Assembly: GCA_963848695.1 (NCBI GenBank)
Contig: CAWKEI010000010.1
Location: 4,905-68,904 of the forward strand
DNA length: 64,000 nucleotides
Origin: an uncultured Acidobacteriota bacterium
GTDB taxonomy: Bacteria; Actinomycetota; Acidimicrobiia; Spongiisociales; ZC4RG35
Direction of reading: 5' to 3'
Shown here one piece after another: positions 1 to 64,000 of this stretch. The notes below the pieces were generated by a model that worked only from the letters and a program-made list of their open reading frames with translations, was not told where the DNA came from and made no database searches. Both the position numbers and the translations under genes were made by a program. Position 1 is the stretch's first letter, and every line of letters starts with the position of its first letter.

Positions 1-672
1 GCCGGGCATCGATCTCCCGGAGCTGCCACATGCCACGAGCTCCAGGGTGGGGTCGACCGCCCTCATCGCATTGGCGGTCTCGAACGCAAGCCTCCCGTAC
101 TCCTCGGCGGACTTGTGGCCGATCTGCCAGGGGCCGTCCATCTCGTTTCCGAGGCACCAGGTCCTGACCCCATAGGGCTGTTCTCGACCGTGGCGGCGGC
201 GCAAATCCGAGAGCCTGGTCCCAGTGGCGACGTTGGCGTATTCGACCAACTCTGCGGCTTGCCGGGCACCTCGTGTCCCCAGATTGACCGCCAACATGAC
301 GTCGGTCCCCGCCTTGGCCGACCAACGGGCGAACTCGTCGAGGCCGAACACGTTGGGCTCGATGCTCCGCCACGCCCGGTCGAATCGAGCTGGGCGCCGC
401 CCAACCGGCCCCACGCCGTCCTCCCAGCGATAACCGGAGACGAAGTTCCCACCCGGGTAGCGGACGATGCTCACGCCCAACTCTCTCACCAGGGCCAGGA
501 CATCGGTGCGGTAGCCGTCTCCGTCGGCATGGGGATGATCCGGCTCGTACAGCCCCCCGTACACACCCCGGCCCATGTGCTCCACGAGCGAGCCAAAGAC
601 CCGACGGTTGACCTGGGCCGTGACGGCGTCCGGGTCGATGGTCATCGACACCCGCAGCGGCCCTTCCGGCAT
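1..672 (-). CDS. alpha-L-arabinofuranosidase (GH51) N-terminal fragment, gene continues beyond window start
   Basis: My translation of the minus strand from ATG at ~672 gives MPEGPLRVSMTIDPDAVTAQVNRRVFGSLVEHMGRGVYGGLYEPDHPHADGDGYRTDVLALVRELGVSIVRYPGGNFVSGYRWEDGVGP..., typical of the GH51 AbfA N-terminus. Not in the ORF track because no stop lies inside the window. The track ORFs 63..452(-) and 115..687(+) are out-of-frame shadows of it. Confidence 0.6.
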   Translation of the reverse strand, partial: MPEGPLRVSMTIDPDAVTAQVNRRVFGSLVEHMGRGVYGGLYEPDHPHADGDGYRTDVLALVRELGVSIVRYPGGNFVSGYRWEDGVGPVGRRPARFDRAWRSIEPNVFGLDEFARWSAKAGTDVMLAVNLGTRGARQAAELVEYANVATGTRLSDLRRRHGREQPYGVRTWCLGNEMDGPWQIGHKSAEEYGRLAFETANAMRAVDPTLELVACGSSGRSMPG

Positions 673-748
673 CGCCAGTCACGCTAACGGCTCACGTCGA
701 CGGGTGTCACAAGACATTTGGCTCGACGGCAAATAACGTTGAGCGGAG

Positions 749-1753
<1,005 letters not shown>

Positions 1754-1908
1754 CGGCTCGCACAGCGCACTGACCAGCGGCTTTAGCCCAGGACTGGCTC
1801 TGAAGTCCACGAGAAGTCCGCGGGGCTCGCGTCTGCTCGAACACGCCGACGAGTTCTACGGCCTGGAGACCTGTGGGCAGACTCGGAGAAGAGGGAGTCG
1901 AGTACCGC

Positions 1909-2397
1909 TCAGCTACCGCCGAGGGCCATCCCGGCGAGCGCAACTACGAACAGGTAGGCGATCACATTCCCGTAGCCGGCCATCCTGGCCTGCAGGCTCT
2001 GCATCTCCGCTGCCTGCTCGTCAGTAGGAGGACCACCCGCCGAGGCGATGGCGGCGCCGAGTTCCTGGACTCTCTTTCCTGCTGGCCGTTGTCGTGTGAT
2101 GCCGATCAACAAGGCCACGATGGCGGCCAGAGCTCCGAGGGTCAGGGCATAGTCCTGCCAGCGGGCGAAGGTCGGAGCCTCCAGAGCGAACAACCAGAGC
2201 CCGGCGGCGACCGTGACCACGCCGCTGCCGATGAGCCTCGCCGTCAGGTTTCTCTTCAAGAGTCCCTGCATGAACGGCCCCGCCGACGGCCCCACCTCTC
2301 GCGCGGTCGGAGTGACGAACCAGCCAATCAGGATCGCTGCACCGGCCCAGAAGCCCCCGGCGACAATATGGATGACGCGAAGCGTCGTGATCACCAT
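1909..2397 (-). CDS. hypothetical small integral membrane protein (4 predicted TM helices)
   Basis: 162-aa ORF with hydrophobic helices separated by short loops. No recognisable catalytic motifs. Confidence 0.4.
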   Translation of the reverse strand: MVITTLRVIHIVAGGFWAGAAILIGWFVTPTAREVGPSAGPFMQGLLKRNLTARLIGSGVVTVAAGLWLFALEAPTFARWQDYALTLGALAAIVALLIGITRQRPAGKRVQELGAAIASAGGPPTDEQAAEMQSLQARMAGYGNVIAYLFVVALAGMALGGS

Positions 2398-3011
2398 GTC
2401 GTTCTACCACAACGGTCGAGCCGACACGCCCCACGGGTGGCGCAACCCTGCCGGTTTTCCCCGCCGACCGGTTGACGACCGGAACGATGGGGAAATGGGT
2501 AGAAACGGATAGACCTAAACGCATAGCGTTTCTGCAGGTCAGAGGCCCTTTCTCGCCTGTTTCCGCTGGTCAATGAAAATGGTGGCTTCAGATGAGCTAC
2601 ATCGGCGGCTAGAGCGTCGCGCTGCCGAAAGACTCATCTCGATGGTCAGCGAATAGTCCCGCGGACCCAGGGTCAGGGCTTTCGGTTGGTGCATGCCCGC
2701 TCATATCATGGGTCCCGAGCGAAACATCGCTCACACCCATCTCACGGTTCCGCCGCCAAGCGCGCCCGAGGAGATGCCGATCTGGGCTTGAAGGCCCGGT
2801 CGACGACCAACGAAGAAATAGAGCATCACACCTATGAGCAACGAAGAAACCACTGGGCGCGAGAGCCCGCGACTTTTGAAGAGACTGCGGGCGAGCCTCG
2901 AAAGACCTCATGGCCACAAAGGACAGGTGCCCGGAGTTCGACAGGTCCCGCACCACCTTCATAACCCCGATGCGCTAGGACGGGCCACGGTTCGCTGAGC
3001 GAGGCCTCGGC

Positions 3012-3779
3012 TTACGTGTCGGGACGAGCTATATCGAAGGTTTCGCGTGCGGGGGCCCCGGTCGGAGCCGGCGCTCTCCGCCCGCCCGACGCCACCCGAT
3101 AGCCCGCCCAGATCAATGTCACCGCGGCGAGCAGCGACAACGCGAAGGCACTCGACTCGCCGAGGGCGAGACCGGTGCCGCCCGACGCTGCCGCCAGCGT
3201 GCCGGCGAGGATGAGCAGGTTCCCCCAGACGATGCGGCGGTTCTTCTTCCAGAATCGGAAGATCGAGACCACCGACAACACGGCCAGGATCGTGGCGCCC
3301 AATGCCCCCCCGATGATGGCGAACAGCCTCGGCCCGAATCCCGAGGCGAACACGTCATGGGGCACCCCGGTCTCAGGCAGGGGATTGGCGAATGGCACGG
3401 TGGCGGTCAGGGTCGTGGAGATGGCGGTGAAGGCGCCGAGCGCGATGGCCATGACATGACCCGACCGCTTCCCGACGACCAGGAACATCGAGCCCAGGGC
3501 CAGGAACGGGATGTTGAGGATGGCGCCGAATAGATAGAAGATTCGGTACATGGGCCCGGTCCAGCCGACGGTGACTCCCAGGAAGAACGCCCAGGTCGCG
3601 ATCGCGAACATCACCATGCCCGTCCCGTATGCCGCGATGTGGGGACGGGGCCGTCTTCGGTAGTCGAGCCAGAGATCGACGGCGAAGATCGACGCTGCCA
3701 GCGCCGCGACAAGGGCCAGAGCCGCATCCACTCCCGCCAGGCTAGAACGAGGCGGAAGCCCCGGCCGACCGGCGATCAA
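3012..3779 (-). CDS. polytopic membrane protein of unknown function, start overlaps ABC ATPase stop (co-transcribed)
   Basis: 255-aa ORF with ~7 hydrophobic segments. A 4-nt overlap with the upstream ATPase gene suggests translational coupling. Confidence 0.5.
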   Translation of the reverse strand: MIAGRPGLPPRSSLAGVDAALALVAALAASIFAVDLWLDYRRRPRPHIAAYGTGMVMFAIATWAFFLGVTVGWTGPMYRIFYLFGAILNIPFLALGSMFLVVGKRSGHVMAIALGAFTAISTTLTATVPFANPLPETGVPHDVFASGFGPRLFAIIGGALGATILAVLSVVSIFRFWKKNRRIVWGNLLILAGTLAAASGGTGLALGESSAFALSLLAAVTLIWAGYRVASGGRRAPAPTGAPARETFDIARPDT

Positions 3780-4798
3780 GACCGCGAGAAGATGCGGGCG
3801 TCGGTGGCGCGGACCCGGGCCGGCTGACCCACCCGGTAGAGGGGACGTGGGCCGATCCTGGCCCGGACCCGGGTGCCCTCGTGGAGGGCGAGCGTCACCA
3901 ACTGGTCATGACCGAAGAACTCGGACCCGGCCACCACTGCATTCGGCGTCTCGCCGAGAGAGATCTGGACGTTCTCCGGTCTGACAATCACGGACACGGT
4001 CCCATGGAGATCGGTCTCGAAGGCGCCAACCGGGGTGTCGACTCTTCCATTGCGCGCTACTGACTCCAGGACATCGGCATCACCCAGGAACTCAGCCACC
4101 CATTGGTCGGCCGGATTCGAGTAGAGATGGCCGGGGGTGTCGGCCTGCAACACGCGCCCTTCCCTCATCACGGCGACGATGTCGGATGTTGCCAGCGCCT
4201 CCTCCTGGTCGTGAGTGACGAACACTGCCGTGGTGCGTGCCTCGGTGAGGATGGTTCGCAGCTCACGGCGCACTCGGTCACGCAAACTGGCGTCGAGGTT
4301 GGAGAACGGCTCGTCGAGGAGGATCACCTCCGGCTTGGGGGCGAGGGCCCGGGCCAGGGCGACGCGCTGTTGTTGCCCGCCGGATAGCTCGTTCGGCATC
4401 CGGCCCTCCAATCCAGTCAATCCGACCAGTTCCAGAACCTCGGCCACACGTGGCCCTCGGTCGCCTCGGGGCAGCCCATAGGCGATGTTCCCGGCGACGG
4501 TCATGTGGGGGAAGAGGGCGTAGTCCTGGAACACCATTCCCACCCGACGCCGGTCCGGGGGGATGAACTCTCCCGGCCCGAGCACGGTCCTGCCATGGAT
4601 CTCGACCGATCCTCCGGCGGTCTCGAAGCCGGCGATGACCCGTAACGCGGTGGTCTTGCCACACCCCGAAGGCCCGAGGATGGTGACAACACCACCCTCC
4701 CAGACGTCCAGGCTGAAATGGTCCAGGGCCACGGCGTCGCCAAAGGACCTGGTCAGGTCCCGGGCGCGGATGGCGAGCCGGTCAGTCGCTGAGCTCAC
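3776..4798 (-). CDS. ABC transporter ATP-binding protein, FbpC/PotA-like with C-terminal TOBE-like domain (iron(III)-type importer)
   Basis: Walker A GPSGCGKTT, signature LSGGQQQRVALARAL, Walker B ILLDEPFSNLD. 340 aa with a C-terminal extension. Confidence 0.85.
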   Translation of the reverse strand: MSSATDRLAIRARDLTRSFGDAVALDHFSLDVWEGGVVTILGPSGCGKTTALRVIAGFETAGGSVEIHGRTVLGPGEFIPPDRRRVGMVFQDYALFPHMTVAGNIAYGLPRGDRGPRVAEVLELVGLTGLEGRMPNELSGGQQQRVALARALAPKPEVILLDEPFSNLDASLRDRVRRELRTILTEARTTAVFVTHDQEEALATSDIVAVMREGRVLQADTPGHLYSNPADQWVAEFLGDADVLESVARNGRVDTPVGAFETDLHGTVSVIVRPENVQISLGETPNAVVAGSEFFGHDQLVTLALHEGTRVRARIGPRPLYRVGQPARVRATDARIFSRS

Positions 4799-6356
4799 GT
4801 GACATCAGGAGGAAGAGTGGCACGATCGAGACCACGAGGAGCACGAGGCCGGCCGCCGAGGCTCTGGTCACAAAACCCTCGGCGGTCGAGCTCCAGATTC
4901 GGATTGCCAGCGTCTCGAAGCCGTTTGGGCGGAGCAGGAGCGTGGCAGGGAGCTCTTTCATCACGCTGAGAAAGACAAGAGCAGCCCCGGCCAGCAGCCC
5001 GGGCACGGCCAACGGGAGCGTCACCCTCATCAGTGTTGCCATGGCCCCCTTGCCCAGCCCCCGCGATGCATTCTCGAGATCCGGGCTCGCTCTGACCATG
5101 GCGTCCTGGGCCGCCCCTACCGCCTGGGGAAGGAAGATCGCCCCGTAGATGATCACCAGGTAGAGCAGGGTTTGATAGAGAGGCCGGGCCCAGGAGAGGG
5201 CGAAACCGACGGCAGCCACTCCGACGGTGATATGGGGGAGCGAGTAGGCGCCCCACATTGCGGACTCCACCCATCCCGAAAGCCGGCCCGGTCGGCGAGT
5301 GGTCACCATGGCGACCGGGAACGCGAGGATCACGGTGAGGAGAGCGGCGATCACCGCCACCCCCAGAGATCGTCCTGTCTCGGCACCCAGCGACCCGATG
5401 GTCTGGTCCGACGCGACCCCACGCCCGACGGAAACCGCCATCACCAGGAGTGGGATCCCGAGCGTGACCAGGGCGTAGACGGACAGTCCCGAGATCGAGA
5501 GAGCCCGGGGCCATCCGGTGAGGGCGATCAGGGGGCGCGACCGCCGCGGTCGCCGGGAGTGCAGGGCGATCCTGGCGCGATACCGGCGTTCGACCAGGAG
5601 GATCAGGATAGCGAGGATCATCAGGATGAGGGAAAGGGTCGCCGACGGCCTGCGATCGATCTGGCCCCGATACAGGGTGTAGATGGCCCGGGTGAAGGTG
5701 TCATATCGGAGCAGGGAGACAGCCCCGAAGTCCGAGATCGCGTAGAGGCCAACCAGAAGGGCGGAAGAGACGAGGGCGGGCTTCAACTGCGGCACGGTGA
5801 CCGTGCTGAACACCCTCCAGCGGCTCGCCCCGAGACCTGTGGCGGCCTCCTCGGTGGCCGGGTCGATCGCCCGCAACCCGGGGATGAGGGTGAGATGGGC
5901 CAGGGGTGCGGTGAACAACGACAGGACGAGCCACGACCCGACGAAGCCATAGGGCGTGGGCACTTCGACCAACACGCCGGAAGGCCCGGTGGCGGCGATG
6001 AGCGTGAGGGCTGCGACATAGGAGGGGACGACCAGGGGAAGCGCGGCGAGGGTCATCCAGCCTCTACGGAAGGGGAGCCTCACCCTGTTGGTGACCCAGG
6101 CTGTAGCCAATCCGATGGTGACCGCGGTGATCGTGACGGCGATGGACAGCATTGCCGTGTTCAGCAACAACTCGGCCAAACGCGCTGGGGGAATGGCGAG
6201 GGAGGTCCCGCTCCCCATCACCTGGAACAACAGGCTGATGGGGGGTATCAGCGAGGGGAGCAGGGCGATCCCTGCAGCCAGCCACCAGCCCCGACCTCCG
6301 GGATGCCGAACGGGCCGGGCGATAGGGCGCGGCGGGGCGATCGGCCGGATGGTCAA
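4782..6356 (-). CDS. ABC transporter permease, duplicated two-domain type (FbpB/ThiP-like)
   Basis: 524-aa protein with ~12 TM segments and two permease halves. Overlaps the ATPase and SBP genes. Confidence 0.8.
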   Translation of the reverse strand: MTIRPIAPPRPIARPVRHPGGRGWWLAAGIALLPSLIPPISLLFQVMGSGTSLAIPPARLAELLLNTAMLSIAVTITAVTIGLATAWVTNRVRLPFRRGWMTLAALPLVVPSYVAALTLIAATGPSGVLVEVPTPYGFVGSWLVLSLFTAPLAHLTLIPGLRAIDPATEEAATGLGASRWRVFSTVTVPQLKPALVSSALLVGLYAISDFGAVSLLRYDTFTRAIYTLYRGQIDRRPSATLSLILMILAILILLVERRYRARIALHSRRPRRSRPLIALTGWPRALSISGLSVYALVTLGIPLLVMAVSVGRGVASDQTIGSLGAETGRSLGVAVIAALLTVILAFPVAMVTTRRPGRLSGWVESAMWGAYSLPHITVGVAAVGFALSWARPLYQTLLYLVIIYGAIFLPQAVGAAQDAMVRASPDLENASRGLGKGAMATLMRVTLPLAVPGLLAGAALVFLSVMKELPATLLLRPNGFETLAIRIWSSTAEGFVTRASAAGLVLLVVSIVPLFLLMSRELSD

Positions 6357-6357
6357 C

Positions 6358-7362
6358 TCACACCAGGCCCGCCTCGGCCACGAGGCGGGTGGCGAGATCG
6401 AGAACGCCTGCCAGCTCGCCGAGATCGATATCAGGGGAAGCGATCTCGGACAAGGGCGGCACTCCCTCGGGTTGGGGCGTCCCCTCGACCAAGGGATATT
6501 CGAACGTCTCGGTTGCGAAGTAGGCCTGGGCGTCCTCAGCCAGCAGGAAATCGACGAATTCCTGCGCGATATCGGGGTCTTGGGTCGCGGACATCATCCC
6601 GACTCCCGCCGTCATCACCAGTGAGCCGACATCCCCTGCCGGGATGAAGTAGTTCTCGGTGTTCTCGCCCTGGCCTTCTGCTCGGAGACGCAGCAAGTAG
6701 TAGTGATTCACCAGACCTCCGGACAGCTCGCCGGTGTCGGTCGCGTCGACGATCGGAGCGTTTCCGTCGAACTCGACCGGGTCGTTGGCGGCCAGCGCCT
6801 CCAACCATTGACGGGTCCCGTCTTCGCCCCGTTCGAGGATCATCGCCGAGATGAAGGCAAGGAACGAGCCATTGGTCGGAGCCACGCCCAGTTGGCCCGC
6901 CCAAACCGGATCGACCGTGTCATCGATGGTCTGGGGGAGCGGGATGTCCGAGTCGATGTTGTGCGCCACGACCCGGACCCGCCCGGAGGTCCCGATCCAT
7001 TTTCCCTGACCATCCTGGAAACGAGGCTCGACCAGGCCGAGAGTCTGTGAGGGCAATTCCGACATGAGCTCGGCGGCCGCGCCCAGCGAGGCGGGGTCTT
7101 GGGCGAAGAAGATGTCGGCCTCGGTTGTCTCGCCTTCGGCGAGAAGGGTGGCGGCGAGCTCTCCGGAGTCGGCGTATCGGACTTCGACTTCGACACCCGA
7201 AGACGATTCGAAGTCTTCGATCAGCGGAGCCACCAGCTCCTCACTGCGCCCGGAGTAGATGACCAGAGAGTCTTGGGAGCCCCCCTCGCCTGAGCCTCCA
7301 CAGGCCGCCATGAGTGCCGCGGCGACGAGCGCACCGACGATCAACCTCTTCAAGGCCGCCAT
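6358..7362 (-). CDS. ABC transporter substrate-binding lipoprotein, iron(III)/FbpA-AfuA family
   Basis: Signal peptide plus lipobox (LMAAC GGS). VIYSGRSEELV motif typical of ferric-binding proteins. 334 aa. Confidence 0.72.
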   Translation of the reverse strand: MAALKRLIVGALVAAALMAACGGSGEGGSQDSLVIYSGRSEELVAPLIEDFESSSGVEVEVRYADSGELAATLLAEGETTEADIFFAQDPASLGAAAELMSELPSQTLGLVEPRFQDGQGKWIGTSGRVRVVAHNIDSDIPLPQTIDDTVDPVWAGQLGVAPTNGSFLAFISAMILERGEDGTRQWLEALAANDPVEFDGNAPIVDATDTGELSGGLVNHYYLLRLRAEGQGENTENYFIPAGDVGSLVMTAGVGMMSATQDPDIAQEFVDFLLAEDAQAYFATETFEYPLVEGTPQPEGVPPLSEIASPDIDLGELAGVLDLATRLVAEAGLV

Positions 7363-7406
7363 CCTCCAGATCGTTAGCTACCAAACAAATCGAGGAAAAT
7401 CTATTA

Positions 7407-7424
7407 GCACTACGGCCGTAGTGC
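7407..7424. promoter_or_regulatory. 18-bp perfect palindrome GCACTACGGCCGTAGTGC in AT-richer promoter region 45-62 nt upstream of the SBP start; candidate operator
   Basis: Read directly in the sequence. It sits in an unusually low-GC stretch (ccaaacaaatcgaggaaaatctatta...) immediately upstream of the divergent start of the importer operon. Confidence 0.3.
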
Positions 7425-7598
7425 AAAAGGTCGACAGTTTGAAGTCTGCCCATCAGGGGTATCGGCGAAAAGCAGGATCGAGTACTCGTCGGCCATGCGA
7501 TGCCGGGTTCCCAGAGTCCCCCCGCCCGGGCGTCGCATGGCCGACTCCGAAGGGCCTTCGCGATTGATCGGGGCCGCCCCTTTTCTAGGCCGTCACCG

Positions 7599-8279
7599 TC
7601 AAGGACGGAGCCGATTGGTCTCCAGATGTCTGCCCCTTGGGGTGACCGAGCGGCGAGAGCGTCCCCTGTCGTCCAACCAGGACGAGAGTGCCTCGAGAGG
7701 CGATAGACCGTTTTCGTGTTGCCACATCACACGTTCGGTTGGCGAACGCGGGCCGGGTCTGGTTCGAGCGGTGAATATCGTCGGTCCATGACGCCCCATC
7801 ACTCGCTCGGCGAGCTCCGCCTTTCGGGTTTCGCCTGCCTCAACCTCGATGGTGAGGCCGCCAACCGGATGGGCCAGGAGATCTTCACGACGAGGGGGAT
7901 GGGCGGTGGCTGCCATGGCGCTTCCAATCCAACCGGTGAGTGCCCCAACCACGGCGCCCAGCCCGGCGTAGAGCAACCAGTGCCTGCCATCGAGCCAGAC
8001 GATCGAGGCGAGAGCCGTGATCGTCCCCAGCGCCAATGCTCCGGTAGCGGCCGTGATCAATGGATGCTCGAACAGACGGCTGCGGGGGACGGGCAGGGAG
8101 GAGAGGGTCCATGGTCCCAATGGGGCTATGACCGTTGGATGTAGACCGGCCTTCTCCAGGTCGTCCACCACGGCGTTGGCGACCGAGGGGTCGGGATAGG
8201 CCGCGCTGAAGGTGCTGACCTGCTCTTCTTCGGGTGGTGCCTGGGTCGAGCGTTCGGAAAACGGCAGGTGTGACGACAT
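7599..8279 (-). CDS. hypothetical membrane protein
   Basis: 226-aa ORF with a central hydrophobic region. No motif recognised. Confidence 0.35.
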   Translation of the reverse strand: MSSHLPFSERSTQAPPEEEQVSTFSAAYPDPSVANAVVDDLEKAGLHPTVIAPLGPWTLSSLPVPRSRLFEHPLITAATGALALGTITALASIVWLDGRHWLLYAGLGAVVGALTGWIGSAMAATAHPPRREDLLAHPVGGLTIEVEAGETRKAELAERVMGRHGPTIFTARTRPGPRSPTERVMWQHENGLSPLEALSSWLDDRGRSRRSVTPRGRHLETNRLRP

Positions 8280-8306
8280 TTGATCGTTCCTGGATAGAGG
8301 TTGTGA

Positions 8307-8660
8307 CTACCCCTGATCCGACCCGTCGTAACCCCGACGGGCCGCCGCAAGACCCCGTGCCCGAGTCAGACCACGGTGGGCCCAACTATGACTCGGGGGC
8401 GCATCTGACGGGGGAAACGCACCGCGCAGCGTGACCGTCCCCTGGTCGATGTCGATATTCACGGTAGCCATCGGTGCCTCCCACTCATCGGATTTCAACG
8501 ACCGATGAGACGGACCAGCCGAGCCCGACCGCAAGCTGTCCACTGCTTTTGCGAATCGACGGGCCAACTGTCTCCGACGCTTCTTCCCCTGCGAGGGGTC
8601 GAAGAGATAGGCGGCCGAAGCTCCGATCACCGCGCCTCCGATCAGGCTGACACGGTTCAC
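8307..8660 (-). CDS. YtxH-like membrane-anchored small protein (start moved to GTG at ~8660, after the metallothionein stop)
   Basis: The segment LIGGAVIGASAAYLFDPSQGKKRRRQL resembles the YtxH/DUF948 motif. The first 29 codons of the track ORF 8307..8747 overlap the metallothionein ORF out of frame. Confidence 0.3.
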   Translation of the reverse strand: MNRVSLIGGAVIGASAAYLFDPSQGKKRRRQLARRFAKAVDSLRSGSAGPSHRSLKSDEWEAPMATVNIDIDQGTVTLRGAFPPSDAPPSHSWAHRGLTRARGLAAARRGYDGSDQG

Positions 8661-8812
8661 GACGGCCCGGATGCGGGAACCCGGCTCGCACGGCAAGTGG
8701 CGTGGTCGCAGCCACAGAAGCCGCCGGACATCGTGCCCACCTCGCAACTCTCGCTACAGAACTCGCCTTCCTCCATCACCAAGCAGGTGCAGGACTCATG
8801 AGCGCATTCCAT
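8657..8812 (-). CDS. bacterial metallothionein, SmtA/BmtA-like (51 aa, 10 Cys + 2 His)
   Basis: My translation: MECAHESCTCLVMEEGEFCSESCEVGTMSGGFCGCDHATCRASRVPASGPS. The pattern C-A-x3-C-x-C...F-C-S-E-x-C...G-C-x-H-x2-C matches SmtA (KCACEPCLC...YYCSEAC...GCGHTGCNC). GGGAGA RBS lies 5 nt upstream of the ATG at 8812; an alternative ATG is at 8824. Shorter than the track cutoff, so not listed. Confidence 0.55.
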   Translation of the reverse strand: MECAHESCTCLVMEEGEFCSESCEVGTMSGGFCGCDHATCRASRVPASGPS

Positions 8813-8881
8813 CGAATCTCCCATTGTCAGGTGGAAAGTTCATACCCATCAGGAACGTCGGCAAAACCGAAGCGGGCATCC

Positions 8882-9643
8882 TCAGGGCTCCCACACCGCG
8901 CTGGCTTCGATATCGGGGAAGCGGGCCGGCTCGATGCTCGTCAGTGGGGTGACGGTGACGAAGTTCTTGGCGCAGAGGGCGGTGTCGCTCCCCGGATCGG
9001 TCCCCGCAGACGACGACCCGACGACGAATTGGAGCTTTCTGTCCTCGACGTCGGCGTTGGCCACCCGGAAATAGCCGAAGTCGTCCAGATCCGCCCAGTG
9101 GATCCCGTTGACCTCAGAGATAGGGACTCCGGGAACGTTCACATTGAGCACATAAGGGCTCCCGGTGCGACCGAGGAGCCAGCGTGTCGCCGAAACACCG
9201 ACCTCGACTGCGGTGTCCCACTGCCACGGTTCGGACTGGGCGAGGCTCACCGCGATGCCGCGGCTGCGAAAGGTCCGCGCGGTGAGCGCGGCGCCAACCG
9301 TTCCCGAATGGATGATCGAGTGCCCGACGTTCATCCCTGCGTTCACTCCGGAAACCACCAGGTCGGGAAAGCGGCCGAACGCCCCGAGTGCTGCCGCCAT
9401 CACGGCCAGGCCCGGAGGTCCGGCGATGGTGTACGCCGTGATCCCGCCGAGATCGACTGTGGTGAGGTCCACCCCTCTGACCGGGTCGAAGCCACCGATT
9501 CCGGTGCCACTGCCGGACATATCGCTCGCCGGGGCAGCCACCACGACGTCGAATTCCTCTGCCAGCCTCGCGGCGAGCTTCCGGAGCCCCGGGGAATCGA
9601 TGCCATCGTCGTTGGTGACGATGACCCGGGGAAGGTCCTTCAT
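8882..9643 (-). CDS. surE: 5'/3'-nucleotidase SurE
   Basis: N-terminal VIVTNDDGIDSPGL motif, 253 aa. Confidence 0.9.
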   Translation of the reverse strand: MKDLPRVIVTNDDGIDSPGLRKLAARLAEEFDVVVAAPASDMSGSGTGIGGFDPVRGVDLTTVDLGGITAYTIAGPPGLAVMAAALGAFGRFPDLVVSGVNAGMNVGHSIIHSGTVGAALTARTFRSRGIAVSLAQSEPWQWDTAVEVGVSATRWLLGRTGSPYVLNVNVPGVPISEVNGIHWADLDDFGYFRVANADVEDRKLQFVVGSSSAGTDPGSDTALCAKNFVTVTPLTSIEPARFPDIEASAVWEP

Positions 9644-10588
9644 TGTGGCGTCCCGGCCAGGATCTCGATCTCTACCCGTTCGGCCAGTCGGGGGATCAGG
9701 TCGTCCGATGCGCTTCCCAGCCCGTGCCGGGTCACATTGGCAGCGCCCGCCCCCGAGGCCAGCCGCAGTGAATCCTCAGCCCCGATGCGCCGCCTCATCC
9801 CTGCGGCCAGGGCCGCAGTCATCGAGTCGCCGGCCCCCCGGTAGTCGGCGGGCTCCAGGTCGGGCCCGGTCACCCGGTAGGTCACATCATCCATCAGCGC
9901 CAGAGTCGGGCGAGTGCCCCGCGAGATGACCACATTCCTCGCTCCGGCCCGGATGAGTCGGTGTAGCTCGGCCAACGCGCTCGGGCTCCTCCTCGTCCGC
10001 CAGCAGGCCGTCTTCGATCAGGTCCTCGTCGCTGACCTTGAGCAGGTCGAGGTCGCCGCCTTCCAAGAAGGCATCGAGCTCGCGGCCGTGCAGGTCGCCC
10101 ACCACCCGGGCATCTGCCGCGGCCAGATCGTGACCGAGGCGACGATAGGTTGCGACCGGGACGATCTCTGTGCTCTGGCCCGTGATGACAACCACCTCTG
10201 AGCTGAGGGCATGGTCGAGGATCCTCCCGTAGGCGTCGTCCAGCTCGTGACGGGCCAGGCTGGGCATGGTCGCTTCCGCTATGGCGCTCCTGTCGCCCGA
10301 CCGCCGGTCCTGGACGATGGCCGGAGAGCTCTCCTGTACCTCCACCGGGCTCAGGTCGATTCCCCACTGGCTGATCAGGCTGCGAAGCACCCCGCCCGTC
10401 TCGCCTCCCACCGGGCCACAGAGCAACGGATTCTCTTTCAAATGTCGGAGCATTCGCGCCACCCAGAAGCCCTGGCCGCCGGGGTGGATGTGCACATCGG
10501 GTGGGCCGTCTTCCCGTCCTCTCTCGATGGTCACCGTGAGGCTGAGATGAGGGGCGAAAACGGTGATCCTGTGCCGGTCTTCACCCAT
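9640..10588 (-). pseudogene. PfkB-family sugar kinase (1-phosphofructokinase/ribokinase-like) split by a frameshift near 9960-9980
   Basis: The N-terminal 2/3 (9887..10588) and the C-terminal 1/3 with the GAGDSM anion-hole motif (9640..9975) are in different frames and overlap by ~90 nt. Combined length ~315 aa equals an intact PfkB kinase. Confidence 0.55.
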
Positions 10589-10595
10589 GAGCGGC

Positions 10596-10979
10596 TCAGC
10601 CTTCCCCGGATCCCTCGGTGCCGATCCTGTTGAAACTCCATTCGCCCAGACGCCACATGTCGTGGCCGCCGTGCTCCTCCAGGATGATTGCGGCTCGGGC
10701 CGCTTGCTCGTCGTCCACGTTTACGGATACCACCGAGCGTCCCCCCTCGAGGGCGCGCTCGAGCCGGTCCAGGATTCGGACCTCGTCACCGAAGGCCTGG
10801 GCAACCTTCTTGACCATCGCCGACAACCCTTCTTCATCCTTTGCGGTGAGGTGCGCCCTCCCCTCCTCGCCATGGAGGAGCTCGGCCGGGAATTCCTCCT
10901 GGGCAAGGGCGGCGACGGCCTGGCGGCCTTGTTCGGCATCGTCGATGATGGCCACCACAGTCCCGGTCAGGTCATGCAC
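10596..10979 (-). CDS. hypothetical acidic protein
   Basis: ORF 10596..11003, start uncertain. No motif recognised. Confidence 0.3.
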   Translation of the reverse strand: MHDLTGTVVAIIDDAEQGRQAVAALAQEEFPAELLHGEEGRAHLTAKDEEGLSAMVKKVAQAFGDEVRILDRLERALEGGRSVVSVNVDDEQAARAAIILEEHGGHDMWRLGEWSFNRIGTEGSGEG

Positions 10980-11033
10980 GGGCGGGCACCTACCCCCTGC
11001 CACTTGGGGCCAAACCGCAGGAGCAATATGCGG

Positions 11034-12116
11034 TCAACCAACGAGGAGCGGGATCTCGACCTCGTCCTGGGCGAGGCCACCGTGGTAGGCCCGAAGCCGC
11101 TTGTCGAACCCAGGGGGAAGGAGCACCTTGCCTGGCGGGGCAAGGAGGAGGGCGTCGCCTGACCTGGCGCGCGCCTCAAGGCCGGGTTCGGCGCCGAATT
11201 GGGTGAGAGGGTCGGTCAGCTCCACCCCGACATGTCGGGCGAGGGCATCGAGCAAATCGGGCTCTCCCCAGACATGAACCCCCCTCGGATCTCCCGCATA
11301 GCGGAGAGAATGGAACGGCTCCTGGCGGATGAGGACCTTGTCATCCTCGTTGTAGTCGATCAGCCCGTGGTCGGCTGTTCCCAGCACGGTGACGTCGGGC
11401 GGCATCCTCGAGACGATCTCCTCCCAGAGGTTGGCGGCGAGACGGACCGCCTCGGCAAACTCCGCAGAGGCGAGCCCATGGACATGGCCGGCGAAGTCGA
11501 CCGGCCAGAAGTACGTGAAGATGAGCCGGTTCGGCTCCGCAGCGAGCTGCACCGTGGCCTCCGCGAGATCGTGTTCGTCCCAGGTGCGTTCGAAGCGAGC
11601 GCCGCGGTAGAGCAAGCGGGAGAGAGGGCTGCCGGCGAAAGGCCCCGGCTGAACCGTGATCGGCTCGATGCCGGCCTGGCGAAGCCGTTCCCAGAGATTG
11701 GGTCGGGCCAGGAACGACCCGTAGTCATGATGGACCGGCTGGCCGGACAGATCCACCCATTTCAAGGTGTTCACCACGCGTCCCGCCTCCTCCAACCAGC
11801 AGAGATGGGAGATGAGACCGTGCTGCCCGGGCGCGAGCCCGGTGGCCACGGTGGCCAGAGCGACACTCGTCGTGGTTGGAAAGGGCGCTCGCAACGTCTC
11901 TCGATGCGATTCGCGCAAGGATCGGGCTGCCTCGTGGGCCAGTTGTGCAGTGCCGAGACCGTCGAACAGGATGAGGACATATGACCGCCCGTCAGGGATC
12001 GACCTGGCGATCGAGGGGTCGAGCGGAAGTGATGGCGAGTTGCCGATCAGCCTTGTCTCGAGCTCCGCGACGAGGTTGACCAGACCTGCGGAGTCTGGAG
12101 AGGGGGCGTCCGCCAT
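11034..12116 (-). CDS. alkaline-phosphatase superfamily protein (type I phosphodiesterase / nucleotide pyrophosphatase-like)
   Basis: Metal-site-like motifs LILFDGLG, FPTTTSVALATVATG (Thr nucleophile region) and VLGTADHGL. Confidence 0.55.
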   Translation of the reverse strand: MADAPSPDSAGLVNLVAELETRLIGNSPSLPLDPSIARSIPDGRSYVLILFDGLGTAQLAHEAARSLRESHRETLRAPFPTTTSVALATVATGLAPGQHGLISHLCWLEEAGRVVNTLKWVDLSGQPVHHDYGSFLARPNLWERLRQAGIEPITVQPGPFAGSPLSRLLYRGARFERTWDEHDLAEATVQLAAEPNRLIFTYFWPVDFAGHVHGLASAEFAEAVRLAANLWEEIVSRMPPDVTVLGTADHGLIDYNEDDKVLIRQEPFHSLRYAGDPRGVHVWGEPDLLDALARHVGVELTDPLTQFGAEPGLEARARSGDALLLAPPGKVLLPPGFDKRLRAYHGGLAQDEVEIPLLVG

Positions 12117-12174
12117 CGATCCAGGCTAGGGCCGGCTCCACAGTTTTTGCCGATGGCAGTTGGAGTTTCCAAAC

Positions 12175-12203
12175 TTCGACGGAAAAGGACCCGTGCGTAT
12201 ACT
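12175..12203 (+). promoter_or_regulatory. candidate sigma-70-type promoter of the nuo operon (TTCGAC-17 nt-TATACT)
   Basis: The -35/-10 hexamers with 17-nt spacing lie ~35 nt upstream of the nuoA ATG, and an AGAGG RBS precedes the start. Confidence 0.3.
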
Positions 12204-12236
12204 CGCCCGCGGTGGTGTCCATCGACCCGCAGAGGC

Positions 12237-12602
12237 ATGAGCCCTTACTTTGAGAGCTATCTGACGGTCGGCGCTTTCGCCGTACTGGGCGCCATCCTGG
12301 TGATGGTGATGCTCGGGGTCGCCGCTGTGCTTCGGCCCACCAATCCCACTACCGCCAAACGCCTCACCTATGAGTGCGGCGTTGACCCGGTCGGCTCAGG
12401 ATGGAGCCAGAGTTACGTCCGCTATTACGTCTACGGGCTCCTCTTCGTCATCTTCGACGTCGAGGCAGTGTTTATCTTCCCGTGGGCAATCGTGATCGAG
12501 CAGTTGGGCACCTTCGGTCTCGTCGAGATGTTCATCTTCATCGACATCCTGATCCTGGGTCTGGTCTACGCCGTTCGCAAGGGAGTGCTCCGGTGGGAGT
12601 AG
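12237..12602 (+). CDS. nuoA: NADH-quinone oxidoreductase subunit A
   Basis: 121-aa 3-TM protein with FPWAIV motif. Start taken at the internal ATG (MSPYFESY) after the promoter. Confidence 0.88.
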
Positions 12603-13090
12603 TCCAGAAGTTCGGGGCCCCGAAGCCGGTGACCTGGCTTCTCAATTGGTCCCGGAAATACTCCTTGTGGCTGTTCCAGTTCGGCCTCGCCTGCTGCGCC
12701 ATCGAGCTGATGGCCGCCTCGGGCCCGCGTTTCGACTTCATGCGGTTCGGGATCATCCCGCTGCCTGCCTCCCCCCGCCAGGCGGACTTGATGGTGGTGG
12801 CGGGCACTGTGACCGACAAGATGGCGCCCGCCATTCGCCGTCTCTACGACCAGATGCCCGATCCGAAATACGTGATCTCGATGGGATCCTGCGCCAACTG
12901 CGGCGGGCCTTATTGGGACTCGTACTCGGTCACCAAGGGGGTCGACCAGGTGATCCCGGTCGATGTCTACGTACCGGGCTGCCCGCCCCGCCCCGAGGCG
13001 CTGATGGACGGGATCGTCTTGCTCCAGCAGAAGATCCAAGGCGAGGACATCAAAGAGAAGTGGAGCAGGCGTGACCTCGAGCCCGTCTGA
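12593..13090 (+). CDS. nuoB: NADH-quinone oxidoreductase subunit B (N2 Fe-S subunit)
   Basis: [16 protein letters not shown] and [11 protein letters not shown] cluster-binding motifs. GTG start overlapping the nuoA stop. Confidence 0.9.
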
Positions 13091-13712
13091 GACCGAGGCT
13101 GCGGACTCGGAGGTTGGGGCCGCAGCCCCGCATCCGCTCCAAGAGTTCGCCGATCATGTGGCCGAGACGGTCGGGGGGTCGGCAACGATCACCTTCGACA
13201 CGGTCAAGGTGGAGGTGAGCCCGGACCATTGGGTATCGGCGCTGACCACGGCACGGGACGACCTGGGGCTCGTCTTCTTCTCCTGGCTCTCCGCCGTGGA
13301 CTGGTCGTCCGAAGTCGAGGTGGGCGACCCATTCCCCGAAGAGGTCGAGGATCGTGTGGAGCTCCTGGCCACGGTGGGCGACATCTCAGAGGGGCGGCGG
13401 GTGACATTCTCCACCACCTTGCCCAAGGAATCGCCCTCAGTCGCCAGCCTGGTCGAGGTCTACGCCGGGGCCAACTGGCACGAACGAGAAGCCCATGAGA
13501 TGTTCGGGATTGGTTTCGATGGGCATCCGAACCTCGCCCATCTCTATTTGCCCGACTCCTTTGAGGGGAATCCCCTGCGCAAGAGCTTTCCCCTTCTCAG
13601 CCGGGAGGTGAAGCCTTGGCCAGGCACCGTCGACGTCGAGAAGATGCCCGGTGACAGCGACGAGGAGGGCGAATCGGCGGACGGCCCCTCGGAAGAGAAC
13701 CCGGAGGCGTGA
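13071..13712 (+). CDS. nuoC: NADH-quinone oxidoreductase subunit C
   Basis: [22 protein letters not shown] and [14 protein letters not shown] motifs. Separate from nuoD (not fused). Confidence 0.85.
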
Positions 13713-13713
13713 C

Positions 13714-14904
13714 GTGGTATTAGATCAGGACCTCGTTCGCCATCTCTCCGAGTCGTCGGTCTCGGTGGAGCTCGAGACCGAGGACATGACTCTCAACATC
13801 GGCCCCCAGCATCCATCGACGCACGGTGTCCTCCGGCTCGTGGCCCGGGTCGACGGTGAGCGTGCCTTCGACATCCAGCCGGTGATCGGATACATGCATC
13901 GCGGGTACGAGAAGCTCTCCGAGGTGAGGACCTACCCCCAGATCACAACCCTCGTCAACCGGATCGACTGGGTATCGGGTTACGCAAACGAGATCCCATT
14001 CGTCGTCGCTGCGGAAAAGCTGCTCGGCCTCGAGGTGCCGGAGAGGGCGCAGTACATCAGGCTGATTCTCACCGAGATGGCCCGGATCTCCTCACATCTC
14101 ATCTTCATGGCCTCCTATCCGCTCGAATTGGGGGCGGCGACCCCTCTCTTCTTCGCCCTCAGGGAAAGGGAGCGAGTGCTCGATCTCCTCGAAGGTGTGA
14201 CCGGGGGCAGGTTCCACCCCAACTTCAACCGGATCGGCGGGGTCAAGCCCGCGTACGGGTCTGGCTCGAGCACCCGAAAAGTCATCCAGGACCTCCCAGC
14301 CGGGTTCTTCGCCGAGACCCGGGAGGCGATGGACAAGGTGTTGGAGGCGGTCGATGAGCTCGAGCAGCTGGTCGCCGACAACGAGATCATCCTGGCCCGC
14401 ACCAAAGGCGTCGGGGTCCTGCCTGCCGATGTGGCCGCGGCGTACGGAGTATCGGGCCCCAATCTCCGCGCCTCAGGCGTCGGTTTCGACCTGCGCAAGG
14501 TCGAGAACTACCTGCCATACCACTTGTTCGATTTCGAGATCCCGGTCGGGGAGAACGGGGACTGCTGGGATCGGTGGCATGTGCGCCTCCTCGAGATCCG
14601 CCAGTCGGTCCGAATCGTGCAGCAAGCCGTCGACGGCATCCCGTCGGGGCCGCTTCAGGCCAAGGTGCCCAAGGTCATCAAAGTCCCTCAGGGAGAGACC
14701 TACGTGAGGGCGGAGAACCCAAAGGGGGAGATGGGGTACTACCTCGTGTCCAATGGGAACCAGGGGCCATACCGGCTGAAGATCCGCTCCGCCAGCTTCT
14801 CCAACATCTCCATCCTCCCCTGGATCCTGGAGGGCGTGCTGGTCCCCGACATCATCGCCATCATGGGATCGCTGGATTTTGTGCTCGGGGACGTGGATCG
14901 ATGA
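13714..14904 (+). CDS. nuoD: NADH-quinone oxidoreductase subunit D
   Basis: NIGPQHPSTHGVLRL N-terminal signature, ~397 aa. GTG start just after the nuoC stop. Confidence 0.9.
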   Translation: MVLDQDLVRHLSESSVSVELETEDMTLNIGPQHPSTHGVLRLVARVDGERAFDIQPVIGYMHRGYEKLSEVRTYPQITTLVNRIDWVSGYANEIPFVVAAEKLLGLEVPERAQYIRLILTEMARISSHLIFMASYPLELGAATPLFFALRERERVLDLLEGVTGGRFHPNFNRIGGVKPAYGSGSSTRKVIQDLPAGFFAETREAMDKVLEAVDELEQLVADNEIILARTKGVGVLPADVAAAYGVSGPNLRASGVGFDLRKVENYLPYHLFDFEIPVGENGDCWDRWHVRLLEIRQSVRIVQQAVDGIPSGPLQAKVPKVIKVPQGETYVRAENPKGEMGYYLVSNGNQGPYRLKIRSASFSNISILPWILEGVLVPDIIAIMGSLDFVLGDVDR

Positions 14905-15908
14905 TTGAGTTCGTAACGGAGCTCTTCTCCAACTTCTGGGTCTCGCTGGCCGGGAAGCTGCTCCTAGTCGCCCTGATGATCCCGCTGGTGGGAATGGTCA
15001 TCGGCTTCGCCGAGATGAAGCTCTCCGCCAAGATGCAGGCCCGGGTCGGTCCCTATTTCGCCGGCGGGCGATGGGGGTGGGCACAGCTCATCGCCGATGG
15101 CGTCAAGTTCTTCCAGAAGGAGGACCTGGTCCCGGACGAAGCCGACCGCCCGGTGTTCAAGCTCGCCCCGGTGTTGGTGCTGGTGAGCACGGTCGCCCTG
15201 CTTGTGGTCATCCCATTCGGCCCGGACCTGATCTTCCGGGATCTGTCCGTTGGAATCTTCTTTGCCCTCGCCATCTCGTCGTTGAGCACCGTCGGCATCC
15301 TCATGGCCGGGTGGTCTTCGGGGAACAAGTACTCCTTGATGGGCGGGCTGCGTGCGGCCGGGCAGCTGATCGCCTATGAGTTGCCACTCGTGCTGGCCGT
15401 CATCGGGTCGGTCATCCTCGCCGGGACCATGAGCATGAGCGGGATCGTGGAAGCTCAGATTGCGGCTGGCTACCCCTACGTGATCCTCCAATTCATCGGC
15501 TTCGGGGTATTCATGATCGCCGCGCTTGCGGAGCTGAGCCGGATTCCCTTCGACATGCCGATCGCCGAGTCGGAACTGGTGATGGGCTATCTCACGGAGT
15601 ACTCGGGCTTCCGCTTCCTATTCTTCTTCCTCGCCGAGTTCGCCAACATGTTCTCCCTCTCGGCGATCGCGGTCACCCTGTTCCTCGGCGGGTACTGGCT
15701 GCCGGGCATACCCGAGGATGCCCTGGCCTATGCCGGGCCCGTCATCCTGCTCGGCAAGACGTTCCTTCTCGTCTTCACCATGATCTGGTTTCGCTGGACC
15801 TTCCCCCGGTTCCGTGAGGACCAACTGCAGAATCTGGCCTGGAAGTGGCTCATCCCCTTGGCCCTGGCCAACATCATCCTCACCGGGGCCTTCAAGGTGT
15901 ACTTGTGA
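14901..15908 (+). CDS. nuoH: NADH-quinone oxidoreductase subunit H, follows nuoD directly (no nuoE/F/G)
   Basis: [16 protein letters not shown]...[32 protein letters not shown], 8-TM. ATGA overlap with the nuoD stop. Confidence 0.9.
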
Positions 15909-15940
15909 CGACGACGAACAACCGTCGTGTGCTGCCCGGC

Positions 15941-16405
15941 ATGGGAATGGCCAAGGGGCTGTGGGTGACCATCTACACGATGTTCCGCACCATCTTCCGC
16001 CCCGGGAAGTACCTGGCCACGGTCAACTACCCCAAGGTCAAGGAGACCCCGGTGCCCCGGGCCCGAGGGGTGATCGCCCTCGACCAGGAGGCGTGCACGG
16101 TGTGCATGCTCTGCGCCCGAAACTGCCCCGACTGGTGCATCTATATCGAGGGACACAAGGAGGAGAAGGCGCCGGACAAGCCCGGCGGCCGGATCAAGGT
16201 TCGCAACACCCTCGACCGGTTCGATATCGACTACGCCCTGTGCATGTACTGCGGAATCTGTGTCGAGGTCTGCCCCTTCGACGCCCTGTTCTGGTCGCCG
16301 GAGTACGAGTACTCGGAGACCCATATGGGTGAGATGCTCCATGACATGGATCGGCTCCAGGACTGGTTGGAGACGGTGCCGGCAGACCCGGAGCTGGAGA
16401 AGTGA
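15941..16405 (+). CDS. nuoI: NADH-quinone oxidoreductase subunit I (2x[4Fe-4S])
   Basis: Two ferredoxin motifs [12 protein letters not shown] and [12 protein letters not shown]. Start may be the GTG 12 nt upstream. Confidence 0.88.
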
Positions 16406-16953
16406 GTTTGGGTGACTGGGTCTCGGCTCCGATCAACTGGGTTTTCGTCGTGGTCGGGGGTTTGACCCTGTTCTCATCGATCAAGGTGGTGACCTCCAAG
16501 AACGTGGTCCACGCCGCCCTGTACCTGATCGGCGCCCTCGGTGGCACCGCCGTCTTGTTCCTGATGCTCTCGGCCGAGTTCGTCGCATGGGTCCTGGTCC
16601 TGGTCTACATCGGTGCAGTCTTGGTCCTCTTCCTCTTCGGGATCATGATCACCCGAGCTCCCACCGGGAAGGACGTGGGGCTGGACTCGCCGAAGAAGGT
16701 ATTGCCCGCGATTCTCTCCGCAACCACCTTCGTCCTCCTCTCCTGGGCCTCCATCGATGGTTTCGGGTCCACCGAGATCGAAGGGCTGGGTGAGGCAACT
16801 TCGACCGAAGTGCTCGGGCTGTCGCTGTTGGGGCGGTTTGTCATCCCATTCGAGGTGGTGTCCTTCGTTCTCCTCGCCGCGCTCGTCGGCGGGATCACCA
16901 TCGCCCGGCGTGATCTGAGCCCTCTCGAAGAAGAACAGCGGGGGGCGGTCTGA
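16402..16953 (+). CDS. nuoJ: NADH-quinone oxidoreductase subunit J
   Basis: 183-aa membrane protein with NuoJ-like N-terminus. GTGA overlap with the nuoI stop. Confidence 0.85.
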
Positions 16954-17258
16954 TGTTGCTCAACCAGTTCCTGATCCTGGCGGCGGCGATGTTCTCCCTC
17001 GGCATCTATGGCCTGCTCGTCCGGCGCAACATCGTGTTGATCCTGCTCTCGGTGGAACTGATGCTGGCCGCGGTAAACATCAACTTGATCGCCTTCGAGT
17101 CGGTCCTCAGATCCCCCGATGCCATCGGCCAGGTCTTCACGGTGTTCGTCATCACAGTGGCCGCCGCCGAGGTCGGGATCGGGCTGGCCATCGTCCTGAT
17201 GATCTTCCGCAATAGGAAGTCTGCAAACGTCGACGAGCTCAATCTGATGAGATGGTGA
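16953..17258 (+). CDS. nuoK: NADH-quinone oxidoreductase subunit K
   Basis: 101 aa, [26 protein letters not shown]...ELMLAAVNINLIAF. Confidence 0.9.
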   Translation: MLLNQFLILAAAMFSLGIYGLLVRRNIVLILLSVELMLAAVNINLIAFESVLRSPDAIGQVFTVFVITVAAAEVGIGLAIVLMIFRNRKSANVDELNLMRW

Positions 17259-17270
17259 AAGTGGCTGTGT

Positions 17271-17372
17271 TTGATTGCCGGCCGACTTCGCCCTTCGGCA
17301 ACCCTCATGTCGCGAGGTGGGCCTCCTATCGCGTCATCACACCTCAGGGCGAACAGACGCCGGTCGGCCGGG
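17271..17372. repeat. ~100-nt hairpin-forming intergenic repeat, copy A, inserted between nuoK and nuoL
   Basis: The 24-nt 5' block TTGATTGCCGGCCGACTTCGCCCT and the 3' block GGGCGAACAGACGCCGGTCGGCCGG are shared with 55883..55986. The blocks can pair (CCGGCCGAC/GTCGGCCGG, TTCGCCC/GGGCGAA) around a ~52-nt variable loop. Confidence 0.5.
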
Positions 17373-17397
17373 GCTTCCGCCTCGCTGGAGATCGACC

Positions 17398-19425
17398 GTG
17401 AGCTGGATCATCGCGACTGAGGCGGAGCACGCGGTCGAGGCCGGTGTGACCGGTGGGTTCTGGGTGGACACCGCCGGGATCATGCTGCTCCTCCCCCTCG
17501 TCGCCTTCCTGCTCATCCTCGCTGTCGGGAAGAGGATGAAGTACCACGGAGCCGAGATCGCCATCGCGGCGCTCGCCATCAACAGCCTCTGGGCCACCGT
17601 CCTGTTCGTCATGAACATGACCGACGGCGTCCTCGCCCAGGAAACCTTCGAGATCGCCTCGATCGGGAGCAATCTCGTCTTCGAGCTGGGATGGGTGGTC
17701 GACGGTCTGTCGATCATGATGTACTTCTTGGTCAACGTGGTCGGCCTGATCGTGTTCATCTACGCGGTCGGCTACATGAAGGGCGACATCAGGGTCGATT
17801 GGTTCTTTGCCGCTTTCTCCCTTTTTGCCGGCTCGATGCTCATCCTGGTGGGCGCCCCCAACCTGATCCAGCTGATCATCGGGTGGGAGGGGGTCGGTCT
17901 CGCTTCCTACTTCCTGATCGGCTTCTACTGGGAGGACATGGCCAACGTGAACGCGGGCAACAAGGCGTTCATGGTCAACAAAGTGGCCGACGTCGGGCTG
18001 ATCCTGGGGGCGATCATCCTCGGGCTCGCCATCGGCACGTTTGACTTCTTCGACATGAGCACGGCTGCCTTCGAGCACTCCGAGCCCCTTGGCGCAGTTG
18101 CCGTCGTCGGTGGAGCCCTGCTCTTCTTTGGAGCGATGGGCAAGAGTGCCCAATTCCCCCTTCACATCTGGCTCCCCGACGCGATGGCCGGCCCGACCCC
18201 GGTCTCGGCGCTGATGCACGCGGCCACCATGGTCACTGCCGGGATCTATCTGATGGGTCGGGTGTTCCCCCTCTTCGAGTACCTCGCCTTCGACATCAGG
18301 CCCTGGATGGTGGCGATCGGGGCCATCACGCTCTTCGGCGTCGGTCTCCTCGCCCTGGTGGCCGACGACATCAAGAAGGTGCTCGCCTATTCCACCGTCT
18401 CCCAGCTCGGGTACATGATGACCGCGGTGGCAGCGGGCGGCTACACGGCCGGCCTCTTCCACCTCTTCACCCACGCCTTCTTCAAGGCACTTCTCTTCCT
18501 TGGGGCCGGGGCGGTGATCCACGCCGTCCATTCCAACAACATGAGCGACATGGGAGGTCTGCGCAAGGCGATGCCCCGCACCTACTGGACCTTTGTCGTC
18601 GGCTCCCTCTCTCTAGCTGGGATCATCCCCCTGGCCGGGTTCTGGTCCAAGGACGAGATCCTGGTTGCCCTGGGTCACGAGGGTTACGTCGCCGTGATGT
18701 GGATCGCCATCGCCGGCGCCTTCGTCACGGCTTTCTACATGACCCGAGCGGTGGCCCTCACCTTCCACGGGGAGTACAAGGGCCAGGGCCACCCCCACGA
18801 GGCACCCGCCATCATGACCGTGCCTTTGGTCTTCTTGGCCATACCGTCGATCCTCTTCGGGTTTTTCAATGTCCCCGGCTGGGAGATCCCCGGCATCGGG
18901 AACTTCAGCCAATGGCTGGCGGTGCGGGTAGTCCCGATGGGCGACGAGCACGCCGAGGCGATCGATCTGGTTCTGGCCGGGAGCGGGTTGTTCGCCGCGC
19001 TCCTCGGCATCGCTCTGGGGTGGATGGTCTGGGGCAAGGACCGGGCGACTCAGGCGGAGCGGGACCGCTTCGAGGTCCCGGCGCTCTATCCGCTGCTGCG
19101 CAACAAGTACTACGTCGACGACCTCGCCGATGGGATCACCGCCGGGACGATGGGCCCGGTGGCCCGGTTCATCAACTGGGTCAACGACTACGTGATCGAC
19201 TGGATCGTCAACGGTGTGGCCTTCCTCACCAAGGGTCTGGGCTCTTTCGTCTACGGCGTGGTCGATCAGCGCGGGGTCGACGGTGTGATCCATGGTCTTG
19301 GCGCCGGGGCGGACGGCGCCGGATCGGCCCTACGGCGATTGCAGACGGGCCGGATTCAGCAGTACGCGGCGTCGTTCGTCGGGGGCGCCCTGGTCTTGAT
19401 CGTCCTGTTCGTGTTCGTGATATAG
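17398..19425 (+). CDS. nuoL: NADH-quinone oxidoreductase subunit L (antiporter-like)
   Basis: 676 aa from GTG (VSWIIATEAE). The upstream part of track ORF 17275.. is translation of the repeat element. Typical NuoL TM architecture with C-terminal long helix region. Confidence 0.9.
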   Translation: MSWIIATEAEHAVEAGVTGGFWVDTAGIMLLLPLVAFLLILAVGKRMKYHGAEIAIAALAINSLWATVLFVMNMTDGVLAQETFEIASIGSNLVFELGWVVDGLSIMMYFLVNVVGLIVFIYAVGYMKGDIRVDWFFAAFSLFAGSMLILVGAPNLIQLIIGWEGVGLASYFLIGFYWEDMANVNAGNKAFMVNKVADVGLILGAIILGLAIGTFDFFDMSTAAFEHSEPLGAVAVVGGALLFFGAMGKSAQFPLHIWLPDAMAGPTPVSALMHAATMVTAGIYLMGRVFPLFEYLAFDIRPWMVAIGAITLFGVGLLALVADDIKKVLAYSTVSQLGYMMTAVAAGGYTAGLFHLFTHAFFKALLFLGAGAVIHAVHSNNMSDMGGLRKAMPRTYWTFVVGSLSLAGIIPLAGFWSKDEILVALGHEGYVAVMWIAIAGAFVTAFYMTRAVALTFHGEYKGQGHPHEAPAIMTVPLVFLAIPSILFGFFNVPGWEIPGIGNFSQWLAVRVVPMGDEHAEAIDLVLAGSGLFAALLGIALGWMVWGKDRATQAERDRFEVPALYPLLRNKYYVDDLADGITAGTMGPVARFINWVNDYVIDWIVNGVAFLTKGLGSFVYGVVDQRGVDGVIHGLGAGADGAGSALRRLQTGRIQQYAASFVGGALVLIVLFVFVI

Positions 19426-19441
19426 GAGAGGTAGAGAGCAA

Positions 19442-21058
19442 ATGGAATTGTTCGAAACGTGGGCCCTCACCCTCATCGTGTTCTTGCCGCTGGCCGGTGT
19501 GCTCCTGATCGGCATCATCCCGAAGACGAACGAGATGGCCCTGAAAGGCACGGCACTGCTGGTCAGCGTGGCCGCGTTTCTTCTCTCCCTGGCGGTGATC
19601 TCACAATTCGATTTCTCGGGGGTCCCCTACAACACCTACCAGTTCGAAGTCAACGAAACCTGGATCGGGGCGATCAACGCCAACTATCACCTCGGTGTCG
19701 ACGGGATCAGCCTTCCCCTCCTCGTCCTCTCCACATTCGTGATGGTGCTGTCGGTCATCTACAGCTGGAACCACTGGGAGGAGCCGCACAACCCCAAGGC
19801 CTTCCTGATCCTCATGCTGATCCTCGCCACCGGGCTCAACGGCACCTTCCTCGCCCTCGATCTGGTCCTCTTCTTCATTTTCTTCGAAGTGGTGCTGCTC
19901 CCGATGTACTTCATGATCGGGATCTGGGGCGATCGCAGCCCGCGGGCGATCCCCGGTTACGGGCGTGAGGTGCAGACCCGTCTCTACGCCGCGATCAAGT
20001 TCTTCCTCTTCACACTGTTCGGTTCCGCCTTCATGCTGCTGGGGTTCCTCGCCCTCTATTTCGAGTCGGGCAACTCGGGCGGCGAGCGCACCTTCGACAT
20101 CACGCAACTGACCGAGCTCGGGGCCTCCGGCGCCTTCACCGGGAGATTCGCCTTCCTGGTCTTTTTCGCCATGTTCCTCGGGTTCGCGGTGAAGGTCCCG
20201 ATGTGGCCACTCCACACCTGGCTGCCCGACGCCCATACCGCTGCACCGACGGTGGGGTCGGTCCTCCTCGCCGCCATCATGCTGAAGCTCGGGTCATACG
20301 GATTCATCAGGATCTCCCTGCCCATCCTCCCCGAGGAGGCGGCCAGTTGGGCCCCCGCCATAGCCATCCTGGCCGTGATCGGCATCATCTATGGGTCGCT
20401 GGCCTGTCTCGCTCAGACCGACATGAAGCGGCTGATCGCGTTCTCCTCGGTCGGTCACATGGGCTTTGTGATGCTCGGGATCGCGACGATGACCGATGTC
20501 GGCATCAACGCCGCCATCATCGGGATGGTGGCCCATGGGCTCATCACCGGACTGCTCTTCTTCCTGGCCGGCTCGATGTCACATCGGTACCACACGAGAG
20601 AGATGTCCCGTCTCGGCGGCAACATGAAGCTGATGCCGGTCATGGGTGGGATCCTGGCCTTCACCGCCATGGCTTCCCTCGGGCTCCCCGGGTTGGCCGG
20701 CTTCTGGGGTGAGTTCATGTCGCTGATCGGCGCCTACAACCCCTTGGCGGGGCTGTCGTTGGGTGTTTTCCGCACCGCGATGGTGATCGGCGCGATCGGG
20801 ACGGTGCTGACGGCCGCGTACATGCTCTACCTGCTCCAGCAGGTCAACCTCGGTGAGCCGGGGGAGGAGTGGCAGGGACACAAGTTCCACGACGTCGACC
20901 GTTTCGAGATGACGGCGTGGGTCCCACTCATCGTCCTGATCGTGGTGATCGGTTTCTATCCCAAGGTCATCTTCAACGCCACCACGGATTCCGTCGTGTC
21001 GCTCGTGGACATGGTGTTCGGTTCCGACACCGTGGCATCCGTTGGGCGGGGAGGCTGA
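19442..21058 (+). CDS. nuoM: NADH-quinone oxidoreductase subunit M
   Basis: 538-aa antiporter-like subunit with conserved WLPDAHTAAPTVGSVLLAAIMLKLG segment. Confidence 0.9.
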   Translation: MELFETWALTLIVFLPLAGVLLIGIIPKTNEMALKGTALLVSVAAFLLSLAVISQFDFSGVPYNTYQFEVNETWIGAINANYHLGVDGISLPLLVLSTFVMVLSVIYSWNHWEEPHNPKAFLILMLILATGLNGTFLALDLVLFFIFFEVVLLPMYFMIGIWGDRSPRAIPGYGREVQTRLYAAIKFFLFTLFGSAFMLLGFLALYFESGNSGGERTFDITQLTELGASGAFTGRFAFLVFFAMFLGFAVKVPMWPLHTWLPDAHTAAPTVGSVLLAAIMLKLGSYGFIRISLPILPEEAASWAPAIAILAVIGIIYGSLACLAQTDMKRLIAFSSVGHMGFVMLGIATMTDVGINAAIIGMVAHGLITGLLFFLAGSMSHRYHTREMSRLGGNMKLMPVMGGILAFTAMASLGLPGLAGFWGEFMSLIGAYNPLAGLSLGVFRTAMVIGAIGTVLTAAYMLYLLQQVNLGEPGEEWQGHKFHDVDRFEMTAWVPLIVLIVVIGFYPKVIFNATTDSVVSLVDMVFGSDTVASVGRGG

Positions 21059-21061
21059 TCC

Positions 21062-22546
21062 TTGCCGTTCGAGATCGACTATCTGGCGCTCGCTCCGGAG
21101 CTGGTGGTGGTGGCCACCATGCTCGGTGTATTCGCCCTCGATCTCGTCCTTCCCCGGTCCAAGAAGTTCTGGACGGCGACCCTGGCAGTTGCGGGCACCG
21201 CTCTGGCCGCTGTCCCGCTGGTGATCCTGGCCGCCGAAGGGACGGTCAGGTCGATGTTCGACGGCTCCTATGTCGTCGACGAATTCGCAGTGATCCTCAA
21301 AGGCGTCTTCATCGTCTCGGCGTACATCGTGCTCCTTATGTCGCACCACTACATCGAGTCCGATCGCTACTACCAGGGCGAGTACTACTTCCTGCTGCTG
21401 GCGTCGGTGCTCGGCTCGCTGGTGATGGCATCGTCTCGCGACCTCATCATCCTGTTCATCGGCCTCGAGCTCACCACCGGCCCGCTCTATCTGCTCGCTG
21501 GTTGGAGGAAGGGCGACGCCAAGTCCAACGAAGCCTCGATGAAGTACTTCATCCTCGGGGTTCTCTCCACCGCGATCCTGCTCTACGGCATGTCGCTGCT
21601 GTACGGGCTCACCGGTGAGGTCACTTTCGCCGGTCTCGCCGAAGCGACCGCCGGCCTCGCCGACGAGCCGATCATGGTGGTGGCCCTCTTCGGGCTGATC
21701 GTCGGGTTCGGATTCAAGATCTCGGCGGTTCCGTTCCACTTCTGGGCACCCGACACGTATGAGGGCGCTCCCACCCCGGTGGCCGCCTATCTATCGGTCA
21801 ACTCGAAGGCAGCCGGCTTCGTCGCCTTCCTCCTGATCATGTACCAGGCATTGCCCGACATCTCCGAGGTGTGGGCGCCGGCCTTGTGGATCCTGGCGGT
21901 GGCCTCGATGACGGTCGGCAATCTGGCGGCTCTGCGCCAGACCAACATCGTCAGGCTGCTCGCCTATTCGTCCATCGCCCAGGCCGGGTTCATGCTGGTC
22001 CCCTTCGCCTCGGCCGCCGTGGCCGGCGCCGACCTGGCCGAGGCGTTTTCGGCGACCCTGGTCTACCTGGTGATCTATGCCGTGATGAACCTGGGGGCAT
22101 TCGCCGTGGTCATCGCCGGGGCGAGGAAGACCCGATCCGGAGAGATAGCGGATTGGGCGGGCCTCGCCCAGGTCGACGTCAGGCTGGGTGTCCTCGTGGC
22201 GGTGTTCTTCTTCAGTCTCGCCGGCATCCCGCCCCTGGCGGGCTGGTTCGCCAAGTTCGCCATGTTCCGCTCGGTGATCATCGCCGGCGGTACCGCCACA
22301 GTGGTCCTCGCCGCCATTGCCGCGGTGAACTCGGTGATCGCGTTCTACTACTACGCCCGGGTGGTGAAGTCGGTCTGGCTCGACGACCCGATCCGCGAAT
22401 TCGCTCCTGAGGCCGAGGCGGCGCCGGCCGGCTCGCTCCGGCTGGCCCTGCTGGTGTCTCTGACGATCACGGTCCTGGTCGGGTTCTTCCCGGCGATCGC
22501 CACTTTCATCGGAGAAGCCAGCCGGGTCATCGCCAGCGGCGGCTGA
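21062..22546 (+). CDS. nuoN: NADH-quinone oxidoreductase subunit N
   Basis: 494-aa antiporter-like subunit with FHFWAPDTYEGAPTPVAAYLSV motif. Last gene of the operon. Confidence 0.9.
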   Translation: MPFEIDYLALAPELVVVATMLGVFALDLVLPRSKKFWTATLAVAGTALAAVPLVILAAEGTVRSMFDGSYVVDEFAVILKGVFIVSAYIVLLMSHHYIESDRYYQGEYYFLLLASVLGSLVMASSRDLIILFIGLELTTGPLYLLAGWRKGDAKSNEASMKYFILGVLSTAILLYGMSLLYGLTGEVTFAGLAEATAGLADEPIMVVALFGLIVGFGFKISAVPFHFWAPDTYEGAPTPVAAYLSVNSKAAGFVAFLLIMYQALPDISEVWAPALWILAVASMTVGNLAALRQTNIVRLLAYSSIAQAGFMLVPFASAAVAGADLAEAFSATLVYLVIYAVMNLGAFAVVIAGARKTRSGEIADWAGLAQVDVRLGVLVAVFFFSLAGIPPLAGWFAKFAMFRSVIIAGGTATVVLAAIAAVNSVIAFYYYARVVKSVWLDDPIREFAPEAEAAPAGSLRLALLVSLTITVLVGFFPAIATFIGEASRVIASGG

Positions 22547-22556
22547 GACTTCAGGC

Positions 22557-23183
22557 CTACCCGGGTCCCTCGGGGTCGGGGACGGTCTGCTGAACCAGGG
22601 GGCCCGCCGGGCGGTACTTCGACACGGTCACTCCAGCATCGGTCGCCTCGGTGCTGACCAGGGTCATGGTGGCCGGCTGGGTTCCCTCCCCGAAGAGCCG
22701 CTTTCCGTCACCGACCACGACGGGGAAGACAAAGACATTGAACTCGTCCACCAGCCCGCGGGCGAGGAGGGTCTGGATCAACCCGTGGCTGCCGTGCACC
22801 TGGAGCTCGCCTCCCGGCCGGCTCTTCAGCTGGACGATGGCACCAGCCACGTCACCGGTGATCGGGTGGCTGTTCGCCCAGGCGAGATCGTCCGGACGAC
22901 TGGTGACCACATGCTTGGGCAGCCCGTTCAAGGCCGCCGCTACCACGTCATCGGCGGCGGTGACCTGGGACCAATAGGGAAACATCAGGTCGTAGGTGGT
23001 GCGCCCGAGCAGGATCGCCTCAGCCCGTTCGAAGACCTCGGTGATGTGGCGCCCGAAGTCGTCGTCGGCGAAGGGCATCACCCACCCGCCCAATGCGAAC
23101 CCGTGGCTCGGGTCCTCGCCGACCCCGCCGGGGCCTTGCATCACGCCATCGACTGTGACGAAGGTGGTGACCGTCAGTTTCAT
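22557..23183 (-). CDS. dihydrofolate-reductase-like protein (RibD C-terminal domain family)
   Basis: MKLTVTTFVTVDGVMQGPGG...LLGRTTYD...RLFGEG. Start moved to the internal ATG at ~23183; the 122-codon upstream extension in the track ORF is Arg/Pro-rich with no homology. Confidence 0.7.
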   Translation of the reverse strand: MKLTVTTFVTVDGVMQGPGGVGEDPSHGFALGGWVMPFADDDFGRHITEVFERAEAILLGRTTYDLMFPYWSQVTAADDVVAAALNGLPKHVVTSRPDDLAWANSHPITGDVAGAIVQLKSRPGGELQVHGSHGLIQTLLARGLVDEFNVFVFPVVVGDGKRLFGEGTQPATMTLVSTEATDAGVTVSKYRPAGPLVQQTVPDPEGPG

Positions 23184-23280
23184 GGTTGCTCCCTTCCGAG
23201 CCTCGTTCGGTATCACTACGAACCGAACACGCCCAGATCGACAGCCCTGATACGGCTTTCTCCCCGGTACCGTTGGGCTG

Positions 23281-23760
23281 GTGAAGTTCATTCTCGGGTT
23301 TTCGCTCATCGCCCTCGCCGAGATGGCGACATTCGTCTGGGTGGGTTCCCAGATCGGGTTTGGTTGGGCCCTCGGTCTCGCCTTGATCACTGCGTTGCTG
23401 GGTGGCTTTCTGGTCCAGCGCGCCGGTGTGTCGACCTTCGGCCGGATCCGGAGCGAGTTGAGGCAGGGACGGCTCCCCGGTCGGGGGCTCACCGACGCTG
23501 CCGCGATCCTCGTCTCGGGAGCCTTCCTCATCTCCCCTGGCTTCATCACCGATACTCTGGGATTTCTCCTGCTGGTTCCGGCGGTGCGGGGCCTGGTTCA
23601 TCGGACGCTCTCCACCAGGCTCTCTCCCCGCGTCTCTGTCTTCATTCCCGGCAGCTGGCGGGTGCGTCGGGATCAACCCGACGGTGAGGTGATCGACGTG
23701 ATCGACGTGGAGGGAATCGAGCAACTCGACGCGTCGACTGACCGGACGACCAGCCACTAA
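23281..23760 (+). CDS. fxsA: FxsA-family cytoplasmic membrane protein
   Basis: FLISPGFITDTLGFLLLVP motif characteristic of FxsA, N-terminal TM helices. Confidence 0.65.
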   Translation: MKFILGFSLIALAEMATFVWVGSQIGFGWALGLALITALLGGFLVQRAGVSTFGRIRSELRQGRLPGRGLTDAAAILVSGAFLISPGFITDTLGFLLLVPAVRGLVHRTLSTRLSPRVSVFIPGSWRVRRDQPDGEVIDVIDVEGIEQLDASTDRTTSH

Positions 23761-23765
23761 CGGCA

Positions 23766-24824
23766 TCAATCCCGGGGGTCGGGCAGACGCAGTTCCTCCG
23801 CGATCCTTTGCGTCGCCGGCCATGCTCCCTGATCCTGGTTGCAGAGGACGACCACGGCGACTCCCTCGGCCACGTAATTCGACACCATGGTCGAAACCCC
23901 TGGGTCGGCGCCGCTGTGGCCGTAGATGGTGATCTCGCCCCCGGAAACGACCAGCTCCATCCCGTATCCGTACGCCTCGGGGCTGTCCTCTTCGACTCCG
24001 TGGGGGGTCAGCATCGATGCGACGGTCTCCTCCGCCAGGATCCTCCCCGAGCGGAGAGCATCGAGGAAACCGGCCAGGTTGGAGGCCGTGGTGATCATCC
24101 CACCATCGGGCATCCCGCCGGCAGGGACGCTGTAGATGTTGGACCGCCAGCTTTCCGGGGGATTCTCGGATGTGATGTAGCCGGTGGCGAGGCGATCAGG
24201 GGCGAGATCGAGGTCGGCAAACATCGACCTCTCCATCCCGGCAGGCTCCAACACCTCGGCGGTCGCGACTTCGGCGAATGTTCGGCCCGTCACCCATTCG
24301 ATGAGGACCCCGACGAGGATGTAGTTGGAGTCGGAGTACCTGAACTCGCCGAGATCCCCCGCGGGCGGCAGATCGATGAAGAGGGGCAACACATCGGCAG
24401 GGCCTCTGGCGTGATAGACCGGGACTCGGTCCCACGCGCTGGTGAATGAAGCCCACGTCTCGTCTTCATCGTCGTGATAGTTGGCCAGCCCGGACGTGTG
24501 GCTGAGGAGATGATGCAGGGTGTGGCGGTCGTCGAGCCCGGCGGGCCTGAAATGGGGTGGGAGAAACCCGGTCAGTGGCTTCTCCAGGCTGAGGCTTCCC
24601 TTCTCCACCAGGCGGAGTGCAGTGGCCGCGGTGATCATCTTGGTGACAGAGGCGATTTGGAAGCGGGTATCGGCCTCGTTGCGGAGCTGGTGTCCCCGAT
24701 CCGCCCAGCCGCCGGCATAGACGAAGGCCGGGGCGCCATCGGCCCAAACCAGAGCCACCCCACTGAAGTCGGCAGATTCGACCCGCGGATCGAACCAGGG
24801 GCGAAGACCTTCGAGGTCCTTCAT
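23766..24824 (-). CDS. serine hydrolase, beta-lactamase/transpeptidase-like family
   Basis: S-x-x-K active-site motif IASVTKMITAATAL, 352 aa. Confidence 0.75.
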   Translation of the reverse strand: MKDLEGLRPWFDPRVESADFSGVALVWADGAPAFVYAGGWADRGHQLRNEADTRFQIASVTKMITAATALRLVEKGSLSLEKPLTGFLPPHFRPAGLDDRHTLHHLLSHTSGLANYHDDEDETWASFTSAWDRVPVYHARGPADVLPLFIDLPPAGDLGEFRYSDSNYILVGVLIEWVTGRTFAEVATAEVLEPAGMERSMFADLDLAPDRLATGYITSENPPESWRSNIYSVPAGGMPDGGMITTASNLAGFLDALRSGRILAEETVASMLTPHGVEEDSPEAYGYGMELVVSGGEITIYGHSGADPGVSTMVSNYVAEGVAVVVLCNQDQGAWPATQRIAEELRLPDPRD

Positions 24825-25405
24825 CGGCTACCGCGCACCTCGCCACGGCGTATGGCCCTGAACTCGCGATCGAGGAGCGACCAGAGGGAGTGGTCGACCC
24901 AATTGCCCCGGATGAGGAGTTCCTCGCGAAGCACTCCCTCGCGGGTGAACCCGAGCTTCTCGGCCACCCGATCCGATGCGTGGTTGCCAATCGCGATCCT
25001 GAGTGTCACCTTGTGATAGCCGAGGGAGTTGAATGCCTCCTCCAGGAGGCGATCGACGGCCTCCGTGCAGATGCCCTTCGAGTGCTCGTCGGTGCGGACC
25101 CAGTATCCGAACTCCGCGATCTTTCCGAGTTTGGAGACGGTCCACAGCGACACGCTCCCGACATGGCGCTCCGGGTCTTCTTTGAACCGGACCGAGTAAT
25201 CCCAGGCCCGATCCTCCTTCCACGCTTGTATCGACTCTCGGATGAAGGCGGTGGTGTCACCGTGCTCGTAGTCGAGGCGTGCCCAGGGAAGCCATTGGTT
25301 GAGCTCGGGCAACGATGCTCGCGCCGCATCGTCGTACGTCGTGTGATCACGGCGACTGAATTTCTGCAGCCGGAGACGTTCTGTCTCGAGCAGTGGCTTC
25401 GGCAC
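24821..25405 (-). CDS. GNAT family N-acetyltransferase (RimJ/RimL-like)
   Basis: 194 aa with the typical N-terminal ETERLRLQKFSRRDHTTYDDAARA-type segment and GNAT core. Confidence 0.72.
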   Translation of the reverse strand: MPKPLLETERLRLQKFSRRDHTTYDDAARASLPELNQWLPWARLDYEHGDTTAFIRESIQAWKEDRAWDYSVRFKEDPERHVGSVSLWTVSKLGKIAEFGYWVRTDEHSKGICTEAVDRLLEEAFNSLGYHKVTLRIAIGNHASDRVAEKLGFTREGVLREELLIRGNWVDHSLWSLLDREFRAIRRGEVRGSR

Positions 25406-25441
25406 CGGTTCAGGTTATCGGCGGGCTTAACCTGAAGGTCG

Positions 25442-25984
25442 ATGTGGGATCGGCTTCATTTGGTTCAGGACATCGAGCTGAGCGAGGGCGTTCACCTCGC
25501 CGCGGTCCTCGCCCCGCTGTACGAGGATGATGCCGGCGAGGTCAGGGTCGTGCTCACCAAGAGGCCAGAGACGATGCCCACTCACGCCGGGCACATCTCG
25601 TTCCCTGGCGGAAGGGCTCATCCAGATGACGCCGGACCCGTCGAGACCGCGCTCCGGGAGGCTCACGAGGAGGTGGGCATCGAGCCGGAGCGGGTGGAAG
25701 TGCTTGGCTTCCTACCCCCGATAGACACTGTCGAGTTCAAGCCGTGGGTGATCCCGGTGGTGGGACGAGTCGCCGTCCCGCTCAACCTGGTTCCAAGCGC
25801 CCGGGAAGTCGCCAGAATCCACACCCCACTCTTGAAGGATCTCGCCGACGCGGAGCGTTGGTGGCACGTCCCATGGAATGGCCGCCAGGTCTGGTACTAC
25901 GACCTCGAGGGCGACACCCTCTGGGGAGCCACAGCTCACATGGTGCGCTCGCTCCTCGGACTGCCGGAGTTCGTCAACAGCTAG
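25442..25984 (+). CDS. NUDIX hydrolase, CoA pyrophosphatase (NudL-like)
   Basis: Nudix box GPVETALREAHEEVGIE preceded by the HAGHISFPGG NudL-type motif. Confidence 0.7.
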   Translation: MWDRLHLVQDIELSEGVHLAAVLAPLYEDDAGEVRVVLTKRPETMPTHAGHISFPGGRAHPDDAGPVETALREAHEEVGIEPERVEVLGFLPPIDTVEFKPWVIPVVGRVAVPLNLVPSAREVARIHTPLLKDLADAERWWHVPWNGRQVWYYDLEGDTLWGATAHMVRSLLGLPEFVNS

Positions 25985-26045
25985 GTTTCCTTTCCACAGA
26001 TTCGTCGCCTCGTCAGTGTCTTAGAATGGGCGACTCCGGGTATCT

Positions 26046-27107
26046 GTGAGCCAACCTGTGAAAAAGCGTCTGATCATCATCGGTGCGGTTGTCGCCGTAC
26101 TGCTCCTCGGGACAGGAGCATTCTTTGCCATGTCCACCTGGGGAGATGTCAATCGGGTCAGCCTCGACCAAGAGCGGCCTCAGATCCAGGTTCCAGAGGA
26201 GGACGCGTCCGTCGACGAGTCGGATGCCGAAACCGACCTTCTGGGCTCCGCTCCGGCAGGCACCGAGGTGTACCTCCTGGTCGGCTCGGACTCGAGAGAT
26301 CATCTCGAGAGCGTCGAGGGTTTTGGCGACTTCGCCGGGCAGAGGGCCGACGTCGTGATGGTGCTGATTCGCCCCGCCGACGGGTCGAGAGCCGCCCTCC
26401 TGTCCCTTCCTCGAGATCTCCTCGTCGACAATGTCTGCCAACAGGGAGGCGAGCATCGTCTCAACGATGCCCTCCAGGGATGCTCGGCGGTCAACGGGGC
26501 CACGGCCCTGGCCATGACCGTGGAGTCGGTCATTGGCCAAAACGTGGATCATTTCGCATTGGTCGACCTGGCTGGTTTCCAGGAGGCTGTCGATGCGGTA
26601 GGCGGATACGAGATATGTGTCGAACGGGCGGTCCGCGATCAGAGGTCGCTGCTCGAGTTGCCGGCCGGGTGCACACTCGCCACCGGGGCCGAGACATTGG
26701 CTTGGTTGCGCTCGCGGAGCACCGAGGAGCTGACCGCCGAAGGATGGCGGGTCATGCCCGGTGTCAATGATCTGACCAGGAACCAGCGTCAGAGGGAATT
26801 CCTTCTCACCATGATGGGCCAGCTGTCCGATTTCGGTAGCCCCACCGCCATCGCCGATGCGGCGTCGACGATCGCGCCCTTCATCACTGTCGACTCCGAG
26901 CTGTCCTTCCTGGATGCGGTAGATCTGGCTTGGACGATGCGTGGGCTGAGCCGAGGCCACATCGACGAGCTGGAGATACCGGTCTCAGACGCGACCACGG
27001 CGTCTGGCGCAGCCGTACTCGTTGCTGGTGTGGACATCGCCGACCTGGTCGACGACTACCTCGCCCCGGAGATCGCCGAGGACGACTCCGGCGCTTTCGC
27101 TGGTTGA
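26046..27107 (+). CDS. LytR-CpsA-Psr (LCP) family cell-envelope phosphotransferase
   Basis: N-terminal TM anchor, YLLVGSDSRD and ADVVMVLIRP...LLSLPRDLLV LCP core motifs. Confidence 0.8.
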   Translation: MSQPVKKRLIIIGAVVAVLLLGTGAFFAMSTWGDVNRVSLDQERPQIQVPEEDASVDESDAETDLLGSAPAGTEVYLLVGSDSRDHLESVEGFGDFAGQRADVVMVLIRPADGSRAALLSLPRDLLVDNVCQQGGEHRLNDALQGCSAVNGATALAMTVESVIGQNVDHFALVDLAGFQEAVDAVGGYEICVERAVRDQRSLLELPAGCTLATGAETLAWLRSRSTEELTAEGWRVMPGVNDLTRNQRQREFLLTMMGQLSDFGSPTAIADAASTIAPFITVDSELSFLDAVDLAWTMRGLSRGHIDELEIPVSDATTASGAAVLVAGVDIADLVDDYLAPEIAEDDSGAFAG

Positions 27108-28099
27108 GGCTCCCGCCCGGTCAGATCGAGACCAAGCGATTCCCCATCGTCGGCGAGCGAACGCCATCGGCCGAGCTGGCCGACCCAGGGTGGTGGCGGC
27201 TCGACCTGACCGGGTCCGTCCACAGCCCGATCACCCTCGATCTCGATGCCTTCCTCGCCCGCGCGGTCCAGGAGCTCGTGTTCGACATCCATTGCGTCAC
27301 GAGCTGGTCTCGCTTCGGCTCCACCTGGACCGGGCTCCCGTTGGGAATCCTCCTCGACGAAGCCGGGCTCCTCGAGCAGGCTCGTTTCGTCTCCTTCGAG
27401 GCCTACTCGGAGCGCGGCCACCACACGTCGCTTCCACTCGATGTGGCGCGGGATGACAGCTGGCTGGTGCATTCGTTCGAAGGGAAACCACTCGAGGTCG
27501 GCCACGGTGGGCCGGTAAGGGTCGTCACCCCCAGCCGTTACTTCTACAAGTCGATCAAGTGGGTGCGGCGCATCGTGGTTCTCGAGGAAGACCGGCTCGG
27601 GTGGTGGGAGGAGGGCTCCTATTACCACAACAACGCCGATCCTTGGGCGGGCGACGAACGATTCACCACCGGCTCGATCCGCCCCGACCAATTGGACCGG
27701 TTCGTCCATGCCCGGTCTTACGACAAATACCGGAGCCGGGTGATGATGGGGCTCGATCTGCGAGGTTGGGTGCCCGCCAAAATGGACCTGCGACGTCTCT
27801 ATCTGAAGAACTGCGACATCCGCGGCGTCGATCTGGCCGGGGCGGATCTGCGTGAGTCGAATCTCTCCCTCAGCGACCTGCGGGGGGCTGATTTGCGGGG
27901 CGCCGATCTCTCCGGTTCCGATCTCGAAGGAGTCAATTTCTCCGGAGCCAACCTGGCCGGGTCCGATCTGAGCGCGACGGCTCTCTCCGCTACTCGTTTC
28001 GTCGACGAAACAGGTGGCGCCATCCTCGAGGGCGCCAGGTTCGACGGCTCGTATGGGCTGGTCGAAGCCCAAGAGGAGTACGTCGCCAGTCGCGCCTAG
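27104..28099 (+). CDS. sulfite-oxidase-like molybdopterin-binding oxidoreductase domain fused to a C-terminal pentapeptide-repeat domain
   Basis: The N-terminal ~200 aa carry the Mo-site motif HCVTSWSRFGSTWTGLPL (Cys ligand) and RVVTPSRYFYKSIKWVRRIVV. The C-terminal ~90 aa are tandem A(D/N)LxG pentapeptides (DLRGADLRGADLSGSDLEGVNFSGANLAGSDL). The start (TTG overlapping the LCP stop) is uncertain. Confidence 0.6.
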   Translation: MRLPPGQIETKRFPIVGERTPSAELADPGWWRLDLTGSVHSPITLDLDAFLARAVQELVFDIHCVTSWSRFGSTWTGLPLGILLDEAGLLEQARFVSFEAYSERGHHTSLPLDVARDDSWLVHSFEGKPLEVGHGGPVRVVTPSRYFYKSIKWVRRIVVLEEDRLGWWEEGSYYHNNADPWAGDERFTTGSIRPDQLDRFVHARSYDKYRSRVMMGLDLRGWVPAKMDLRRLYLKNCDIRGVDLAGADLRESNLSLSDLRGADLRGADLSGSDLEGVNFSGANLAGSDLSATALSATRFVDETGGAILEGARFDGSYGLVEAQEEYVASRA

Positions 28100-28154
28100 G
28101 CAGGGCGCCGGATGCCGCGTTGCGGACCGGATCGAGAGGGGCAAGAATCGTCAG

Positions 28155-29135
28155 ATGGGACCGAAACGTGTGTTCTCGGGCATTCAGCCCACCGGCGACT
28201 TCCATGTCGGCAGCTATGTGGGCGCCCTGAGGAACTGGGTGTCGCTGCAGGACGAGTACGACGAGACGATCTATTGCGTAGTCGACCTGCATGCCATGAC
28301 CATCCCCTATGACGCGGCGGACCTGAGAGCGGGCCGTCACGAATCCGCCAAGATGCTGCTCGCGGTGGGCGTCGATCCCGATCGATCGCTCCTCTACTAC
28401 CAGTCCGAGGTGCCCCAGCACGTCGAGCTGGCGTGGATTCTGGGGACGCTGGCCGGTCTCGGGCAGCTGGAACGGATGACCCAGTTCAAGGAAAAGTCAG
28501 ATCGTGCCCGCCAGAACCTGGGGATCTTCGCCTATCCGGTTCTGCAGGCGGCCGACATCCTGGTCCACAAGGCGCACGCGGTACCCGTCGGGGATGACCA
28601 GGCCCAGCATCTCGAGCTGACCAGAGACCTGGCCCAGCGCTTCAACACTCGGTTCGGCGAGGAGTTCCCTCTTCCCGAGACGATCACCCCTGAGATCGGC
28701 GCCCGCATCATGTCGCTGACGGATCCCACGGCGAAGATGTCGAAGTCGGATCCGAGCCCGCGCTCCCGAATCCTCCTCAAGGACTCACCCGAGGAGATCG
28801 CCAAGAAGGTCAAGGCGGCAGTAACGGACACAGGCACCGATGTCGCCTATGACTGGGAGTCGAAGCCGGGCGTCTCGAACCTCCTCGAGCTCTTCAGCGT
28901 GTTCGCCAAACGGCCCATCGCCGATCTGGTCGCTGAGTACTCCGGTGCCGGTTACGGCGTTTTCAAGGTGGCGGCCGCCGAGGCGATCGCCGACGGCCTG
29001 TCGCCGGTACGGGAGGCATATCAGGCTCTCGACGACAAAGACGTGGCCGACGTGATGGCTCGGGGGGCTGCTACCGCTCGAGACCGGGCAGAGACCGCGA
29101 TGAAGACGGTCCGGGAGAAGGTCGGGATCATTTAG
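28155..29135 (+). CDS. trpS: tryptophan--tRNA ligase
   Basis: HIGH-class motif GIQPTGDFHVGSYVGAL and KMSKSDP motif, ~326 aa from the internal ATG. Confidence 0.9.
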   Translation: MGPKRVFSGIQPTGDFHVGSYVGALRNWVSLQDEYDETIYCVVDLHAMTIPYDAADLRAGRHESAKMLLAVGVDPDRSLLYYQSEVPQHVELAWILGTLAGLGQLERMTQFKEKSDRARQNLGIFAYPVLQAADILVHKAHAVPVGDDQAQHLELTRDLAQRFNTRFGEEFPLPETITPEIGARIMSLTDPTAKMSKSDPSPRSRILLKDSPEEIAKKVKAAVTDTGTDVAYDWESKPGVSNLLELFSVFAKRPIADLVAEYSGAGYGVFKVAAAEAIADGLSPVREAYQALDDKDVADVMARGAATARDRAETAMKTVREKVGII

Positions 29136-29144
29136 TGGCACCCT

Positions 29145-29879
29145 CTAGCTAACCGGCTCGAGGAGCTCGGAGGGCACCAGCAGCACGAGCGCCGCCAGCA
29201 GATTGAAACCGGAATGGATGAAAATCGCCGGCCCGAGGCGGCCGGTCCGCTGGGTGACCCAGGCCAACACCAGACCCACCAGGAAGATGGTCGGCACTAC
29301 GACCGCCGCCGCCTCGAGAAAATGGTCGGCCGGGAGCCCGAGCATGTGAAACGCGGCGAAAGCCAGCGAGCTGAGGATCATTGCACCGCGCCGCCCCATG
29401 TTCCCGAGGGACTTGAGCAACACACCGCGGAACGTCAGCTCCTCGGTGACCGGTGCGATCACGACGGCGGTGAGCACCGCTGCCACCAGCGCCGGGGTGC
29501 CTTCCAGATCGGCGATGGCGTTGGAGACCTCCTGTGCCGACTCGCCCTCCGGGAAGAACAACGTGGTCAGCGGGAGGAAGAGGACAGCCAGTGCGATCTG
29601 GAGGAGGAGCCCGATCCCCAGGTAGAGGACATCTGATCCGAGAATGGAAAAGCCGAGATCCTCGCGCTTGCGGGCCAAAAGCCACAGCACCACGAGGTGG
29701 CCGGCGTATTGCGCGGCCAGGCCGAGCACGAGGGCAGATTCGCCACCGCCCAGCAACGCCCCGATGGCTATGGCCAGACCCGCACCCAACAATCCGCCCA
29801 GGAAGACGAGGAAGAAGTCGGGGAGCGACCAAGGCCTGGGCACGTGCCGTGAGCCTAATGATTGGCCCTGGGTCGCCAC
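29145..29879 (-). CDS. CPBP family intramembrane glutamic endopeptidase (CAAX protease/Abi)
   Basis: EELTFRG, FAAFH and HSGFN motifs. Confidence 0.7.
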   Translation of the reverse strand: MATQGQSLGSRHVPRPWSLPDFFLVFLGGLLGAGLAIAIGALLGGGESALVLGLAAQYAGHLVVLWLLARKREDLGFSILGSDVLYLGIGLLLQIALAVLFLPLTTLFFPEGESAQEVSNAIADLEGTPALVAAVLTAVVIAPVTEELTFRGVLLKSLGNMGRRGAMILSSLAFAAFHMLGLPADHFLEAAAVVVPTIFLVGLVLAWVTQRTGRLGPAIFIHSGFNLLAALVLLVPSELLEPVS

Positions 29880-29918
29880 TGTTACGCTGGCTGGAGCGCT
29901 GTTCGGAGGTCAGTCGGA

Positions 29919-31076
29919 GTGGAGATCGACATCGGGATCGGGAAATCGGGTCGTCAGGGGTACGGCTTCGATGACATAGCCATCGTCCCCTCGAGACGGA
30001 CCCGGGATCCCGACGACGTCGACATCTCCTGGCAGCTCGACGCCTTCAAGTTCAGCCTCCCCATGATGGGCTCGGCCATGGACTCGGCCATCAGCCCCTC
30101 GACTGCGATCCAGATCGGGCGGCTGGGAGGTCTGGCGGTACTCAACCTCGAGGGTCTGTGGACCCGATACGAAGACCCTGACCCGTATTTCGAGGAAATA
30201 GCGGAGCTACCCGCGGAAAAGGCCACGCTCCGGATGCAGGAGATCTATCTCGAGCCGGTGAACCCCGATTTGATCGGGCAGAGGGTGGCGGAGATCAAGG
30301 CAGCCGGCGTGGTGACCGCAGCCAGCCTGACTCCGCAGAGGGTGCGGGGCTGGGCATCTCACGCCTTGAGCGCCGGTCTCGATGTGCTGGTGATCCAGGG
30401 GACGGTGGTCTCTGCCGAGCACGTCTCGAGCAGGGAGGAGCCCCTCGATCTCAAGCAGTACATTGCAAGCAGCGACGTGCCGGTCATCGTCGGCGGTTGT
30501 GCCAGCTATTCGACTGCGCTTCATCTCATGCGCACTGGCGCGATCGGCATCCTGGTCGGAGTCGGCCCGGGGGCGGCCTGCACGACTCGGGGCGTGCTCG
30601 GCGTAGGGGTACCGCAGGCCACGGCGATAGCCGACGCTGCGGGCGCAAGGATCCGCTATCTCGACGAAACAGGCCGGTATGTCCATGTGATCGCCGACGG
30701 CGGGATGCGCACAGGTGGGGATGTCGCCAAGGCCATCGCCTGCGGGGCGGACGCCGTCATGATCGGGTCCCCGCTGGCATCGGCCACTGAAGCTCCGGGC
30801 CGGGGGTACCACTGGGGGATGGCCACCTTCCATCCGACCTTGCCTCGCGGGGCCCGGGTGGAGGTTGGCGACAGGGGCACCCTGGAGCAGATCCTGGTTG
30901 GCCCGGCCCATGAGAACGACGGCAAGCTGAATCTGTTCGGCGCCTTGCAGGTCTCGATGGCCACCACCGGCTTCTCCGATGTCAAGGAGTTCCAGAAGGC
31001 CGAGGTGATGATCGCTCCGTCCCTCCAGACCGAGGGCAAGAGCCTGCAGCGATCGCAACGGGTGGGAATGGGATGA
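29919..31076 (+). CDS. IMP dehydrogenase family protein without CBS pair (GuaB3-like)
   Basis: N-terminus GYGFDDIAIVPSRRTRDPDDVDISWQLDAFKFSLPMM closely resembles mycobacterial GuaB3; GVGPGAACTTR loop. Start taken at the GTG (VEIDIGIG). Confidence 0.7.
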   Translation: MEIDIGIGKSGRQGYGFDDIAIVPSRRTRDPDDVDISWQLDAFKFSLPMMGSAMDSAISPSTAIQIGRLGGLAVLNLEGLWTRYEDPDPYFEEIAELPAEKATLRMQEIYLEPVNPDLIGQRVAEIKAAGVVTAASLTPQRVRGWASHALSAGLDVLVIQGTVVSAEHVSSREEPLDLKQYIASSDVPVIVGGCASYSTALHLMRTGAIGILVGVGPGAACTTRGVLGVGVPQATAIADAAGARIRYLDETGRYVHVIADGGMRTGGDVAKAIACGADAVMIGSPLASATEAPGRGYHWGMATFHPTLPRGARVEVGDRGTLEQILVGPAHENDGKLNLFGALQVSMATTGFSDVKEFQKAEVMIAPSLQTEGKSLQRSQRVGMG

Positions 31077-31198
31077 AGCGTGCTGGAAGTGTCCGGAATC
31101 GTGAGACGAGGCGGTAGCCCCGGCCGACCGGCGTCTGTTTGCCCGACGTCAACAGCTTGGATCGGGTCGGCCCTTCCGTGGTCCCCGGCTCCGAGGAC

Positions 31199-32764
31199 AT
31201 GAGTCCCGACGGAGACACACGGGCAAAGTCGGCCGGCAGTGAAACAGTTCTGGTGCTCGACTTTGGCGCCCAATACGCCCAGCTGATCGCGCGACGGGTG
31301 CGAGAGAGTCATGTTCGGTCTGAGATCGTCTCCCGGGAGATCAGCCGTGAAGAGATCAGGAGTCGCAACCCGATCGGTCTCATCCTCTCCGGCGGGCCGG
31401 CATCGGTGTATGCAGCGGATGCCTATCGGATGGATCCCGCCATCCTCGAAATGGGGATTCCGGTGCTCGGGATTTGTTACGGCCACCAACTTCTGGCCGA
31501 TCTCGCCGGGGGAACGGTGGCCAACACCGGTAGCGCCGAATACGGGAACACCTCTTTGGAGATGACCGGGGATTCGGTGCTGCTGAAAGACCTTCCCAAG
31601 CAGCAGCAGGTCTGGATGTCGCATCAAGACCAGGTGACCGAGCCCCCGGAAGGATTTGTCGCGGTCGCCACCTCCGATGGTGCCCGGGTGGCGGCGATGG
31701 AGGATCGCGATCGAGGGCTGTATGGGGTCCAGTTCCACCCCGAGGTCGCCCACACCCCCAGGGGCGCCGAGATCCTGAGACGCTTCCTCTATGACGTGTG
31801 CGGCGCCGCCCCGTCGTGGACCTCCCATTCGATCATCGAATCACAGGTCGAGTCGATCAGAGCCCAGGTCGGGGATGGGAAGGTGATCTGTGGCCTGTCC
31901 GGGGGAGTCGACTCTGCGGTGGCCGCCGCCCTCGTCCACGAGGCGATCGGTGACCAGCTCACCTGCATATTCGTCGATCACGGCCTGCTGCGGTCTGGGG
32001 AGGCGGAGCAGGTTGAGGAGACCTTCCGCTCCCATTTCGAGGTCGATTTCGTCCACGTCAAGGCGGCCGATCGGTTTCTCGAGCTCCTCGCTGGTGTCAT
32101 CGATCCCGAGCAGAAGCGCCGGATCATCGGCGAGACGTTCATCCGAGTCTTCGAGGAGGCGGTTGGGCCTCTAGGTGACGCCCGCTTCCTGGTCCAGGGA
32201 ACGCTGTACCCCGACGTGATCGAGTCGGGGTCGGCCAGCGCGGCGACGATCAAGACTCATCACAACGTCGGCGGCCTGCCCGACGACATGAAGTTCGAGC
32301 TGGTCGAGCCGCTGCGCGATCTGTTCAAGGACGAGGTGAGGGCGATTGGGGAAGAGCTGGGGCTGCCTGAGGAGATCGTGTGGCGCCAGCCTTTCCCCGG
32401 GCCGGGGCTTGCGGTGCGGGTGATCGGCGAGGTGACCCGGGAGCGACTGGAGCTGCTCCGAGCCGCCGACCTGATCGTGACCGAGGAGATCAAACGGGCT
32501 GGTCTCTACCGTGAGATCTGGCAGGCATTCGCCGTTCTCCCCTCGGTCCGGACGGTTGGAGTCCAAGGGGATCTCCGCACCTACGCGTATCCACTGGTGG
32601 TTCGGGCCGTCACCTCCGAGGATGCCATGACGGCGGATTGGGCCCGATTGCCCTACGAAGTCCTGGAGCGGATCTCCAGCAGGGTGATCAACGAGGTCCC
32701 CGGGATAAACCGGGTCGCCTACGACATCTCGAGCAAACCACCCGCCACCATCGAGTGGGAATAG
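31199..32764 (+). CDS. guaA: GMP synthase (glutamine-hydrolysing)
   Basis: GATase ICYGHQLL Cys motif, PP-loop [11 protein letters not shown]-terminal dimerisation domain ending ...IEWE. Confidence 0.9.
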
Positions 32765-32885
32765 GAGAGTTCTCCCCGCATCAACCGGGGGTTGCCGAAG
32801 GGCGAAGTGGGCCGGCAACAACAGAGGCGAGCTTTCAGTACGTATGTTGAGTTGCCGATAAGACCTGACAAGTCCAGGGAGCCAG

Positions 32886-34916
32886 TTGGACCTCAACACC
32901 CCCGAGCTGATGCGGATATTCCGCGACGAGCTGGAAGATCGTTCCGGTCGCTTGGTCGCGGGCGCGATCGCTCTTCGCCAAAACGATCTCGATGATGCAC
33001 GCCTCCAGAACCTGATCCGGGACGCCCACACCATCAAGGGCTCGGCGGGCCTGCTCGGATACGACGACATCAGACAGGTCGCCGCACGTCTCGAGCATCT
33101 CTGGAAGCAGATCTCCGAGGGATACTCGCCGCCCAGCGACGTTATCGTGGCCATGGAGGCAGGTGCCGGGCGTCTTCTTCCTTCGCTCGATGGGGACGAT
33201 GCTGATCTCGCCTCCATCGCCGACAAGCTCCTGCTTGCAGAGCGACCCGAGGACATGGGCGAGGGAGCTGATTGGTCCCCGCCGGCCGAGGTCATCCCAT
33301 TGCGGCGTCCCGAGCCAGGCAGTCTCGGGGGGCTACTCACCTCCGTGTCCGACTCCCTGCTCGGCGGGTCGACCCGGGTCGACACCGGTGAGCTCTACCG
33401 CCTCATCAACCGCATCGTCGAGGTCTCGCTCGATTCCGAAGCGCTGGCCGACCTCTCACTGCTCTCGATCGAGGGATCGGACCCGGCTCTCTTCAGGAAA
33501 TCCTGGCGTCAGCAATTGGAGAGGCTCGCCGCCTCCGTCTCCGAGATCCAGGATCAGGCCGTTGCCCTGGCCAACATCCCGTTCCGGGAAGCCACTGCCA
33601 CCTTCCCCCAATTCGTTCGTTACCTGGGCCGACGGATGGGCAAAGACGTCCGCTTCGAGCTCGTGGGCGACGACGTGCAACTCGATCGGCAGATCGTCGA
33701 CCTACTCCGCGAGCCGCTGCGCCACCTCCTGGTCAATGCCATCGACCATGGGATCGAGCCCACGCAGGTCCGTGTCGCCGCCGGGAAGAGGGCAACCGGG
33801 ACGGTGAGTGTCGGCGCCGAGATCATCGACGAGCGAGTCGAGGTGTCGGTCTCGGACGACGGCCGCGGGATCGATTGGGACAAGGTGGCCGACGTGGCCA
33901 CCGAGCGAGCCATCCCCTTCGTCTTCTCCGACCTGAGCCCCGTTCTGTTCCAACCCGGCTTCACGACTGCCGACCTGGTCACCGACTTCTCCGGTGCGGG
34001 TGACGGGCTGGCGGCAGTGCGGGACATCGTGGAGAAGGTCAACGGCGTGGTCCACGTCGAGAGCCCCGAGGGCATGGGGACACGCGTCACCATGACGCTG
34101 CCCCTCTCAATGGTGCTGCAGAACGTGGTGGTGGTCGCTACCGGGGACCAGTTCTGGGGTCTTCCCGAGGCGTCGATCGAGGCGGCCATGCCGCTCACCC
34201 GGGCCGAGATCAGCCCAACCGATGGCGGCCGGGAGGTCAGATTCCAGAGCAGGGAGATCCCATGTGTCTCGTTGGCGAAGGCAATGGGTGTGACCAACCC
34301 GGGAGATGAGTCCGAGCTGTTGGTCATCAACACCAGGTTCGGGCTGGTGGCCATCACCGTCAGCGAGCTCATCGATCGTCGTCGTGTTGCGGTGAAGAAC
34401 CTCGGCCCGATCCTGGAAGGAAGCGGCCACGTGACCGGAGCGGCCCTGCTCGGAGGTGGCCAGGTCCTCGTTGTCCTCGACCCGAATTTCCTTGGCTATC
34501 TCGCCAAGCGGCGCCCAGGCGTCGTTGGGCGCCGCCCCCGGATCCTGGTTGTCGACGATTCGGCCGGCGTCCGCCAGCTCCTCTCGGCCACCCTGAACGG
34601 GGCCGGCTTCGAGGTCGAGGTGGCCGCAGGGGCACGTGAGGCGATGATGGCAATGGTCAATGTGGGTTTCGAGGCGATGGTCATCGACTTTTCGATGCCC
34701 CGGTCCAACGGCGTCGAGCTGGTTAGGGCGATGCGCGCCTCCGACCAGAATGTCCCCATCGTCATGGTCTCTGGTGTTGCGACTCAGGACGAGAAGCAGG
34801 CGGCTTGGGAAGCCGGGGTTGATGCGTACCTGGACAAGTTCGACCTTCGCCAGGGCGTGCTCACCGAGACCCTGCGCCGGATGATCGGCGTCGACGAGGG
34901 TGCCGACGCCGGCTGA
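32886..34916 (+). CDS. CheA-like hybrid histidine kinase: Hpt - HATPase_c - CheW-like - receiver domain
   Basis: Hpt HTIKGSAGLLGY. N-box LVNAIDHGIE, G1 DDGRGID, G2 GAGDGL. CheW-like block (VVVATGDQFWGLPEASIEAA...VAITVSELIDRRRVAVKNLG). C-terminal REC domain (ILVVDDS...MVIDFSMP...AYLDKF). Confidence 0.75.
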   Translation: MDLNTPELMRIFRDELEDRSGRLVAGAIALRQNDLDDARLQNLIRDAHTIKGSAGLLGYDDIRQVAARLEHLWKQISEGYSPPSDVIVAMEAGAGRLLPSLDGDDADLASIADKLLLAERPEDMGEGADWSPPAEVIPLRRPEPGSLGGLLTSVSDSLLGGSTRVDTGELYRLINRIVEVSLDSEALADLSLLSIEGSDPALFRKSWRQQLERLAASVSEIQDQAVALANIPFREATATFPQFVRYLGRRMGKDVRFELVGDDVQLDRQIVDLLREPLRHLLVNAIDHGIEPTQVRVAAGKRATGTVSVGAEIIDERVEVSVSDDGRGIDWDKVADVATERAIPFVFSDLSPVLFQPGFTTADLVTDFSGAGDGLAAVRDIVEKVNGVVHVESPEGMGTRVTMTLPLSMVLQNVVVVATGDQFWGLPEASIEAAMPLTRAEISPTDGGREVRFQSREIPCVSLAKAMGVTNPGDESELLVINTRFGLVAITVSELIDRRRVAVKNLGPILEGSGHVTGAALLGGGQVLVVLDPNFLGYLAKRRPGVVGRRPRILVVDDSAGVRQLLSATLNGAGFEVEVAAGAREAMMAMVNVGFEAMVIDFSMPRSNGVELVRAMRASDQNVPIVMVSGVATQDEKQAAWEAGVDAYLDKFDLRQGVLTETLRRMIGVDEGADAG

Positions 34917-34971
34917 GGATCGAAATCGCGCCCCTTCAGGTAGCTTTTGAGCAGAGCGAAAGAGACGTGAG

Positions 34972-35877
34972 TTGCCCCAGATACCGGATTCACTGAGCTG
35001 GCTGTCCCTCGCCCTCGCCGTGGTGGGTGTGGTGGGCGTCGTCTGGGCCATCGCCATCACCCGTCAGGGCCGGCAGCGCGAGCGTGAGGTGATGCGTCTC
35101 TCCGAGGAGGCGCACCGGATCAAAGACGAGTTCGTGGCCATGGTGAGCCATGAGCTGCGAACTCCCTTGACCTCGATCGCCGGATTCGCCGACACATTGG
35201 TGGAGTCGTGGAAGGACCTGCCCGACGAAGAGGTCGACGAGTTCCTCGGGATCATCAACCGCCAGTCGATATACCTGAGCGACCTGGTGGAGGACGTTCT
35301 GGTCATCCCGCGTCTCGAGGCGGACCGGCTCCGCTTCCACCCCGAGTTGTTCGATCTCGGCGATCTCCTCGGCGATGTTGCCAAGATGGTGTTCCCGACC
35401 GGCGGGAGGAAGAGCGCAGTCGTCTCGCTTCCCGACGGGGTGAGGGTCCGGGCCGATCGCCGCAGAGTTCAACAGGTGATCCGGAACCTGATGGAAAACG
35501 CCCGCAAGTACGGCGGAGATCAGGTGATGGTCGAAGGCTTCGTCCTCGGGGATCAATACCTCGTTGTCATATCCGACAACGGGCCCGGCGTCCCCGACGA
35601 AGAGACACAGCGTGTGTTCGAGAACTTCGAACAGGTATCGAAGGGCGACAGCAGGGAGGCGACCGGGATCGGCTTGGGTCTTCCCATCGCCCGGCGACTC
35701 GCACGCGCCATGGGAGGAGAGGTTTGGTATGAGCGCCGGTTCCCGACAGGTGCCCGCTTCTGCTTCTCACTTCCGCTGCGTCGCCGGTCGGTCATGGGCG
35801 AGGACGAGGTGCAGGAGGTGGTCGATCTGGATGCCACCGCCTCGGTGGAGTTCGACGACACGGTGCTCGCCAACTGA
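34972..35877 (+). CDS. membrane-anchored sensor histidine kinase (HisKA + HATPase_c)
   Basis: One N-terminal TM helix, H-box VSHELRTPLTSI, N/G boxes NLMENARKYGG and DNGPGVP...GIGLGL. Confidence 0.8.
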   Translation: MPQIPDSLSWLSLALAVVGVVGVVWAIAITRQGRQREREVMRLSEEAHRIKDEFVAMVSHELRTPLTSIAGFADTLVESWKDLPDEEVDEFLGIINRQSIYLSDLVEDVLVIPRLEADRLRFHPELFDLGDLLGDVAKMVFPTGGRKSAVVSLPDGVRVRADRRRVQQVIRNLMENARKYGGDQVMVEGFVLGDQYLVVISDNGPGVPDEETQRVFENFEQVSKGDSREATGIGLGLPIARRLARAMGGEVWYERRFPTGARFCFSLPLRRRSVMGEDEVQEVVDLDATASVEFDDTVLAN

Positions 35878-35924
35878 TCACACACGTGTGATTCGTCGCT
35901 GGTCACCGGTACCATCCATCTTCG

Positions 35925-38153
35925 ATGCAAGCAGAGTGGTTCATCGACGACGTACCCGCGGAGTCTCCGCTCTTCGCCGACCTCAACCCATCGCAGCGTG
36001 AAGCCGTGGCGGCAACCGAGGGCCCGGTGCTCGTTGTCGCCGGGGCCGGTTCCGGGAAGACCCGCGTCCTCACCTACCGGATCGCCCACCTGATCCGGGA
36101 TCTGAGGGTGGCACCCGACGCCATCCTCGCCATCACCTTCACCAACAAGGCTGCCGACGAGATGAGGAACCGGGTGGGGGCGCTGGTGGGTGGCGCTATC
36201 CGATCTATGTGGGTCTCCACCTTCCATTCGGCCTGTGTCCGCATTCTCCGTCGGGAGGCGTCACGACTCGGTTACCGCTCAGGGTTCTCCATCTACGACG
36301 ATGCCGATTCGCTGCGTTTGATCAACCTCGTCCTGAAAGATCTCGATGTCGATCCGAAGCGCTTCCCACCCAAGGCCATGCGGGCGGTGATTTCCAAGGC
36401 CAAGAACGAGCTGGTCGACTACGAGGCCTTCGCCGACCAGGGCGACGGGTTCTATCACGAGCAGGTTGCCGACGTCTATCGCCTGTATCAGCAGCGCCTG
36501 CTCGAGGCCTCGGCGATGGATTTCGATGATCTCCTCATGGTCACGGTGGAGCTGTTCGGCGCATTTCCCGAGGTGCTGGCCGCCTACCAGGACCGCTTCC
36601 GTTACGTCCTCGTCGACGAGTACCAGGACACCAATCGGGCCCAGTACATGCTGGTCAAGCAGCTCACCGCGAGTCATCGCAATGTGTGTGTGGTGGGCGA
36701 TTCCGACCAGTCGATCTACCGGTTCCGCGGGGCCGATATCCGCAATATCCGCGATTTCGAAGTCGACTACCCCGACGCCCGCATCGTCATCCTCGATCAG
36801 AACTACCGCTCCACCGAGACGATCCTCGATGCAGCCAACTCGGTCATCGCCAACAACACCAAGCGGACTCCCAAAAACCTGTGGTCGGATCGGGGACGCG
36901 GTGTGCCAATTCTTCGCTTCGAGGCGGAAGACGAGCACGACGAGGCCGGTTATTTGGCGGACGAGATGGAGCGGCTCCAGGGCGAGGGTTTCAATCTCTC
37001 CGACATGGCCGTCTTCTATCGCACCAACGCCATGTCCCGTGTGATCGAAGACGTGCTGGTGAGAAGGGGCGTGCCCTACACCGTGGTCGGCTCGGTCAAG
37101 TTCTACGATCGCAAGGAGATCAAGGACGCCAATGCCTATCTCCGCGCAGTGGTCAACCCGGCGGACGAAGTTTCCTTGAAGCGAATCATCAACGAGCCGA
37201 GGCGGGGGATCGGTGACACCACGATTGCCCATATCGACCGGTTCAGCCAGAGCCAGAGGATCGGTTTTGCCGAGGGCCTGCGGCGGGCACCGGAGATCCA
37301 TCAGCTCAACGCCAGGGCGCAGACAGCCATCGCCGAGTTCGTGGCGATCATGGACAAGCTCCGCGAAGTGACCGAGGACGAGGGGGTGAGAGCCGGGGTC
37401 GAGTCGGTCCTCGTCGACACCGGGATGCTGGCGGCCCTGGAGGCGGAGAAGACGATCGAAGCCATGGGCAGGGTGGAAAACCTGCGTGAGCTGGTCGGCG
37501 TGGCATCCGAGTTCGAGACCTCGAACGAGGGAGCGGTGATCGGAGACGATGAGTTCGACTCACTCGACAACCTGCGCCGCCTCGAGGTGTTCCTGGAGGC
37601 CACTGCGTTGGTCGCCGACATCGATGAGTGGGAGGAAGGCGCCGGCGCGGTCACCTTGATGACCCTGCACACAGCCAAGGGTCTGGAGTTCCCTGTCGTG
37701 TTCATCGTGGGCATGGAGGACGGGGTCTTTCCTCACATGAGATCGCTCGGTGACCCGAGCGAGCTGGAAGAGGAGCGGCGGCTCGCCTATGTCGGGATAA
37801 CCCGAGCCCAGGACCGGCTGTACCTCACCTCGGCCTGGAGCAGGATGCTGTTCGGAGGGTCCAACTACAACCCGCCATCGAGATTCCTCACCGAGGTCCC
37901 GGACGGGCTCATGGAGAAAGCGGGGAAACGCCAGCGGCGGACTGCCTCAGAGCGAGCCGCGGCCAACGGCCCACGCACCACCGTCGACGCGACCCAGATC
38001 GGGCCCGGGGATCGGGTTCGACACGACAAATGGGGTTTGGGCACGGTACGTGAAGTCGTGGGGAGCGGGGAGCTCGCCGAGGCCGAGGTCATGTTCGACA
38101 CCCAGGGCAAAAAACGCCTGCTCCTGGCGTGGGCGCCACTGGAGCGGGCCTGA
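35925..38153 (+). CDS. pcrA: ATP-dependent DNA helicase PcrA/UvrD
   Basis: Walker A AGAGSGKT, helicase motifs (DEYQDTN, TLHTAKGLEFPVVF), 742 aa. Confidence 0.9.
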   Translation: MQAEWFIDDVPAESPLFADLNPSQREAVAATEGPVLVVAGAGSGKTRVLTYRIAHLIRDLRVAPDAILAITFTNKAADEMRNRVGALVGGAIRSMWVSTFHSACVRILRREASRLGYRSGFSIYDDADSLRLINLVLKDLDVDPKRFPPKAMRAVISKAKNELVDYEAFADQGDGFYHEQVADVYRLYQQRLLEASAMDFDDLLMVTVELFGAFPEVLAAYQDRFRYVLVDEYQDTNRAQYMLVKQLTASHRNVCVVGDSDQSIYRFRGADIRNIRDFEVDYPDARIVILDQNYRSTETILDAANSVIANNTKRTPKNLWSDRGRGVPILRFEAEDEHDEAGYLADEMERLQGEGFNLSDMAVFYRTNAMSRVIEDVLVRRGVPYTVVGSVKFYDRKEIKDANAYLRAVVNPADEVSLKRIINEPRRGIGDTTIAHIDRFSQSQRIGFAEGLRRAPEIHQLNARAQTAIAEFVAIMDKLREVTEDEGVRAGVESVLVDTGMLAALEAEKTIEAMGRVENLRELVGVASEFETSNEGAVIGDDEFDSLDNLRRLEVFLEATALVADIDEWEEGAGAVTLMTLHTAKGLEFPVVFIVGMEDGVFPHMRSLGDPSELEEERRLAYVGITRAQDRLYLTSAWSRMLFGGSNYNPPSRFLTEVPDGLMEKAGKRQRRTASERAAANGPRTTVDATQIGPGDRVRHDKWGLGTVREVVGSGELAEAEVMFDTQGKKRLLLAWAPLERA

Positions 38154-38590
38154 GCTTCAGGGCGGTCATCGAGTCGGCGCCGCGGGGTGGCGCGTATGTG
38201 CGCATCCCCAAAGACCAGGTCGATGGGCTCGGCGGAGGCGGGAGGATCCCGGTGCGGGCCAGCTTCGACGGAGTCGAGTATCGGGGCAGCATCGTCCGCA
38301 TGGGTGGGGAATCGGTGCTCGGGGTTCTCAAGGAGATCCGAGAGGGGCTGGGCAAGGGCCCCGGCGATGAGGTCGAGGTGACAGTTGAGCTCGATGTCGA
38401 AGAGCGTGAGGTCGAGGTCCCGGTCGAGTTGGCGCGGCTGCTCGCGGCCAACCCGGCGGCCCGCAAGGCATTCGAGAGTCTGAGCTATTCCCATCGTCGC
38501 GAGCATGCCCAACACGTAGCGGAGGCCAAGCAGGCGGAGACCAGGGACCGCCGGGCCTACAAGACCGTTGAGGACCTCACTCGAGGTTGA
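38129..38590 (+). CDS. DUF1905/YdeI-like small protein
   Basis: FRAVIESAPRGGAYVRIP...FDGVEYRGSIVRMGG pattern of DUF1905 beta-barrel proteins. Start uncertain. Confidence 0.4.
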   Translation: MGATGAGLSFRAVIESAPRGGAYVRIPKDQVDGLGGGGRIPVRASFDGVEYRGSIVRMGGESVLGVLKEIREGLGKGPGDEVEVTVELDVEEREVEVPVELARLLAANPAARKAFESLSYSHRREHAQHVAEAKQAETRDRRAYKTVEDLTRG

Positions 38591-38628
38591 TGCCGGGCGG
38601 GGGGTGCTGCCGGTTCTAACTTGTCGAT

Positions 38629-38955
38629 GTGTTTCGGGATCTTGTCAGGACTTTGCGGGAGGTGTGGGCAGAGCCGGCGGGCCGGGTCTTGGTCTTCGGT
38701 GTCATGGCGATCGTCGCCACGGGGACGACCTTCTACAGCATCGTGGAGAAGTGGTCGATCATCGACGCCCTCTACTTCACCGTGATCACCCTGACCACCA
38801 TCGGGTACGGCGACCTCCATCCCACCAACGACGTCTCCAAGATCTTCACAATTTTCTTCGTCCTCGCTGGGGTGAGCTTCATCCTCGGCTTCCTCAACTT
38901 CATCATCGGCCGCACCGTCAAGGACCGAGTCGATAGGAAGCAGAAGGAGCAGTAG
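38629..38955 (+). CDS. minimal two-TM potassium channel (108 aa), canonical TTIGYGD selectivity filter, no regulatory domain
   Basis: TM1 VLVFGVMAIVATGTTFYSIV, pore helix WSIIDALYFTVITL, filter TTIGYGD, TM2 IFTIFFVLAGVSFILGFLNFIIG, 15-aa basic C-tail. Confidence 0.75.
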   Translation: MFRDLVRTLREVWAEPAGRVLVFGVMAIVATGTTFYSIVEKWSIIDALYFTVITLTTIGYGDLHPTNDVSKIFTIFFVLAGVSFILGFLNFIIGRTVKDRVDRKQKEQ

Positions 38956-38962
38956 GCGGCGG

Positions 38963-40876
38963 CTACTGGCTGTCCGAGGCGACCCGGCCCATCGAGCCCA
39001 CCTGACCGGCGTCGTTACCTGCCTTGATCCTTGCCCCACGATCGAGCTCGCGCCGAACAAGGGTGCCATGCAGGTCCGACATCTGCGTGTCGGTCACCTC
39101 GGGAAGGTCGAAAGCGGCGCGGACGAAGGCCGCGGTGTCGGCCCGGTAGTCGTGGCCGAAAGACTTGAACTCACCGGGAACCGTCACCATGGCGTTCATT
39201 GCGTCGACGATGACCTGGGTGAACGTGATGACCGGGGACCACTTCATCGACTCCGGCACCCCCCTTCCCCGCCGGCCGTCGAGCCACGGCGGTCGCTTCA
39301 CCGCCATCCGCAGCGACATCTGTGCGATCGGGTCGTTGTCGTGATCGACGATCACCGATCGCAGGTTCTTCCGCTCTTCCTCGCCCAAAGCCTGGTATTG
39401 CTCGAAATGGTCGAAGGGGACCACTGTGCCCGCAGGGGTGAGCGGGTTGCGCCCTTCCCGCATCCCGGTCTTGGACCACCGGGCCAACCCGGGCAGACCG
39501 AACCAGAGGGCCCGGTGGATGCCGTAATGATCGAACCCCTCGATCCCCTGATGCATCACGACATCCGAGCTGGACCATGCCCCGAGACTCTCTCCGAACA
39601 CGAGGACCTTTGGCCGCTTCTCCTCGGGGACCGACCGGAGTCGTTGTTTGACGCCCCACAGCAACTGCCTGAATTGGGCTCGCCCCAGTGAGACGCCCTG
39701 CACCTCGAGGAACGAGGGAGCCTTGCCATACTGGATGCACGCTGTGGCGATGTCGCCTCGGGTGAGGATCTCGGCCGACTCGATCACGGTGTGATCCACC
39801 CAGCCGGTCCCGGTGGGGGACACCAGCAGCAGATAGCTCCGATCGAATGCGCCGAGCCGCTCCATCTCGTTGAGGGCGAGCTCCGACCTGCCGGTGGCAT
39901 AGATCGGTTCGTTGTCGACGCCGACATAGGCCCGAATCGGATGGGCGATGGCAGGTTTTCCCATCGTTTGTTCGATGACCTCCGGCGTGACGACCTCGGA
40001 TGCGTACCTTCGTCCCTGGAGGCCCATTTGGTCATAGGGGGAGATGCTGTTGGGGCCGCCGGATACGTGCTCATTGCTGGGCGGTGTGGCGAAAGCCGGC
40101 TCGATCTTGGAGTTGGCTCGGGAGATCTTCGTCACCAGCCCTCGGTAGAGCGCCACGGCGCCGACCCCCCACAGTGCGAGGTTGAGACCCCTCCCGATGA
40201 CCGCGTGACCCGCCCCGCTACCCATGTAACTCACCATCGAGTTTCTGGAACTGGCATAGCCCCGGCCCATGAGGCGTCCCCCGTTGGCCACCAGCGCTGC
40301 GATGCCAACCGACGCGAAGATGTTGGCCGGCTTGTCGTCATCGGTCCACTTGGCCACGACTCCTTGCCGGGTCTCCAGCTCCTTGGACCATCTCGTCATC
40401 GCGTATCCGAAACCACCGAGGCCGGTGACGATCGGCACGATCGGAGTCTCGATCTTCTCGCTGACATCGGTCGCTGCCTCATAGATGATCCCGCCGACGG
40501 CAGCCACGTTTATCAGCTTGCCGGCTGTGCGAAGCGATGCCCTGCCGGTGGACTCGTCCTCGGTCTCGGAGATCCGTCCCAGGGCTGCGCCTCCAACGGC
40601 CATCGCGGCGCGGGCGCCTATCCGCCAGGCCAGAGGGGAGGTCTCGGGGGCGAATCGACGGGCGATCGCATCGACGCTGGTGCCGATGGCGCGTGCCGAG
40701 ATCACCGCCAGGCCTCCGGCAATGCCCTGGTGGACTGAGGAGCGCGGCATCAAGGAGGGCCCGAACGAGTCGAGGGCGGCGCCTGTTATGAGCGGTGCTG
40801 CGGGCCCGCTGGTCAATGGGTTGAGCCGGTCGGCCAGTTTGAGCAGCCAGTTGAGATACGCGGAGGTGTCGGCCAT
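38963..40876 (-). CDS. membrane-associated alpha/beta-hydrolase family protein (Abhydrolase_9-like, N-terminal multi-TM domain)
   Basis: 637 aa. N-terminal hydrophobic domain then hydrolase fold with nucleophile elbow VFGESLGAW (G-x-S-x-G). Confidence 0.55.
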   Translation of the reverse strand: MADTSAYLNWLLKLADRLNPLTSGPAAPLITGAALDSFGPSLMPRSSVHQGIAGGLAVISARAIGTSVDAIARRFAPETSPLAWRIGARAAMAVGGAALGRISETEDESTGRASLRTAGKLINVAAVGGIIYEAATDVSEKIETPIVPIVTGLGGFGYAMTRWSKELETRQGVVAKWTDDDKPANIFASVGIAALVANGGRLMGRGYASSRNSMVSYMGSGAGHAVIGRGLNLALWGVGAVALYRGLVTKISRANSKIEPAFATPPSNEHVSGGPNSISPYDQMGLQGRRYASEVVTPEVIEQTMGKPAIAHPIRAYVGVDNEPIYATGRSELALNEMERLGAFDRSYLLLVSPTGTGWVDHTVIESAEILTRGDIATACIQYGKAPSFLEVQGVSLGRAQFRQLLWGVKQRLRSVPEEKRPKVLVFGESLGAWSSSDVVMHQGIEGFDHYGIHRALWFGLPGLARWSKTGMREGRNPLTPAGTVVPFDHFEQYQALGEEERKNLRSVIVDHDNDPIAQMSLRMAVKRPPWLDGRRGRGVPESMKWSPVITFTQVIVDAMNAMVTVPGEFKSFGHDYRADTAAFVRAAFDLPEVTDTQMSDLHGTLVRRELDRGARIKAGNDAGQVGSMGRVASDSQ

Positions 40877-40916
40877 TACCTAGACGGTATACCGATCATC
40901 CGACGATGGGTGTCGA

Positions 40917-42081
40917 TCAGCCTAAGTGGTTGGGGTCCGGGCTTGAGAGGTGGGGAGAAGGGGAAACTGTTCCGGTCCAATCAGGAGGTGCCCGGTTGAC
41001 CCGGCGGAATCTGATTCGTCCGTGGTCGGGGTGGTGGTAGGGCTGGAAGCCTTGTTGGTGGATGACGATCTGGTGGTGGTACCAGCAGAGGGTGATCAGA
41101 TTGTCGGGGTCGGTGGGTCCGCCTTGTGACCAGGGGATGAGATGGTGGATTTGGAGCCGGTTTCGGCTGTCGCATCCGTCGGCGCGGCAGGTGTTGTGGT
41201 CGCGGTGGAGGATGGCCCGTCGGAGGGCGGGTGGGATGGTCCTGTTGCTGTCGTCCGTAACGCATCGGGGTGCCGTCTTCGGCCCGGGCGGTGATCTCGG
41301 TGATGGCATCGCAGAGGATGGCTTCTAGAGCGTCCCGGCCGATCCTGGGCCCGGCCTCCAGCACCACACCTGCTTGACCGTTGGAGGGGCCGGCTTGGGT
41401 GGCGTCGACGAATACGGTGAGTTGGGCCGGGGGCGGCTCGTCGCTGACACAGAGCTCGGCGAGGGCGAGTGCTTTCCGCCATGAGCTATCCCCTCGGCTC
41501 CCGTCGGGGAGGAGAGGCAGCTGGTCGGCTTTCTCTGAGATCACCTTGTCGACCAGGGCACCGGTGGCTCCGTCCAATCCTCCCCACAGTCTCCACCAGG
41601 ATTCGTCCAGGGAGGGTTGCATCACCAGAAACTGGTCTTTGGTGGTCCGGTGTTCGTCCTCGGCGCTGATCCGGGCCCGGTGGGCTGCTTCTCGACGGAC
41701 TCCGGCCACATCGAGATGCTCCAGTAGCCCAACGTTCTCGGGGATCCGGGAGAGGGCTTCGAGACGGTCGAAGCTGATCTCACCCGAAGCCAACGCTTCC
41801 CTCAGCTCGGGTCGGTCCACCGTCCGTCGCATCGTCCGCACCAGGTTCTTCGCCGAATCGGGATGGAAATCGAGCCGAGCTGTCGTCCACTCCGACAGGT
41901 TCCGGCAACCATCCGCAGTTGCCACCTGCCGGTAGTCGAGCTCCTCGAGATCCAGTATCTGATCGTGGGTGAGCCGGCTGATCTCGGCCTGGCGAGCCAA
42001 CATTCGCTGTTCCAGCTGGTCGGTCGAAAGTAGCGTGCGCTCCATACCTCCGAACATACGTTCGGGGTGGGACAGAAACAA
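40917..42081 (-). pseudogene. DUF222 / HNH endonuclease (actinobacterial 13E12-repeat-like gene) disrupted by a frameshift at ~41241-41250
   Basis: DUF222 N-domain in ORF 40981..42081, whose last ~75 aa are Pro/Arg-rich nonsense. The HNH motif (CRADGCDSRNRLQIHHLIPWSQGGPTDPDNLITLCWYHH) lies in the other frame (40917..41309). Removing one A from CAGCAACAGG restores ...GRQHRTIPPALRRAILHRD... Confidence 0.6.
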
Positions 42082-42135
42082 GGGGTTCGTATGCCGATTT
42101 GGGAGATTTCTTTGAAGACGGCGCCGACTTGGTTG

Positions 42136-43233
42136 CTACGCCTTCTCCACCTCATCCAAGAGCTCGTGCCAGCTCTTGGTGAACTTCTCCACTCCCTCGT
42201 CTTCGAGCACTTGGACCACGTCGTCGTAGTCGACCCCCACCTCGGCGAGCCGGGCCAGATCGGCCTCGGCCAACTGGATGTCGGGGTCGGTGAACGGCTC
42301 GGGAGCCGGGTTGCCATGATCCTGGTAGGCGTCGATGGTGTCCAGGGGCATGGTGTTTACCGTGTCCGACGCCACCAGATTCTCCACATAGAGGAGATCG
42401 GGATAGTCGGGGTTCTTGGTCGACGTCGAGGCCCAGAGCGGCTTCTGCACCCGGGCACCTTTGTCGGCGAGGGCGCGGAATCGCTCCGTCTGGAATTCCT
42501 GAAGGAACCGGCCGTAGGCGACCCGGGCGTTGGCCACGGCGGTGATTCCCCTCAAGGCAAGGGCTTGGGGGGTGCCGATCTCCTCCAAGCGCTTGTCGGT
42601 CTCGGTGTCGACCCGGGAGACGAAGAACGAGGCGACCGAGGCCATCTTGCTCAGATCGCCGCCTGACGCGTCGAACTCCTCCAATCCGGAGAGGTAGGCG
42701 TCCATCACCTGGCTGTATCGCTCCAGGGAGAAGATCAGGGTGATGTTCACCGAGATCCCTTCGGCGAGCAGACGTCTGATCGCCGGGATGCCCTCCGGGG
42801 TGGCGGGGATCTTCACCAACAAGTTGGGCCGATCGATCTGCTTCACCCAATCCCGGGCCTCGGCCACGCTCGCGTCGGTGTCCCCGGCAAGAGTCGGCGC
42901 CACCTCCACCGAGACGAATCCGTCCGTCCCCTGACTCCTCTCGAATACGCCGAGCAGCTCCTCGCAAGCTCGTTTCAGGTCGGTGGCCATGAGGGTCTTG
43001 GCGATCTCCTCGGTGGAGACTCCACCGGCCTTCAAGTCACGGAGCTGGTCGTCGTACTCCGAGGAGCCGACAATCGCCCCCGCGAAGATCGTGGGGTTGG
43101 AGGTGACCCCGGTCACGGCATCATCGGCGATCCGGCGGGCCAGCTCACCGGAATCGAGCATGGCCTTGGAGATCTGGTCCGACCAGATGGAGACTCCGGC
43201 TGCGGCCAGGCCGTGAAGGTTGGAAGCGCTCAT
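42136..43233 (-). CDS. tal: transaldolase (long actinobacterial type)
   Basis: MSASNLHGLAAAGVSIWSDQISKAML...TSNPTIF transaldolase N-terminus. Start moved to the internal ATG; the upstream 59 codons are Arg/Pro-rich. Confidence 0.85.
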   Translation of the reverse strand: MSASNLHGLAAAGVSIWSDQISKAMLDSGELARRIADDAVTGVTSNPTIFAGAIVGSSEYDDQLRDLKAGGVSTEEIAKTLMATDLKRACEELLGVFERSQGTDGFVSVEVAPTLAGDTDASVAEARDWVKQIDRPNLLVKIPATPEGIPAIRRLLAEGISVNITLIFSLERYSQVMDAYLSGLEEFDASGGDLSKMASVASFFVSRVDTETDKRLEEIGTPQALALRGITAVANARVAYGRFLQEFQTERFRALADKGARVQKPLWASTSTKNPDYPDLLYVENLVASDTVNTMPLDTIDAYQDHGNPAPEPFTDPDIQLAEADLARLAEVGVDYDDVVQVLEDEGVEKFTKSWHELLDEVEKA

Positions 43234-43289
43234 GCCGCAAGGGTAGGACGGTCGCTGCATTCGGGTTCTCGACCGCATAGCCTCGTGGC

Positions 43290-43943
43290 GTGAGCCTGGT
43301 TGTCGTCGAGCCAGAGGGGCCGACCACCTCGGGAACGCCGGCGCCGCGGCGCTCGCCGGCTGCGAGGCATTGGGCGTTGGCCGCGATCGTGGGGGTCCTC
43401 GCCGCAACAACGTTCGCCATAGGGGAGAGTGGCGGCATCGAGCTTGCGACGGGCTCAGACCGACGGCTCATCGAAGCCCATCTCGCTGCTTGGTACGGCG
43501 GCGATTTCGATGCAGCAAACGCACTCCGAGCGCCCGAACGGCTTCGAACCGGTCCGTCGGAGGAGAGGGCACGGGAAGAGGTGGCTTATCAAGCAGCCTT
43601 GGAAGCCGGCACAGAGCTCCTCGACTGCGAGCGGCTACCTCCGTCGACGCTGCGATGCGACGTTGCCTATTCCAACGCCCTCAATGACGCCGCAGACATG
43701 CCGCCTGCGATCGTCTCCCAGCAATTCGGCATCGAGGACGAGCGGGTCCTTTTTGTCGCCGGGCCCTATCTCGAAGACGAGGCGTTGACCGCTTCGTTTC
43801 GCAGATTCGCCGAGGCCGAATTTCCCGTGGAGTACTCGGATGCCTGCTTCGAGGAGCCCAACTACCAAACAGTCGCTTGCGCCGAGCTGAAGCTGGCTCA
43901 TCTCGAGGAATGGGCAGCCTGGCACCGGATTGAAGAAGGCTGA
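43290..43943 (+). CDS. hypothetical membrane-anchored/secreted protein
   Basis: N-terminal TM/signal-like helix (HWALAAIVGVLAATTFAI). No known motif. Confidence 0.35.
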   Translation: MSLVVVEPEGPTTSGTPAPRRSPAARHWALAAIVGVLAATTFAIGESGGIELATGSDRRLIEAHLAAWYGGDFDAANALRAPERLRTGPSEERAREEVAYQAALEAGTELLDCERLPPSTLRCDVAYSNALNDAADMPPAIVSQQFGIEDERVLFVAGPYLEDEALTASFRRFAEAEFPVEYSDACFEEPNYQTVACAELKLAHLEEWAAWHRIEEG

Positions 43944-44003
43944 TCCATAGTGGCCCGTCGCCCTATTTCTGCGACAGACCACTAGCTACCCTTCGGCTCC
44001 GGC

Positions 44004-44399
44004 ATGCCCCGACGCATCCTCATCGCCAAACCAGGTCTAGATGGTCACGATCGCGGAGCGAAGGTGATCGCCCGGGCCCTGCGTGACGCAGGCTTCGAGG
44101 TCATCTACTCGGGGCTGCACCAGACGCCGGCCCAAATCGCCGAGGCTGCAGTCCAGGAGGATGTCGATGCCGTCGGTCTCTCCTCCCTCTCCGGGGCTCA
44201 CAAGACCCTCTTCCCCCAGGTGGTCGAGGAGCTTGCCGCCAGGGACGGCTCCGACATCATGGTGTTCGGGGGCGGAGTGATCCCGGAGGCCGATTTCCAG
44301 GGATTGCTCGATGCGGGTTTGGCCACGATCTTCACCCCGGGGACGCCGCTCGATGCCATCACGTCGTGGGCCGAGTCCAACGTCCCATCCAAGGTCTAG
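44004..44399 (+). CDS. cobalamin (B12)-binding domain protein, methylmalonyl-CoA-mutase small-subunit-like
   Basis: [32 protein letters not shown] with the DxHxxG B12-binding motif, 131 aa. Confidence 0.7.
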
Positions 44400-44418
44400 T
44401 GTCCCACTGGAGCGCCGT

Positions 44419-45642
44419 TTGAAGATCCATGAGCACCAGGCCAAGCAGATCATGGCCGAACGGGGGATAGCCGTTCCTCTCGGCCGGATGGCCACGACGG
44501 TGGAGGATGCCGTCGCTGCAGTTCGGCCGCTTATCGAGGAGTCGGGCAAGCCGGTGGTAGTGCTCAAGTCGCAAATCCACGCCGGCGGGCGGGGCAAGGG
44601 CACCTTCAAGGAGTACCCGGACCTGCGCGGGGTCAATGTGATCACCGAGGGCATCGAAGGCGGACCCGCCGCTGCAGAGGAAAGGGTCCGCGAGCTCGCC
44701 GGCAAGATGCTCGGCTCGACCCTCGTCACCGTGCAGACCGGGCCCGAGGGCAAGGTGGTGAACCGTGTCTATCTCGAGCAGGGGATCGACATCGCCCGAG
44801 AGCTCTATCTAGCCGTCCTGCTCGACCGCTCGGCGAGCCGGAACATCGTCATGGCCTCCACCGAAGGGGGGATGGAGATCGAGAAGGTCGCTGCGGAGAC
44901 TCCGGAGAAGATCTTGCGACAGGAGATCGACCCCGTAATCGACCTGGCGGACTTCCAGGCCAATGAGCTGGCTCACGGCCTCGGCATCGAGGGCGATACC
45001 ACTGGCGACTTCATCAGGTTCGTCAAAGCCCTCGACCGGGCTGCTACCGAGCTCGACACCGATCTGATCGAGATAAACCCTCTGGTCATCACCGGCTCGG
45101 GGCAGGTAATGGCCCTCGACGGGAAGATGGCCTTCGACGACAACGCCCTGTTCCGCCATCCGGATATCGCAGCGATGCGCGACGAAACCGAGGAGGACCC
45201 GGCCGAGGTGGAAGCCAAGGAGGCAGGGCTCAGCTACATCAAACTCGACGGGACGATCGGATGCCTGGTCAACGGGGCGGGGCTGGCCATGGCCACCATG
45301 GACACGATCAAACACGTTGGCGGCGAGCCGGCCAACTTTCTCGACGTCGGGGGCGGCGCCGACGAGCAACAGGTGACCACCGCCTTCCAGATCATCACCA
45401 AAGACCCGGCGGTGAGGGGCATATTCGTGAACATCTTCGGTGGGATCATGCGCTGCGATGTCATTGCCGCCGGGATCGTGGCCGCGGTCAAGAGCGTTGG
45501 GCTGGCGGTGCCGCTGGTGGTCCGACTGGAGGGAACCAACGTCGAAGAGGGCAAGAGCATCCTGCGGGACTCGGGGCTCGACCTGGTGGCGGCGGACAGT
45601 CTGAAGGACGGTGCTGAGAAGATCGTGGAGCTGGTCCGATGA
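44419..45642 (+). CDS. sucC: succinate--CoA ligase (ADP-forming) beta subunit
   Basis: From TTG: (M)[22 protein letters not shown]-grasp N-terminus; C-terminal [14 protein letters not shown] motif. Confidence 0.9.
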
Positions 45643-46562
45643 GCATCCTCGTTGGCAAGGACACCCGTGTCTTGATCCAGGGGCTGGGCAAGACGGGCCA
45701 ATTCCACACCGACAAGGCCATTGCCTACGGGACTCAGATGGTCGGAGCGGTTCATCCATCGCGGCAGGGGACCATTGCCCACTTCGAGGGCGAGACCGAT
45801 CACTCTGGCGTGCCCGGGCGTGACGAAACATATTCGGTCGATCTCCCGGTGTTCGCCACGGTGTCCGAGGCTGTGGCCGCAACAGGGGCCAACGCCTCGG
45901 TTGTCTACGTCCCACCTCCCTTCGCTGCCGATGCCATCATGGAGGCCGCCGCAGCCGGCCTCGACCTGGTGGTGGCCATCACCGAAGGTGTCCCCGTCAC
46001 CGACATGATCGAGGCCAAGCGATACCTGGCGGACAAGCCAACCCGTCTCATCGGCCCCAATTGCCCGGGTGTGATCACTCCGGGGGAGTGCAAGATCGGG
46101 ATCATGCCCGGCTATATCCACGAGCGGGGAAGAGTCGGGGTGATCTCGCGCTCGGGGACTCTCACCTATGAGGCGGTCTATCAGCTGACGCTGAATGGGC
46201 TGGGGCAGACCACAGCTGTGGGGATCGGAGGGGACCCGGTCAACGGCACCAATTTCGTCGACATGCTTCGCATGTTCGAAGACGACCCCGAGACCGACGG
46301 AGTGATCATGATCGGTGAGATCGGGGGCACGGCGGAGGAGGATGCCGCCGACTTCGTCTCGGCTTCCATGACCAAACCGGTCGCCGGGTTCATCGCCGGG
46401 ACTACGGCGCCGCCCGGGAAGAGGATGGGCCACGCCGGCGCCATCGTCTCCGGAGGCAGGGGCACTGCGGCGGCCAAGATCGAGGCCATGAACAAGGCCG
46501 GCATCGTCATGGCCGAGACTCCCAGCGACATGGGCGAGGCCATGGCCCGTGCTCTCGGCTGA
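45639..46562 (+). CDS. sucD: succinate--CoA ligase alpha subunit
   Basis: [24 protein letters not shown], catalytic His loop [10 protein letters not shown], 4-nt overlap with sucC. Confidence 0.92.
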
Positions 46563-47211
46563 GCATCTAGAGGCGATTCGCTCCGCCGGCGAGCGCATCC
46601 TCGAGTTGGCCCGCAGGGATCGGGAGCGCCCGGTACCTCAGTATCCCGGTTGGAAGGTCACCGATTTGGTGTCGCATCTGGCCTCGATTCATGGCCGGAC
46701 GACACTCATCTGCCGGGAGCTCCCCGAAGAGCGGCCCTCGGCCCCGCGTCTTCTGGAGGGCGCCGACGTCCTCGACTGGTATGCGTCGAACCTGGCCGAG
46801 ATGCTCGCCACTCTCGAGCGGGCCGACCCGGACACCCTGGTCTGGGGGTTCTGGCCACGCTCCACCCTCGGGCTGTGGGAGCGAAGGATGGTGATCGAGA
46901 CCGGTGTCCATCGTTGGGATGCGGAGCAGGCATTCGGCGACCCGGGACCACTGACCGAGCTGGTCGCCCTGTCCGGCTTGAACGAGTTTGGCGAGATGTG
47001 GTTGCCCCGCTTGGGCGAGCTGCCCGTGTTGGAGGTGAAAGCCTCGGATCTGGGTCGCAGCTGGGTGTTTGCCTCCGGGTCGCCGTTGCGGACGGTGGAC
47101 GGGACCGCGTCGGACATCTACTTGCGGCTCATGTCGCGTCCATCGCCTGTCGAGCTTCCTCGCCAATGGGCGGCGGCCGTAGACGCCCTGGAGCCGCCCC
47201 CGAAGCGGTAG
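46549..47211 (+). CDS. DinB/mycothiol-dependent maleylpyruvate isomerase N-terminal-domain family protein
   Basis: The N-terminal ~130 aa resemble the metal-binding DinB-like domain of actinobacterial TIGR03083-type proteins. Functional assignment tentative. Confidence 0.45.
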
Positions 47212-47922
47212 TCAGAAGCGGGCCAAGTCGGCCTCGGCGTAGCCGGCCACAGCGACGTCGGCCGTGGTGACCTGACGCAGGGCCGCGACCAGCCCATCGA
47301 CTCGATTCCCGGGCACGGCCACTGTGAGCTCGTCGTCGCCCATCCCGGTGCGGGCCCGGGAGAGGGCACAGCCCATCGACGCCGCGATCACACCATCGTT
47401 GGCTGCCCTGGGCAGGATCTGGCACTGCGGCTTGCCCGACCAGTCCACCTCGACCGAATCATTGATCTCCATCATCTGCCGGGGGGTGACCCGGAGGAGC
47501 ACGACGTCGGGGACCAATCCCGCCTCAGCCAGCGGCCCATATCGCACGCCCTTGGGGCGGCGGGAGAGGGCGGCCACCCCGGCGAACGCCTCCATCGTCA
47601 CCCAACCGACTTCGAGGAGTGCGGCCACATCACTCTTGTCCAGGATGTCTTCGGCGTCGGCGAGCCCGTGAGTGAACCTCCCTACCGAGCAGTTGCCGTG
47701 GTCCTCCGCCACAGTGTCGAACGTTCGTTGTTGGGCGTGCATCCAGAACACGCACGGCGCGGCGGCCCGGCCTGATCGCCCGTCCTCGGTCGGCTGCGAC
47801 ATCGGCTCGTCGAACCTGGGCACACCGTCATTGGGTAGTTCATCGTGGAAAGTGATCGCAATCGGCGCATGTTCGAGGCCGAGCAGGTCGGTCAAGGCGT
47901 CGGAGAGGGCGGTTGGGCTCAT
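47212..47922 (-). CDS. hypothetical protein (DUF169-like)
   Basis: ~236 aa from the internal ATG (MSPTALSDALTDLLGLEHAPIAITF). Weak resemblance only. Confidence 0.3.
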   Translation of the reverse strand: MSPTALSDALTDLLGLEHAPIAITFHDELPNDGVPRFDEPMSQPTEDGRSGRAAAPCVFWMHAQQRTFDTVAEDHGNCSVGRFTHGLADAEDILDKSDVAALLEVGWVTMEAFAGVAALSRRPKGVRYGPLAEAGLVPDVVLLRVTPRQMMEINDSVEVDWSGKPQCQILPRAANDGVIAASMGCALSRARTGMGDDELTVAVPGNRVDGLVAALRQVTTADVAVAGYAEADLARF

Positions 47923-47953
47923 CGTTTCCTCGGCTAGGGGGTCGTCGGCGAAC

Positions 47954-48337
47954 TTAGCCGATCTTCTGGAACCCGATTCTCTGGTCGAAGAAGAGGGCGA
48001 TGACCTCCAAGTCGGGAAACCTCCCGGAGACCACGTCCACTGCCCTGAGCAGTTGTTGCTTCTGTTTCTCATCGGGGACGGGGTTGCCTGCGCAGTCGGA
48101 GTGAGCAGTCAGAGCAACCTGGTTGGTCCCGTGGGCTCGAATTGACACCTCCAGACTGCCGAGGAGACCTTCGCCGGTGGGGCTCACCGTCCCGTCCAGA
48201 TGCTGGACGGCTCCGGTCGACGTGATGTTGTCCACGTAGCGCACCCCGAATCGGGTCATCACTTGATCGAGGGTCCGGGTCTGGATCCTCCCGTCCATGC
48301 AGCCGATGACGGCGCCGAACTTCCCTTGCGAGGTCAT
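47954..48337 (-). CDS. small hypothetical protein with beta-carbonic-anhydrase-like zinc-ligand motifs (C-x-D-x-R ... H-x-D-C-x-G)
   Basis: GCMDGRIQ and LTAHSDCAGN resemble the two beta-CA zinc-site motifs, but the protein is only ~127 aa. Confidence 0.3.
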   Translation of the reverse strand: MTSQGKFGAVIGCMDGRIQTRTLDQVMTRFGVRYVDNITSTGAVQHLDGTVSPTGEGLLGSLEVSIRAHGTNQVALTAHSDCAGNPVPDEKQKQQLLRAVDVVSGRFPDLEVIALFFDQRIGFQKIG

Positions 48338-48396
48338 TCCCCCATTCTGGCGCGGAGATCTCCGCGCCAAAACGGTTGCCTCTACACTGCCCGGCC

Positions 48397-48951
48397 ATGG
48401 ATCTCATCTGGATCGTCGTGATCGTCGTCCTGGCGATCCTGTTATTCGCCTTCATCGGCATCTACAACGGGCTAGTCCAATCACGGAACCGGGTCGACAA
48501 CTCCTGGGCCCAGGTCGACGTGCAGCTCAAGCGTCGTTACGACCTGATCCCCAATCTCGTCGAGACGGTCAAGGGATACGCCTCTCACGAGCGGGAGACC
48601 TTCGAGCGAGTGACCCAGGCGAGGAGTGCGGCTCAGTCGGCCACCGGCCCGGCCGAGCAAGCCCAGGCCGAAGGCTTTCTGACCCAGGCCCTCCGTCAGC
48701 TGTTTGCGGTCGCCGAGGCATACCCGGAGCTGAGGGCGACGGAGAACTTCCAGAACCTGCAGAACGAGCTGGCCGAGACTGAGAACAAGATCGCTGTCTC
48801 CCGTCAGATCTACAACGACACCGTGCTGACTTACAACAACAAGGTGCAGCAGATCCCCACCAACATCGTGGCTTCGATGACCGGGTTCGACATCCGGGAG
48901 TTCTTCGAGGCCGGGCCCGAGGCGGTAGAGGCCCCGACCGTCGATTTCTGA
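48397..48951 (+). CDS. LemA family membrane protein
   Basis: N-terminal TM helix then NGLVQSRNRVDNSWAQVDVQLKRRYDLIPNLVETVKGYA. Confidence 0.75.
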   Translation: MDLIWIVVIVVLAILLFAFIGIYNGLVQSRNRVDNSWAQVDVQLKRRYDLIPNLVETVKGYASHERETFERVTQARSAAQSATGPAEQAQAEGFLTQALRQLFAVAEAYPELRATENFQNLQNELAETENKIAVSRQIYNDTVLTYNNKVQQIPTNIVASMTGFDIREFFEAGPEAVEAPTVDF

Positions 48952-48952
48952 G

Positions 48953-50815
48953 TTGCGCAAGCTCGCCCGGGCTCTGATCGTCTTCCTGCTGGTCGCGGCC
49001 CCGGCGACGGCGGTCTTCGCCAAGTCGTTCTGGATGAGCAACGCCGATGTCGACATCGTCGTGAACGACGACGGATCGCTGTCGGTCACAGAGAGATTGA
49101 CGTTCGACTTCGATGGGGATTTCGCCGGCGCTTATCGAGACATCCCCCTCCGACCGGGCGAGACCATCTCAGGCGTCACCGTCAGTGACGAGTCGGTCAC
49201 CTACGAGCCGGGGGCATGTACCGAGCTCGGCTGCTCGTCGCCTCCGGGCTCGTTTGGAGTGGAGGAGCAGAGCGATCTGGTCCGGATCGTGTGGCATCAC
49301 AGCTCGTTCAGCGAGCAGCGGACCTTCGAGATCAGCTACGTGATGACTGGTCTCACCATTGCCCACGACGACGTCGTCGACGTGAATGTCCAGGTGTGGG
49401 GCGACCAGTGGGCGGTTGGCCTCCAGGAGCTCGCCGCCAGGATGACCCTGCCCGCTGGGGCGGAGCCCGGCGAGGTCCGTGTCTACGGCCATCCCTACGG
49501 AGTCGACGGGGAGACCTCGCTCGGGGCCGACCAGATAACCCCGTCTCTGGTGGCGAGCAACGTGCCCGCCTATCAATGGGTCGAATTGCGCGCGGTATTC
49601 CCCAGGTCTGTGCTCACATCGACCGAGGGCGCAACAGTCGTCCCCGGAGAAGGTCTGCCCGGCATCATCGCCGAGGAAGACGAATTCGCCCGGGAGGCGT
49701 CCGACGCCACCACCGCGGCCCGGTCGGGGCTGATCTGGGGCTCGGTCCTGGCCCTGGGGCTGTCCGCGGGCCTCGGGGGCCTCGTGTACCTCCGGTACGG
49801 AAAGGAGCCGCGGGTCGACTACGACCGGGAGTACGAACAGGAACCGCCGACCGAGTTGAAACCGGCGGAAGTCGGGGCCCTCCTCACCCAGGGGGCGGTG
49901 AGCGAGAAGGAGTTCACCGCCACCATGTTCGATCTGATCCGGCAGGGCGCGATCAAGGCCACCCCGTCGCAGGTCGAGCGGAGCACCTGGGGCGGGCTTC
50001 GCGAAGAGACGATCACCGACCTGGTGCTCGAGCTCACCGACAAGGACACCGGCTACCGGGACTACGAGCAGTCGGTGCTTTCGGTCGTCGGCCGCGTCCT
50101 CGACGAAGGGCCAAGACCGCTTCATGAGTTCAAGGAGCGAATCCGTGACGATGCTTCGGAGAACGCATCGAGCTACCAGAGCTTCAGGAGCAAGGTGTCC
50201 TCGGCGATCAAGCGAGGCGGTCTGCTCGACGAGACCGGCAACGGCGTGGCGTGGTTCGTGGCCATCGCGGTCGGGCTCCTCGTCTTCGGTGCGATCGTGT
50301 TCCTGCCCGACCTGCTCAGACGCCGTCCCGGCGGCCAGACCATGGCCATCTTCATCGTGATCGGGATGGTGATCGGCGCCCTCGCTCTCTACATACTCCT
50401 GTTCTTCCGCCGGGTGCGGGTCCGACGGACCAAGGAGGGGGCACTCGAGGCCGAACGCTGGGACGCGTTCAGGCGCTATCTGACCGATTTCTCCCGGCTC
50501 GAGGAAGCCCCACCGATCTCACTCGCGCTCTGGGACAAATTCCTGATCTACGCCATCGTGTTCGGGGTGGCGGAGGAGGTGTTGCAACAGGCGCGGATCC
50601 ACGCCCCACCCGAGTTGGAACAGACCTCGTCGATCTATTGGTTCGGGAACTACGGATATTCGGGAGGCCACACCGAGAATGCCTTTGCCGGTCTGAACTC
50701 TGCTCTCACAGGTGCTTTCAGCCCGCCTTCGTCGAGCGGTGGTGGCGGCGGGTTCTCCGGCGGAGGGGGAGGCGGTGGCGGTGGAGGAGGCGGCGGGGGT
50801 GGAGGCGCCTGGTAG
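48953..50815 (+). CDS. DUF2207 domain membrane protein with C-terminal poly-glycine tail (LemA partner)
   Basis: Signal peptide, large extracytoplasmic domain, 3 TM helices near residues 420-480. Ends in SSGGGGGFSGGGGGGGGGGGGGGGGAW. Adjacent to LemA with a 1-nt gap. Confidence 0.65.
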   Translation: MRKLARALIVFLLVAAPATAVFAKSFWMSNADVDIVVNDDGSLSVTERLTFDFDGDFAGAYRDIPLRPGETISGVTVSDESVTYEPGACTELGCSSPPGSFGVEEQSDLVRIVWHHSSFSEQRTFEISYVMTGLTIAHDDVVDVNVQVWGDQWAVGLQELAARMTLPAGAEPGEVRVYGHPYGVDGETSLGADQITPSLVASNVPAYQWVELRAVFPRSVLTSTEGATVVPGEGLPGIIAEEDEFAREASDATTAARSGLIWGSVLALGLSAGLGGLVYLRYGKEPRVDYDREYEQEPPTELKPAEVGALLTQGAVSEKEFTATMFDLIRQGAIKATPSQVERSTWGGLREETITDLVLELTDKDTGYRDYEQSVLSVVGRVLDEGPRPLHEFKERIRDDASENASSYQSFRSKVSSAIKRGGLLDETGNGVAWFVAIAVGLLVFGAIVFLPDLLRRRPGGQTMAIFIVIGMVIGALALYILLFFRRVRVRRTKEGALEAERWDAFRRYLTDFSRLEEAPPISLALWDKFLIYAIVFGVAEEVLQQARIHAPPELEQTSSIYWFGNYGYSGGHTENAFAGLNSALTGAFSPPSSSGGGGGFSGGGGGGGGGGGGGGGGAW

Positions 50816-50861
50816 GGCGATCGGCAGCCAAATCGCGGCATCGGTTTAGCGTGTCAACGGG

Positions 50862-51683
50862 ATGAGATCGTCACTCGCCATCGTCGCCATGGTCATCGGG
50901 ACCGCATTTCCACCGTCGGCGCAGACCGCGGAAGTGGAGTTTCCCGTATACACGGGCGACGAGTTCAAGGCTCTCTACGACCATGCGGTGCGGCGTGTCC
51001 TCCCCAACTTGGTGCCCCCGGCCGGCCGTCAGCCGATCACGGGCGACCCGGGCCTGGACGAGCGGATCTGGGAGATCGCCACCGCTCGCGGCTACGTCCT
51101 CAGACCTGTGGCGGGGCCTGATCTGGCCGGCGCCGACGGCGTGCCGATGCAACCGCAGGCTGCGGCCGCGTGGCTGGAGCTGAAAGAGGCGGCGCGTGCC
51201 GCCGGCCACGGTTTCATCGTCTCCTCGGCGTACCGCTCACCTGACGCCCAGCGGACGCAGTTCAATTCGAAGCTCAGGGGGGGCAGCGACGAGGCCATCG
51301 ACGCCGCCCTGACCTGGTATTCGATCCCGGGCACCTCTAAACACCACAGCGGATACGCCCTCGACTTTCGCTATGCCAACGGGACGTTCGGTGAGTTTCG
51401 GAACACGTCCGACTACGCCTGGCTGGCTGCGGACAACTTTTACAACGCCAAGCGATTCGGCTTCATCCCCTCGTACCCGGACGACGTGGCCGCCCAGGGC
51501 CCCAACCCCGAGCCGTGGGAGTTCGTTTGGGTGGGGGTCGACTTGATCCGTTGTGGGAATCCCTGCGTCGATGCGGCGACCGGACCGGACTCCCGCCATC
51601 CCGGCACCGTCACCCCTGCCGATCTGGGCCTGGATCGAAGTGGGCGCCGCCGGCACTGGCGGGCGCCGGCCGTTATCGGCTGA
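50862..51683 (+). CDS. M15 family D-Ala-D-Ala carboxypeptidase (VanY-like)
   Basis: Signal peptide; zinc-site motifs SSAYRSPDAQ and SKHHSGYALDF. Confidence 0.7.
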   Translation: MRSSLAIVAMVIGTAFPPSAQTAEVEFPVYTGDEFKALYDHAVRRVLPNLVPPAGRQPITGDPGLDERIWEIATARGYVLRPVAGPDLAGADGVPMQPQAAAAWLELKEAARAAGHGFIVSSAYRSPDAQRTQFNSKLRGGSDEAIDAALTWYSIPGTSKHHSGYALDFRYANGTFGEFRNTSDYAWLAADNFYNAKRFGFIPSYPDDVAAQGPNPEPWEFVWVGVDLIRCGNPCVDAATGPDSRHPGTVTPADLGLDRSGRRRHWRAPAVIG

Positions 51684-52722
51684 GCAGAAAGAACGCCGAG
51701 AACCTGTTGGTGATCTCGTCCAGTGGCCGGAACGTGCCAAAGCCTGCCTGCCCGGCGAGCTCCTCGGCTCGCTCACGGCCCCACGCCGCACCCAGGCCAA
51801 CGCCACCGCGAGCCAGGGACTGGGTCATGCAGTGCAGGGTCGAGATCCCGTACAACATCGCGCCTCGGGGATCGAGATTGTCCTCCAGCTTGGACCCGGC
51901 GTTGGGCTCCATCATGAGGTACACCCCGTCGTCGGCCAGGGACTCGCGGATGCGACGGAGCCCTGCCAGGGGGTCGGCCAGATCGTGGATCACATCGAAG
52001 CTGGTGATCAGCCCGAACGGCGGCTCCGTGGGGATCTCGGTGACATCATGTCCGAGAAAATCGACGTTGTCGGCGTGGTCTGCTCGGCCCCGGGCGACGG
52101 CAATCGATTCGGGGGAGACATCGAAACCGATCACCTGAGACTTGGGGAAGGCCTCGCCCATGAGCAATGCGGCCGTGCCGGACCCGCAGCCGACGTCGGC
52201 AACCCTGATTCCCTTCTCCAGATTCGGGACCAGGCCAGGCACCGCAGGCAGCCATTTGGGGATGAGAAATGTCCTCTGGGAAGGCGTGTTCCCCCGGTCG
52301 ATTCCCCGAATAATGACGTCGCCGTACTCTTCGAACCCAACGCCGCCCCCCTGCGCCGTCGCCACCGCAACCCGATCGACCTGGGCGAGTACCGCGGGAA
52401 GCAGGTCGAGGAAACCGCCCATGAAATACGGGCTGGAGTCGTCCGACAAGAACAAGGCATGCTCGGCCGGCAGGTTGAACCGCCCCGACTCCGGCTCGTA
52501 GTCGACGACACCCGCCGCGGCCAGCCCGGAGAGGATCTCCTCGACATAGCGGGTCTGGAGCGCGGCGCCGCGGGCCAGCTCATCGGCGGTTCCTCCGCCC
52601 GACTCGTCGAGATATCGAGTCAGGCCGCTGCGGTCGGCGACAGCGAGCAGGCCGACGGTGGTAGCTCCCGAGGCGAACTCGAGGAACCTCTCGAGGAAGG
52701 TCTCGATCTTGGCGCGGTCCAC
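51673..52722 (-). CDS. class I SAM-dependent O-methyltransferase with N-terminal winged-helix dimerisation domain
   Basis: SAM motif I VADVGCGSG, acidic motif II FDVIH, 349 aa. Lies 10 nt downstream of hutI on the same strand. Confidence 0.65.
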   Translation of the reverse strand: MDRAKIETFLERFLEFASGATTVGLLAVADRSGLTRYLDESGGGTADELARGAALQTRYVEEILSGLAAAGVVDYEPESGRFNLPAEHALFLSDDSSPYFMGGFLDLLPAVLAQVDRVAVATAQGGGVGFEEYGDVIIRGIDRGNTPSQRTFLIPKWLPAVPGLVPNLEKGIRVADVGCGSGTAALLMGEAFPKSQVIGFDVSPESIAVARGRADHADNVDFLGHDVTEIPTEPPFGLITSFDVIHDLADPLAGLRRIRESLADDGVYLMMEPNAGSKLEDNLDPRGAMLYGISTLHCMTQSLARGGVGLGAAWGRERAEELAGQAGFGTFRPLDEITNRFSAFFLLSR

Positions 52723-52731
52723 CCGCGGAAG

Positions 52732-53925
52732 CTAGTGACCGGAGACGACCTTGCCCGCCTTGATCGTCATCCGCACCAGGTTGGTCCCCGGCCGGTAGGG
52801 GAGATGGGCCGGCGAGGGCGCGTTCAGGACCACGACGTCGCCTGCCGATCCCGGCGCGATCAACCCATGATCACCCATCCCCAAGGCGAGTGCCCCTCCT
52901 CTAGTCGCGGCGTGGATCGCCTGCTCCACGGACAACCCCATCTGGACCACGGCCAGACTGATCACCGCGCCGAGCGACTCGAAGTAGGACGTGCCCGGAT
53001 TGCAGTCCGTGGCCAGGGCCACCGTGACCCGGTGGTCGAGGAGCATCGGCCCGGGCGCTTGTGGGGAGCGCAACATGTAGGAAGCACCAGGCGCGAGCAC
53101 GGCAACCACACCGGCCTCGGCTAGCGCCCGGGCGTCGTCCTCAATCACGTGATCGAGGTGGTCGGCGCTGGCCGCCCCGATCTCGGCAGCAAGGGCCGCC
53201 CCACCGGAGTGGGAGAGCTGCTCGGCGTGTACCCGGGCTCCCAACCCGAGCCCCTGGGCTGCGGCGAAGATCCGCCGCGCCTCCTCCACCGAGAAGGCGC
53301 CTTCCTCGACGAATACATCGCAGAAATCGGACAGTGGGGCGGCAGCGGGGAGCATCTCCTCGACCAGCAGGTCGACATAGCCGGCTCGGTCGTTGCCGAA
53401 CTCGACGGGCACCGTGTGGGCACCGAGGAAGGTGGTCTTGACCGAGACCGGCAGATCGGCGGCGATCCTCCTGGCGACCCGGAGCAGGGTCAATTCGGTG
53501 TCGAGATCCAGCCCGTAGCCGGATTTGATCTCCACGCTGGTTGTCCCTGCCCCGATCATCCGGCGCACCCTGGTTGCAGCCGACGTGAACAGGTCGTCCT
53601 CGGACGAGGAACGGGTGGCGGCCACCGTCGACAGGATCCCACCACCAGCCTCTGCCACTTCGGCATAGGAGGCACCGGCCATCTTCATGGCGAACTCATC
53701 GGCGCGGTCACCCCCGAACACGAGATGGGTGTGGCTGTCCACGAACCCGGGGATCACCGCCTGGCCAAGACAGTCGACTCGCTCAGCCAGGCGCTGATCC
53801 GGAGCGTCGGACTCCGGCCCGGCGTAAACGATTGTCCCGCTCTCGATCTTCACCGCCGCTTCGGCGATGGGGTCGCCGACGTTGGTGGTGAGATGGCCGA
53901 TGCCGGTGAGGAGAACGTCGGTCAC
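52732..53925 (-). CDS. hutI: imidazolonepropionase
   Basis: Amidohydrolase fold with GFVDSHTHLVFGG metal-binding motif and HutI-like length (397 aa). Confidence 0.8.
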   Translation of the reverse strand: MTDVLLTGIGHLTTNVGDPIAEAAVKIESGTIVYAGPESDAPDQRLAERVDCLGQAVIPGFVDSHTHLVFGGDRADEFAMKMAGASYAEVAEAGGGILSTVAATRSSSEDDLFTSAATRVRRMIGAGTTSVEIKSGYGLDLDTELTLLRVARRIAADLPVSVKTTFLGAHTVPVEFGNDRAGYVDLLVEEMLPAAAPLSDFCDVFVEEGAFSVEEARRIFAAAQGLGLGARVHAEQLSHSGGAALAAEIGAASADHLDHVIEDDARALAEAGVVAVLAPGASYMLRSPQAPGPMLLDHRVTVALATDCNPGTSYFESLGAVISLAVVQMGLSVEQAIHAATRGGALALGMGDHGLIAPGSAGDVVVLNAPSPAHLPYRPGTNLVRMTIKAGKVVSGH

Positions 53926-55430
53926 GCGTAGGCGGCGGCGGTCACCGACCCATCGGCGATGAGTTCCGCCACGAGCTCGATCTCATCAGTCAGGGAACGG
54001 TCATCGGTCAACGAAGGCACATGTGCGCGTACCAGGTCGACGATCACACCTGTCCCTGGGGCGGGCCGCAGAGGCCGGCGATACTCGATCCCCTGCGAGG
54101 CGCAGAGGATCTCGATGGCGATCACCCTACGTGTATTTCCCAGCACTTGATTCAGCTTGAGGCCGGCGCCCCATCCCATGGAGACGTGGTCTTCCTGGTT
54201 GCCCGAGGTGGGGATGGTGTCGACAGAAGCTGGATGGGCGAGCACCTTGTTTTCGGCGACCAGCGCCGCTTGGGTGTACTGGCCGATCATGTAGCCGGAC
54301 TGGACCCCGGGTCTGACCGCGAGGAAGGGGGGCAGGCCGCGGGATCGGGCCGGATCGAGGAGGCGGTCGGTGCGGCGCTCGGAGATGGAGGCCAGCTCGC
54401 TGACGGCAATGGCGGCGAAGTCGAGCACGAAGGCGAGGGGCTGGCCATGGAAGTTGCCCGCGGATACGACTTCGGAGGTATCCGGAAAGACGATCGGGTT
54501 GTCGACGACGGACCCAAGCTCCCGGGACAAGACGTCTTCCATGTGGTCCAGGGTGTCGGAGACGGCACCATGGACCTGTGGGGCGCAGCGCAGTGAATAG
54601 GCGTCCTGCACGGCGTGGTCGAAGTCGTCCTGATGACTGGCGCCGATCGGGCTGTCCTCGATCAGTGCAGCGATGCGCCCGGCGGAGGCGATCTGCCCGG
54701 GATGGGGGCGAAGTCGATGTATGTCCTCACGGAAGGGACGGGCGCTGCCCATCATGGCCTCGATGGTCATGGCGCAGGCCGCATCGGCCGCAATGAGGAG
54801 CTGGCGCGCCTCGTGCAAAGACAGTGCCCCCATGGCGGCCATCCCCTCGGTCCCGTTGAGGAGTGAGAGGCCTTCTTTTGCCTGGAGTGCGAGGGGGACG
54901 AGGTCGGCTTCGCTCGCAGGGACGATCGCGCCGTCGATCTTCACCTTGCCTTGGCCGATCAGGGGCAATGCCATGTGGGCAAATGGGGCGAGGTCACCTG
55001 ACGCACCCACCGAGCCCCGGGATGGGATGACGGGAAGGATGTCCCGATCGAGCATCTCGAGGATTCGCTCCACGACGAGCGGTCGGACCCCGGAGTGGCC
55101 CTGGGCGAGGGTCCTGGCCCGGAGCAAGAGGATGGCCCGCACCAACGGATCAGGCAGTGGAGCCCCGACGCCCGATGCATGCGACCTGATGAGGTTGTAC
55201 TGGAGGGCCTCGGCCTCGTCTCGATCGATCCGGGTCGAGGCGAGAGCGCCGAATCCGGTGGTGATCCCATAGACGATTTCGCCTGATTCCACCGCCGCCT
55301 CGACCACGGCTCGGGCCGGTTCCATCCGAGAGGCCAGGTCGGGCCCGGGGATTGCCCGCGCCCGCCGATAGGCGACTTCAACCACCTGGTCGGGAGTTAG
55401 TGGTCCGCCATCGACGACAACTTCCGTCAC
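53922..55430 (-). CDS. hutH: histidine ammonia-lyase (MIO-dependent aromatic amino acid lyase family)
   Basis: ASGDLAPFAHMALPLIGQG with the Ala-Ser-Gly MIO-forming triad. ~502 aa from the GTG (VTEVVVDGGPLTP). Confidence 0.85.
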   Translation of the reverse strand: MTEVVVDGGPLTPDQVVEVAYRRARAIPGPDLASRMEPARAVVEAAVESGEIVYGITTGFGALASTRIDRDEAEALQYNLIRSHASGVGAPLPDPLVRAILLLRARTLAQGHSGVRPLVVERILEMLDRDILPVIPSRGSVGASGDLAPFAHMALPLIGQGKVKIDGAIVPASEADLVPLALQAKEGLSLLNGTEGMAAMGALSLHEARQLLIAADAACAMTIEAMMGSARPFREDIHRLRPHPGQIASAGRIAALIEDSPIGASHQDDFDHAVQDAYSLRCAPQVHGAVSDTLDHMEDVLSRELGSVVDNPIVFPDTSEVVSAGNFHGQPLAFVLDFAAIAVSELASISERRTDRLLDPARSRGLPPFLAVRPGVQSGYMIGQYTQAALVAENKVLAHPASVDTIPTSGNQEDHVSMGWGAGLKLNQVLGNTRRVIAIEILCASQGIEYRRPLRPAPGTGVIVDLVRAHVPSLTDDRSLTDEIELVAELIADGSVTAAAYA

Positions 55431-55490
55431 GCTGGCACGGTAACGGGTTGATTCCCGGCAATGTGGGCGGGCCGATACCGTGCCTGGCAC

Positions 55491-55886
55491 ATGATGACCG
55501 ACCTGACCCCACTTCTCTCCGAGCCCGACGCCTCGATCGCAGTGATCGGCGCAACCGATCATGCCGGGAAGTACGGCGGGATCATCTATCGGGATCTAAA
55601 GCGGAGGGGGTATCGGGTCTTCGCTGTCAACCCCTACCGCGAGGCCGTCGACGGCGATCAGTGCTGGAAGACCGTGCTCGACCTTCCCGAGACTCCGACC
55701 ATCGCCGATTTCGTCATCCCGGCCCGGCGGGGACTCGATGTGCTCGACGAATGCCAGCAGGCCGGGATCCTCAACATCTGGCTCCAGCCCGGAGCAGAGT
55801 CACCTGAGCTGATGGAGAAGCTGGACACCGGGCCGTTCAATTGGCTGGCCCACGCCTGCATCATGGTGAGAGCTGCGCTGTCTTGA
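55491..55886 (+). CDS. CoA-binding domain protein (YccU-like)
   Basis: SIAVIGATDHAGKYGGIIYRDLKRRGYRVFAVNP Rossmann-type CoA-binding motif. Confidence 0.65.
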   Translation: MMTDLTPLLSEPDASIAVIGATDHAGKYGGIIYRDLKRRGYRVFAVNPYREAVDGDQCWKTVLDLPETPTIADFVIPARRGLDVLDECQQAGILNIWLQPGAESPELMEKLDTGPFNWLAHACIMVRAALS

Positions 55887-56021
55887 TTGCCGGCCGACTT
55901 CGCCCTGGAGCGCCACCCCGGCCGCATGACCAACTCTGTTTAGCCGGACGGGCACGGTCTTGGGCGAACAGACGCCCGGTCGGCTGAGGGTGCCGCACGA
56001 AGGCAAGGCGTTGGCAATCAA
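55883..56021. repeat. ~140-nt hairpin-forming intergenic repeat, copy B, with 9-bp terminal inverted repeats TTGATTGCC / GGCAATCAA (MITE-like)
   Basis: Shares the 24-nt 5' block and the GGGCGAACAGACGCC(C)GGTCGGC 3' block with copy A at 17271..17372. Lies between convergent genes and its ends overlap both stop codons. Confidence 0.5.
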
Positions 56022-57157
56022 AGTCGCCCGTCGAACAGCTCCCGGGCGATGATGTTGCGCTGGATCTCGGAAGTGCCCTCGTAGATGCGGGGCGCGCGGA
56101 CCTCGAGGTAGAGATGGGCCAGGGTGGAGTCGGCCTCGAGCCCTCTCGCCCCCATCACCTGGATCGCGGTGTCGACCGCTCGTTGCGCGGTCTCGGTGGC
56201 GTGGAGCTTGGCCATCGCCGCCTTCCCGGTCAGGGACTCGGTATCGCCGCTGTCGTGAGCAGCGGCGGCGGAGTACACGAGCAACTCGGCTGCCTCGATG
56301 TCGAGTCGGACGTTGGCCAACTGGTGGGAGACCCCCTGGAAATCGGAGATCGGCGTCCCGAATGCGGTGCGGGTTACCGCATGGCCGGCGGCGATGCGAA
56401 GCGCCGATTCCGCCATGCCCAGGGCGAAAGCGCCGACGCTGGGCCGGAAGAGATCCAGGGTTTGCATGGCAACCCGGAAGCCGTGGTCGACCTCGCCGAG
56501 GACGTTGGCAGAAGGCACAAACACACCATCGAGGTGGAGTCGGCCCAGTGGGTGCGGGGAGAGCATCGGGATCGGCTCCCCGCTCAGCCCTTCCATCTCG
56601 CTGCTCACGACGAACGCGGTGATTCCTCGGGAGCCGGCCCCGTCGGTGGTGCGGGCGAAAAGGGTGTAGACGTCGGCGTCGGGAGCATTGGAGATGTAGG
56701 CCTTCTCTCCGCTGATCCGAAATCCTTCACCATCGGGCTCGGCGATGGTGGAGAGGGCGGCGGCATCGGAGCCGGCACCGGGCTCGGTCAGGGCGAAGGC
56801 CGCAACCGTCTCCCCGTTCCGGATACCCGGCATGATCCGGTCTCTCAATTGGTCGTTTTCGGAGAGATGAATCGGTATCGCTCCGAGACCCTGCACGGCG
56901 AAGGCGGTCTCGGCCTCTGTGGACACCCGGGCCAGCCCTTGTCGAACGGAGCACAGCTCGGTGGCCGTGATGGTCTGCTCGGCGAAGAGGCGCTCGAAGA
57001 GCCCATGGTGGGCCAGGGCACCGACCAGTTTCCGGTTGACTCGCCCGGGGACACCGCCGTCGGCGATCTCGATCAGGGCATGCCCGAGACGCTCGGATTC
57101 CTCGACCAGCGGCCTGCTCATGACCCCAGTATGAGCCGTGCCATCGGCGGGTGCCAT
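56018..57157 (-). CDS. acyl-CoA dehydrogenase
   Basis: 379 aa with ACAD N-terminal, middle and C-terminal domains (catalytic-region motifs YTLFARTTDG and GGSNYEIQRN-like). Confidence 0.88.
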   Translation of the reverse strand: MAPADGTAHTGVMSRPLVEESERLGHALIEIADGGVPGRVNRKLVGALAHHGLFERLFAEQTITATELCSVRQGLARVSTEAETAFAVQGLGAIPIHLSENDQLRDRIMPGIRNGETVAAFALTEPGAGSDAAALSTIAEPDGEGFRISGEKAYISNAPDADVYTLFARTTDGAGSRGITAFVVSSEMEGLSGEPIPMLSPHPLGRLHLDGVFVPSANVLGEVDHGFRVAMQTLDLFRPSVGAFALGMAESALRIAAGHAVTRTAFGTPISDFQGVSHQLANVRLDIEAAELLVYSAAAAHDSGDTESLTGKAAMAKLHATETAQRAVDTAIQVMGARGLEADSTLAHLYLEVRAPRIYEGTSEIQRNIIARELFDGRL

Positions 57158-57231
57158 GAGAGGGCCGATTTGACCGCCCGCGGCTTGCCTTCGCTGACAT
57201 AATCCGGGGACCCCGAGAGAAGGGATGATCC

Positions 57232-58428
57232 ATGGGAGCGATGCCGTCCGGTGTGCGCAACCTGTTCCGCGCCGCGTTGGTCATCTTCGTCATCACCGTG
57301 GTGATCGGGATACTGAACGGGCTCGACGTGTGGGAGCCACCCCGAAACACCCTCCTCACCCACGTTCACGCCGGCACCCTGGGATGGATCACCTTGTCGG
57401 TGTTCGGCGGGGCGATCTGGATGTTCGGCTCGGCAGATGACCGATCGAGCAATCTGCTCGCCAATCTGTCGATCGCGGCCCTGGCCCTCTATGTGCTGGC
57501 GTTCTGGTCGGTGGACCTGACCACTTCGAGCGTTCAGCGGCCCATCGGGGGCACGCTCGCCTTCATCGCCATCGTTTGGATGTTCGTATGGGTGTTGCGG
57601 GCGCACCGCGGCAAGACCTGGACCGTCTCGGAGTACGGCATGGCCCTGGCCCTTCTCTTCCTGGTGATCGGAGCGGTGCTCGGGGTGGCGCTGGGCCTCC
57701 AGCTGGCTGACGTCGAGGTCGTTCCCGCGGAGAATGCCGATTCTCTCGGCGAGGCCCATCCGGCCGCCATGGTGGTCGGGTATGTGATTCTCGCCGCCGT
57801 CGCCATGGTGGAATGGCTGCTCCGGGGAGGGCGGGTGCCCACAGTCTCCGAGGCCAAGTCCGGTGTGGTCCAGATGAGCCTCATCTTCCTGGCCGGCGTT
57901 CTTGGGATGCTCGGCCTGCTCCTGGACAACGACGCGATGCTCCAAGCCAATGTGCCTCTGGAAGTGATCGGGCTGATCATCCTGATCTGGAGGCTCCGGT
58001 CCCTTCTCGCCCCGTCGCAGTGGGGCGGGCCGATACCGGGCATCATGGCCCGCACCGCAGTGGTCGGGTTGATCCTCGGTGTGGCGCTGCTCGCCTACGT
58101 CGTGTCCCTATTCGTGTCGGGGGCTGAGTTCGAGGAGGTTGCCCCCTGGTTGTTGGCGATGGACCACATCAACTTCATCATGGTCATGACCAATCTGATC
58201 TTCGCCATGATGGCCACCGCGTCGTTGGTCTCGGACACAGCCAATCGTCTCATCTTCTGGGGGGCGAACACGGGTGTGCTCGGCTTTGCAGTCGGGCTGT
58301 TCACCGAGAACGCGACCTTGAAGCGGATCTTCACCCCCATCCTCGGCGCCGCCCTCCTCTTCGGGATCTACACCTATCTCACCGCCAAGGAAGCCCGACC
58401 GGTCGTCGCGCAGGAGGTAGGCGTCTAG
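57232..58428 (+). CDS. hypothetical polytopic membrane protein (~11 TM)
   Basis: 398-aa highly hydrophobic ORF with positive GC-frame signal. No motif recognised. Confidence 0.45.
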   Translation: MGAMPSGVRNLFRAALVIFVITVVIGILNGLDVWEPPRNTLLTHVHAGTLGWITLSVFGGAIWMFGSADDRSSNLLANLSIAALALYVLAFWSVDLTTSSVQRPIGGTLAFIAIVWMFVWVLRAHRGKTWTVSEYGMALALLFLVIGAVLGVALGLQLADVEVVPAENADSLGEAHPAAMVVGYVILAAVAMVEWLLRGGRVPTVSEAKSGVVQMSLIFLAGVLGMLGLLLDNDAMLQANVPLEVIGLIILIWRLRSLLAPSQWGGPIPGIMARTAVVGLILGVALLAYVVSLFVSGAEFEEVAPWLLAMDHINFIMVMTNLIFAMMATASLVSDTANRLIFWGANTGVLGFAVGLFTENATLKRIFTPILGAALLFGIYTYLTAKEARPVVAQEVGV

Positions 58429-58438
58429 GCGCGTCTCT

Positions 58439-59266
58439 GTGAGCCCCTACCGCGCCTCGGCCGGCTTCACCGAGAGCTGGGATCACTTCGGGCTCGAGAT
58501 CGGAGATGGGGTGGCAACTGTCACCTTCAACCGACCCGAGAAGCTCAACGCCCTGACCTTCGACGTCTACGCAGACCTGCGTGACCTGATCGCCGAGATC
58601 GAGCATCGCGAGGACGTGCGGGTCCTCGTCCTCATCGGGACAGGGCGGGGATTCTGTTCCGGCGGGGACGTCAACGAGATCATCGGCCCTCTCCTCGAAA
58701 TGGACTCGAAAGGCCTGCTCGAGTTCACCCGCATGACCGGCTCGGTGGTGGAGCGGATCCGGCGGCTTCCGATGCCGGTCATTGCGGCGGTCAATGGGGT
58801 GGCCGCGGGGGCAGGGGCGGTGATCGCCCTCGCTGCCGACCTGAGGGTCCTTGCCGAATCCGCATCGTTCAGCTTCCTGTTCACCAAGGTCGGGCTTGCC
58901 GGAGCCGATATGGGCTCGGCGTACCTCCTGCCACGGGTGATCGGTCTGGGTCGGGCGACAGAGCTGCTGCTTCTGGGCGAAACGGTCGACGCGGATCGAG
59001 CGGTGACCATTGGTCTTGCCTCCAGGCTCGTGGCCGACGACGAGTTGAAAGAGGCGGCCGGGTCGCTGGCCCGGGAGCTTGCCTCGGGCCCTGCCCTGGC
59101 CTACGGAGCCACCAAGGTGCTGATCAGCCGCGAGCTGGACATGGACCTCGGCTCGGCCATTGAACTGGAGGCGTTCACCCAGGCGTTGTTGATGACGACC
59201 GAGGATCACAGCGAGTTCTATCGAGCCTTCACCGGCAAGCGCCCTCCGGAATGGAAGGGCCGATGA
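58439..59266 (+). CDS. enoyl-CoA hydratase/isomerase family protein
   Basis: Crotonase fold with oxyanion-hole motifs IAAVNGVAAGAG and GLAGADMGSAYLLPRVIG. Confidence 0.85.
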   Translation: MSPYRASAGFTESWDHFGLEIGDGVATVTFNRPEKLNALTFDVYADLRDLIAEIEHREDVRVLVLIGTGRGFCSGGDVNEIIGPLLEMDSKGLLEFTRMTGSVVERIRRLPMPVIAAVNGVAAGAGAVIALAADLRVLAESASFSFLFTKVGLAGADMGSAYLLPRVIGLGRATELLLLGETVDADRAVTIGLASRLVADDELKEAAGSLARELASGPALAYGATKVLISRELDMDLGSAIELEAFTQALLMTTEDHSEFYRAFTGKRPPEWKGR

Positions 59267-59658
59267 GCCGGCATCGTCTCGTGAATCCAGGCGACCTGGC
59301 GCCGGCCCTTGGCTTCTCCCATGGCGCCGTTCCGGCCGATGGTCGGACCATCTACGTCGCCGGCCAAACCGGTCACTATCAAGACATGACCATCGACGAT
59401 GGGATCGTCGAACAGTTCGCCCGGGCCTGTCGTGCGGTGGCCACCGTGATCGAAGAGGCGGGAGGGGCGCCGGACGATTTGGTATCGATGACGATCTACA
59501 CGACCGATGTCACCGGATACCAGGGGGCTCTGGGGCCGATCGGGGAGGCTTATCGGGAGGTGTTCGGCAAGCACTTCCCGCCGATGGCCCTGATTGGGGT
59601 CGCCGAGCTCTTCGACCCCAAGGCGAAGGTGGAGCTGGTCTGTGTCGCGGTGGTTTGA
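59263..59658 (+). CDS. RidA/YjgF family reactive-intermediate deaminase
   Basis: ~131 aa, YVAGQTG...DMTIY..D RidA pattern. 4-nt overlap with the crotonase gene. Confidence 0.8.
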   Translation: MSRHRLVNPGDLAPALGFSHGAVPADGRTIYVAGQTGHYQDMTIDDGIVEQFARACRAVATVIEEAGGAPDDLVSMTIYTTDVTGYQGALGPIGEAYREVFGKHFPPMALIGVAELFDPKAKVELVCVAVV

Positions 59659-59702
59659 AAACGGGGTGCCGCTCGGCCGGGGCTGCCGCTCCGAGGCAAG
59701 AC

Positions 59703-60827
59703 CTAGAGCAGCTCCAGGAGACGGTCGACGTCTTCTTCGTCGTGATAGACCCCGAAGCCGATGCGGAGCCGGTCACCGCGGAAGTCGGTGATGACTCCCT
59801 TGTCGTGCAGTTGCTGGTAGATCTCTCCGGCGCTGTCGGACCGGAAGGTGAGGAAGTTCCCCCTTCGGCCGGCGTCGCTGACCAACAATTCGCCCAGTGG
59901 CGGGTTGCCGCCGAGGAACCTCTCCTGGAGAGAGACGGCATGGCGGTGGATGTCGGAAGGGGTGACTCCCTCGGACTCGAGCCATTCCAGCACCGCCTCC
60001 ATTCGATAGATCCCCGATGGGTCGAAGGTGGCCCCGAAGAATCTGGATCCGTCGGAGCCATATGGGATGACCTCGCTGACACCCGATTCGAGCTGGCCAA
60101 AGCCGGCATACCAACCGGTATCGAGGGGTCTTGGGCCATACCCGGGAGGCGAATGCAGAAAGCAAGCGCCCTCGCCCGCCATGGCGTATTTGTACCCGCC
60201 GGCCAGGAAGAAGACCCGGTCCTGGATCGCCCCCAGATTGACGGGCAGGGCCATGAAGGCGTGATACCCGTCGATGACGATGAAGGTGCGGTTCTCCGGG
60301 ACCGATGAGACGACCTGGTCGAGGTCGGGCACCGCGAACCCCGAGTCGAACAGCACCTGGCTCAGATAGATCAGGTCATGGGCCCCGGCCCTGGCCTCCC
60401 GGGTGAATCGGTCGCCGAACGACTCGAATGGCTCGGTCGGGATTCGATCGACGATGGCGAGCCCGGATTCCTCCCATCGCCGCGACTGCCGGTGGAAAGA
60501 GTGGAATTCGGCGTCGGTCGACAGGACGCGAACGGGTGGCTCGAGACAGGAGAAGATCCGGAGTAGGAACGAGTGGGTATTCGGCCCAAAGGCGAGGGTT
60601 TCGGGGTCGGCTAGACCGAGGATGTCGGCGACTCTCGAACCGGCGCCTGGGATCACTTGGGCGAAGATGTGCTCCCACTTGTCGTCCATCATCTCAGCCG
60701 CGTCGAGCCAGGCTTGTTGCTGTGCATCGAAGCTGATATCCGGCCAGGGATGGTGGGAGTGCGCCGCGAAATGAAGAAGATCCGGTCTGGCCCCGAGGAA
60801 CCGGGAGAAGTGAGGCTTGAGGTTCAT
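59703..60827 (-). CDS. kynU: kynureninase (PLP-dependent, class V aminotransferase fold)
   Basis: LAGGYKYAMAGEGACFLHS segment with the PLP-lysine in the YKY context, 374 aa. 4-nt overlap with the TDO gene. Confidence 0.65.
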   Translation of the reverse strand: MNLKPHFSRFLGARPDLLHFAAHSHHPWPDISFDAQQQAWLDAAEMMDDKWEHIFAQVIPGAGSRVADILGLADPETLAFGPNTHSFLLRIFSCLEPPVRVLSTDAEFHSFHRQSRRWEESGLAIVDRIPTEPFESFGDRFTREARAGAHDLIYLSQVLFDSGFAVPDLDQVVSSVPENRTFIVIDGYHAFMALPVNLGAIQDRVFFLAGGYKYAMAGEGACFLHSPPGYGPRPLDTGWYAGFGQLESGVSEVIPYGSDGSRFFGATFDPSGIYRMEAVLEWLESEGVTPSDIHRHAVSLQERFLGGNPPLGELLVSDAGRRGNFLTFRSDSAGEIYQQLHDKGVITDFRGDRLRIGFGVYHDEEDVDRLLELL

Positions 60828-61909
60828 CCCTCGTACTTGAACCGCATCGACTCCACGATGCCGTCGGGTAGTGGAGGTCGATCGGCTCTAGGGATGAGGA
60901 AGGTGGAGAGGTTGTACAGGTCGGCGAAGATCCGGCTTCGCTCCGCCGATTTCTCCAGGTACTTGGCTCCGGCCGACCCGCCGGTGCCGATTCGCCGCCC
61001 GATCATTCGCAGGACCATCTGGGCGTGCCGATAGCGCCACGAGGTGAATCCCTCATCGATGTCCATGAGCAACTCGAGAAGCCGGTAGGGCTCCTGGAGG
61101 GCCGGTTGGTCGCGGTAGAGAGTGATGAATAGCGCCGCCTGGAAAGCCCGGTGAGAGAGGCGTCGCTTCCCGGCGGCCTGCTGTTCGGCGTGCTTGGCGG
61201 GATCGAACAGCGCCTCGTACTGCTCCATCGTCGACTCGAAGTCCTTGAGCTGGTTTGCCTTCTCCTCGGCCGTCAACCTCGGGTTGGTCTCGACCACCTC
61301 CCGGTCGGCCTCCAACCGCTGCTTCACCGCCTTTTGGAAGGCGTCCCAGAATGAGAAGTCCTTGTGGTCGAGGAACGGCGTGCGCTCCAGCCAGCCCTCC
61401 ACCAGGTCGAACACCGATGGCTCACTCTCGCTGGCTGCCACGGCCGCCATGTCGTCGGGGTTGAAGCGGGAGGTGTAAACGGCGCCTCCCAACTTCATCC
61501 GGTCTCCTGAACGGAGGCCGAGTTTGTTCTCCACCACGCGGAATTGAGCGGACTGGAAGCCCGAGGCCGGGAAGAGGTAGTCGCGGAAGTCGAGGAAATC
61601 GAGGGGGGTCATCGTCTCGAGGACCGACACCTGCTGGATGAGGAGCTTCTGGATCTCGGAGATGCGGCGCAGCAGTGAGACAGCCGAGCCCATGTCGGCC
61701 TCGTCGACGATGCCCTGGCCGAAGATGCGTCTCACCTCGTCCAGCTCCCAGAGAATCTGTTTGAACCAGAGCTCGTAGGCCTGGTGGACCACGATGAACA
61801 GCATCTCGTCGTGGACCGTGTTTCCGGCCCTCGTGCTCTCCAGGTCCTGGGCGTCGAGGAGCTTTTCGAGTCTGAGATAGCTCCCGTAATACAGGTCCCG
61901 GTCCATCAC
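60824..61909 (-). CDS. kynA: tryptophan 2,3-dioxygenase, long eukaryote-like form
   Basis: YGSYLRLEKLLDAQ, HDEMLFIVVHQAYELWFKQILWELD, TMTPLDFLDFRDYLFPASGFQSAQFRVVENKLG and WRYRHAQMVLRMIGRRIGTGGS align almost residue-for-residue with animal TDO2. Confidence 0.9.
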   Translation of the reverse strand: MMDRDLYYGSYLRLEKLLDAQDLESTRAGNTVHDEMLFIVVHQAYELWFKQILWELDEVRRIFGQGIVDEADMGSAVSLLRRISEIQKLLIQQVSVLETMTPLDFLDFRDYLFPASGFQSAQFRVVENKLGLRSGDRMKLGGAVYTSRFNPDDMAAVAASESEPSVFDLVEGWLERTPFLDHKDFSFWDAFQKAVKQRLEADREVVETNPRLTAEEKANQLKDFESTMEQYEALFDPAKHAEQQAAGKRRLSHRAFQAALFITLYRDQPALQEPYRLLELLMDIDEGFTSWRYRHAQMVLRMIGRRIGTGGSAGAKYLEKSAERSRIFADLYNLSTFLIPRADRPPLPDGIVESMRFKYEG

Positions 61910-61954
61910 CCGGACGGTACCCGTCTGTCTACCTGCTCCACCGCTTGCGAGAGC

Positions 61955-62818
61955 TCACGTCGCCAAGCCTCCAGGCTCTGTCGTCCTGTCGATGAACTCG
62001 ATGATCGTCGCCCAGTATCGGTCAGGCGTGTCCATCCACGTGAAGTGGCCGGCTCCCTCGAAGATCTCGAGCTGCGCAATGCCTTCGGGCAAGGCGCCGA
62101 CGATCTCCTCGGCCGCGGCGACAGGTGTGACCGGGTCGAGATCGCCGACCGAAACCATCGTCGGAGATTCAATACGACGGAGCTGAGCGACGATGTCGAG
62201 TTGGCGGACGAGGTCCATACCGAGCGAATTGAGCTCGAGGTTCTTTGGCGTATTCGCCTTGCGCTCTTTGTCCGGCAGGTGTGGGCCGAAGGCGGTGAAG
62301 ACGCGATCCCACTCCTCGTCGCTTACCGACTCGCCGGCGTAGCTGCGCCTCGCGATCTCCGCGACCTCGTCGCCCGCGACCCGGCGGAACCCCTCGACCA
62401 CTCGGGCTGCGTCCCAACGGGCAAATCCCGATTGAACGACCAGCCCCGCGGCATGACCAGGGTGACGGGCGCCGTAGAGGAGGACGATCGGTGCGCCCAT
62501 CGAGTGCCCCAGGACGATGGGCCCGGCTATTCCGAGCGCGTCGCAGAACAGGCGAATGTCATCGGCGCATGCTTCAAGACTCCACGCGTCTGTGTCGCCC
62601 CAATCCGACCGCCCGTGCCCGCGCTGATCGAGGTAGACGACCTGGGCATGGTTGGCGAGCCGGCTGAAGTCCGGCTTGAAGTACGTGTGGTCATAGGTGC
62701 CGGGGCCGCCATGGACCAGCAGCACGGTCGGCCGCTGCCGCATCTCGCTGCCATCCGGCACCAACGCCGGCCCCTCCGAGTCGAACCACAATCGGATGCC
62801 ATTCACGTCGATGTGCAT
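61955..62818 (-). CDS. alpha/beta hydrolase (proline-iminopeptidase-like fold)
   Basis: HGGPG oxyanion motif, nucleophile elbow GHSMGA. First gene of the TDO-kynureninase operon. Confidence 0.75.
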   Translation of the reverse strand: MHIDVNGIRLWFDSEGPALVPDGSEMRQRPTVLLVHGGPGTYDHTYFKPDFSRLANHAQVVYLDQRGHGRSDWGDTDAWSLEACADDIRLFCDALGIAGPIVLGHSMGAPIVLLYGARHPGHAAGLVVQSGFARWDAARVVEGFRRVAGDEVAEIARRSYAGESVSDEEWDRVFTAFGPHLPDKERKANTPKNLELNSLGMDLVRQLDIVAQLRRIESPTMVSVGDLDPVTPVAAAEEIVGALPEGIAQLEIFEGAGHFTWMDTPDRYWATIIEFIDRTTEPGGLAT

Positions 62819-62840
62819 CAGCGTTGATACCGCCTATCAC

Positions 62841-63650
62841 TCATGTCCCGTCCGCCTGTCCGCACCACTCGTCCGACCGCTCCCACAGCTCCCGGGCCAG
62901 GTCGTCGTCTTGGGCTTGGGCCGAGGGAGGAAGCCGGGATCGCTGTTGGTAGTAATGGCCGCTCTCCGATGCCACCGCCTGGGAGAGGGCGCACCAGAGC
63001 ACAGTGTCTGCACCCTGTTCCGGAGTGAGCATGCTGGAGCCTGAGAAGGCCCGGACCGGACCGGGTATCAGCCGGGTTCGAACCAGACCGGGATGGACGG
63101 CATAGGCGCGTAGCGCGGGGTTGCGGCGGGCCAATTCCCTGATGAAAAGGACGTTTGCCAGCTTCGATACCGCGTATTCGGCCAGCCCGATGAGAGCGGT
63201 CGGTCGCCGCACTCGAGCGAAATCGACGCCATCGGCTCGGAAGTGCATGGCACTGGTCAGCGACACGACCCGGCTTCCTGGTCTCAGATGGGGGAGGAGC
63301 TCTCGGGTCAGGAGAAAGTGGCCTAGATGGTTGATCCCGAAATGGGCTTCAAACCCATCCTCGGTGAGCCCGCGGCGATTGACCCCGATCCCGGCATTAT
63401 TGACCAGGATGTCGAGATCCCGGCCCATGTCGGCGACGCTCTGTGCGGCCGTCCGCACCGAGGTCATGGAGGCGAGATCGAGCTCGAGGAACTCTGCGCT
63501 TCCCCCTCGCGCCGTTATCTCGTCCAGGACCGGCCGGACGCGCTCCGCCGAGCGACCGGCCGCGATCACATGTGCGCCCCCATCGGCCAACCCGATCGCG
63601 GTGGCGCGGCCGATCCCGGAATTGGCACCGGTGACCAGGGCGATCGGCAT
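62841..63650 (-). CDS. short-chain dehydrogenase/reductase (SDR)
   Basis: TGANSGIGRATA cofactor motif, catalytic Y-x3-K (YAVSKLAN), 269 aa. Confidence 0.85.
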   Translation of the reverse strand: MPIALVTGANSGIGRATAIGLADGGAHVIAAGRSAERVRPVLDEITARGGSAEFLELDLASMTSVRTAAQSVADMGRDLDILVNNAGIGVNRRGLTEDGFEAHFGINHLGHFLLTRELLPHLRPGSRVVSLTSAMHFRADGVDFARVRRPTALIGLAEYAVSKLANVLFIRELARRNPALRAYAVHPGLVRTRLIPGPVRAFSGSSMLTPEQGADTVLWCALSQAVASESGHYYQQRSRLPPSAQAQDDDLARELWERSDEWCGQADGT

Positions 63651-63708
63651 CGCGGCAACCTAGCCCCCAACTGACTGGCCAATCCATGGCCCCGCATAGC
63701 CTGTTCCG

Positions 63709-64000
63709 GTGCACATCACCGCCGACAAGTTGGTCGACGCCTTGAGCGACCGTGGATATCGGATCACCAATGCCCGTCGTGCGGTATGCGAGGTGGTGGC
63801 GGCGGCCCACGATGAGCATCTCAGCGCCGCCGACATCTACGACCGGGCGCGGTCCATGAGCGAGACTCGTATCGACCGGTCCACCGTGTACCGGACCCTC
63901 GAGGCTCTCGAGGATTCCGGGTTGCTCGCCCATTCGCACATGGGCCACGGGCCGTCGGTATATCACCTGGCCGAAGATTCCGGTCATCAGCATCTGATCT
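63709..64000 (+). CDS. Fur-family metalloregulator, N-terminal part (gene continues beyond window end)
   Basis: My translation from GTG: VHITADKLVDALSDRGYRITNARRAVCEVVAAAHDEHLSAADIYDRARSMSETRIDRSTVYRTLEALEDSGLLAHSHMGHGPSVYHL... Fur/Zur wHTH plus His-rich metal site. Divergent from the SDR gene. Confidence 0.6.
   Translation, partial: MHITADKLVDALSDRGYRITNARRAVCEVVAAAHDEHLSAADIYDRARSMSETRIDRSTVYRTLEALEDSGLLAHSHMGHGPSVYHLAEDSGHQHLI

Follow-up and report, generated by a model that had tools for sequence, protein, structure and literature searches.

A probable metallothionein of a divergent SmtA/BmtA branch encoded between surE and a YtxH-like gene

Bacterial metallothioneins are known from few lineages, namely cyanobacteria, pseudomonads and mycobacteria (PMC13578184). 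The family PF02069 includes SmtA (PDB 1JJD; Zn4Cys9His2), from Synechococcus elongatus PCC 7942, and the cyanobacterial BmtAs; its fold is a GATA/treble-clef-like zinc finger made of a beta-hairpin and a helix. SmtB or Zur typically controls smtA, which does not hold for every BmtA; many bmtA genes are found without a nearby smtB (PMC3323870). Site A, the core that BmtAs conserve in full, folds with a single Zn (PMC3323870). SmtA's site C is missing from the Pseudomonas BmtA-family variants PflQ2 MT and PmtA, which carry a long disordered C-terminal tail with a different C-terminal ligand pattern; PflQ2 MT binds Zn3/Cd4 (PMC10612145). Expression of the Pseudomonas metallothionein goes with stationary phase and long-term survival rather than with metal stress, and the protein aids starvation survival (PMC7387436). 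The physiological role of metallothioneins beyond zinc detoxification is debated. MymT of Mycobacterium tuberculosis, a small actinobacterial Cys/His peptide with C-x-H-x-x-C-x-C near its N-terminus, binds Cu(I) and is subject to copper-responsive regulation.

In the 64-kb window (the whole stretch of DNA analysed), a small minus-strand gene lies downstream of surE. Its product is best explained as a whole, at a probability of about 0.65, as a metallothionein of 51 residues that belongs to a divergent bacterial branch of the SmtA/BmtA proteins, most of it unnamed. The initial annotation had placed an ORF of 51–55 aa here and described its overlap with a 146-aa ORF at 8307..8747; both were found in the open reading frame list, in which the small ORF spans 8657..8824 (minus strand, 55 aa, translation MGDSMECAHESCTCLVMEEGEFCSESCEVGTMSGGFCGCDHATCRASRVPASGPS). 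The likely coding sequence is 8657..8812 (minus strand, 51 aa plus stop, MECAHESCTCLVMEEGEFCSESCEVGTMSGGFCGCDHATCRASRVPASGPS), starting at ATG 8812. A ribosome-binding site, GGGAG, was located at 8818..8822 (minus strand), 5 nt before ATG 8812 and inside the four extra codons of the 55-aa form (MGDS, 8813..8824, minus strand). The first ATG, at 8824, is without a Shine-Dalgarno motif. At the same place before the metallothionein ATG, GGAGG, GGGAG or GGAG was present in 16/16 loci. All homologues but one start with MEC(A/G)HE (MECAHE in the window copy) and have no MGDS extension; the exception, P0003, was called with a different 10-residue N-terminal extension. The GGGAG motif and the N-termini of homologues thus make ATG 8812 the likely start in preference to ATG 8824, and the MGDS codons probably belong to the 5' UTR rather than to the coding sequence.

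The upstream neighbour is surE, encoding the 5'/3'-nucleotidase SurE (8882..9643, minus strand; PF01975, E=1.6e-40), and the small ORF lies 58–69 nt from it on its downstream side. PfkB-SurE-metallothionein synteny was retained in related loci L001 and L002 and in 8–9 further loci. Across 14 distinct syntenic orthologous sequences, variable sites numbered 7, 11 and 37 at codon positions 1, 2 and 3 of the metallothionein frame, and pN/pS was 0.114 in this frame versus 5.5 and 1.55 in the other two, the value of 1.55 belonging to the frame of the 146-aa ORF. Every Cys and His was invariant in the 14 orthologues, and TGC and TGT codons were exchanged synonymously. The small ORF is a genuine protein-coding gene under strong purifying selection, in its own frame only. 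The proposal of a real small gene was borne out by these alignments, both by the coding-type substitution pattern and by the conservation of ORF and Cys/His residues. A six-frame scan of the 64-kb window covered 69,741 stretches of 40 residues free of stops, and at least 8 Cys occurred in only two places, this ORF and one other. The second Cys-rich stretch, near 48.9 kb, was rejected as spurious: it is non-coding, antisense to a LemA-like gene and without a family match.

The peptide and SmtA are of similar size (51 versus 56 aa) and share K/M-C-A-x-x-x-C-x-C-x-V, aromatic-C-S-E-x-C and G-C-x-H-x-x-C. PF02069 (Metallothio_Pro) was the only Pfam family matched by the peptide, with profile positions 3–50 of 51 covered. 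The 55-aa form scored 17.8 bits (E=0.0039) and the 51-aa form 15.7 bits; the gathering threshold is 33 bits, and curated membership therefore fails, so that the PF02069 search proposed by the initial annotation returned a sub-threshold match only. PF02069 was matched by 9/9 close members at E<=1 and by only 11/60 family members at E<=0.01 (best E=1.6e-5 in both sets). An NCBIfam search of the peptide gave no match. By hhalign, the family aligned with 11 canonical BmtAs at 96.8% (E=3e-10) and with SmtA at 95.8%, and the close clade aligned with the same 11 BmtAs at 95.2% (E=2.7e-8). SmtA (1JJD) was the best PDB match of the wider family profile (E=0.0016), and the Pseudomonas metallothionein chains 6GRV, 6GV6 and 6GV7 were weak matches of that profile (E 0.13–2.6); similarity to the Pseudomonas proteins is weaker than to SmtA. 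None of 20,000 composition-matched SmtA shuffles reached the real score (22.5 bits versus a maximum of 13.2), which excludes Cys-rich composition as the cause of the similarity. PDB searches with the single sequence and with the close clade gave no significant SmtA match (1JJD at E=7.1). Their only other matches, scorpion toxins and cyclotides, were likewise non-significant and uninformative; CDGSH iron-sulfur and GPCR matches of the family profile (E>=0.03, partial profile coverage) were treated as noise. Homology of the peptide to SmtA/BmtA beyond Cys-rich composition is supported by these profile comparisons, and the SmtA/BmtA-type identity given to it initially is upheld by the hhalign values, the top PDB match and the shuffle control.

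The 51-aa product has ten putative ligands (C3, H5, C8, C10, C19, C23, C33, C35, H37 and C40), that is 8 Cys and 2 His, where SmtA has 9 Cys and 2 His. An earlier count of 10 Cys and 2 His was in error, and the N-terminal motif C-A-x-x-C-x-C given with it is one residue short: the peptide reads C-A-H-x-x-C-x-C (C-x-x-x-x-C-x-C). In the profile alignment, 8/11 SmtA ligand positions were kept (C9, C14, C16, C32, C36, C47, H49 and C52). C3, C8, C19 and C23 align with SmtA Cys9, Cys14, Cys32 and Cys36, all four zinc-finger Cys, which we take to constitute site A of SmtA; C10, C35, H37 and C40 align with Cys16, Cys47, His49 and Cys52. Of the SmtA sites, this comparison draws on site A alone, together with the published variability of site C. 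SmtA Cys11 is replaced by His5, His40 by Thr27 (variable across the family), and Cys54 is absent, so the full set of other BmtA cluster ligands (Cys11, Cys16, His40, Cys47, His49, Cys52 and Cys54), all invariant among canonical BmtAs, was not found. An extra invariant Cys, Cys33, is gained two residues before the equivalent of SmtA Cys47, and SmtA's beta-hairpin loop is the longer by 7 residues (C-x15-C versus C-x8-C here). With two SmtA ligands missing and one changed to His, the peptide is placed in a divergent branch and not among canonical BmtAs.

Among 60 diverse family sequences, C3, C8, C10, C19, C23, C33, C35, H37 and C40 were invariant, and H5 and S20 were present in at least 90%; in a 99-sequence family alignment, C3, H5 and C10 were likewise at >=90%. 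SmtA Tyr31, which precedes the third site-A Cys and packs on Ala37, has its aromatic counterpart in F18, invariant in the close clade, with F/Y as the family consensus; Ala37 corresponds to E24, at a position that varies within the family. We infer metal binding, stoichiometry and metal preference purely from the sequence of the peptide. C3, C8, C19 and C23 would form a tetrahedral zinc-finger-like site that nucleates folding, and a small metal-thiolate/imidazole cluster would be completed by H5, C10, C33, C35, H37 and C40. With 10 ligands in place of 11, and without the His40 and Cys54 positions, the peptide is predicted most likely to bind some three Zn(II) or Cd(II) ions rather than the four metals of SmtA. 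Such a peptide would resemble PflQ2 MT and PmtA in lacking SmtA's site C and in its predicted lower Zn content.

The family comprises at least 475 sequence clusters, nearly all labelled "hypothetical protein", from soil Acidimicrobiia, Acidobacteriota and Proteobacteria, and has the signature C-A-H-x2-C-x-C ... F/Y-C-S-x2-C ... C-x-C-x-H-x2-C. The expectation that automated annotation would miss the gene was correct in part: the ORF has been called in relatives (JGI, ENA, Logan) but left as a "hypothetical protein". No metal-related neighbours were found around distant family members, and their contexts were unrelated to one another. Literature searches on this variant, and on metallothioneins of Acidimicrobiia or Acidobacteria, returned nothing specific. 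The locus shows a distinct SmtA-related branch to be common in uncultured soil bacteria and to go unnamed by Pfam and NCBIfam. Its altered ligand set offers a natural variant for testing ligand effects on cluster size and zinc release, the informative changes being the N-terminal Cys-to-His replacement, the missing labile His of site C and the shorter hairpin.

The neighbour in the 146-aa frame is a YtxH-like small protein of 117 aa (8307..8660, minus strand, start GTG 8660). PF12732 (YtxH) matched residues 35–72 of the 146-aa ORF over profile positions 4–41 of 71, with 32.0 bits and E=1.7e-7, under the cut-off of 37.5. In related locus L003, the precomputed match was marked "YtxH (weak)", and the gene call there has 117 aa and a 4-nt overlap. 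Counted from GTG, the length is 117 aa in 12/16 loci, whereas neither the in-frame stop upstream nor the alternative starts are conserved (-16 to -81 codons). The gene model of the neighbouring ORF is corrected by these data: as had been suspected, it is over-extended, the true start being GTG 8660 and not TTG 8747, and the overlapping part of its frame lacks purifying selection (pN/pS 1.55, as above). The YtxH-like start codon and the metallothionein stop codon overlap as GTGA at 8657..8660 (minus strand), read directly from the sequence. TCGTGAA was conserved at this overlap in 15/16 loci; in L015 the two codons overlap as ATGA. The start/stop overlap suggests that the metallothionein and the YtxH-like gene are translationally coupled.

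The surE/metallothionein spacer contains a sigma-B/sigma-F-type promoter-like element, GTTTTG-N14-GGGTAT (8842..8867, minus strand), whose -10 hexamer ends 29 nt before the ATG. It conforms to the SigB/SigF definition used (-35 GTTT, -10 GGG(T/A)A(A/T), 14–17 nt between GTTT and GGG). In the two strands of the 64 kb, GTTT-N14-17-GGGWAW matched only twice, versus 0.40 matches expected, and GTTTTG-N14-GGG(T/A)A(A/T) was present 26–34 nt upstream of the ATG in 16/16 loci, with the hexamers kept and the spacer sequence varying. The element fits the M. smegmatis SigF consensus GTTT-N16-GGGTA (PMC4694148), the B. subtilis SigB consensus GTTTAA-N12-14-GGGWAW (PMC8346170) and the general-stress consensus KTTTW-N12-17-GGGWAW (PMC9847131). 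No such motif was found upstream of distant family members. No sigma-70 promoter or intrinsic terminator was found in a scan of 7400–9800, and no operator-like inverted repeat in 8780–8900. Neither syntenic L001 (within ~10 kb) nor the window ORFs scanned contained an ArsR-family or SmtB neighbour, in agreement with the initial annotation. It appears from this arrangement that a candidate general-stress promoter transcribes the metallothionein gene with the YtxH-like gene. Other links to the general-stress systems of Bacillus and Streptomyces (SigB) and Mycobacterium (SigF) are that B. subtilis YtxH is a general stress protein and that the M. smegmatis SigF regulon includes a SurE gene, here adjoining the metallothionein gene.

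In the proposed mechanism, the gene's own sigma-B/sigma-F-type promoter in the surE spacer would drive transcription of a bicistronic unit, the metallothionein followed by the YtxH-like stress protein with its GTG start overlapping the preceding stop. Control would be by this candidate general-stress-type promoter and not by an SmtB/ArsR metal sensor, in distinction to the SmtB or Zur control of SmtA/BmtA. The peptide may buffer or store zinc, or give thiol protection, under stress, in stationary phase or in dormancy, a role nearer to that of stationary-phase Pseudomonas metallothionein than to that of zinc-induced SmtA. The stationary-phase and long-term-survival expression described for Pseudomonas (PMC7387436) would match the stress-promoter context here, although the Pseudomonas host is Gram-negative and its sigma-factor control is different. 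A fuller version of this reading is tentative, at somewhat less than even odds: a large unrecognised sister branch of SmtA/BmtA would combine a short hairpin, a Cys8His2 ligand set, a rewired cluster with an N-terminal His ligand and probably three metals, membership of a SigB/SigF-type regulon in Acidimicrobiia, and coupling to a YtxH-like gene. If true, the branch would be a stress/dormancy zinc buffer and not a metal-induced detoxifier. The conserved candidate stress promoter and the coupling to the YtxH-like gene make it possible to test whether metallothionein is connected with the physiology of stress or dormancy.

The preferred metallothionein reading was weighed against a single-metal peptide, an SmtA-like zinc finger or other structural zinc-ribbon mini-protein that would partner or regulate another protein, such as the co-translated YtxH-like one. 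Unambiguous equivalence to a defined SmtA site is limited to the four Cys of site A, two SmtA cluster ligands are lost, and BmtA site A does fold around a single Zn, as cited above. The GTGA coupling and the 94-aa fused product of homologue P0007 also hint at a functional link with the YtxH-like protein, but the P0007 fusion is accounted for by a +1 frameshift in the tail, and most family members have no YtxH neighbour. H5, C10, C33, C35, H37 and C40, needless in a one-metal finger, are invariant or nearly so across 60–99 sequences from several phyla, and we regard the single-zinc alternative as unlikely. A change of metal or chemistry, with the peptide a Cu(I)-binding metallothionein functionally like MymT, or a redox or Fe-S mini-protein rather than a Zn/Cd protein, is improbable. 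Cu(I) is generally bound by thiolate-rich peptides, and the MymT N-terminal motif C-x-H-x-x-C-x-C recurs here as CAHESCTC. Homology to MymT was nevertheless rejected, with an hhalign value of 19.6% as against 96% for SmtA, in what is a soft test. The FCSExC and CxCxHxxC blocks are without a MymT counterpart, the N-terminal motif being all that the two share, and Cu(I) is further disfavoured by the need of the BmtA zinc-finger site for an ion with four-fold coordination (PMC3323870). The weak CDGSH iron-sulfur domain matches of the family profile (E=0.043 and 0.62), which would favour a redox or Fe-S protein, are non-significant with partial profile coverage, and no CsoR, CopA or Fe-S assembly genes were found nearby.

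Scarcely tenable is the proposal that the 146-aa ORF is the real product and the small ORF a non-functional chance frame in GC-rich DNA, or a leader ORF controlling the downstream gene. The ORF is indeed short, it overlaps a longer one, and its stop overlaps the next start. The selection contrast between the two frames (0.114 versus 1.55) runs the opposite way, however, and the 146-aa ORF frame has stops in most orthologues; the chance-frame version is already refuted by these comparative data. Conservation of the peptide family also extends across phyla where the downstream gene is missing, and the ORF has its own ribosome-binding site and candidate promoter.

Downstream of the metallothionein and YtxH-like genes, the cluster continues with a conserved hypothetical protein of 226 aa with hydrophobic segments (7599..8279, minus strand, from the ORF list), for which no Pfam or NCBIfam match was found. 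An Rfam search of the whole window returned no RNA family. The 226-aa gene was called at the same place in L001 and is collinear in related loci. About 27 nt upstream of it, a second, weaker sigma-B/F-like element, GTTACG-N14-GGGTAG (8307..8332, minus strand), overlaps the YtxH-like stop codon. The copies in the window and in L004 each have one mismatch in each hexamer, and 13 related loci have GTTTCG-N14-GGGTAA at this position (GTTTGG in L015).

The minus-strand ORF 8657..8824, with the 51-55-aa product MGDSMECAHESCTCLVMEEGEFCSESCEVGTMSGGFCGCDHATCRASRVPASGPS, was present as initially annotated, and a recount of its ligand residues gave 8 Cys and 2 His where the initial annotation had 10 Cys and 2 His. 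The second ATG (8812) was taken as the likely start, since GGGAG lies 5 nt upstream (8822-8818), no comparable motif precedes the ATG at 8824, and every homologue found begins with MEC(A/G)HE. Six-frame translation of the whole window yielded stop-free 40-residue stretches with at least 8 Cys in only two places, one being the small ORF. The other (48834-49085, minus strand) overlaps a LemA-like gene (48376..48951, plus strand) in antisense; it did not match the metallothionein family (E=0.82) and was rejected as spurious.

Among 5.8 billion proteins searched through a word index, 8 close relatives (51-94 aa) were found, each of them a called gene; those bearing any name were 'hypothetical protein'. 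The expectation that automated annotation would miss the gene therefore held for its naming and failed for its calling. GTDB representative genomes were scanned, giving 12 loci in Acidimicrobiia-type MAGs. Related loci were collinear with the window, at 92.7% identity over 12 kb in the nearest (L004) and 77-81% over about 7-17 kb in the remainder. Substitutions were analyzed in 14 distinct sequences, using codons 1-44. Variable sites by codon position numbered 7/11/37 in the small-gene frame, and pooled pN/pS was 0.114, versus 1.55 in the frame of an overlapping 146-aa ORF and 5.5 in another alternative frame. Cys codons switched between TGC and TGT and the Cys residue was never altered in the 14 sequences. 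The proposed conservation check on the ORF and its Cys pattern was thus borne out, and the substitution pattern indicates that the small ORF is a real gene.

The sole Pfam match of the small protein was PF02069 (prokaryotic metallothionein; profile positions 3-50 of 51); NCBIfam gave no match. The PF02069 hit sought after the initial annotation was present but sub-threshold (17.8 bits vs a gathering score of 33). PF02069 was matched by 9/9 close members at E<=1 (best 1.6e-5). Exhaustive HMMER searching of 1.84 billion representatives with a close-clade profile retrieved 57 proteins at E<=1e-3, 55 of them 45-109 aa long. C3, C8, C10, C19, C23, C33, C35, H37 and C40 were invariant in a 60-sequence family alignment, with H5 and S20 at >=90%. 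Profile search of a larger collection yielded 475 family proteins, almost none with a precomputed PF02069 match; nearly all named ones were 'hypothetical protein' and three were 'metallothionein' (JGI). The few organism names in this wide family were Bryobacteraceae, Vicinamibacterales and Rhodanobacter.

With the wide-family profile, the top match in the whole PDB was the Synechococcus elongatus zinc metallothionein SmtA (1JJD; E=0.0016, 21.5 bits), and three Pseudomonas metallothionein chains scored E 0.13-2.6. Family and SmtA were compared by hhalign (95.8%). A canonical reference alignment was assembled from SmtA and ten PF02069-annotated BmtAs; against it, the wide family reached 96.8% by hhalign (E=3e-10), and the close clade on its own 95.2% (E=2.7e-8). 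To control for composition, 20,000 SmtA shuffles were scored against the family HMM, with a maximum of 13.2 bits vs 22.5 bits for real SmtA. The mycobacterial copper metallothionein MymT, which has a CxHxxCxC motif in common with the small protein, reached only 19.6% by hhalign, in what is a soft test. The core of the SmtA/BmtA-type reading was upheld by hhalign values of 95-97%, the best PDB match and the shuffle control: as judged from sequence, the small protein is homologous to SmtA/BmtA and is a putative metallothionein predicted to work like them.

Ligand anatomy was read from the alignment to the canonical BmtAs, with canonical invariants taken from the BmtA reference alignment. SmtA C9, C14, C16, C32, C36, C47, H49 and C52 were kept as C3, C8, C10, C19, C23, C35, H37 and C40; A10, S33 and G46 as A4, S20 and G34; and Y31, the aromatic residue before the third site-A Cys, as F18. 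All four Cys of zinc-finger site A, which is fully conserved in BmtAs (PMC3323870), were retained. SmtA Cys11 was changed to His5, His40 corresponded to Thr27 (variable across the family), Ala37 to E24 (not conserved), and Cys54 was without counterpart. An invariant extra Cys absent from SmtA, Cys33, lies two residues before the C47 equivalent, and the hairpin between the second and third site-A Cys is 7 residues shorter than in SmtA. The region of the missing His is the least conserved in BmtAs (PMC3323870), and the Pseudomonas metallothionein, where site C is absent too, binds Zn3/Cd4 (PMC10612145). Because there are 10 ligands vs 11 in SmtA, the metal cluster, nucleated by the site-A finger, would be expected to hold about three divalent ions. 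Unlike SmtA/BmtA, the protein falls short of the curated Pfam threshold, and some of the canonical ligands are missing; the alignments place it in a widespread short-hairpin Cys8His2 branch of SmtA/BmtA that in effect has no name. Literature searches found no description of the branch, and bacterial examples were still only cyanobacterial, Pseudomonas, Mycobacterium and Salmonella in a 2026 paper (PMC13578184). Its value lies in annotation and in a lead at family level that includes a testable link to a stress regulon; it does not amount to a new kind of system.

The 3' half of the small ORF is overlapped by the mechanically called 146-aa ORF (8307..8747, minus strand). The stop codon of the small gene, TGA at 8659-8657, overlaps a GTG at 8660-8658; read from this GTG, the next ORF encodes 117 aa in 12/16 loci. 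In this YtxH-like frame the upstream in-frame stop varied by locus from -16 to -81 codons, and alternative upstream start codons were not the same between loci. The public gene call for the related locus L003 was exactly two genes, of 57 and 117 aa, overlapping by 4 nt, the longer with a weak YtxH match; the window protein matched PF12732 (YtxH) at E=1.7e-7, under the model's cut-off. Since the 117-aa length from the GTG is common to most loci, upstream starts vary and the L003 call agrees, the comparison indicates that the 146-aa ORF is an over-extension of the YtxH-like gene, as had been suspected. The GTGA overlap was conserved (ATGA in its place in L015), which suggests translational coupling of the two genes. 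A 94-aa database protein from a 33-kb ENA contig (P0007) is a fusion of both products; its junction (..CQGVGCGAGHRPIVRRLSL..) agrees with the +1 frame of the usual C-terminal tail, which means that the genes are joined by a single-base indel. This is probably an error or rare variant, either an assembly artefact or a natural fusion that would hint at the two proteins being functionally linked.

Directly upstream of the small ORF is surE (8882..9643; PF01975, E=1.6e-40). Locus L001, syntenic and Pfam-annotated, has the order nuo operon, phosphodiesterase, PfkB, SurE, metallothionein, 226-aa protein and ABC transporter (SBP_bac_11-type binding protein, permease, ATPase). No ArsR/SmtB gene was found near the metallothionein gene there or among the window ORFs scanned, in agreement with the initial annotation. 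The 226-aa protein (7599-8279, minus strand) has hydrophobic segments and no Pfam or NCBIfam match, and directly follows the metallothionein/YtxH-like pair in all related loci. Downstream, with synteny kept, an ABC importer (3776-7362, minus strand) consists of a binding protein of SBP_bac_11/SBP_bac_6 type, a double permease of 524 aa and an ATPase with a TOBE_2 domain; this domain set suggests an iron(III)-type transporter. Upstream of surE, the gene for a pfkB-family kinase (9640-10588, minus strand) is broken into two overlapping ORFs, 9887..10588 and 9640..9975, each with a PfkB match. A single intact pfkB ORF of about 315 aa is present in L004 (92.7% identical) and other loci, and the frameshift near 9890-10015 reflects either a pseudogene or a sequencing error.

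The 69-nt spacer between surE and the metallothionein gene contained no inverted repeats and no sigma-70 consensus. Aligned from 14 loci, it showed two invariant blocks, CGGTTTTG and GGG.A, with variable sequence between. The window carries a promoter-like element, GTTTTG (8867-8862)-N14-GGGTAT (8847-8842) on the minus strand, with its -10 hexamer ending 29 nt before the ATG; the element lies 26-34 nt upstream of the metallothionein ATG in 16/16 loci. Counting both strands of the 64-kb window, GTTT-N14-17-GGGWAW had only two matches vs 0.40 expected. The element agrees with published consensus sequences: M. smegmatis SigF, GTTT-N14-19-GGGTA, many instances of which read GTTT-N16-GGGTA/GGGAA (PMC4694148); B. 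subtilis SigB, GTTTAA-N12-14-GGG(A/T)A(A/T), which Streptomyces SigB homologues recognise as well (PMC8346170); and Bacillales, KTTTW-N12-17-GGGWAW (PMC9847131). A SurE gene belongs to the M. smegmatis SigF regulon (PMC4694148). The candidate promoter is proposed from consensus match and conservation, and on this basis the metallothionein and YtxH-like genes are proposed to form one general-stress transcription unit. The proposal fits Pseudomonas metallothionein, which is expressed in stationary phase, aids long-term starvation survival and is dispensable for metal resistance (PMC7387436), and the CsbD-like general stress gene adjoining one cyanobacterial bmtA (PMC3323870). Distant family members in other phyla were without the SigB-type motif and had unrelated neighbours. 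A second SigB/SigF-like element, GTTTCG-N14-GGGTAA, was found in 13 loci at roughly +486 to +569 relative to the ATG of the metallothionein gene, where it overlaps the YtxH-like stop codon about 24 nt before the 226-aa gene; the window copy is weaker (GTTACG-N14-GGGTAG, 8332-8307, minus strand). This raises the possibility that the cluster as a whole is a general-stress island.

Record titles of loci L004-L015 read 'Acidimicrobiia' in four cases and 'uncultured Acidobacteriota' (Microflora Danica MAGs) in eight. These labels conflict despite collinear loci with 77-93% identity that are clearly one lineage, and one set is probably wrong; Actinomycetota would fit SigF/SigB-type promoters better than Acidobacteriota. 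The only other exact GTTT-N14-17-GGGWAW match in the window, GTTTGAAGTCTGCCCATCAGGGGTAT (7437-7462, plus strand), lies in the spacer that separates the ABC binding-protein gene from the 226-aa gene and is oriented antisense to the 226-aa gene. It is also found in L004, and could be the promoter of a small plus-strand ORF or of an antisense RNA, or a chance match.

Follow-up and report, generated by a model that had tools for sequence, protein, structure and literature searches.

Eleven co-directional open reading frames on the plus strand of the window (the whole 64-kb stretch of DNA analysed, from a soil-dwelling member of the Acidimicrobiia) form the gene cluster nuoA-B-C-D-H-I-J-K-L-M-N (positions 12237-22546), a complex I operon without nuoE, nuoF and nuoG. 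The operon is a self-contained 11-gene unit, with a complete Q-module (NuoB, C, D and I) and P-module (NuoA, H, J, K, L, M and N). Judged from sequence, its product appears to be a second, anciently paralogous complex I-like enzyme of Acidimicrobiia, of the same lineage as nuo2/nuoD2, that in this lineage occurs beside a canonical 14-subunit NADH:menaquinone oxidoreductase. By analogy with characterized enzymes we suggest, at a probability of roughly 0.55, that this second, nuo2-lineage enzyme would be a redox-driven proton pump of the complex I type that works without an N-module, is fed by ferredoxin and reduces menaquinone. Complex I without NuoEFG is a known kind of enzyme.

Gene content and conservation of the operon

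All 11 core families exceeded their Pfam gathering scores in a profile search of the operon ORFs, and NCBIfam naming of the 11 proteins agrees with Pfam. No match to the NuoE, NuoF and NuoG families (Pfam 2Fe-2S_thioredx, Complex1_51K and NADH-G_4Fe-4S_3) was found by profile search elsewhere among the ~50 ORFs of the window, and E. coli NuoE/F/G yielded no tblastn match at E ≤ 1e-3 in the window or in the loci of 80 relatives. The presence together of 11 homologues and the lack of nuoE/F/G in the operon place it among the 11-subunit, EFG-less complex I-like enzymes.

The gene nuoA (12237-12602; Pfam Oxidored_q4, 122 bits) starts at an ATG preceded by an AGAGG-like ribosome-binding site, and its 121-aa product can be aligned over the full length both to orthologues and to the NCBIfam NuoA model of 122 aa. 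A sigma-70-like promoter match (TCGACG-16-TATACT; 12176-12203, plus strand) is located 34 nt upstream. It is well placed and the sole match in 11 kb, compared to 1.6 expected by chance; it may be called promoter-like only and is not evidence of function. The start codon of nuoB (12593-13090; Oxidored_q6; NCBIfam NuoB subfamily, 238 bits vs. a cut-off of 116), which encodes the cluster N2 subunit, is a GTG, and the gene overlaps the nuoA stop. NuoC (13071-13712; 213 aa; Complex1_30kDa, 112 bits) has an acidic C-terminal tail, scores below every NCBIfam cut-off and is the least conserved subunit (56-82% identity among orthologues). NuoD (13714-14904; 396 aa; Complex1_49kDa, 283 bits; NCBIfam NF004739, 418 bits vs. 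a cut-off of 360) is of the short type. It is followed by nuoH (14901-15908; 335 aa; NADHdh, 352 bits; NCBIfam NuoH, 324 bits vs. a cut-off of 305) and by nuoI (15941-16405; 154 aa; Fer4 dicluster), whose product carries two 4Fe-4S clusters, N6a and N6b, and scores below all NCBIfam NuoI cut-offs. Next are nuoJ (16402-16953; Oxidored_q3, 121 bits) and nuoK (16953-17258; Oxidored_q2, 96 bits; above the NCBIfam NuoK cut-off). The three proteins assigned to Proton_antipo_M are encoded by nuoL (17398-19425; NCBIfam NuoL, 605 bits vs. a cut-off of 556), which begins with a GTG that has GGAG 8 nt upstream, in a frame open from 17275, nuoM (19442-21058; TIGR01972, 560 bits vs. a cut-off of 264) and nuoN (21062-22546; 221 bits). 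Genes of the cluster overlap and are translationally coupled.

An earlier note on this DNA had described an 11-gene nuoABCDHIJKLMN operon without nuoE/F/G, and Pfam, NCBIfam and tblastn bear this out. The separate ORFs for nuoC and nuoD agree with its remark that these genes are unfused. The nuoD TGA (14902-14904) overlaps the nuoH ATG at 14901 (cgATGAttg), so that, as also noted, the shared ATGA leaves no room for nuoEFG. Of the range given, 12175-22546, the end is retained and the start moves to 12237, the best nuoA ATG. The same note had allowed that a segment between nuoD and nuoH might have been dropped in assembly. This is excluded because the gene order is the same in all 78 related Acidimicrobiia loci that extend past nuoD, with nuoH after nuoD and -12 to 506 nt between the two, and these loci come from independent assemblies that include closed chromosomes. 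None of the 11 reading frames is broken, their third-position GC is high, the catalytic residues are retained, and orthologues from 80 species-level genomes share 56-99% identity. Given these conservation data, and with no point in favor of either, we rule out for practical purposes both an error of assembly or annotation and a pseudo-operon in decay.

Cofactor, proton-pumping and quinone-site residues

All 12 Fe-S cysteines expected for N2 (four of four in NuoB) and N6a/N6b (eight of eight in NuoI) are kept. So are all of the Glu, Lys and Asp residues checked in the membrane subunits, at positions that we take to be the relevant ones in E. coli numbering: E35 and E73 of NuoK; E205, D239, K290, K404, K459 and D460 of NuoL; E149, K251, K282 and E424 of NuoM; and E136, K219, K249 and K398 of NuoN. 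In NuoA, D74 and E76 occupy the positions of E. coli D79 and E81. NuoD lacks NiFe cysteines (its loop reads GPQHPSTHG and there is no CxxC at the C-terminus) and thus is not of the group-4 membrane hydrogenase type; the large subunits of MBH and FHL reach only 157 and 145 bits against it, compared to 361 bits for Nqo4.

Canonical 14-subunit enzymes have a quinone-ligand Tyr in NuoD, and here the residue is Trp86 (motif NRIDWVSGYANE; codon at 13969-13971, plus strand), which in the alignment corresponds to Nqo4 Y87, the Tyr of NdhH and E. coli Y273. The NRIDW motif with Trp occurs in 80 of 80 NuoD orthologues, and Trp is also found in 116 of 119 actinomycete NuoD2 sequences. Tyr occupies the position in 101 of 150 family representatives and in the canonical paralogue of the lineage; the only other named sequences of the Trp type are from Methanofastidiosia and Methanonatronarchaeales. 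The loop His is kept, as is the equivalent of Asp139, here Glu138. The earlier note made no mention of the Tyr-to-Trp change.

Of the two ligands that donate protons to the quinone headgroup, one is the Tyr replaced here (PMC9120487), so for an enzyme with Trp86 the usual reduction of menaquinone cannot be taken for granted. The fixation of Trp and its rarity elsewhere could indicate a changed acceptor site, in which case the enzyme would not be a conventional menaquinone reductase and would use another acceptor or partner, or would operate chiefly in the reverse direction, with the pmf driving reduction of a low-potential carrier. We regard this as improbable. The loop His, Glu138 and the N2 ligands are all retained, and the Yarrowia mutants Y144F/W/H keep considerable inhibitor-sensitive Q1/Q2 reductase activity (PMC9120487), thus Trp does not abolish quinone chemistry. 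More speculatively, and with the odds against it, Trp may be a fixed hallmark of a lineage comprising the Acidimicrobiia 11-subunit enzyme and actinomycete NuoD2, and may mark a pump with an altered acceptor and a non-NADH donor. The altered chemistry could then be a different mode of menaquinone binding or protonation, a non-quinone acceptor or preferential reverse operation, and the intact Acidimicrobiia operon would be the ancestral, complete version of the fragmented nuo2 of Streptomyces. This native Trp in place of the quinone-ligand Tyr is also a natural experiment, of use in modelling how quinone reduction and coupling work in complex I.

Relationship to nuo2 and to other complex I-like enzymes

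In a neighbor-joining tree, the window NuoD falls in one clade with actinomycete NuoD2 (95% bootstrap). It is ~50% identical to NuoD2 of Kitasatospora, Streptomyces and Actinoallomurus, with which it has an N-R-x-D-W motif in common. From this clade with the stand-alone NuoD2 of Streptomyces-type actinomycetes, in a comparison that covers NuoD, the operon is predicted to be the complete 11-gene form of the already described second actinobacterial system, nuo2. Reports of the wider EFG-less type in Actinobacteria go back to 2011, and a nuo2 operon with a separate nuoD2 has been described in Streptomyces (PMC8388888). Both systems are EFG-less sets of complex I genes, and both have Trp at the quinone-Tyr position; a complete nuoA-N accompanies the Streptomyces set and, in relatives of the window, the 11-gene operon. 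In Streptomyces, however, nuoD2 stands apart from the operon, no nuoC2 is listed and the nuoJ copy is a pseudogene (PMC8388888), whereas the window has all 11 genes in one compact operon with nuoC and nuoD inside it. Further, actinomycete nuoD2 adjoins a gene for an NDUFAF7/MidA-family methyltransferase that neither the window nor the Acidimicrobiia loci contain.

The 11-subunit enzymes known from Firmicutes and Chloroflexi, such as that of Desulfitobacterium hafniense (Moparthi & Hagerhall 2011), resemble this one in gene set and order, (A)BCDHIJKLMN, and in a short NuoD that lacks a ~22-residue segment of canonical NuoD and NdhH. The nearest named relatives of the Tyr type are from Chloroflexi and Limnochordia (Carboxydochorda) and also have EFG-less operons. 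Unlike the window enzyme they keep the quinone Tyr, many are from anaerobes, and the one from Limnochordia has NuoC and NuoD as a fusion. The canonical 14-subunit enzymes of E. coli, T. thermophilus and M. smegmatis share the 11 Q- and P-module subunits and the cofactor and pump residues, but the window lacks NuoE, F and G and has Trp for Tyr87. T. thermophilus Nqo4 is the best match to NuoD among solved structures (361 bits), followed by NdhH (344 bits); M. smegmatis NuoD reaches only 259 bits.

Cyanobacterial/chloroplast NDH-1 and archaeal Fpo/Fqo are likewise relatives of complex I without an N-module, with ferredoxin or F420H2 as donors. They had been named earlier as possible kin, and the NCBIfam scores point to neither: all Ndh and Fpo models fall below their cut-offs for the window proteins, and NuoD groups with the NuoD2/nuo2 lineage. 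Neither extra subunits of the oxygenic type nor FpoF or FpoO are encoded in the locus. Cyanobacterial/plastid NDH-1 was rejected on scores of 368 vs. 583 for NdhH, 51 vs. 302 for NdhI, 61 vs. 175 for NdhJ and 91 vs. 145 for subunit 3, and the operon consists of the 11 core genes only.

The 11-gene operon is not the only complex I of the lineage. In 14 relatives there is evidence that the contig also bears a further nuo set, and the 14-gene nuo locus that the earlier note proposed to look for is thus present in the group. In a relative with a 95% identical NuoD (L003), nuoABCD-(3 genes)-EFGHIJKLMN is located 24 kb upstream on the same contig, and in a closed 2.6-Mb chromosome (L061) a contiguous nuoA-N is encoded 8.7 kb upstream of the 11-gene operon. 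Both of these canonical sets have the NuoE/F/G Pfam domains. Evidence for such a set also came from 12 further relatives (by tblastn for part of them), and a second nuoL'M'N' set lies upstream in nine loci. The window subunits are only 33-47% identical to these canonical paralogues, and the two nuo sets are old paralogues.

Electron donor and proposed function

In the proposed path, a low-potential soluble carrier would deliver electrons to the exposed N6a of NuoI, from which they would pass via N6b and N2 to a membrane acceptor, presumably menaquinone, in the cavity of NuoD, NuoB and NuoH. The reaction would drive proton export via NuoH/A/J/K and NuoL/M/N. We infer the identities of donor and acceptor, and proton pumping itself. 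Going by the parallel with cyanobacterial NDH-1 and with Fpo that lacks FpoF, reduced ferredoxin is the best candidate for the carrier and our best guess; a ferredoxin model for 11-subunit enzymes is laid out in PMC11238625. The only conserved genes near the operon (80 loci) encode a phosphodiesterase, GNAT and NUDIX proteins. The lack of a conserved redox gene among these neighbors would fit a diffusible donor. Counting against the ferredoxin proposal, the operon has no linked gene for a ferredoxin, for an enzyme that reduces ferredoxin or for a docking subunit. The earlier note had called the physiological donor open, and this holds: the locus gives none, and the literature on the EFG-less type treats the donor as an open question from at least 2011 (PMC3144371) and still in 2024 (PMC11238625).

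The canonical NuoEFG of the lineage could in principle be shared, which counts against the ferredoxin-fed reading. The 11 subunits would then borrow NuoE, F and G from the canonical operon, giving the cell another NADH:menaquinone oxidoreductase, an isozyme that differs in its Q- and P-modules. In relatives, canonical nuoEFG is only 8.7-24 kb away on the same contig or chromosome, and Spero et al. raised such sharing for Syntrophobacter, where a single nuoEFG accompanies duplicate copies of the remaining genes (PMC4453560). We nevertheless consider it unlikely. In relatives, nuoEFG occurs only inside a separate operon that is complete, with A-D and H-N genes belonging to it. It does not clearly pair with the 11-gene operon; such a pairing is what the earlier note had named as refuting its reading. 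The low identity of the paralogues argues in the same direction, as do the EFG-less operons of the sister lineages in Chloroflexi and Limnochordia. In published structures, NuoC and NuoI help form the docking surface for the N-module, and here these two have diverged most, with scores under all NCBIfam Nuo cut-offs.

Another reading, an Fpo/Fqo-type F420H2:quinone oxidoreductase whose FpoF/FqoF-like subunit would be encoded elsewhere, is very unlikely. F420 is common in Actinobacteria, F420H2 had been raised earlier as a possible donor, and Fpo models give weak-to-moderate matches (FpoD, 341 bits; FpoH, 268 bits). However, all Fpo models score far below their cut-offs (FpoD 341 vs. 600, FpoL 372 vs. 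1050, FpoI 44 vs. 180), no window ORF has an FrhB/FpoF-type domain, the 80 loci have no conserved redox neighbor, and the 12-subunit version with FpoF is confined to Euryarchaeota (PMC3144371).

Acidimicrobiia, a widespread class in soil, thus have the EFG-less enzyme as a second, long-diverged system beside NADH-dependent complex I. Since it is second to a normal complex I, the donor question concerns a specialized side entry into the chain rather than the main NADH route. The link to nuo2/nuoD2 of genetically tractable, Streptomyces-type actinomycetes makes this question testable in culturable relatives.

Anatomy of the operon and absence of the N-module

The window encodes 11 co-directional complex I genes on the + strand (12237-22546), each of which exceeds the Pfam gathering score for one core complex I family: Oxidored_q4 (NuoA), Oxidored_q6 (NuoB), Complex1_30kDa (NuoC), Complex1_49kDa (NuoD), NADHdh (NuoH), a two-cluster Fer4 (NuoI), Oxidored_q3 (NuoJ), Oxidored_q2 (NuoK) and Proton_antipo_M (NuoL, NuoM and NuoN). 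Subunit names from NCBIfam agree with those from Pfam. The curated NCBIfam Nuo cut-offs are passed by NuoB, D, H, K, L and M; NuoA, C, I and J fall under all of them. The best start for nuoA is the ATG at 12237 rather than 12175, which an earlier note on this DNA took as the left edge. The genes are tightly packed: nuoB starts with GTG at 12593 (+) and overlaps the nuoA stop, nuoC overlaps nuoB, nuoD starts 1 base past nuoC, the nuoH ATG at 14901 (+) overlaps the nuoD TGA (14902-14904), and nuoJ and nuoK each overlap the preceding gene. The most likely start of nuoL is a GTG at 17398, with GGAG upstream. Flanking genes are on the opposite strand (a phosphodiesterase-family gene upstream, a RibD_C-family gene downstream), and the 11 genes thus form a self-contained unit. 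A promoter scan of the operon returned one match, well placed and statistically unremarkable, and all terminator matches are intragenic. No RNA family was identified across the whole window at Rfam gathering thresholds, hence no riboswitch or leader. Within 12001-22000, operon GC is 0.62-0.63, compared to 0.65-0.67 in the flanks, and AT skew is strongly negative, as expected for T-rich membrane-protein genes; we do not read this as horizontal transfer.

The earlier note described the operon as lacking nuoE, nuoF and nuoG, and this holds. Besides the nuoD/nuoH overlap, a Pfam scan of about 50 further ORFs, covering all 64 kb, gave no match to the NuoE, NuoF or NuoG families or to an FrhB/FpoF-type domain. 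Likewise, neither the window nor 80 related loci gave a match in tblastn with E. coli NuoE, F and G (from locus L081; E<=1e-3). These loci are the best 80 of 544 relatives in a NuoD scan of species-representative genomes; all are from metagenome-assembled genomes of Acidimicrobiia, mostly from soil, with NuoD identity of 82-96%.

Loss of a segment between nuoD and nuoH during assembly had been raised as a way in which the gene set could mislead. In all 78 of the 78 loci that reach past nuoD, nuoH follows nuoD at a distance of -12 to 506 nt, with the gene order ABCDHIJKLMN preserved. The junction is not an assembly artefact. The larger nuoD-nuoH gaps of three relatives were considered as sites of hidden donor genes; two of them contain antisense 23S_rRNA_IVP-family ORFs (L046:11215-11709 and L063:11251-11634, both on the - strand, Pfam E about 1e-33), which are not redox genes. 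The spacer is enlarged to about 480-510 nt in these two loci, an odd location for a 23S_rRNA_IVP gene. In two other relatives, the operon is interrupted between nuoK and nuoL by an insert of 2-3 kb (L054:13633-16906 and L070:13550-15604), with unrelated genes on either strand. By eye, these inserts appear to encode an ECF sigma factor with an anti-sigma factor, together with a methyltransferase and a membrane protein.

Relationships of NuoD and the second nuo set

Fpo and NDH-1 had been offered as types for comparison. All NCBIfam Fpo and Ndh models score far under their cut-offs, and thus the enzyme is neither. Against solved structures, NuoD is closest to T. thermophilus Nqo4 (361 bits) and cyanobacterial NdhH (344 bits), with M. 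smegmatis NuoD much more distant (259 bits). Compared to Nqo4 and NdhH, a segment of some 22 residues is missing and 13 residues are inserted; this short NuoD aligns at full length with FpoD, PRK12322 and the subunit of MBS. Identity is 71% inside the clade and then falls straight to <=51% outside it (1.84 billion cluster representatives searched). The nearest relatives overall are NuoD proteins of ~387 aa from Kitasatospora, Streptomyces, Actinoallomurus, Nocardioides and Streptosporangiaceae, encoded by a stand-alone gene in both contexts inspected. The nearest named relatives with Tyr at the quinone site are from Chloroflexi and Carboxydochorda (Limnochordia), both in (A)BCDHIJKLMN operons without EFG.

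A neighbour-joining NuoD tree (366 columns, 100 bootstraps) places the Acidimicrobiia operon NuoD and the ~387-aa actinomycete NuoD2 in one group (95% bootstrap), apart from the canonical Acidimicrobiia NuoD, which clusters with canonical types (97% bootstrap). Streptomycetes have a complete nuoA-N, a nuo2 operon (A2, B2, H2, I2, pseudo-J, K2, L2, M2, N2) and a separate nuoD2 (PMC8388888), a description with which the tree agrees. Reports of the 11-subunit type in Actinobacteria go back to 2011 (PMC3144371). The operon belongs to the second nuo lineage already described for actinobacteria, and its gene content is already known as a type. The complete 11-gene form in Acidimicrobiia and its link to Streptomyces nuoD2 are new, if modest.

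In Kitasatospora, the 3' end of a Methyltransf_28 (PF02636) gene and the start of the stand-alone nuoD2 overlap, and on a second actinobacterial contig a Methyltransf_28 gene is ~2 kb from a stand-alone nuoD-like gene (contexts L089:7003-9164 and L085:6860-11182). This is the family of NDUFAF7/MidA, which methylates arginine in the mitochondrial counterpart of NuoD. In a search for an NDUFAF7-like methyltransferase, neither the window nor the Acidimicrobiia loci gave a match.

A second, 14-gene nuo locus, which the earlier note had suggested looking for, was sought in relatives and found. Nine related loci encode a second nuoL'M'N' set (33-45% identical, same strand) that ends 4.5-7 kb upstream. 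The NuoL' fragment of one of these (L016), used as a query, led to locus L082, which encodes nuoC-D-E-F-G-H-I-J-K-L-M-N with 2Fe-2S_thioredx, Complex1_51K and NADH-G_4Fe-4S_3 domains. Matches to the L082 NuoF were attributed to seven operon-bearing contigs (L003, L016, L019, L038, L051, L061 and L077), and two of the seven were verified directly as having both sets. DATHUP010000049.1, the source of L003 (95% NuoD identity), encodes nuoABCD, three inserted genes and nuoEFGHIJKLMN at about 64-82 kb, and its 11-gene operon begins at about 106 kb. On a closed chromosome of 2,609,530 bp, nuoA-N is contiguous at about 578-592 kb and the 11-gene operon begins at about 601 kb. Among the 80 relatives, there is evidence for both sets on one contig in 14 in total. 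HAAS, PadR and Amidohydro_2 genes occur on the opposite strand between canonical nuoD and nuoE in the closest of the relatives that have both (L084:6345-9234).

The window subunits are 33-47% identical to those of L082, about the same distance as to E. coli, and the two sets are old paralogues. The nuoL'M'N' genes are absent from the window's own 12 kb upstream of the operon; from the close relatives we infer that the operon coexists with canonical nuo in this genome also. Given the complete NADH-dependent complex I of those relatives, the question of the electron donor is one about an auxiliary enzyme.

The quinone site and the electron donor

The N2 cysteines of NuoB (4/4), the NuoI cysteines (8/8), the His of the NuoD beta1-beta2 loop, the NuoK Glu pair and the Glu, Lys and Asp residues checked in NuoA, L, M and N are all kept, at positions chosen by E. 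coli numbering. Besides the quinone-site Tyr, the only differences are NuoH I221 (E. coli E216) and NuoJ K90 (E. coli E80), to which we give no weight. Third-position GC of the reading frames is high, as in real genes, and the orthologues are conserved in 80 species-level genomes. Together with the kept ligand and pump residues, these features give the anatomy of a working Q-module plus P-module.

The quinone-headgroup Tyr (Nqo4 Y87, bovine NDUFS2 Y108, E. coli NuoCD Y273) is one of two proton-donor ligands (PMC9120487). The window NuoD has Trp86 at this position (motif NRIDWVSGYANE), as do 80/80 orthologues; actinomycete NuoD2 has Trp in 116 of 119 sequences, as NRHDW, and the canonical paralogue retains Tyr. 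In an alignment of 150 family representatives and three reference sequences, the position is Tyr in 101 and Trp in 31, and the only other named sequences with Trp are NuoCD fusions of Methanofastidiosia and Methanonatronarchaeales. Among near-invariant NuoD columns (85% threshold), position 278 alone is altered in the clade, seemingly through an alignment slip; variation at W86 in a few other lineages puts this column slightly below the threshold. Considerable inhibitor-sensitive Q1/Q2 activity remains in Yarrowia Y144F/W/H mutants (PMC9120487), thus Trp is compatible with quinone reduction. Trp86 does suggest that the quinone is bound or protonated in a different way. We found no description of a natural Tyr-to-Trp NuoD variant in the literature searched, which is not proof of novelty; Trp throughout the clade is a new, modest finding. 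A literature search for Acidimicrobiia and nuoEFG gave nothing relevant.

Electrons would enter at NuoI and pass through N6a and N6b to N2, with reduction of a membrane acceptor and proton pumping. There is no redox protein among the conserved neighbours of the operon, as would be expected if the donor were diffusible. The donor would most likely be reduced ferredoxin, by analogy with NDH-1 and the electron-donor model proposed for the Desulfitobacterium enzyme (PMC11238625).

Other genes of the window

Also encoded is a protein with an Oxidored_molyb domain (sulfite-oxidase-type molybdopterin) and C-terminal pentapeptide repeats in one open frame (26840-28099, +), an unusual pairing. At 32862-35877 (+), the gene for a CheA-like hybrid kinase with Hpt, HATPase_c, CheW and receiver domains comes immediately before one for a second histidine kinase. 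A membrane protein gene at 57229-58428 (+), with a weak COX1 match (26 bits, cut-off 34.8), is flanked by acyl-CoA dehydrogenase and enoyl-CoA hydratase genes. A kynurenine-pathway cluster (59703-62833, -) encodes tryptophan 2,3-dioxygenase, a kynureninase-like aminotransferase-fold protein and an alpha/beta hydrolase.

Follow-up and report, generated by a model that had tools for sequence, protein, structure and literature searches.

A dispersed family of hairpin repeats in Acidimicrobiia, with one copy in the spacer between nuoK and nuoL

Results

The nuo operon in the 64-kb stretch of DNA analysed here (the window) carries a spacer between nuoK and nuoL that holds a structured repeat. The features of this junction are listed by position.

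16953..17258, + strand: nuoK, 101 aa, from the list of open reading frames; stop codon TGA at 17256-17258
17259..17397, + strand: nuoK-nuoL spacer, 139 nt, from the nuoK stop to the nuoL start set by homology
17261..17401, + strand: bridging frame of 46 codons, from GTG at 17261 to TGA at 17399-17401, which overlaps the nuoL GTG at 17398 (GTGA)
17270..17385, + strand: repeat copy A, bounded by information content and tandem junctions
17278..17287, + strand: 5' arm of stem P1, CCGGCCGACT, pairing with 17362-17371
17288..17294, + strand: 5' arm of stem P2, TCGCCCT, pairing with 17346-17352
17295..17345, + strand: interior, 51 nt, beginning with the semi-conserved TCGGCAACCCTCA and mostly variable between copies
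17346..17352, + strand: 3' arm of stem P2, AGGGCGA, pairing with 17288-17294
17353..17361, + strand: unpaired 3' bulge, ACAGACGCC, 9 nt, at least 90% conserved in all copies
17362..17371, + strand: 3' arm of stem P1, GGTCGGCCGG, pairing with 17278-17287
17387..17390, + strand: GGAG, a Shine-Dalgarno-like motif 7 nt before the nuoL start
17398..19425, + strand: nuoL, 675 aa, GTG start at 17398; Pfam PF00662 and PF00361

The nuoL frame is open already from 17275, and its start at GTG 17398 is fixed by homology: counted from this codon, NuoL has the length called in relatives (675 aa), and its N-terminus, VSWIIATEAEHAVE, aligns with their MTWVVATEAEHAVE. NuoK of the window is 94-96% identical to the NuoK proteins (PF00420) of Acidimicrobiia. 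The remaining nuo junctions in the window overlap or leave a gap of at most 16 nt, which bears out the claim of an earlier note on this DNA that the nuoK-nuoL gap is exceptional within the operon; the spacer is real, with a size of 139 nt rather than the 140 given there.

The same note described a long GC-rich hairpin in the spacer, closed around a loop of 52 nt. The arms that it quoted are present and pair as two stems, P1 and P2, with P1 formed by CCGGCCGAC(T) at 17278-17287 and (G)GTCGGCCGG at 17362-17371. The interior measures 51 nt rather than 52, and the picture of a free loop has to be dropped. Nor is the interior fully variable: many copies share CGGCAACCCTCA near its 5' side. Copy A comprises a 5' flank (TTTGATTG), the arms of P1 and P2, the interior, the 3' bulge and a tail (GGGGCTTCCGCCTCG), and the covariance model described below matches 17270-17397 with 116 bits (E 7e-26). 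The sequence 3' of the hairpin reads GGGGCUUCCGCC. The GGAG motif at 17387-17390 lies in or at the 3' tail, for which the consensus is ..GGnnAGGT. A search for intrinsic terminators (a GC-rich hairpin followed by a U-tract) gave no site in 16900-17700, and no promoter-like site was found in the spacer.

The fold of the whole spacer is no more stable than that of shuffled sequences (z = +0.32), and the element alone folds with -44.6 kcal/mol (z of -1.6 to -2.5). Thermodynamic stability alone is weak evidence in DNA of 65% G+C. The minimum-energy fold of the whole spacer pairs GCGAGGTGG in the interior (17312-17320) with CCGCCTCGC in the tail (17377-17385), a pairing that is not common to other copies and was rejected as a feature of the family. 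Likewise rejected was a pseudoknot or anti-Shine-Dalgarno pairing between ACCCUCA of the interior and GAGG of the tail, which by eye shows no co-variation across the aligned copies.

Comparison of the spacer with the window by blastn revealed further copies whose ends are alike and whose interiors are unlike. In all, the window contains three full copies and three remnants; those other than copy A are as follows.

3735..3780, - strand: remnant E; covariance model 26 bits
31094..31244, - strand: copy B, of the long-interior class; covariance model 85.5 bits
32789..32818, - strand: remnant D, directly after the guaA stop; found by blastn
55882..56013, + strand: copy C, with a degenerate P1 3' arm; covariance model 59.8 bits
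59569..59706, + strand: weak remnant F; covariance model 21 bits, and blastn

Copy B lies antisense between an IMPDH-like gene and guaA, and its P2 differs from that of copy A by a compensatory change (C to T, G to A). A CoA_binding_2 gene ends with the 5' TGA of copy C (55884-55886), and on the other side of this copy ends a convergent acyl-CoA dehydrogenase gene. Among the remnants, E has lost P2 and the interior and keeps the 5' flank, the tail and, fused to each other, the P1 arms, and an ABC ATPase gene terminates at its TGA; D consists only of the left arm and the first part of the interior, 97% identical to copy A over 30 nt; and in F the right arm and tail alone are recognisable, from about 59668.

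To find the family elsewhere, we scanned one genome per species with an exact 18-mer from the right arm, counting as true copies those with AACAGA before the 18-mer and a left arm 60-107 nt upstream. Among the 120 matches listed there are at least about 46 true copies, in Acidimicrobiia MAGs; the remaining listed matches are due to chance or to a coding region conserved in actinomycetes. A covariance model based on 28 copies recognises 50 copies in 43 Acidimicrobiia loci, several of which had not been selected by the 18-mer, with E-values as low as 1e-26. All copies lie between genes or overlap gene ends only, and tandem copies and clusters exist. The consensus of the 5' flank is (GCTGyyy)TTnATTG and that of the tail GGGGCTnCCGC..AGGT, while the interior falls into three size classes.

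The paired structure is strongly maintained. Over 53 aligned copies, 96.9% of the cells in paired columns hold standard pairs, as against at most 47% when the 3' partners are slid by 1-3 columns as a control. Double-sided changes occur at 13 pairs, a value reached in none of 500 shuffles, and they include all seven pairs of P2 (52 distinct copies); P1 is almost invariant, with three compensatory cells. Also nearly invariant are the unpaired TT, the bulge ACAGACGCC and GGGGCTnCCGC. Absence of covariation among copies had been named beforehand as the finding that would speak against a structured element, and the covariation observed is strong. These results show that copy A is a member of a dispersed family of hairpin repeats of about 120 bases, scattered through the genomes of Acidimicrobiia.

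Rfam 15 gave no match over the whole window at gathering thresholds, and around the spacer at E <= 10 it returned snoRNA noise only (E about 1-7). A literature search with sequence strings of the element returned unrelated primer matches only. Several MAGs with the element are titled 'uncultured Acidobacteriota', which would suggest spread across phyla; we rejected this reading because the genes around the element are in synteny with Acidimicrobiia MAGs and their proteins show 80-96% identity. The Acidobacteriota labels are therefore regarded as unreliable, and the family is treated as specific to Acidimicrobiia. Searches of viral, phage and plasmid collections for the element gave no matches.

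The earlier note had proposed comparing the nuoK-nuoL spacing in related genomes, and this comparison proved informative: relatives have either 2 nt or unrelated hairpin repeats at this junction. In one group of contigs (L116, L125-127, L131-134) the nuoK stop is followed after 2 nt by the nuoL start (TAG GG ATG), and these contigs encode NuoK proteins 94-96% identical to that of the window. Because the element is absent from the junction in relatives as close as these, its insertion between nuoK and nuoL appears to be recent and dispensable. A second group (L117-124, L128-130) carries inserts of 109-121 nt that belong to a different hairpin repeat, with stems built from heptamer repeats; this heptamer-stem family also occupies the nuoD-H, I-J and J-K junctions in L116 and L119. 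The covariance model found no copy of the copy A family in the nuo loci with heptamer-stem inserts. A metagenome contig with a NuoK 85% identical (L135) carries two tandem copies of the copy A family at nuoK-nuoL, and in front of each lies a diverged duplicate of the opening 6-8 codons of nuoL; in the gene tables of its closest relatives the gaps are 97-103 nt.

Other junctions have a comparable history. The rplN-rplX junction is occupied in three genomes (L023, L063, L094) by different subtypes of the element, and at the 3' end of one ABC-transporter gene the element stands in opposite orientations in L032 and L042. The similarity of these last two does not exceed that of copies paired at random, so that independent insertion is equally likely and inversion in place was not accepted as the explanation. 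The pattern at nuoK-nuoL, rplN-rplX and the ABC-transporter 3' end fits repeated independent insertion.

The copies lie close against the ends and starts of genes. On the 5' side, the end of a co-oriented gene abuts 22 of 51 copies and divergent starts abut 5; on the 3' side, convergent gene ends adjoin 15 and co-oriented starts 12 of the same 51. Where a co-oriented gene ends upstream, its stop lies 3-23 nt before P1 in all 22 copies, and in about 10 of these the stop is the TGA or TAA within the element's own TTGATTG or CTAATTG. Co-oriented downstream genes start 22 to 38 nt after GGGGCT, behind a GGAG or GAGG motif. In 6-7 of 9 such cases the start reads RTGA, and a frame open through the whole element ends on that TGA.

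The bridging frame at the nuoK-nuoL junction has the same geometry. It starts with GTG at 17261, 2 nt past the nuoK stop, where relatives have their nuoL start. The overlap of stop and start is also seen in L135 and in the unrelated inserts of relatives. We estimate the chance of an open frame of 46 codons in one given frame at roughly 0.3 at this G+C content, and the frame is probably not a functional protein. Because the bridging frame, the RTGA overlap and the GGAG motif 7 nt upstream of the nuoL start are all in place, the sequence suggests that translational coupling of nuoL to nuoK is kept rather than broken.

Both strands of the element fold equally well, with a mean z of -2.1 for the sense and -2.0 for the antisense RNA. 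P2 is nearly all Watson-Crick, with 8 G-U pairs and 4 A-C mismatches in about 470 cells. Relative to their neighbours, several copies are antisense (copy B and those in L042, L070 and L073). The occurrence in both orientations, the strand-equal folding and the rarity of G-U pairs, together with the lack of a terminator or Rfam match, point to a mobile DNA palindrome rather than a nuo riboregulator. Selection on the palindrome as such, as either single strand or as a cruciform, is thus favoured over selection on a strand-specific riboregulator. The moderate orientation bias (22 co-oriented gene ends against 15 convergent ends and 5 divergent starts) could leave room for a role at the RNA level or in protein binding, as could the strongly conserved unpaired bases.

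We also looked for traces of the mechanism of insertion. No transposase or recurrent protein family lies beside the copies in their 8-kb neighbourhoods. No autonomous parent element with the same ends was seen among the loci examined, so mobility is argued here from the distribution of copies only. Direct repeats flanking the copies are absent in some and up to about 24 nt long in others, with no target duplication of fixed length, and the best such repeat averages 7.3 nt, as against 6.2 nt in mismatched controls. Long flanking repeats occur in L073 (20 nt), L023 (about 24 nt), L057 (about 20 nt) and L135 (20-23 nt), and they include the Shine-Dalgarno and start region. A fixed target-site duplication was rejected, as the flanking repeats are variable, reaching 9-24 nt in a few copies and at varying positions. 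Such variable duplications fit neither a DDE transposase with a fixed stagger nor the duplication-free transposition of Y1 enzymes. The inverted repeat of P1 (9-10 bp) is subterminal, and the outer 7-14 nt on each side are conserved without being inverted copies of each other.

Discussion

We consider it likely that the nuoK-nuoL spacer is the insertion of a non-autonomous, hairpin-forming interspersed repeat of the REP/REPIN/MITE-like kind, abundant in this lineage of Acidimicrobiia. Copies of the family occupy very short intergenic spaces, at gene 3' ends or at the translation starts of co-transcribed genes. In the nuo operon the insertion appears not to have broken the translation of nuoL. 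It is likely that nuoL formerly began at the start codon 2 nt past the nuoK stop, which now opens the 46-codon frame through the hairpin; this frame ends at a TGA that overlaps the present nuoL GTG (a -4 overlap). Ribosomes leaving nuoK would probably still be handed on to nuoL, opening the hairpin in the course of translation. We infer that the insertion is tolerated in the operon because a ribosome-binding site and a bridging frame for nuoL are retained.

The earlier note had left a choice between a MITE insertion, tolerated by chance, and an RNA element for processing, stability or attenuation. The former has gained ground: the repeat is dispersed, the junction is empty in relatives, both orientations occur and both strands fold alike. 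The latter is neither needed nor specific, given the relatives that lack the element and the want of a terminator, promoter or Rfam match. In its strongest form it would make the hairpin a dedicated cis-acting nuo RNA element (a processing site, a barrier to 3' exonucleases or an attenuator) that sets the ratio of NuoA-K to NuoL/M/N. Hairpins of the REP and ERIC/Correia types can increase the stability of the mRNA 5' of them or serve as substrates of RNase III, and copy A is stable (-44.6 kcal/mol), stands in the sense orientation within the operon, has a structure maintained by covariation and belongs to a family biased to positions just 3' of co-oriented genes. Against such a function, however, close relatives manage with a 2-nt spacer at the same junction, the family is also found at unrelated genes and in antisense (copy B, L042, L070, L073), the two strands fold equally with few G-U pairs, and there is neither a U-tract terminator nor an Rfam match at E <= 10; we therefore hold a dedicated nuo element to be unlikely. 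A recent and dispensable repeat explains the gap, so that no special regulatory story for nuo is needed. A side effect of the hairpin on the decay of nuo mRNA is possible, since a hairpin of -44 kcal/mol lies in the operon transcript, but unsupported. It is still less probable that the spacer is a gene for a genuine small protein (46 aa, 17261-17398). The open frame does start 2 nt after the nuoK stop and its stop overlaps the nuoL start, the other inserts of relatives carry frames of 36-40 codons in the same position, and two relatives share MARS(I/L)RSL(A/T)VLG with several synonymous differences. The peptide of the window, however, is dictated by the repeat sequence and has only its first two residues in common with the peptides of relatives, the family copies differ in length by non-multiples of three and lie in other frames and orientations, and close relatives have no such gene at all; taken together, these points make a functional protein very improbable. 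Least credible of all, to the point of being negligible, is that the inverted repeat arose by chance in a spacer of high G+C content. The fold of the whole spacer, no better than shuffles (z = +0.32), would be compatible with chance, but dozens of homologous copies with compensatory changes and E-values down to 1e-26 refute it.

How the element might move can be considered more tentatively. One candidate is a derivative of IS200/IS605-type elements (PATE) or a REP/REPIN; a Y1 (HUH) transposase or RAYT would then bind the hairpin and conserved bulge and move the element in single-stranded form. Covarying stems and conserved unpaired nucleotides fit the recognition of a folded single strand, a fixed target duplication is lacking, copies are extragenic, often between convergent genes and in tandem clusters, and the 5' flank often reads TTGAT. 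TTGAT is the target of ISDra2. The flank is variable, however (TTGAT, CTAAT, TTCTT, TCTAT), differing also at the third base of TTnATTG, and a further conserved stretch, GCTGyyy, lies upstream of it; as a target site TTGAT is therefore not clear-cut, and we did not adopt an ISDra2-like target. The element also lacks a GTAG or terminal CGTC tag, no Y1 transposase lies within the 8-kb neighbourhoods of the copies, and the long flanking duplications of some copies are not made by the Y1 mechanism. REP superfamilies with their RAYT and 'TIRYT' enzymes have been described (PMC3733652), and by analogy they would provide the nearest described framework for movement. On balance we regard this specific origin as doubtful.

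Equally speculative is a broader proposal, in which the family would represent a class of 'self-insulating' mobile hairpins, homing to translation boundaries, that combine variable duplication, a stop codon and Shine-Dalgarno motif of their own, and an enzyme recognising single strands. Such elements would home to start-proximal DNA with its Shine-Dalgarno motif and to stop-proximal DNA in packed, highly expressed operons (nuo, ribosomal protein, guaBA), and each insertion would duplicate a variable 7-24 nt of the start region. The element's own stop (TGA or TAA in TTGATTG) and Shine-Dalgarno-like tail would allow a hand-over by termination and reinitiation, and the enzyme would recognise the invariant P1 and the unpaired ACAGACGCC in the folded single strand. 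We think it improbable that the whole of this scheme holds throughout the class; if it were true, duplications of such varying length would indicate that insertion proceeds otherwise than by classical DDE or Y1 transposition.

Three special identities of the sequence were considered and discarded. A SECIS element after a UGA codon does not fit, since many copies have TAA or TAG instead and the upstream genes truly end there. The motif suggestive of a hammerhead ribozyme, CUGAUGAG at 17245-17252, belongs to the codons for LMRW in nuoK, and other copies lack it. An integron attC site would have R' and R'' boxes, and none can be read in the sequence.

It is instructive to compare the preferred reading, an inserted interspersed repeat, with known systems. 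Like REP, BIME and REPIN sequences, the elements are short, GC-rich, imperfect palindromes with many extragenic copies (counted here in the 64-kb window and 43 loci), found preferentially at the 3' ends of genes and in the gaps between convergent ones. They share with them the conserved inverted arms, the long hairpin, a less conserved spacer and compensatory change, as well as clusters or tandem copies and differences in presence between relatives. REP palindromes carry a GTAG or CGTC tetranucleotide tag at one end (PMC3733652). The present element has no such end tag, its sole GACG, the reverse complement of CGTC, lying inside the 3' bulge ACAGACGCC. It also differs in its stem and loop sizes, which do not fit the REP families of that study, in its asymmetric arms with a conserved 9-nt bulge in the 3' arm and a conserved 3' tail, in copies that abut or overlap stop and start codons, and in its host, the Acidimicrobiia being absent from the phyla listed there (PMC3733652).

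A second comparison is with the MIRU of mycobacteria, which inserts at start codons and contains an open reading frame that is coupled to the gene downstream at -4 nt, so that translation is passed on, making insertion almost neutral (PMC12548453, citing Supply et al. 1997). The likeness is considerable: both are actinobacterial intergenic repeats inside operons, both form tandem arrays, and the frame through our element ends 4 nt into the downstream start (in copy A, in 6-7 of 9 copies and in L135). MIRUs are not known to form long hairpins. They are strictly oriented, whereas many copies of our element lie between convergent genes or antisense (copy B, L042, L070, L073). The two were compared by description only, and their hosts differ (Mycobacterium and Acidimicrobiia).

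Correia/NEMIS of Neisseria, ERIC/IRU of enterobacteria, RUP/BOX and SMAG resemble the element in length (about 100-150 bp), in their inverted ends, in folding in mRNA and in inserting between co-transcribed genes; they can change transcript stability. Each of these families, all from other phyla, has defined terminal inverted repeats and a short target duplication of fixed length; the duplications of our element are absent or of variable length, and no sequence relationship was found. The enterobacterial nuoG RNA motif (Rfam RF01748) is likewise a conserved hairpin within a nuo operon transcript, but it is single-copy and operon-specific, at a different junction and in a different phylum, and the Rfam scans of the window gave no match to it.

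The element is thus an ordinary selfish repeat, a new family of a well-known bacterial kind with MIRU-like compatibility with operons, set apart from MIRU by description. It is of interest as a hitherto undescribed repeat family that is abundant in soil Acidimicrobiia not yet cultured, and because such repeats repeatedly colonise the tightest junctions of essential operons. They offer a test bed for how translational coupling tolerates large hairpins and how repeats find their sites, and possibly for strain-typing markers in metagenomes. The covariance model can be used to mask or annotate the elements, which could otherwise be mistaken for riboswitches or small genes; beside them, the heptamer-stem repeats at the nuo junctions of relatives form a second family.

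Repeat sequence at gene boundaries

Copies of the dispersed hairpin repeat that occupies the window's nuoK-nuoL spacer (copy A) also contribute sequence to neighboring genes. The stop codon of a CoA_binding_2 gene is the TGA within the 5' TCTTGATTG of copy C, another full copy (window 55884-55886), and the gene for an ABC-transporter ATPase stops at the TGA within the 5' TCTTGATTG of remnant E, a partial copy (window 3772-3774, minus strand). Since this TGA serves as the host-gene stop, the last codons of both genes are derived from the repeat. At the 5' end of guaA, the full copy B lies antisense, flanked by an IMPDH-like gene and guaA (window 31077-31260). The guaA frame stays open across this inverted copy, and a candidate ATG lies inside it (about 31200), suggesting that copy B possibly codes for the N-terminus of GuaA, whose first ∼17 residues may now be encoded by the repeat.

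Additional inverted arms and small hairpins accompany some copies. On its 3' side, copy C is flanked by sequence that includes GGCAATCAAAG (window 55996-56022). This matches the 5' CTTTGATTGCC of the element in inverted complement, and pairing of the two would add about 9 base pairs to the hairpin. At comparison locus L077 (about 3430-3460), an inverted solo left arm is likewise found, directly 5' of the start codon (ATG) of the next gene. Immediately 3' of the guaA stop codon (window 32765-32790) is a small GC hairpin (CCCCG-CATCAAC-CGGGG), followed by the partial copy D, whose left arm is capable of local pairing (TTGCCG..CGGCAA).

In three genomes, the repeat family occupies the junction between rplN (L14) and rplX (L24) of the ribosomal protein operon:

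L023, 1626-1777: repeat copy at rplN-rplX
L063, 2070-2196: repeat copy at rplN-rplX
L094, 5987-6115: repeat copy at rplN-rplX

These copies differ in the sequence of the inner stem (P2) and in interior size class. In L023 the element has on both sides a ∼24-nt duplication that holds the rplX Shine-Dalgarno motif and start.

Host labels and specificity of the 18-mer

Several of the loci (L007, L014, L028, L030, L041-L043, L059, L061, L070, L093, L094, L103, L112 and L113) come from MFD-bin MAGs titled 'uncultured Acidobacteriota'. They are syntenic with loci from Acidimicrobiia MAGs, with gene identities of 80-96%, and from this comparison the titles look wrong. The 18-mer used to scan for copies, CGCCGGTCGGCCGGGGCT, is also present in a coding region conserved among actinomycetes (..FDSMRT(I/L)A-RRSAGAG-EYLTG..) in L003, L005, L009, L013, L019 and other Streptomyces/Mycobacteriales loci; this occurrence is unrelated to the repeat family.

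The nuo cluster and its relatives

The nuo genes are arranged nuoB-C-D-H-I-J-K-L-M-N (window about 12100-22546; L125 1-8306), with nuoD and nuoH overlapping directly. The nuoE/F/G module is absent from this operon, which makes it an 11-subunit-type complex I.

A more distant relative carries tandem copies of the repeat:

L135, 1-245, minus strand: two tandem copies at nuoK-nuoL

A duplicated and diverged nuoL 5' end (GTGGGCTGGATCGTCGCGAG / ATGACCACCTGGATCCTCGCGAC) precedes each copy. The TGA ending the first frame overlaps the next ATG, and the locus sequence ends short of the real nuoL.

We also observed, in nuo operons of relatives, a second intercistronic hairpin family that is unrelated to the repeat of copy A:

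L116, 1671-1767, 3285-3369 and 3922-4000: hairpin inserts
L119, 2159-2252, 2805-2913 and 3220-3340: hairpin inserts
L128, 4307-4415: hairpin insert

Every insert begins with GCTCGCTnCGCTC, has stems made up of heptamer repeats (GGTACTG.. or TCTACGT..), and ends at its 3' side with GGAG and a start codon. The junctions occupied are nuoD-H, I-J, J-K and K-L; at K-L, I-J and D-H a bridging frame is read, with its stop on or adjoining the next start codon. Two of the K-L inserts share the N-terminus MARS(I/L)RSL(A/T)VLG, with synonymous differences.

Follow-up and report, generated by a model that had tools for sequence, protein, structure and literature searches.

Three branches are recognised in the sulfite oxidase (SUOX-fold) family, the third of which consists of small enzymes that occur in the cytoplasm of environmental bacteria and archaea. 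YuiH of B. subtilis is of this group 3 type, and we found no report of its function in the literature. A review from 2020 still counted the single-subunit cytoplasmic enzymes of the sulfite oxidase family as uncharacterised (PMC7759655). The conserved Cys of SUOX-fold enzymes ligates the molybdenum (PMC11194511, PMC7759655), and it is replaced by Trp in PruR, a secreted protein with a degenerate SUOX fold and a truncated cleft (PMC11194511). YedY/MsrP of E. coli (PDB 1xdq) is a periplasmic protein-methionine-sulfoxide reductase that has no pentapeptide domain.

Pentapeptide-repeat β-helices occur in other settings. Qnr, MfpA and AlbG are stand-alone dimeric rods with 8-10 turns per monomer. 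SopA and NleL, which are HECT-like E3 ligases of bacteria, carry a pentapeptide-type β-helix at the N-terminus; these secreted effectors differ from the protein described here in their unrelated catalytic chemistry and show no sequence relationship to it beyond the repeats. The first-pass annotation of the present DNA was aware of no characterised molybdenum enzyme carrying such a domain. In agreement with this, no description of a molybdenum-pentapeptide fusion was found in the literature searched, and no solved structure with both domains was found in structure searches.

Identification and integrity of the fusion gene

The window, i.e., the whole stretch of 64,000 nucleotides that was analysed, contains a gene at 27104-28099 on the forward strand that encodes a protein of 331 residues. 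Its proposed identity as a single protein combining a SUOX-fold molybdenum domain with a pentapeptide-repeat domain was borne out by Pfam (PF00174 and PF00805; E-values of 2e-31 and 9e-19). Although the longest open reading frame begins at 26930, we took the TTG codon at 27104-27106 as the start because homologues begin 2-6 residues upstream of an LPPGQ motif; the identical 331-residue protein in NCBI/ENA (entry P0001) was called with the same TTG start. The stop codon is TAG (28097-28099, forward strand). In the sequence TTGA (27104-27107, forward strand), the start codon overlaps the TGA stop codon (27105-27107) of the upstream LytR_cpsA_psr (LCP) gene, an arrangement seen only in the window and in a 95% identical relative (L001), whereas gaps of approximately 6-85 nt separate the two genes in the other relatives.

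No signal peptide was found in the fusion protein, and the position of LPPGQ leaves no N-terminal room for one. Among the 260 family members in which this motif was located, the median number of residues ahead of it was 5.5, and 239 members had 12 or fewer. Judged from its sequence, the fusion protein appears to be cytoplasmic, in agreement with the earlier proposal.

It is scarcely credible that the fusion is an artefact in which an assembly error or a frameshift joined two genes. The reading frame is continuous across both domains, with no stop codon or frameshift between them, and hundreds of independent assemblies, drawn from several phyla, show the same architecture with its conserved linker. 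Nothing was found in support of an artefact; relative L004 is probably frameshifted close to the 3' end, but this would shorten the match and not create a fusion. The comparative data ruled out such an artefact, and the frameshift or stop between the domains that had been raised as a concern was not seen. Rfam and tRNA scans of the window gave no matches.

Features of the molybdenum domain

The SUOX-fold molybdenum-cofactor domain (residues 1-190; 27104-27673, forward strand), which has no signal peptide, matched PF00174 (Oxidored_molyb) at residues 26-168 with 109.4 bits against a cut-off of 24 (E-value of 1.9e-31), far beyond chance. Both YedY/MsrP/SUOX-type signature motifs that had been quoted for the N-terminal part were located, HCVTSWSRFGSTWTGLPL at residues 63-80 and RVVTPSRYFYKSIKW at residues 139-153, and the SUOX fold was also found in three dimensions. 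Cys64 (codon TGC at 27293-27295, forward strand), the predicted molybdenum ligand from alignment and conservation, pairs with the Mo-binding Cys102 of E. coli YedY (chain 1xdq_A) and is present in 100% of the 281 family members. The motifs D-x-H-C-V-T-x-W, around this Cys, and H-G-x-P-x-R are likewise invariant in the family. The fusion protein probably binds the molybdenum cofactor (Moco) and is probably catalytic. The window also contains a gene for MoaA (749-1753, forward strand; Radical_SAM and Mob_synth_C), which performs the first step of Moco synthesis, so that at least this gene for Moco biosynthesis is present in the organism, 25 kb away from the fusion gene.

The closest non-fused relatives are proteins of approximately 180-230 residues from archaea and bacteria, with 40-47% identity over residues 2-190, and these stand-alone proteins fit group 3 of the sulfite oxidase family (cytoplasmic, uncharacterised). 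Like the fusion protein, group 3 enzymes contain LPPGQ, DIHCVTxWS, HGGPxR...RYF(Y/W)KSxKW and GxWE..YH..ADPW and lack a signal peptide. The fusion protein has these enzymes as its closest relatives, but it is not a molybdenum domain alone, whereas group 3 enzymes end at the equivalent of approximately residue 190 without a linker and β-helix. The two also differ within the catalytic domain. In particular, the segment S-E-R-G-H (residues 102-106; 27407-27421, forward strand) contains Ser102, Arg104 and His106, which are near-invariant only in the fused family (99%, 98% and 100% of 281 fused sequences, respectively), while the stand-alone relatives have the consensus GGYTT. Together with G17 and E18, the residues S102, R104 and H106 form the clade-specific, invariant or near-invariant polar set of the molybdenum domain, and at E18, S102, R104 and H106 the group 3 enzymes differ from the fused clade.

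Compared with MsrP, the fusion protein has neither a Tat signal nor an N-terminal extension, and it scored 66.8 bits against a cut-off of 207 with the NCBIfam MsrP equivalog (NF003767). No MsrQ-like or other membrane cytochrome domain was found in the window, as far as its neighbours were identified, or in the neighbour families that recurred at 23 other loci. Chicken sulfite oxidase (SO), SorA, SorT, SoxC and plant and yeast nitrate reductases (NR) showed only 20-26% identity to the fusion protein, and the scores of the fusion protein with the NCBIfam models for SoxC, SorA and SorT were far below the cut-offs. The classical sulfite-oxidising enzymes and NR carry the Mo-co dimerisation domain PF03404; in contrast, Pfam did not report this domain in the fusion protein at E-values up to 0.01, and the protein is without haem or FAD partner domains.

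Features of the linker and the β-helix

The molybdenum domain is followed by a linker that is absent from the stand-alone relatives (residues 191-212, with a helix at 194-201; 27674-27739, forward strand) and then by a right-handed pentapeptide-repeat β-helix of approximately 4.5 turns (residues 213-320; 27740-28063, forward strand). This region showed tandem A(D/N)LXX repeats and a right-handed quadrilateral β-helix, and it matched PF00805 (Pentapeptide) with 67 bits against a cut-off of 20.2 (E-value of 9e-19). The repeats described in the first-pass annotation were therefore found, but not in the number and extent given there (approximately 16 in 90 residues), since phasing yielded 17-19 pentapeptides over residues ~217-316, or approximately 4.5 helix turns. 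The repeat region is acidic, with a net charge of -7 and a pI of 4.45. It is followed by an amphipathic C-terminal helix (residues 321-331; 28064-28096, forward strand) that was predicted at 321-330 in both AlphaFold2 models; G318, L319, Q323 and L327 are conserved around it.

Conservation of the outward-facing positions was concentrated on a single face of the β-helix. The entropy of these positions was 0.66-0.74 bits on face B and 1.6-2.4 bits on the other three faces. The conserved stripe on face B spans residues 233-296 (27800-27991, forward strand) and consists of K235, N253, S255, L256, D273, E275, G276, S295 and A296, with one residue group per turn and one basic residue included. As evident from the alignment, N253, D273, E275 and G276 were at least 95% conserved even in members with less than 50% identity to the window protein.

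The AlphaFold2 model built from 147 sequences had a pLDDT of 95.3 and a pTM of 0.88, and the zone around the linker (residues 171-220) had a mean pLDDT of 81-94 per 10-residue block. These high values suggest that the molybdenum domain and the β-helix form one rigid two-domain unit. As to the earlier question of whether the helix packs on the Mo site, the pTM is indirect evidence of a fixed packing on the molybdenum domain. Another model from 29 close sequences had a pTM of 0.56 and was uninformative on domain packing. Mutual information with APC over 281 sequences (effective number of approximately 173) was dominated by clade markers, which made inter-domain contacts unreliable; the pairs F187-L256 and W120-W222/P224 were only suggestive. 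Face B may touch the molybdenum domain or the active-site funnel; alternatively, its stripe may serve in homodimer contacts or bind a partner from outside the protein.

Distribution and phylogeny of the fused family

A common architecture had been named in the first-pass annotation as a refuting condition, and the architecture did turn out to be common. Both domains were present in all 120 of the closest protein clusters at 90% identity and in 119 of the 120 best clusters retrieved with a profile of the molybdenum domain only. The fused architecture formed approximately 25 clusters at 50% identity and occurred in 38 of 80 listed species genomes from at least seven bacterial phyla, and the taxa of the fused clade were Acidimicrobiia, Acidobacteriota, Myxococcota, Planctomycetota, Verrucomicrobiota, Chloroflexota and Pseudomonadota. 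The genomes in which we found the fused form were almost all metagenome-assembled, and no isolate was among the 38 listed. The joint presence of both domains in the top clusters and across seven phyla argues for selection on the whole architecture.

In a rough neighbour-joining tree of the molybdenum domains, the fused proteins formed one clade apart from the stand-alone relatives, which indicates that the C-terminal fusion arose once. Four short sequences that fell within this clade are probable fragments. Given its separate clade and the extra 140 residues of linker and pentapeptide domain, the fused family is best called a derived sister clade of group 3. Database names for its members were generic ("molybdopterin-dependent oxidoreductase", "DMSO/TMAO reductase YedYZ catalytic subunit", "nitrate reductase" and "pentapeptide repeat-containing protein"), and no specific NCBIfam model scored above its cut-off for the fusion protein. 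The names "nitrate reductase" and "YedYZ catalytic subunit" had no support from the family-model scores, which is a lesson for annotation.

Gene neighbourhood

The fusion gene lies between the LCP gene (26046-27107, forward strand; PF03816, E-value of 1.8e-26) and trpS, which encodes tryptophanyl-tRNA synthetase (28155-29135, forward strand; PF00579, E-value of 5.8e-74), so that the described position and the overlap with the LCP stop codon were confirmed by the sequence and Pfam. The setting itself reflects synteny within Acidimicrobiia-like genomes and not a conserved functional linkage. When the neighbours in the window were compared with 80 loci by tblastn, synteny was found only inside the Acidimicrobiia-like group. 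Of the 15 Acidimicrobiia-like loci (L001-L015), 13 had an LCP gene next to the fusion gene, as did one Anaerolineae locus; the adjacency was missing in 22 of the 23 loci outside the group, and the LCP gene was not at this position in the Acidimicrobiia-like locus L009. Synteny of trpS was kept within L001-L014. The block GNAT-NUDIX-LCP-gene-trpS-CPBP-IMPDH-like looks like housekeeping synteny. A promoter and terminator scan from the start of the NUDIX gene to the end of trpS gave no signal between the genes and a single weak terminator-like match, which falls within the LCP gene at its 5' end.

Among 101 neighbouring open reading frames from 23 other fused loci, all-against-all clustering and Pfam revealed nothing recurrent beyond generic signalling domains. 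No gene neighbour was conserved across phyla, and none gave a pointer to a substrate or electron donor. The 86 neighbours of the stand-alone relatives showed only lineage synteny (SmpB and deoxyhypusine synthase) and scattered redox genes. On the long marine chromosome OZ375331.1, the genes on either side of the copy are divergently oriented and offer no likely partner, and the copy therefore looks monocistronic.

Proposed function and alternative explanations

We consider it somewhat probable that the fusion protein is a cytoplasmic Moco oxidoreductase in which the β-helix serves as a built-in wall or docking surface. It would be a single-subunit enzyme of the sulfite oxidase (SUOX-fold) family whose catalytic domain descended from the small group 3 cytoplasmic enzymes, and the β-helix of approximately 4.5 turns would have been joined to its C-terminus once, long ago, and retained since. 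According to the model, the helix would be held rigidly on the molybdenum domain and would not be a free DNA-like rod. It may influence how the Mo centre is reached, or keep a partner or substrate in place at it, and this would account for the specificity of the enzyme. The reaction at the Cys-ligated Mo centre would presumably be a two-electron oxygen-atom transfer, as in the rest of the family; reduction of an S-oxide, N-oxide or oxyanion is favoured, with electrons from a soluble donor whose gene lies elsewhere in the genome. This reductive direction is preferred solely by analogy with YedY/MsrP and from the predicted cytoplasmic location. We regard it as rather improbable that N253, D273 and E275 of the helix join E18, R104 and H106 of the molybdenum domain in a composite recognition site through which this cytoplasmic SUOX-fold enzyme accepts macromolecules as substrates; such an enzyme might repair oxidised methionine or another oxidised group on specific proteins (compare the periplasmic MsrP) or act on a modified nucleic acid.

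There is a minor but real possibility that the β-helix is a homodimerisation module that replaces the C-terminal dimerisation domain of classical SO and NR and acts through face B, the C-terminal helix or both. The β-helix lies C-terminal to the molybdenum domain, in the same place as the SO dimerisation domain, PF03404 is absent, and a conserved amphipathic helix follows the repeats; in MfpA and Qnr, the C-terminal ends form the dimer contact. However, YedY and the stand-alone group 3 proteins need no such domain, and dimerisation would leave the invariant, fusion-specific residues of the molybdenum domain unexplained. A dimerising helix is compatible with a wall or docking surface, and the two are not mutually exclusive. 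A non-catalytic sensor or regulator that binds pterin or Moco in the manner of PruR, with the helix as an output surface, is unlikely: in contrast to PruR, with its replaced Cys, truncated cleft and secretion, the fusion protein has an invariant Mo-ligand Cys within invariant motifs and no signal peptide, and a signalling neighbour occurred in one lineage only.

The suggestion that the pentapeptide domain is a DNA mimic of the Qnr/MfpA type, which would guide the molybdenum enzyme to gyrase or a DNA-binding protein or protect topoisomerases, fared poorly, and we judge it quite unlikely. The fusion protein shares its repeat type, quadrilateral β-helix fold and acidic repeat region with Qnr, MfpA and AlbG, and in both sequence and fold it weakly matched MfpA, Qnr, AlbG and EfsQnr. 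However, its scores with the MfpA and Qnr models (33.6 against a cut-off of 360 and 22.6 against 240, respectively) were approximately tenfold too low, its β-helix has approximately 4.5 turns compared with the 8-10 per monomer of the DNA mimics, and this helix is predicted to be fixed on the enzyme domain. Additionally, A(D/N)LXX repeats are acidic in general, the conserved positions lie on one face only and include a basic residue, and neither gyrase nor mfpB-like neighbours were seen at the loci examined. It is very unlikely that the fusion protein and the LCP enzyme encoded upstream work together in building the cell envelope. Such joint action would fit the four-base overlap, the adjacency in most Acidimicrobiia-like loci and the near absence of promoter- or terminator-like sites from NUDIX to trpS, but the adjacency is largely absent outside that group, the surrounding block resembles housekeeping synteny, and the fusion protein appears to be cytoplasmic, whereas the catalytic domains of LCP proteins act outside the membrane.

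The fused clade is a large and well-defined offshoot of the group 3 branch, and it offers targets for experiments in the form of a rigid β-helix with a single near-invariant polar face and, in the catalytic domain, clade-specific residues that match it. Should the helix have no role in access to the active site, the family would still represent a common yet unstudied domain combination. If a composite site does act on macromolecules, the family would be a new functional class of molybdoenzyme, and a function would for the first time be assigned to the group 3 branch. If the helix shapes the access of a substrate or partner, it would represent a new route to specificity in molybdenum enzymes and a new role for pentapeptide repeats.

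Architecture of the fusion protein

The open reading frame (ORF) is readable on the forward strand from 26930 and continues to a TAG stop at 28097-28099. The start with homologue support is the TTG at 27104, and NCBI/ENA already holds a protein of the same 331 residues with the same start (P0001). Pfam placed Oxidored_molyb (PF00174) at residues 26-168 (109 bits, cut-off 24, E = 1.9e-31) and Pentapeptide (PF00805, E = 9e-19), together with two related repeat models, at residues ~227-310. Repeat phasing revealed 17-19 pentapeptides between residues ~217 and 316, or about 4.5 turns of a four-sided helix, and the AlphaFold2 model showed an α-helix after the repeats (residues 321-330). An LCP (LytR_cpsA_psr) gene lies directly upstream and trpS directly downstream, both identified with Pfam; the LCP stop (TGA) and the TTG overlap in the sequence TTGA at 27104-27107. 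The first-pass annotation, which had described a molybdenum (Mo) domain and pentapeptide repeats in one gene between these neighbours, was thus correct in all essentials: the fusion is real and was correctly described. An artefactual fusion was excluded.

The closest solved relative in sequence was E. coli YedY/MsrP (1xdq; E = 2e-11), and Cys64 in the HCVTSW motif aligned with YedY Cys102, the molybdenum ligand. All NCBIfam equivalogs scored below their cut-offs for the window protein (MsrP, 66.8 vs 207; SoxC, 57 vs 420; SorA, 37 vs 600). Conservation was assessed in 281 non-identical fused proteins, 39 of them less than 50% identical to the window protein. Invariant or nearly so were D61, H63, C64, V65, T66 and W68 of the Mo-binding motifs; H134, G135, P137 and R139; Y146, F147, Y148, K149, S150, K152 and W153; and G166, W168, E169, Y174 and H175. 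The stand-alone relatives, which are Mo-domain proteins with neither linker nor helix, share these motifs with small changes. In contrast, G17, E18, S102, R104 and H106 were invariant only in the fused clade, and the stand-alone consensus differs at these positions.

The N-terminus is too short to hold a Sec or Tat signal. The LPPGQ motif, located in 260 of the 281 members, was preceded by a median of 5.5 residues (12 or fewer in 239 members), in agreement with the earlier remark that no signal peptide was visible. At 749-1753 on the forward strand, 25 kb from the fusion gene, the window encodes moaA (Radical_SAM and Mob_synth_C), whose product is the first enzyme of molybdenum-cofactor (Moco) synthesis, so that at least the first gene of this pathway is present in the organism.

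Predicted structure and the conserved helix face

AlphaFold2 with 29 close sequences yielded a pLDDT of 79.6 and a pTM of 0.56 with an unconfident linker. With 147 sequences of 40-95% identity, these values were 95.3 and 0.88, all segments stayed at 50 or above, and 10-residue block means over residues 171-220 were 81-94. Since a pTM of 0.88 is not expected unless the relative domain placement is confidently predicted (57% of the residues belong to the larger domain), the model suggests that the protein is probably one rigid unit with the helix packed firmly on the Mo domain. Mutual information did not help to define inter-domain contacts, as it was dominated by clade markers.

The repeats were allotted to the four helix faces, and entropy was calculated at outward-facing positions. 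It was 0.66-0.74 bits on the face centred on L234, L254, L274 and L294 and 1.6-2.4 bits on the other three. On the helix, N253, D273, E275 and G276 were at least 95% conserved even within the divergent subset (<50% identity), and K235, S255, L256, S295 and A296 were conserved in the main group. Because exposed polar residues were conserved on one side of the helix only, this face appears to mark a specific interaction surface. It may meet the fusion-specific Mo-domain residues or the active-site funnel.

Distribution and origin of the fused family

The first-pass annotation knew of no characterised Mo enzyme with such a domain; the architecture proved to be common. Both domains were present in all of the 120 nearest 90%-identity clusters (best 120; 64-100% identical to the window protein). 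A profile of the Mo domain only, built from diverse fused members, matched 7909 of 8000 candidates at E ≤ 1e-10, and repeats were present in 119 of its 120 best matches. At 50% clustering, about 25 two-domain clusters were found among the top 150 matches, the remainder being giant repeat-only proteins. When each species was represented by one genome, 38 of the 80 loci among the matches listed encoded the full-length fusion, in genomes titled Acidimicrobiia, Acidobacteriota (Thermoanaerobaculia, Holophagales), Myxococcales, Planctomycetota (Pirellulales, Phycisphaerales), Verrucomicrobiota, Anaerolineae, Nevskia and Burkholderiales. The remaining 42 loci carried the Mo domain alone in ORFs of ~180-230 residues (39-47% identity), with hosts including Thermoplasmata, Asgard archaea and Alphaproteobacteria.

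Neighbour joining of the Mo domains placed the fused proteins in a single clade separate from the stand-alone proteins; four short sequences within it are probably fragments. This rough tree points to a single, ancient origin of the fusion. Within the sulfite oxidase family, the stand-alone relatives fit group 3, whose cytoplasmic, single-subunit enzymes were called uncharacterised in a 2020 review (PMC7759655); the fused clade branches off from this group as a derived lineage. Source names were generic and at times wrong ('nitrate reductase', 'YedYZ catalytic subunit'). Our literature search found no mention of the fusion; a 2008 survey of SUOX-fold families, which lay outside that search, may list it. 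The window protein belongs to a large family of wide phylogenetic spread that is already in the databases and for which we found no study.

Several members showed variations. P0215 has an added N-terminal DUF454 membrane domain, P0147 and P0164 share an extra N-terminal segment of ~125 residues, and P0192 carries ~330 extra N-terminal residues with no Pfam match. The copy at locus L004 (6001-7131) reads as 377 residues, with the query match ending at residue 306, likely reflecting a frameshift near the 3' end in a long-read assembly. Five metagenome-assembled loci titled 'uncultured Acidobacteriota bacterium' (L001, L002, L004, L005 and L015) resemble the window in gene order and are 60-100% identical to it in protein sequence; the same features link them to genomes titled Acidimicrobiia. 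Their titles may be mislabelled, and the window probably comes from an actinobacterium of the Acidimicrobiia-like kind.

Genomic neighbourhood

The 15 Acidimicrobiia-like loci have the order GNAT, NUDIX, LCP, fusion gene, trpS, CPBP protease and IMPDH-like gene, with LCP-to-fusion spacing from a 4-nt overlap to ~85 nt; in L009 the LCP gene is missing from this place. From the start of the NUDIX gene to the end of trpS in the window, the only promoter- or terminator-like site was one weak terminator-like match within the LCP 5' end, a pattern consistent with co-transcription in this lineage, though not proof of it. A functional tie between the fusion gene and LCP is highly improbable. Outside this group, no recurrent neighbour was found (101 neighbouring ORFs, 23 loci). 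The commonest Pfam families there were generic signalling domains in at most five ORFs each, led by Response_reg, PAS and GGDEF (matches pooled, not split by ORF). Immediate neighbours included Usp proteins, CDF transporters, methyltransferases, a PDZ protein and an FAD oxidase, and in a 12-Mb marine chromosome the fused gene stands alone, flanked by divergent genes. No haem, flavin or iron-sulfur partner, MsrQ-like protein or Moco gene recurred beside the fused gene, and the stand-alone relatives equally had no recurring partner (86 neighbouring ORFs). The context therefore points to neither substrate nor electron donor.

Some individual arrangements were also observed. In an Anaerolineae genome (L034, 4778-5911), an LCP gene lies directly upstream of the fused gene, an arrangement seen in no other locus outside the Acidimicrobiia-like group. 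Cation-diffusion-facilitator genes follow the fused gene after 30-37 nt in Nevskia (L027, 1602-2507) and Burkholderiales (L029, 7020-7937). Near stand-alone genes (L038, L040-L080), SmpB (7/86 ORFs) and deoxyhypusine synthase (5/86) probably reflect lineage synteny, and glutaredoxin, GST, rubrerythrin and FMN-reductase genes are scattered. Elsewhere in the window, a forward-strand run of hydrophobic ORFs at 15845-22546 (186, 183, 101, 716, 538 and 494 residues) looks by eye like NADH dehydrogenase (nuo) membrane subunits. Just after guaA (31199-32764), a CheA-like hybrid kinase gene (Hpt, HATPase_c, CheW, Response_reg) and then a HisKA/HATPase_c histidine kinase gene occupy 32886-35877 (+).

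Proposed function

The fusion protein very probably binds Moco and is catalytic. We lean towards a cytoplasmic Moco enzyme that would perform two-electron oxygen-atom transfer, the chemistry of the family, at a Cys-ligated Mo centre, with the fused helix as a fixed wall or docking surface setting specificity. By analogy with YedY/MsrP and from the cytoplasmic location, the direction may be reductive and the substrate an S-oxide, N-oxide or oxyanion; both are guesses.

The helix occupies the place where classical sulfite oxidases have their dimerisation domain, and there is a small chance that it serves as a dimerisation module, which would be compatible with the specificity role. A non-catalytic pterin sensor resembling PruR is quite unlikely, as the secreted PruR no longer has the cysteine (PMC11194511), whereas the cysteine is invariant in the fused family. 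In two Acidobacteriota loci, L018 (titled Thermoanaerobaculia; 3374-5974) and L039 (3702-5897), a large multidomain signalling gene lies upstream of the fused gene on the same strand, with 24-101 nt between them. By eye, it begins with a response-regulator domain and continues into PAS-like repeats. This layout recalls the pairing of pruR, encoding a SUOX-fold protein, with the diguanylate cyclase gene dcpA, but is confined to one lineage. The DNA-mimic role (Qnr/MfpA type) raised at first for the repeats is very unlikely: the helix is short and appears fixed on the Mo domain, scores are about ten times under the Qnr/MfpA family cut-offs, and only one face is conserved. The acidity of the repeats (net -7, pI 4.45) is generic to such repeats.

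The fusion would represent an enzyme of the sulfite oxidase family that carries a pentapeptide-repeat domain as a permanent attachment, and the fused proteins offer a concrete structural entry point to the third, uncharacterised branch of that family.
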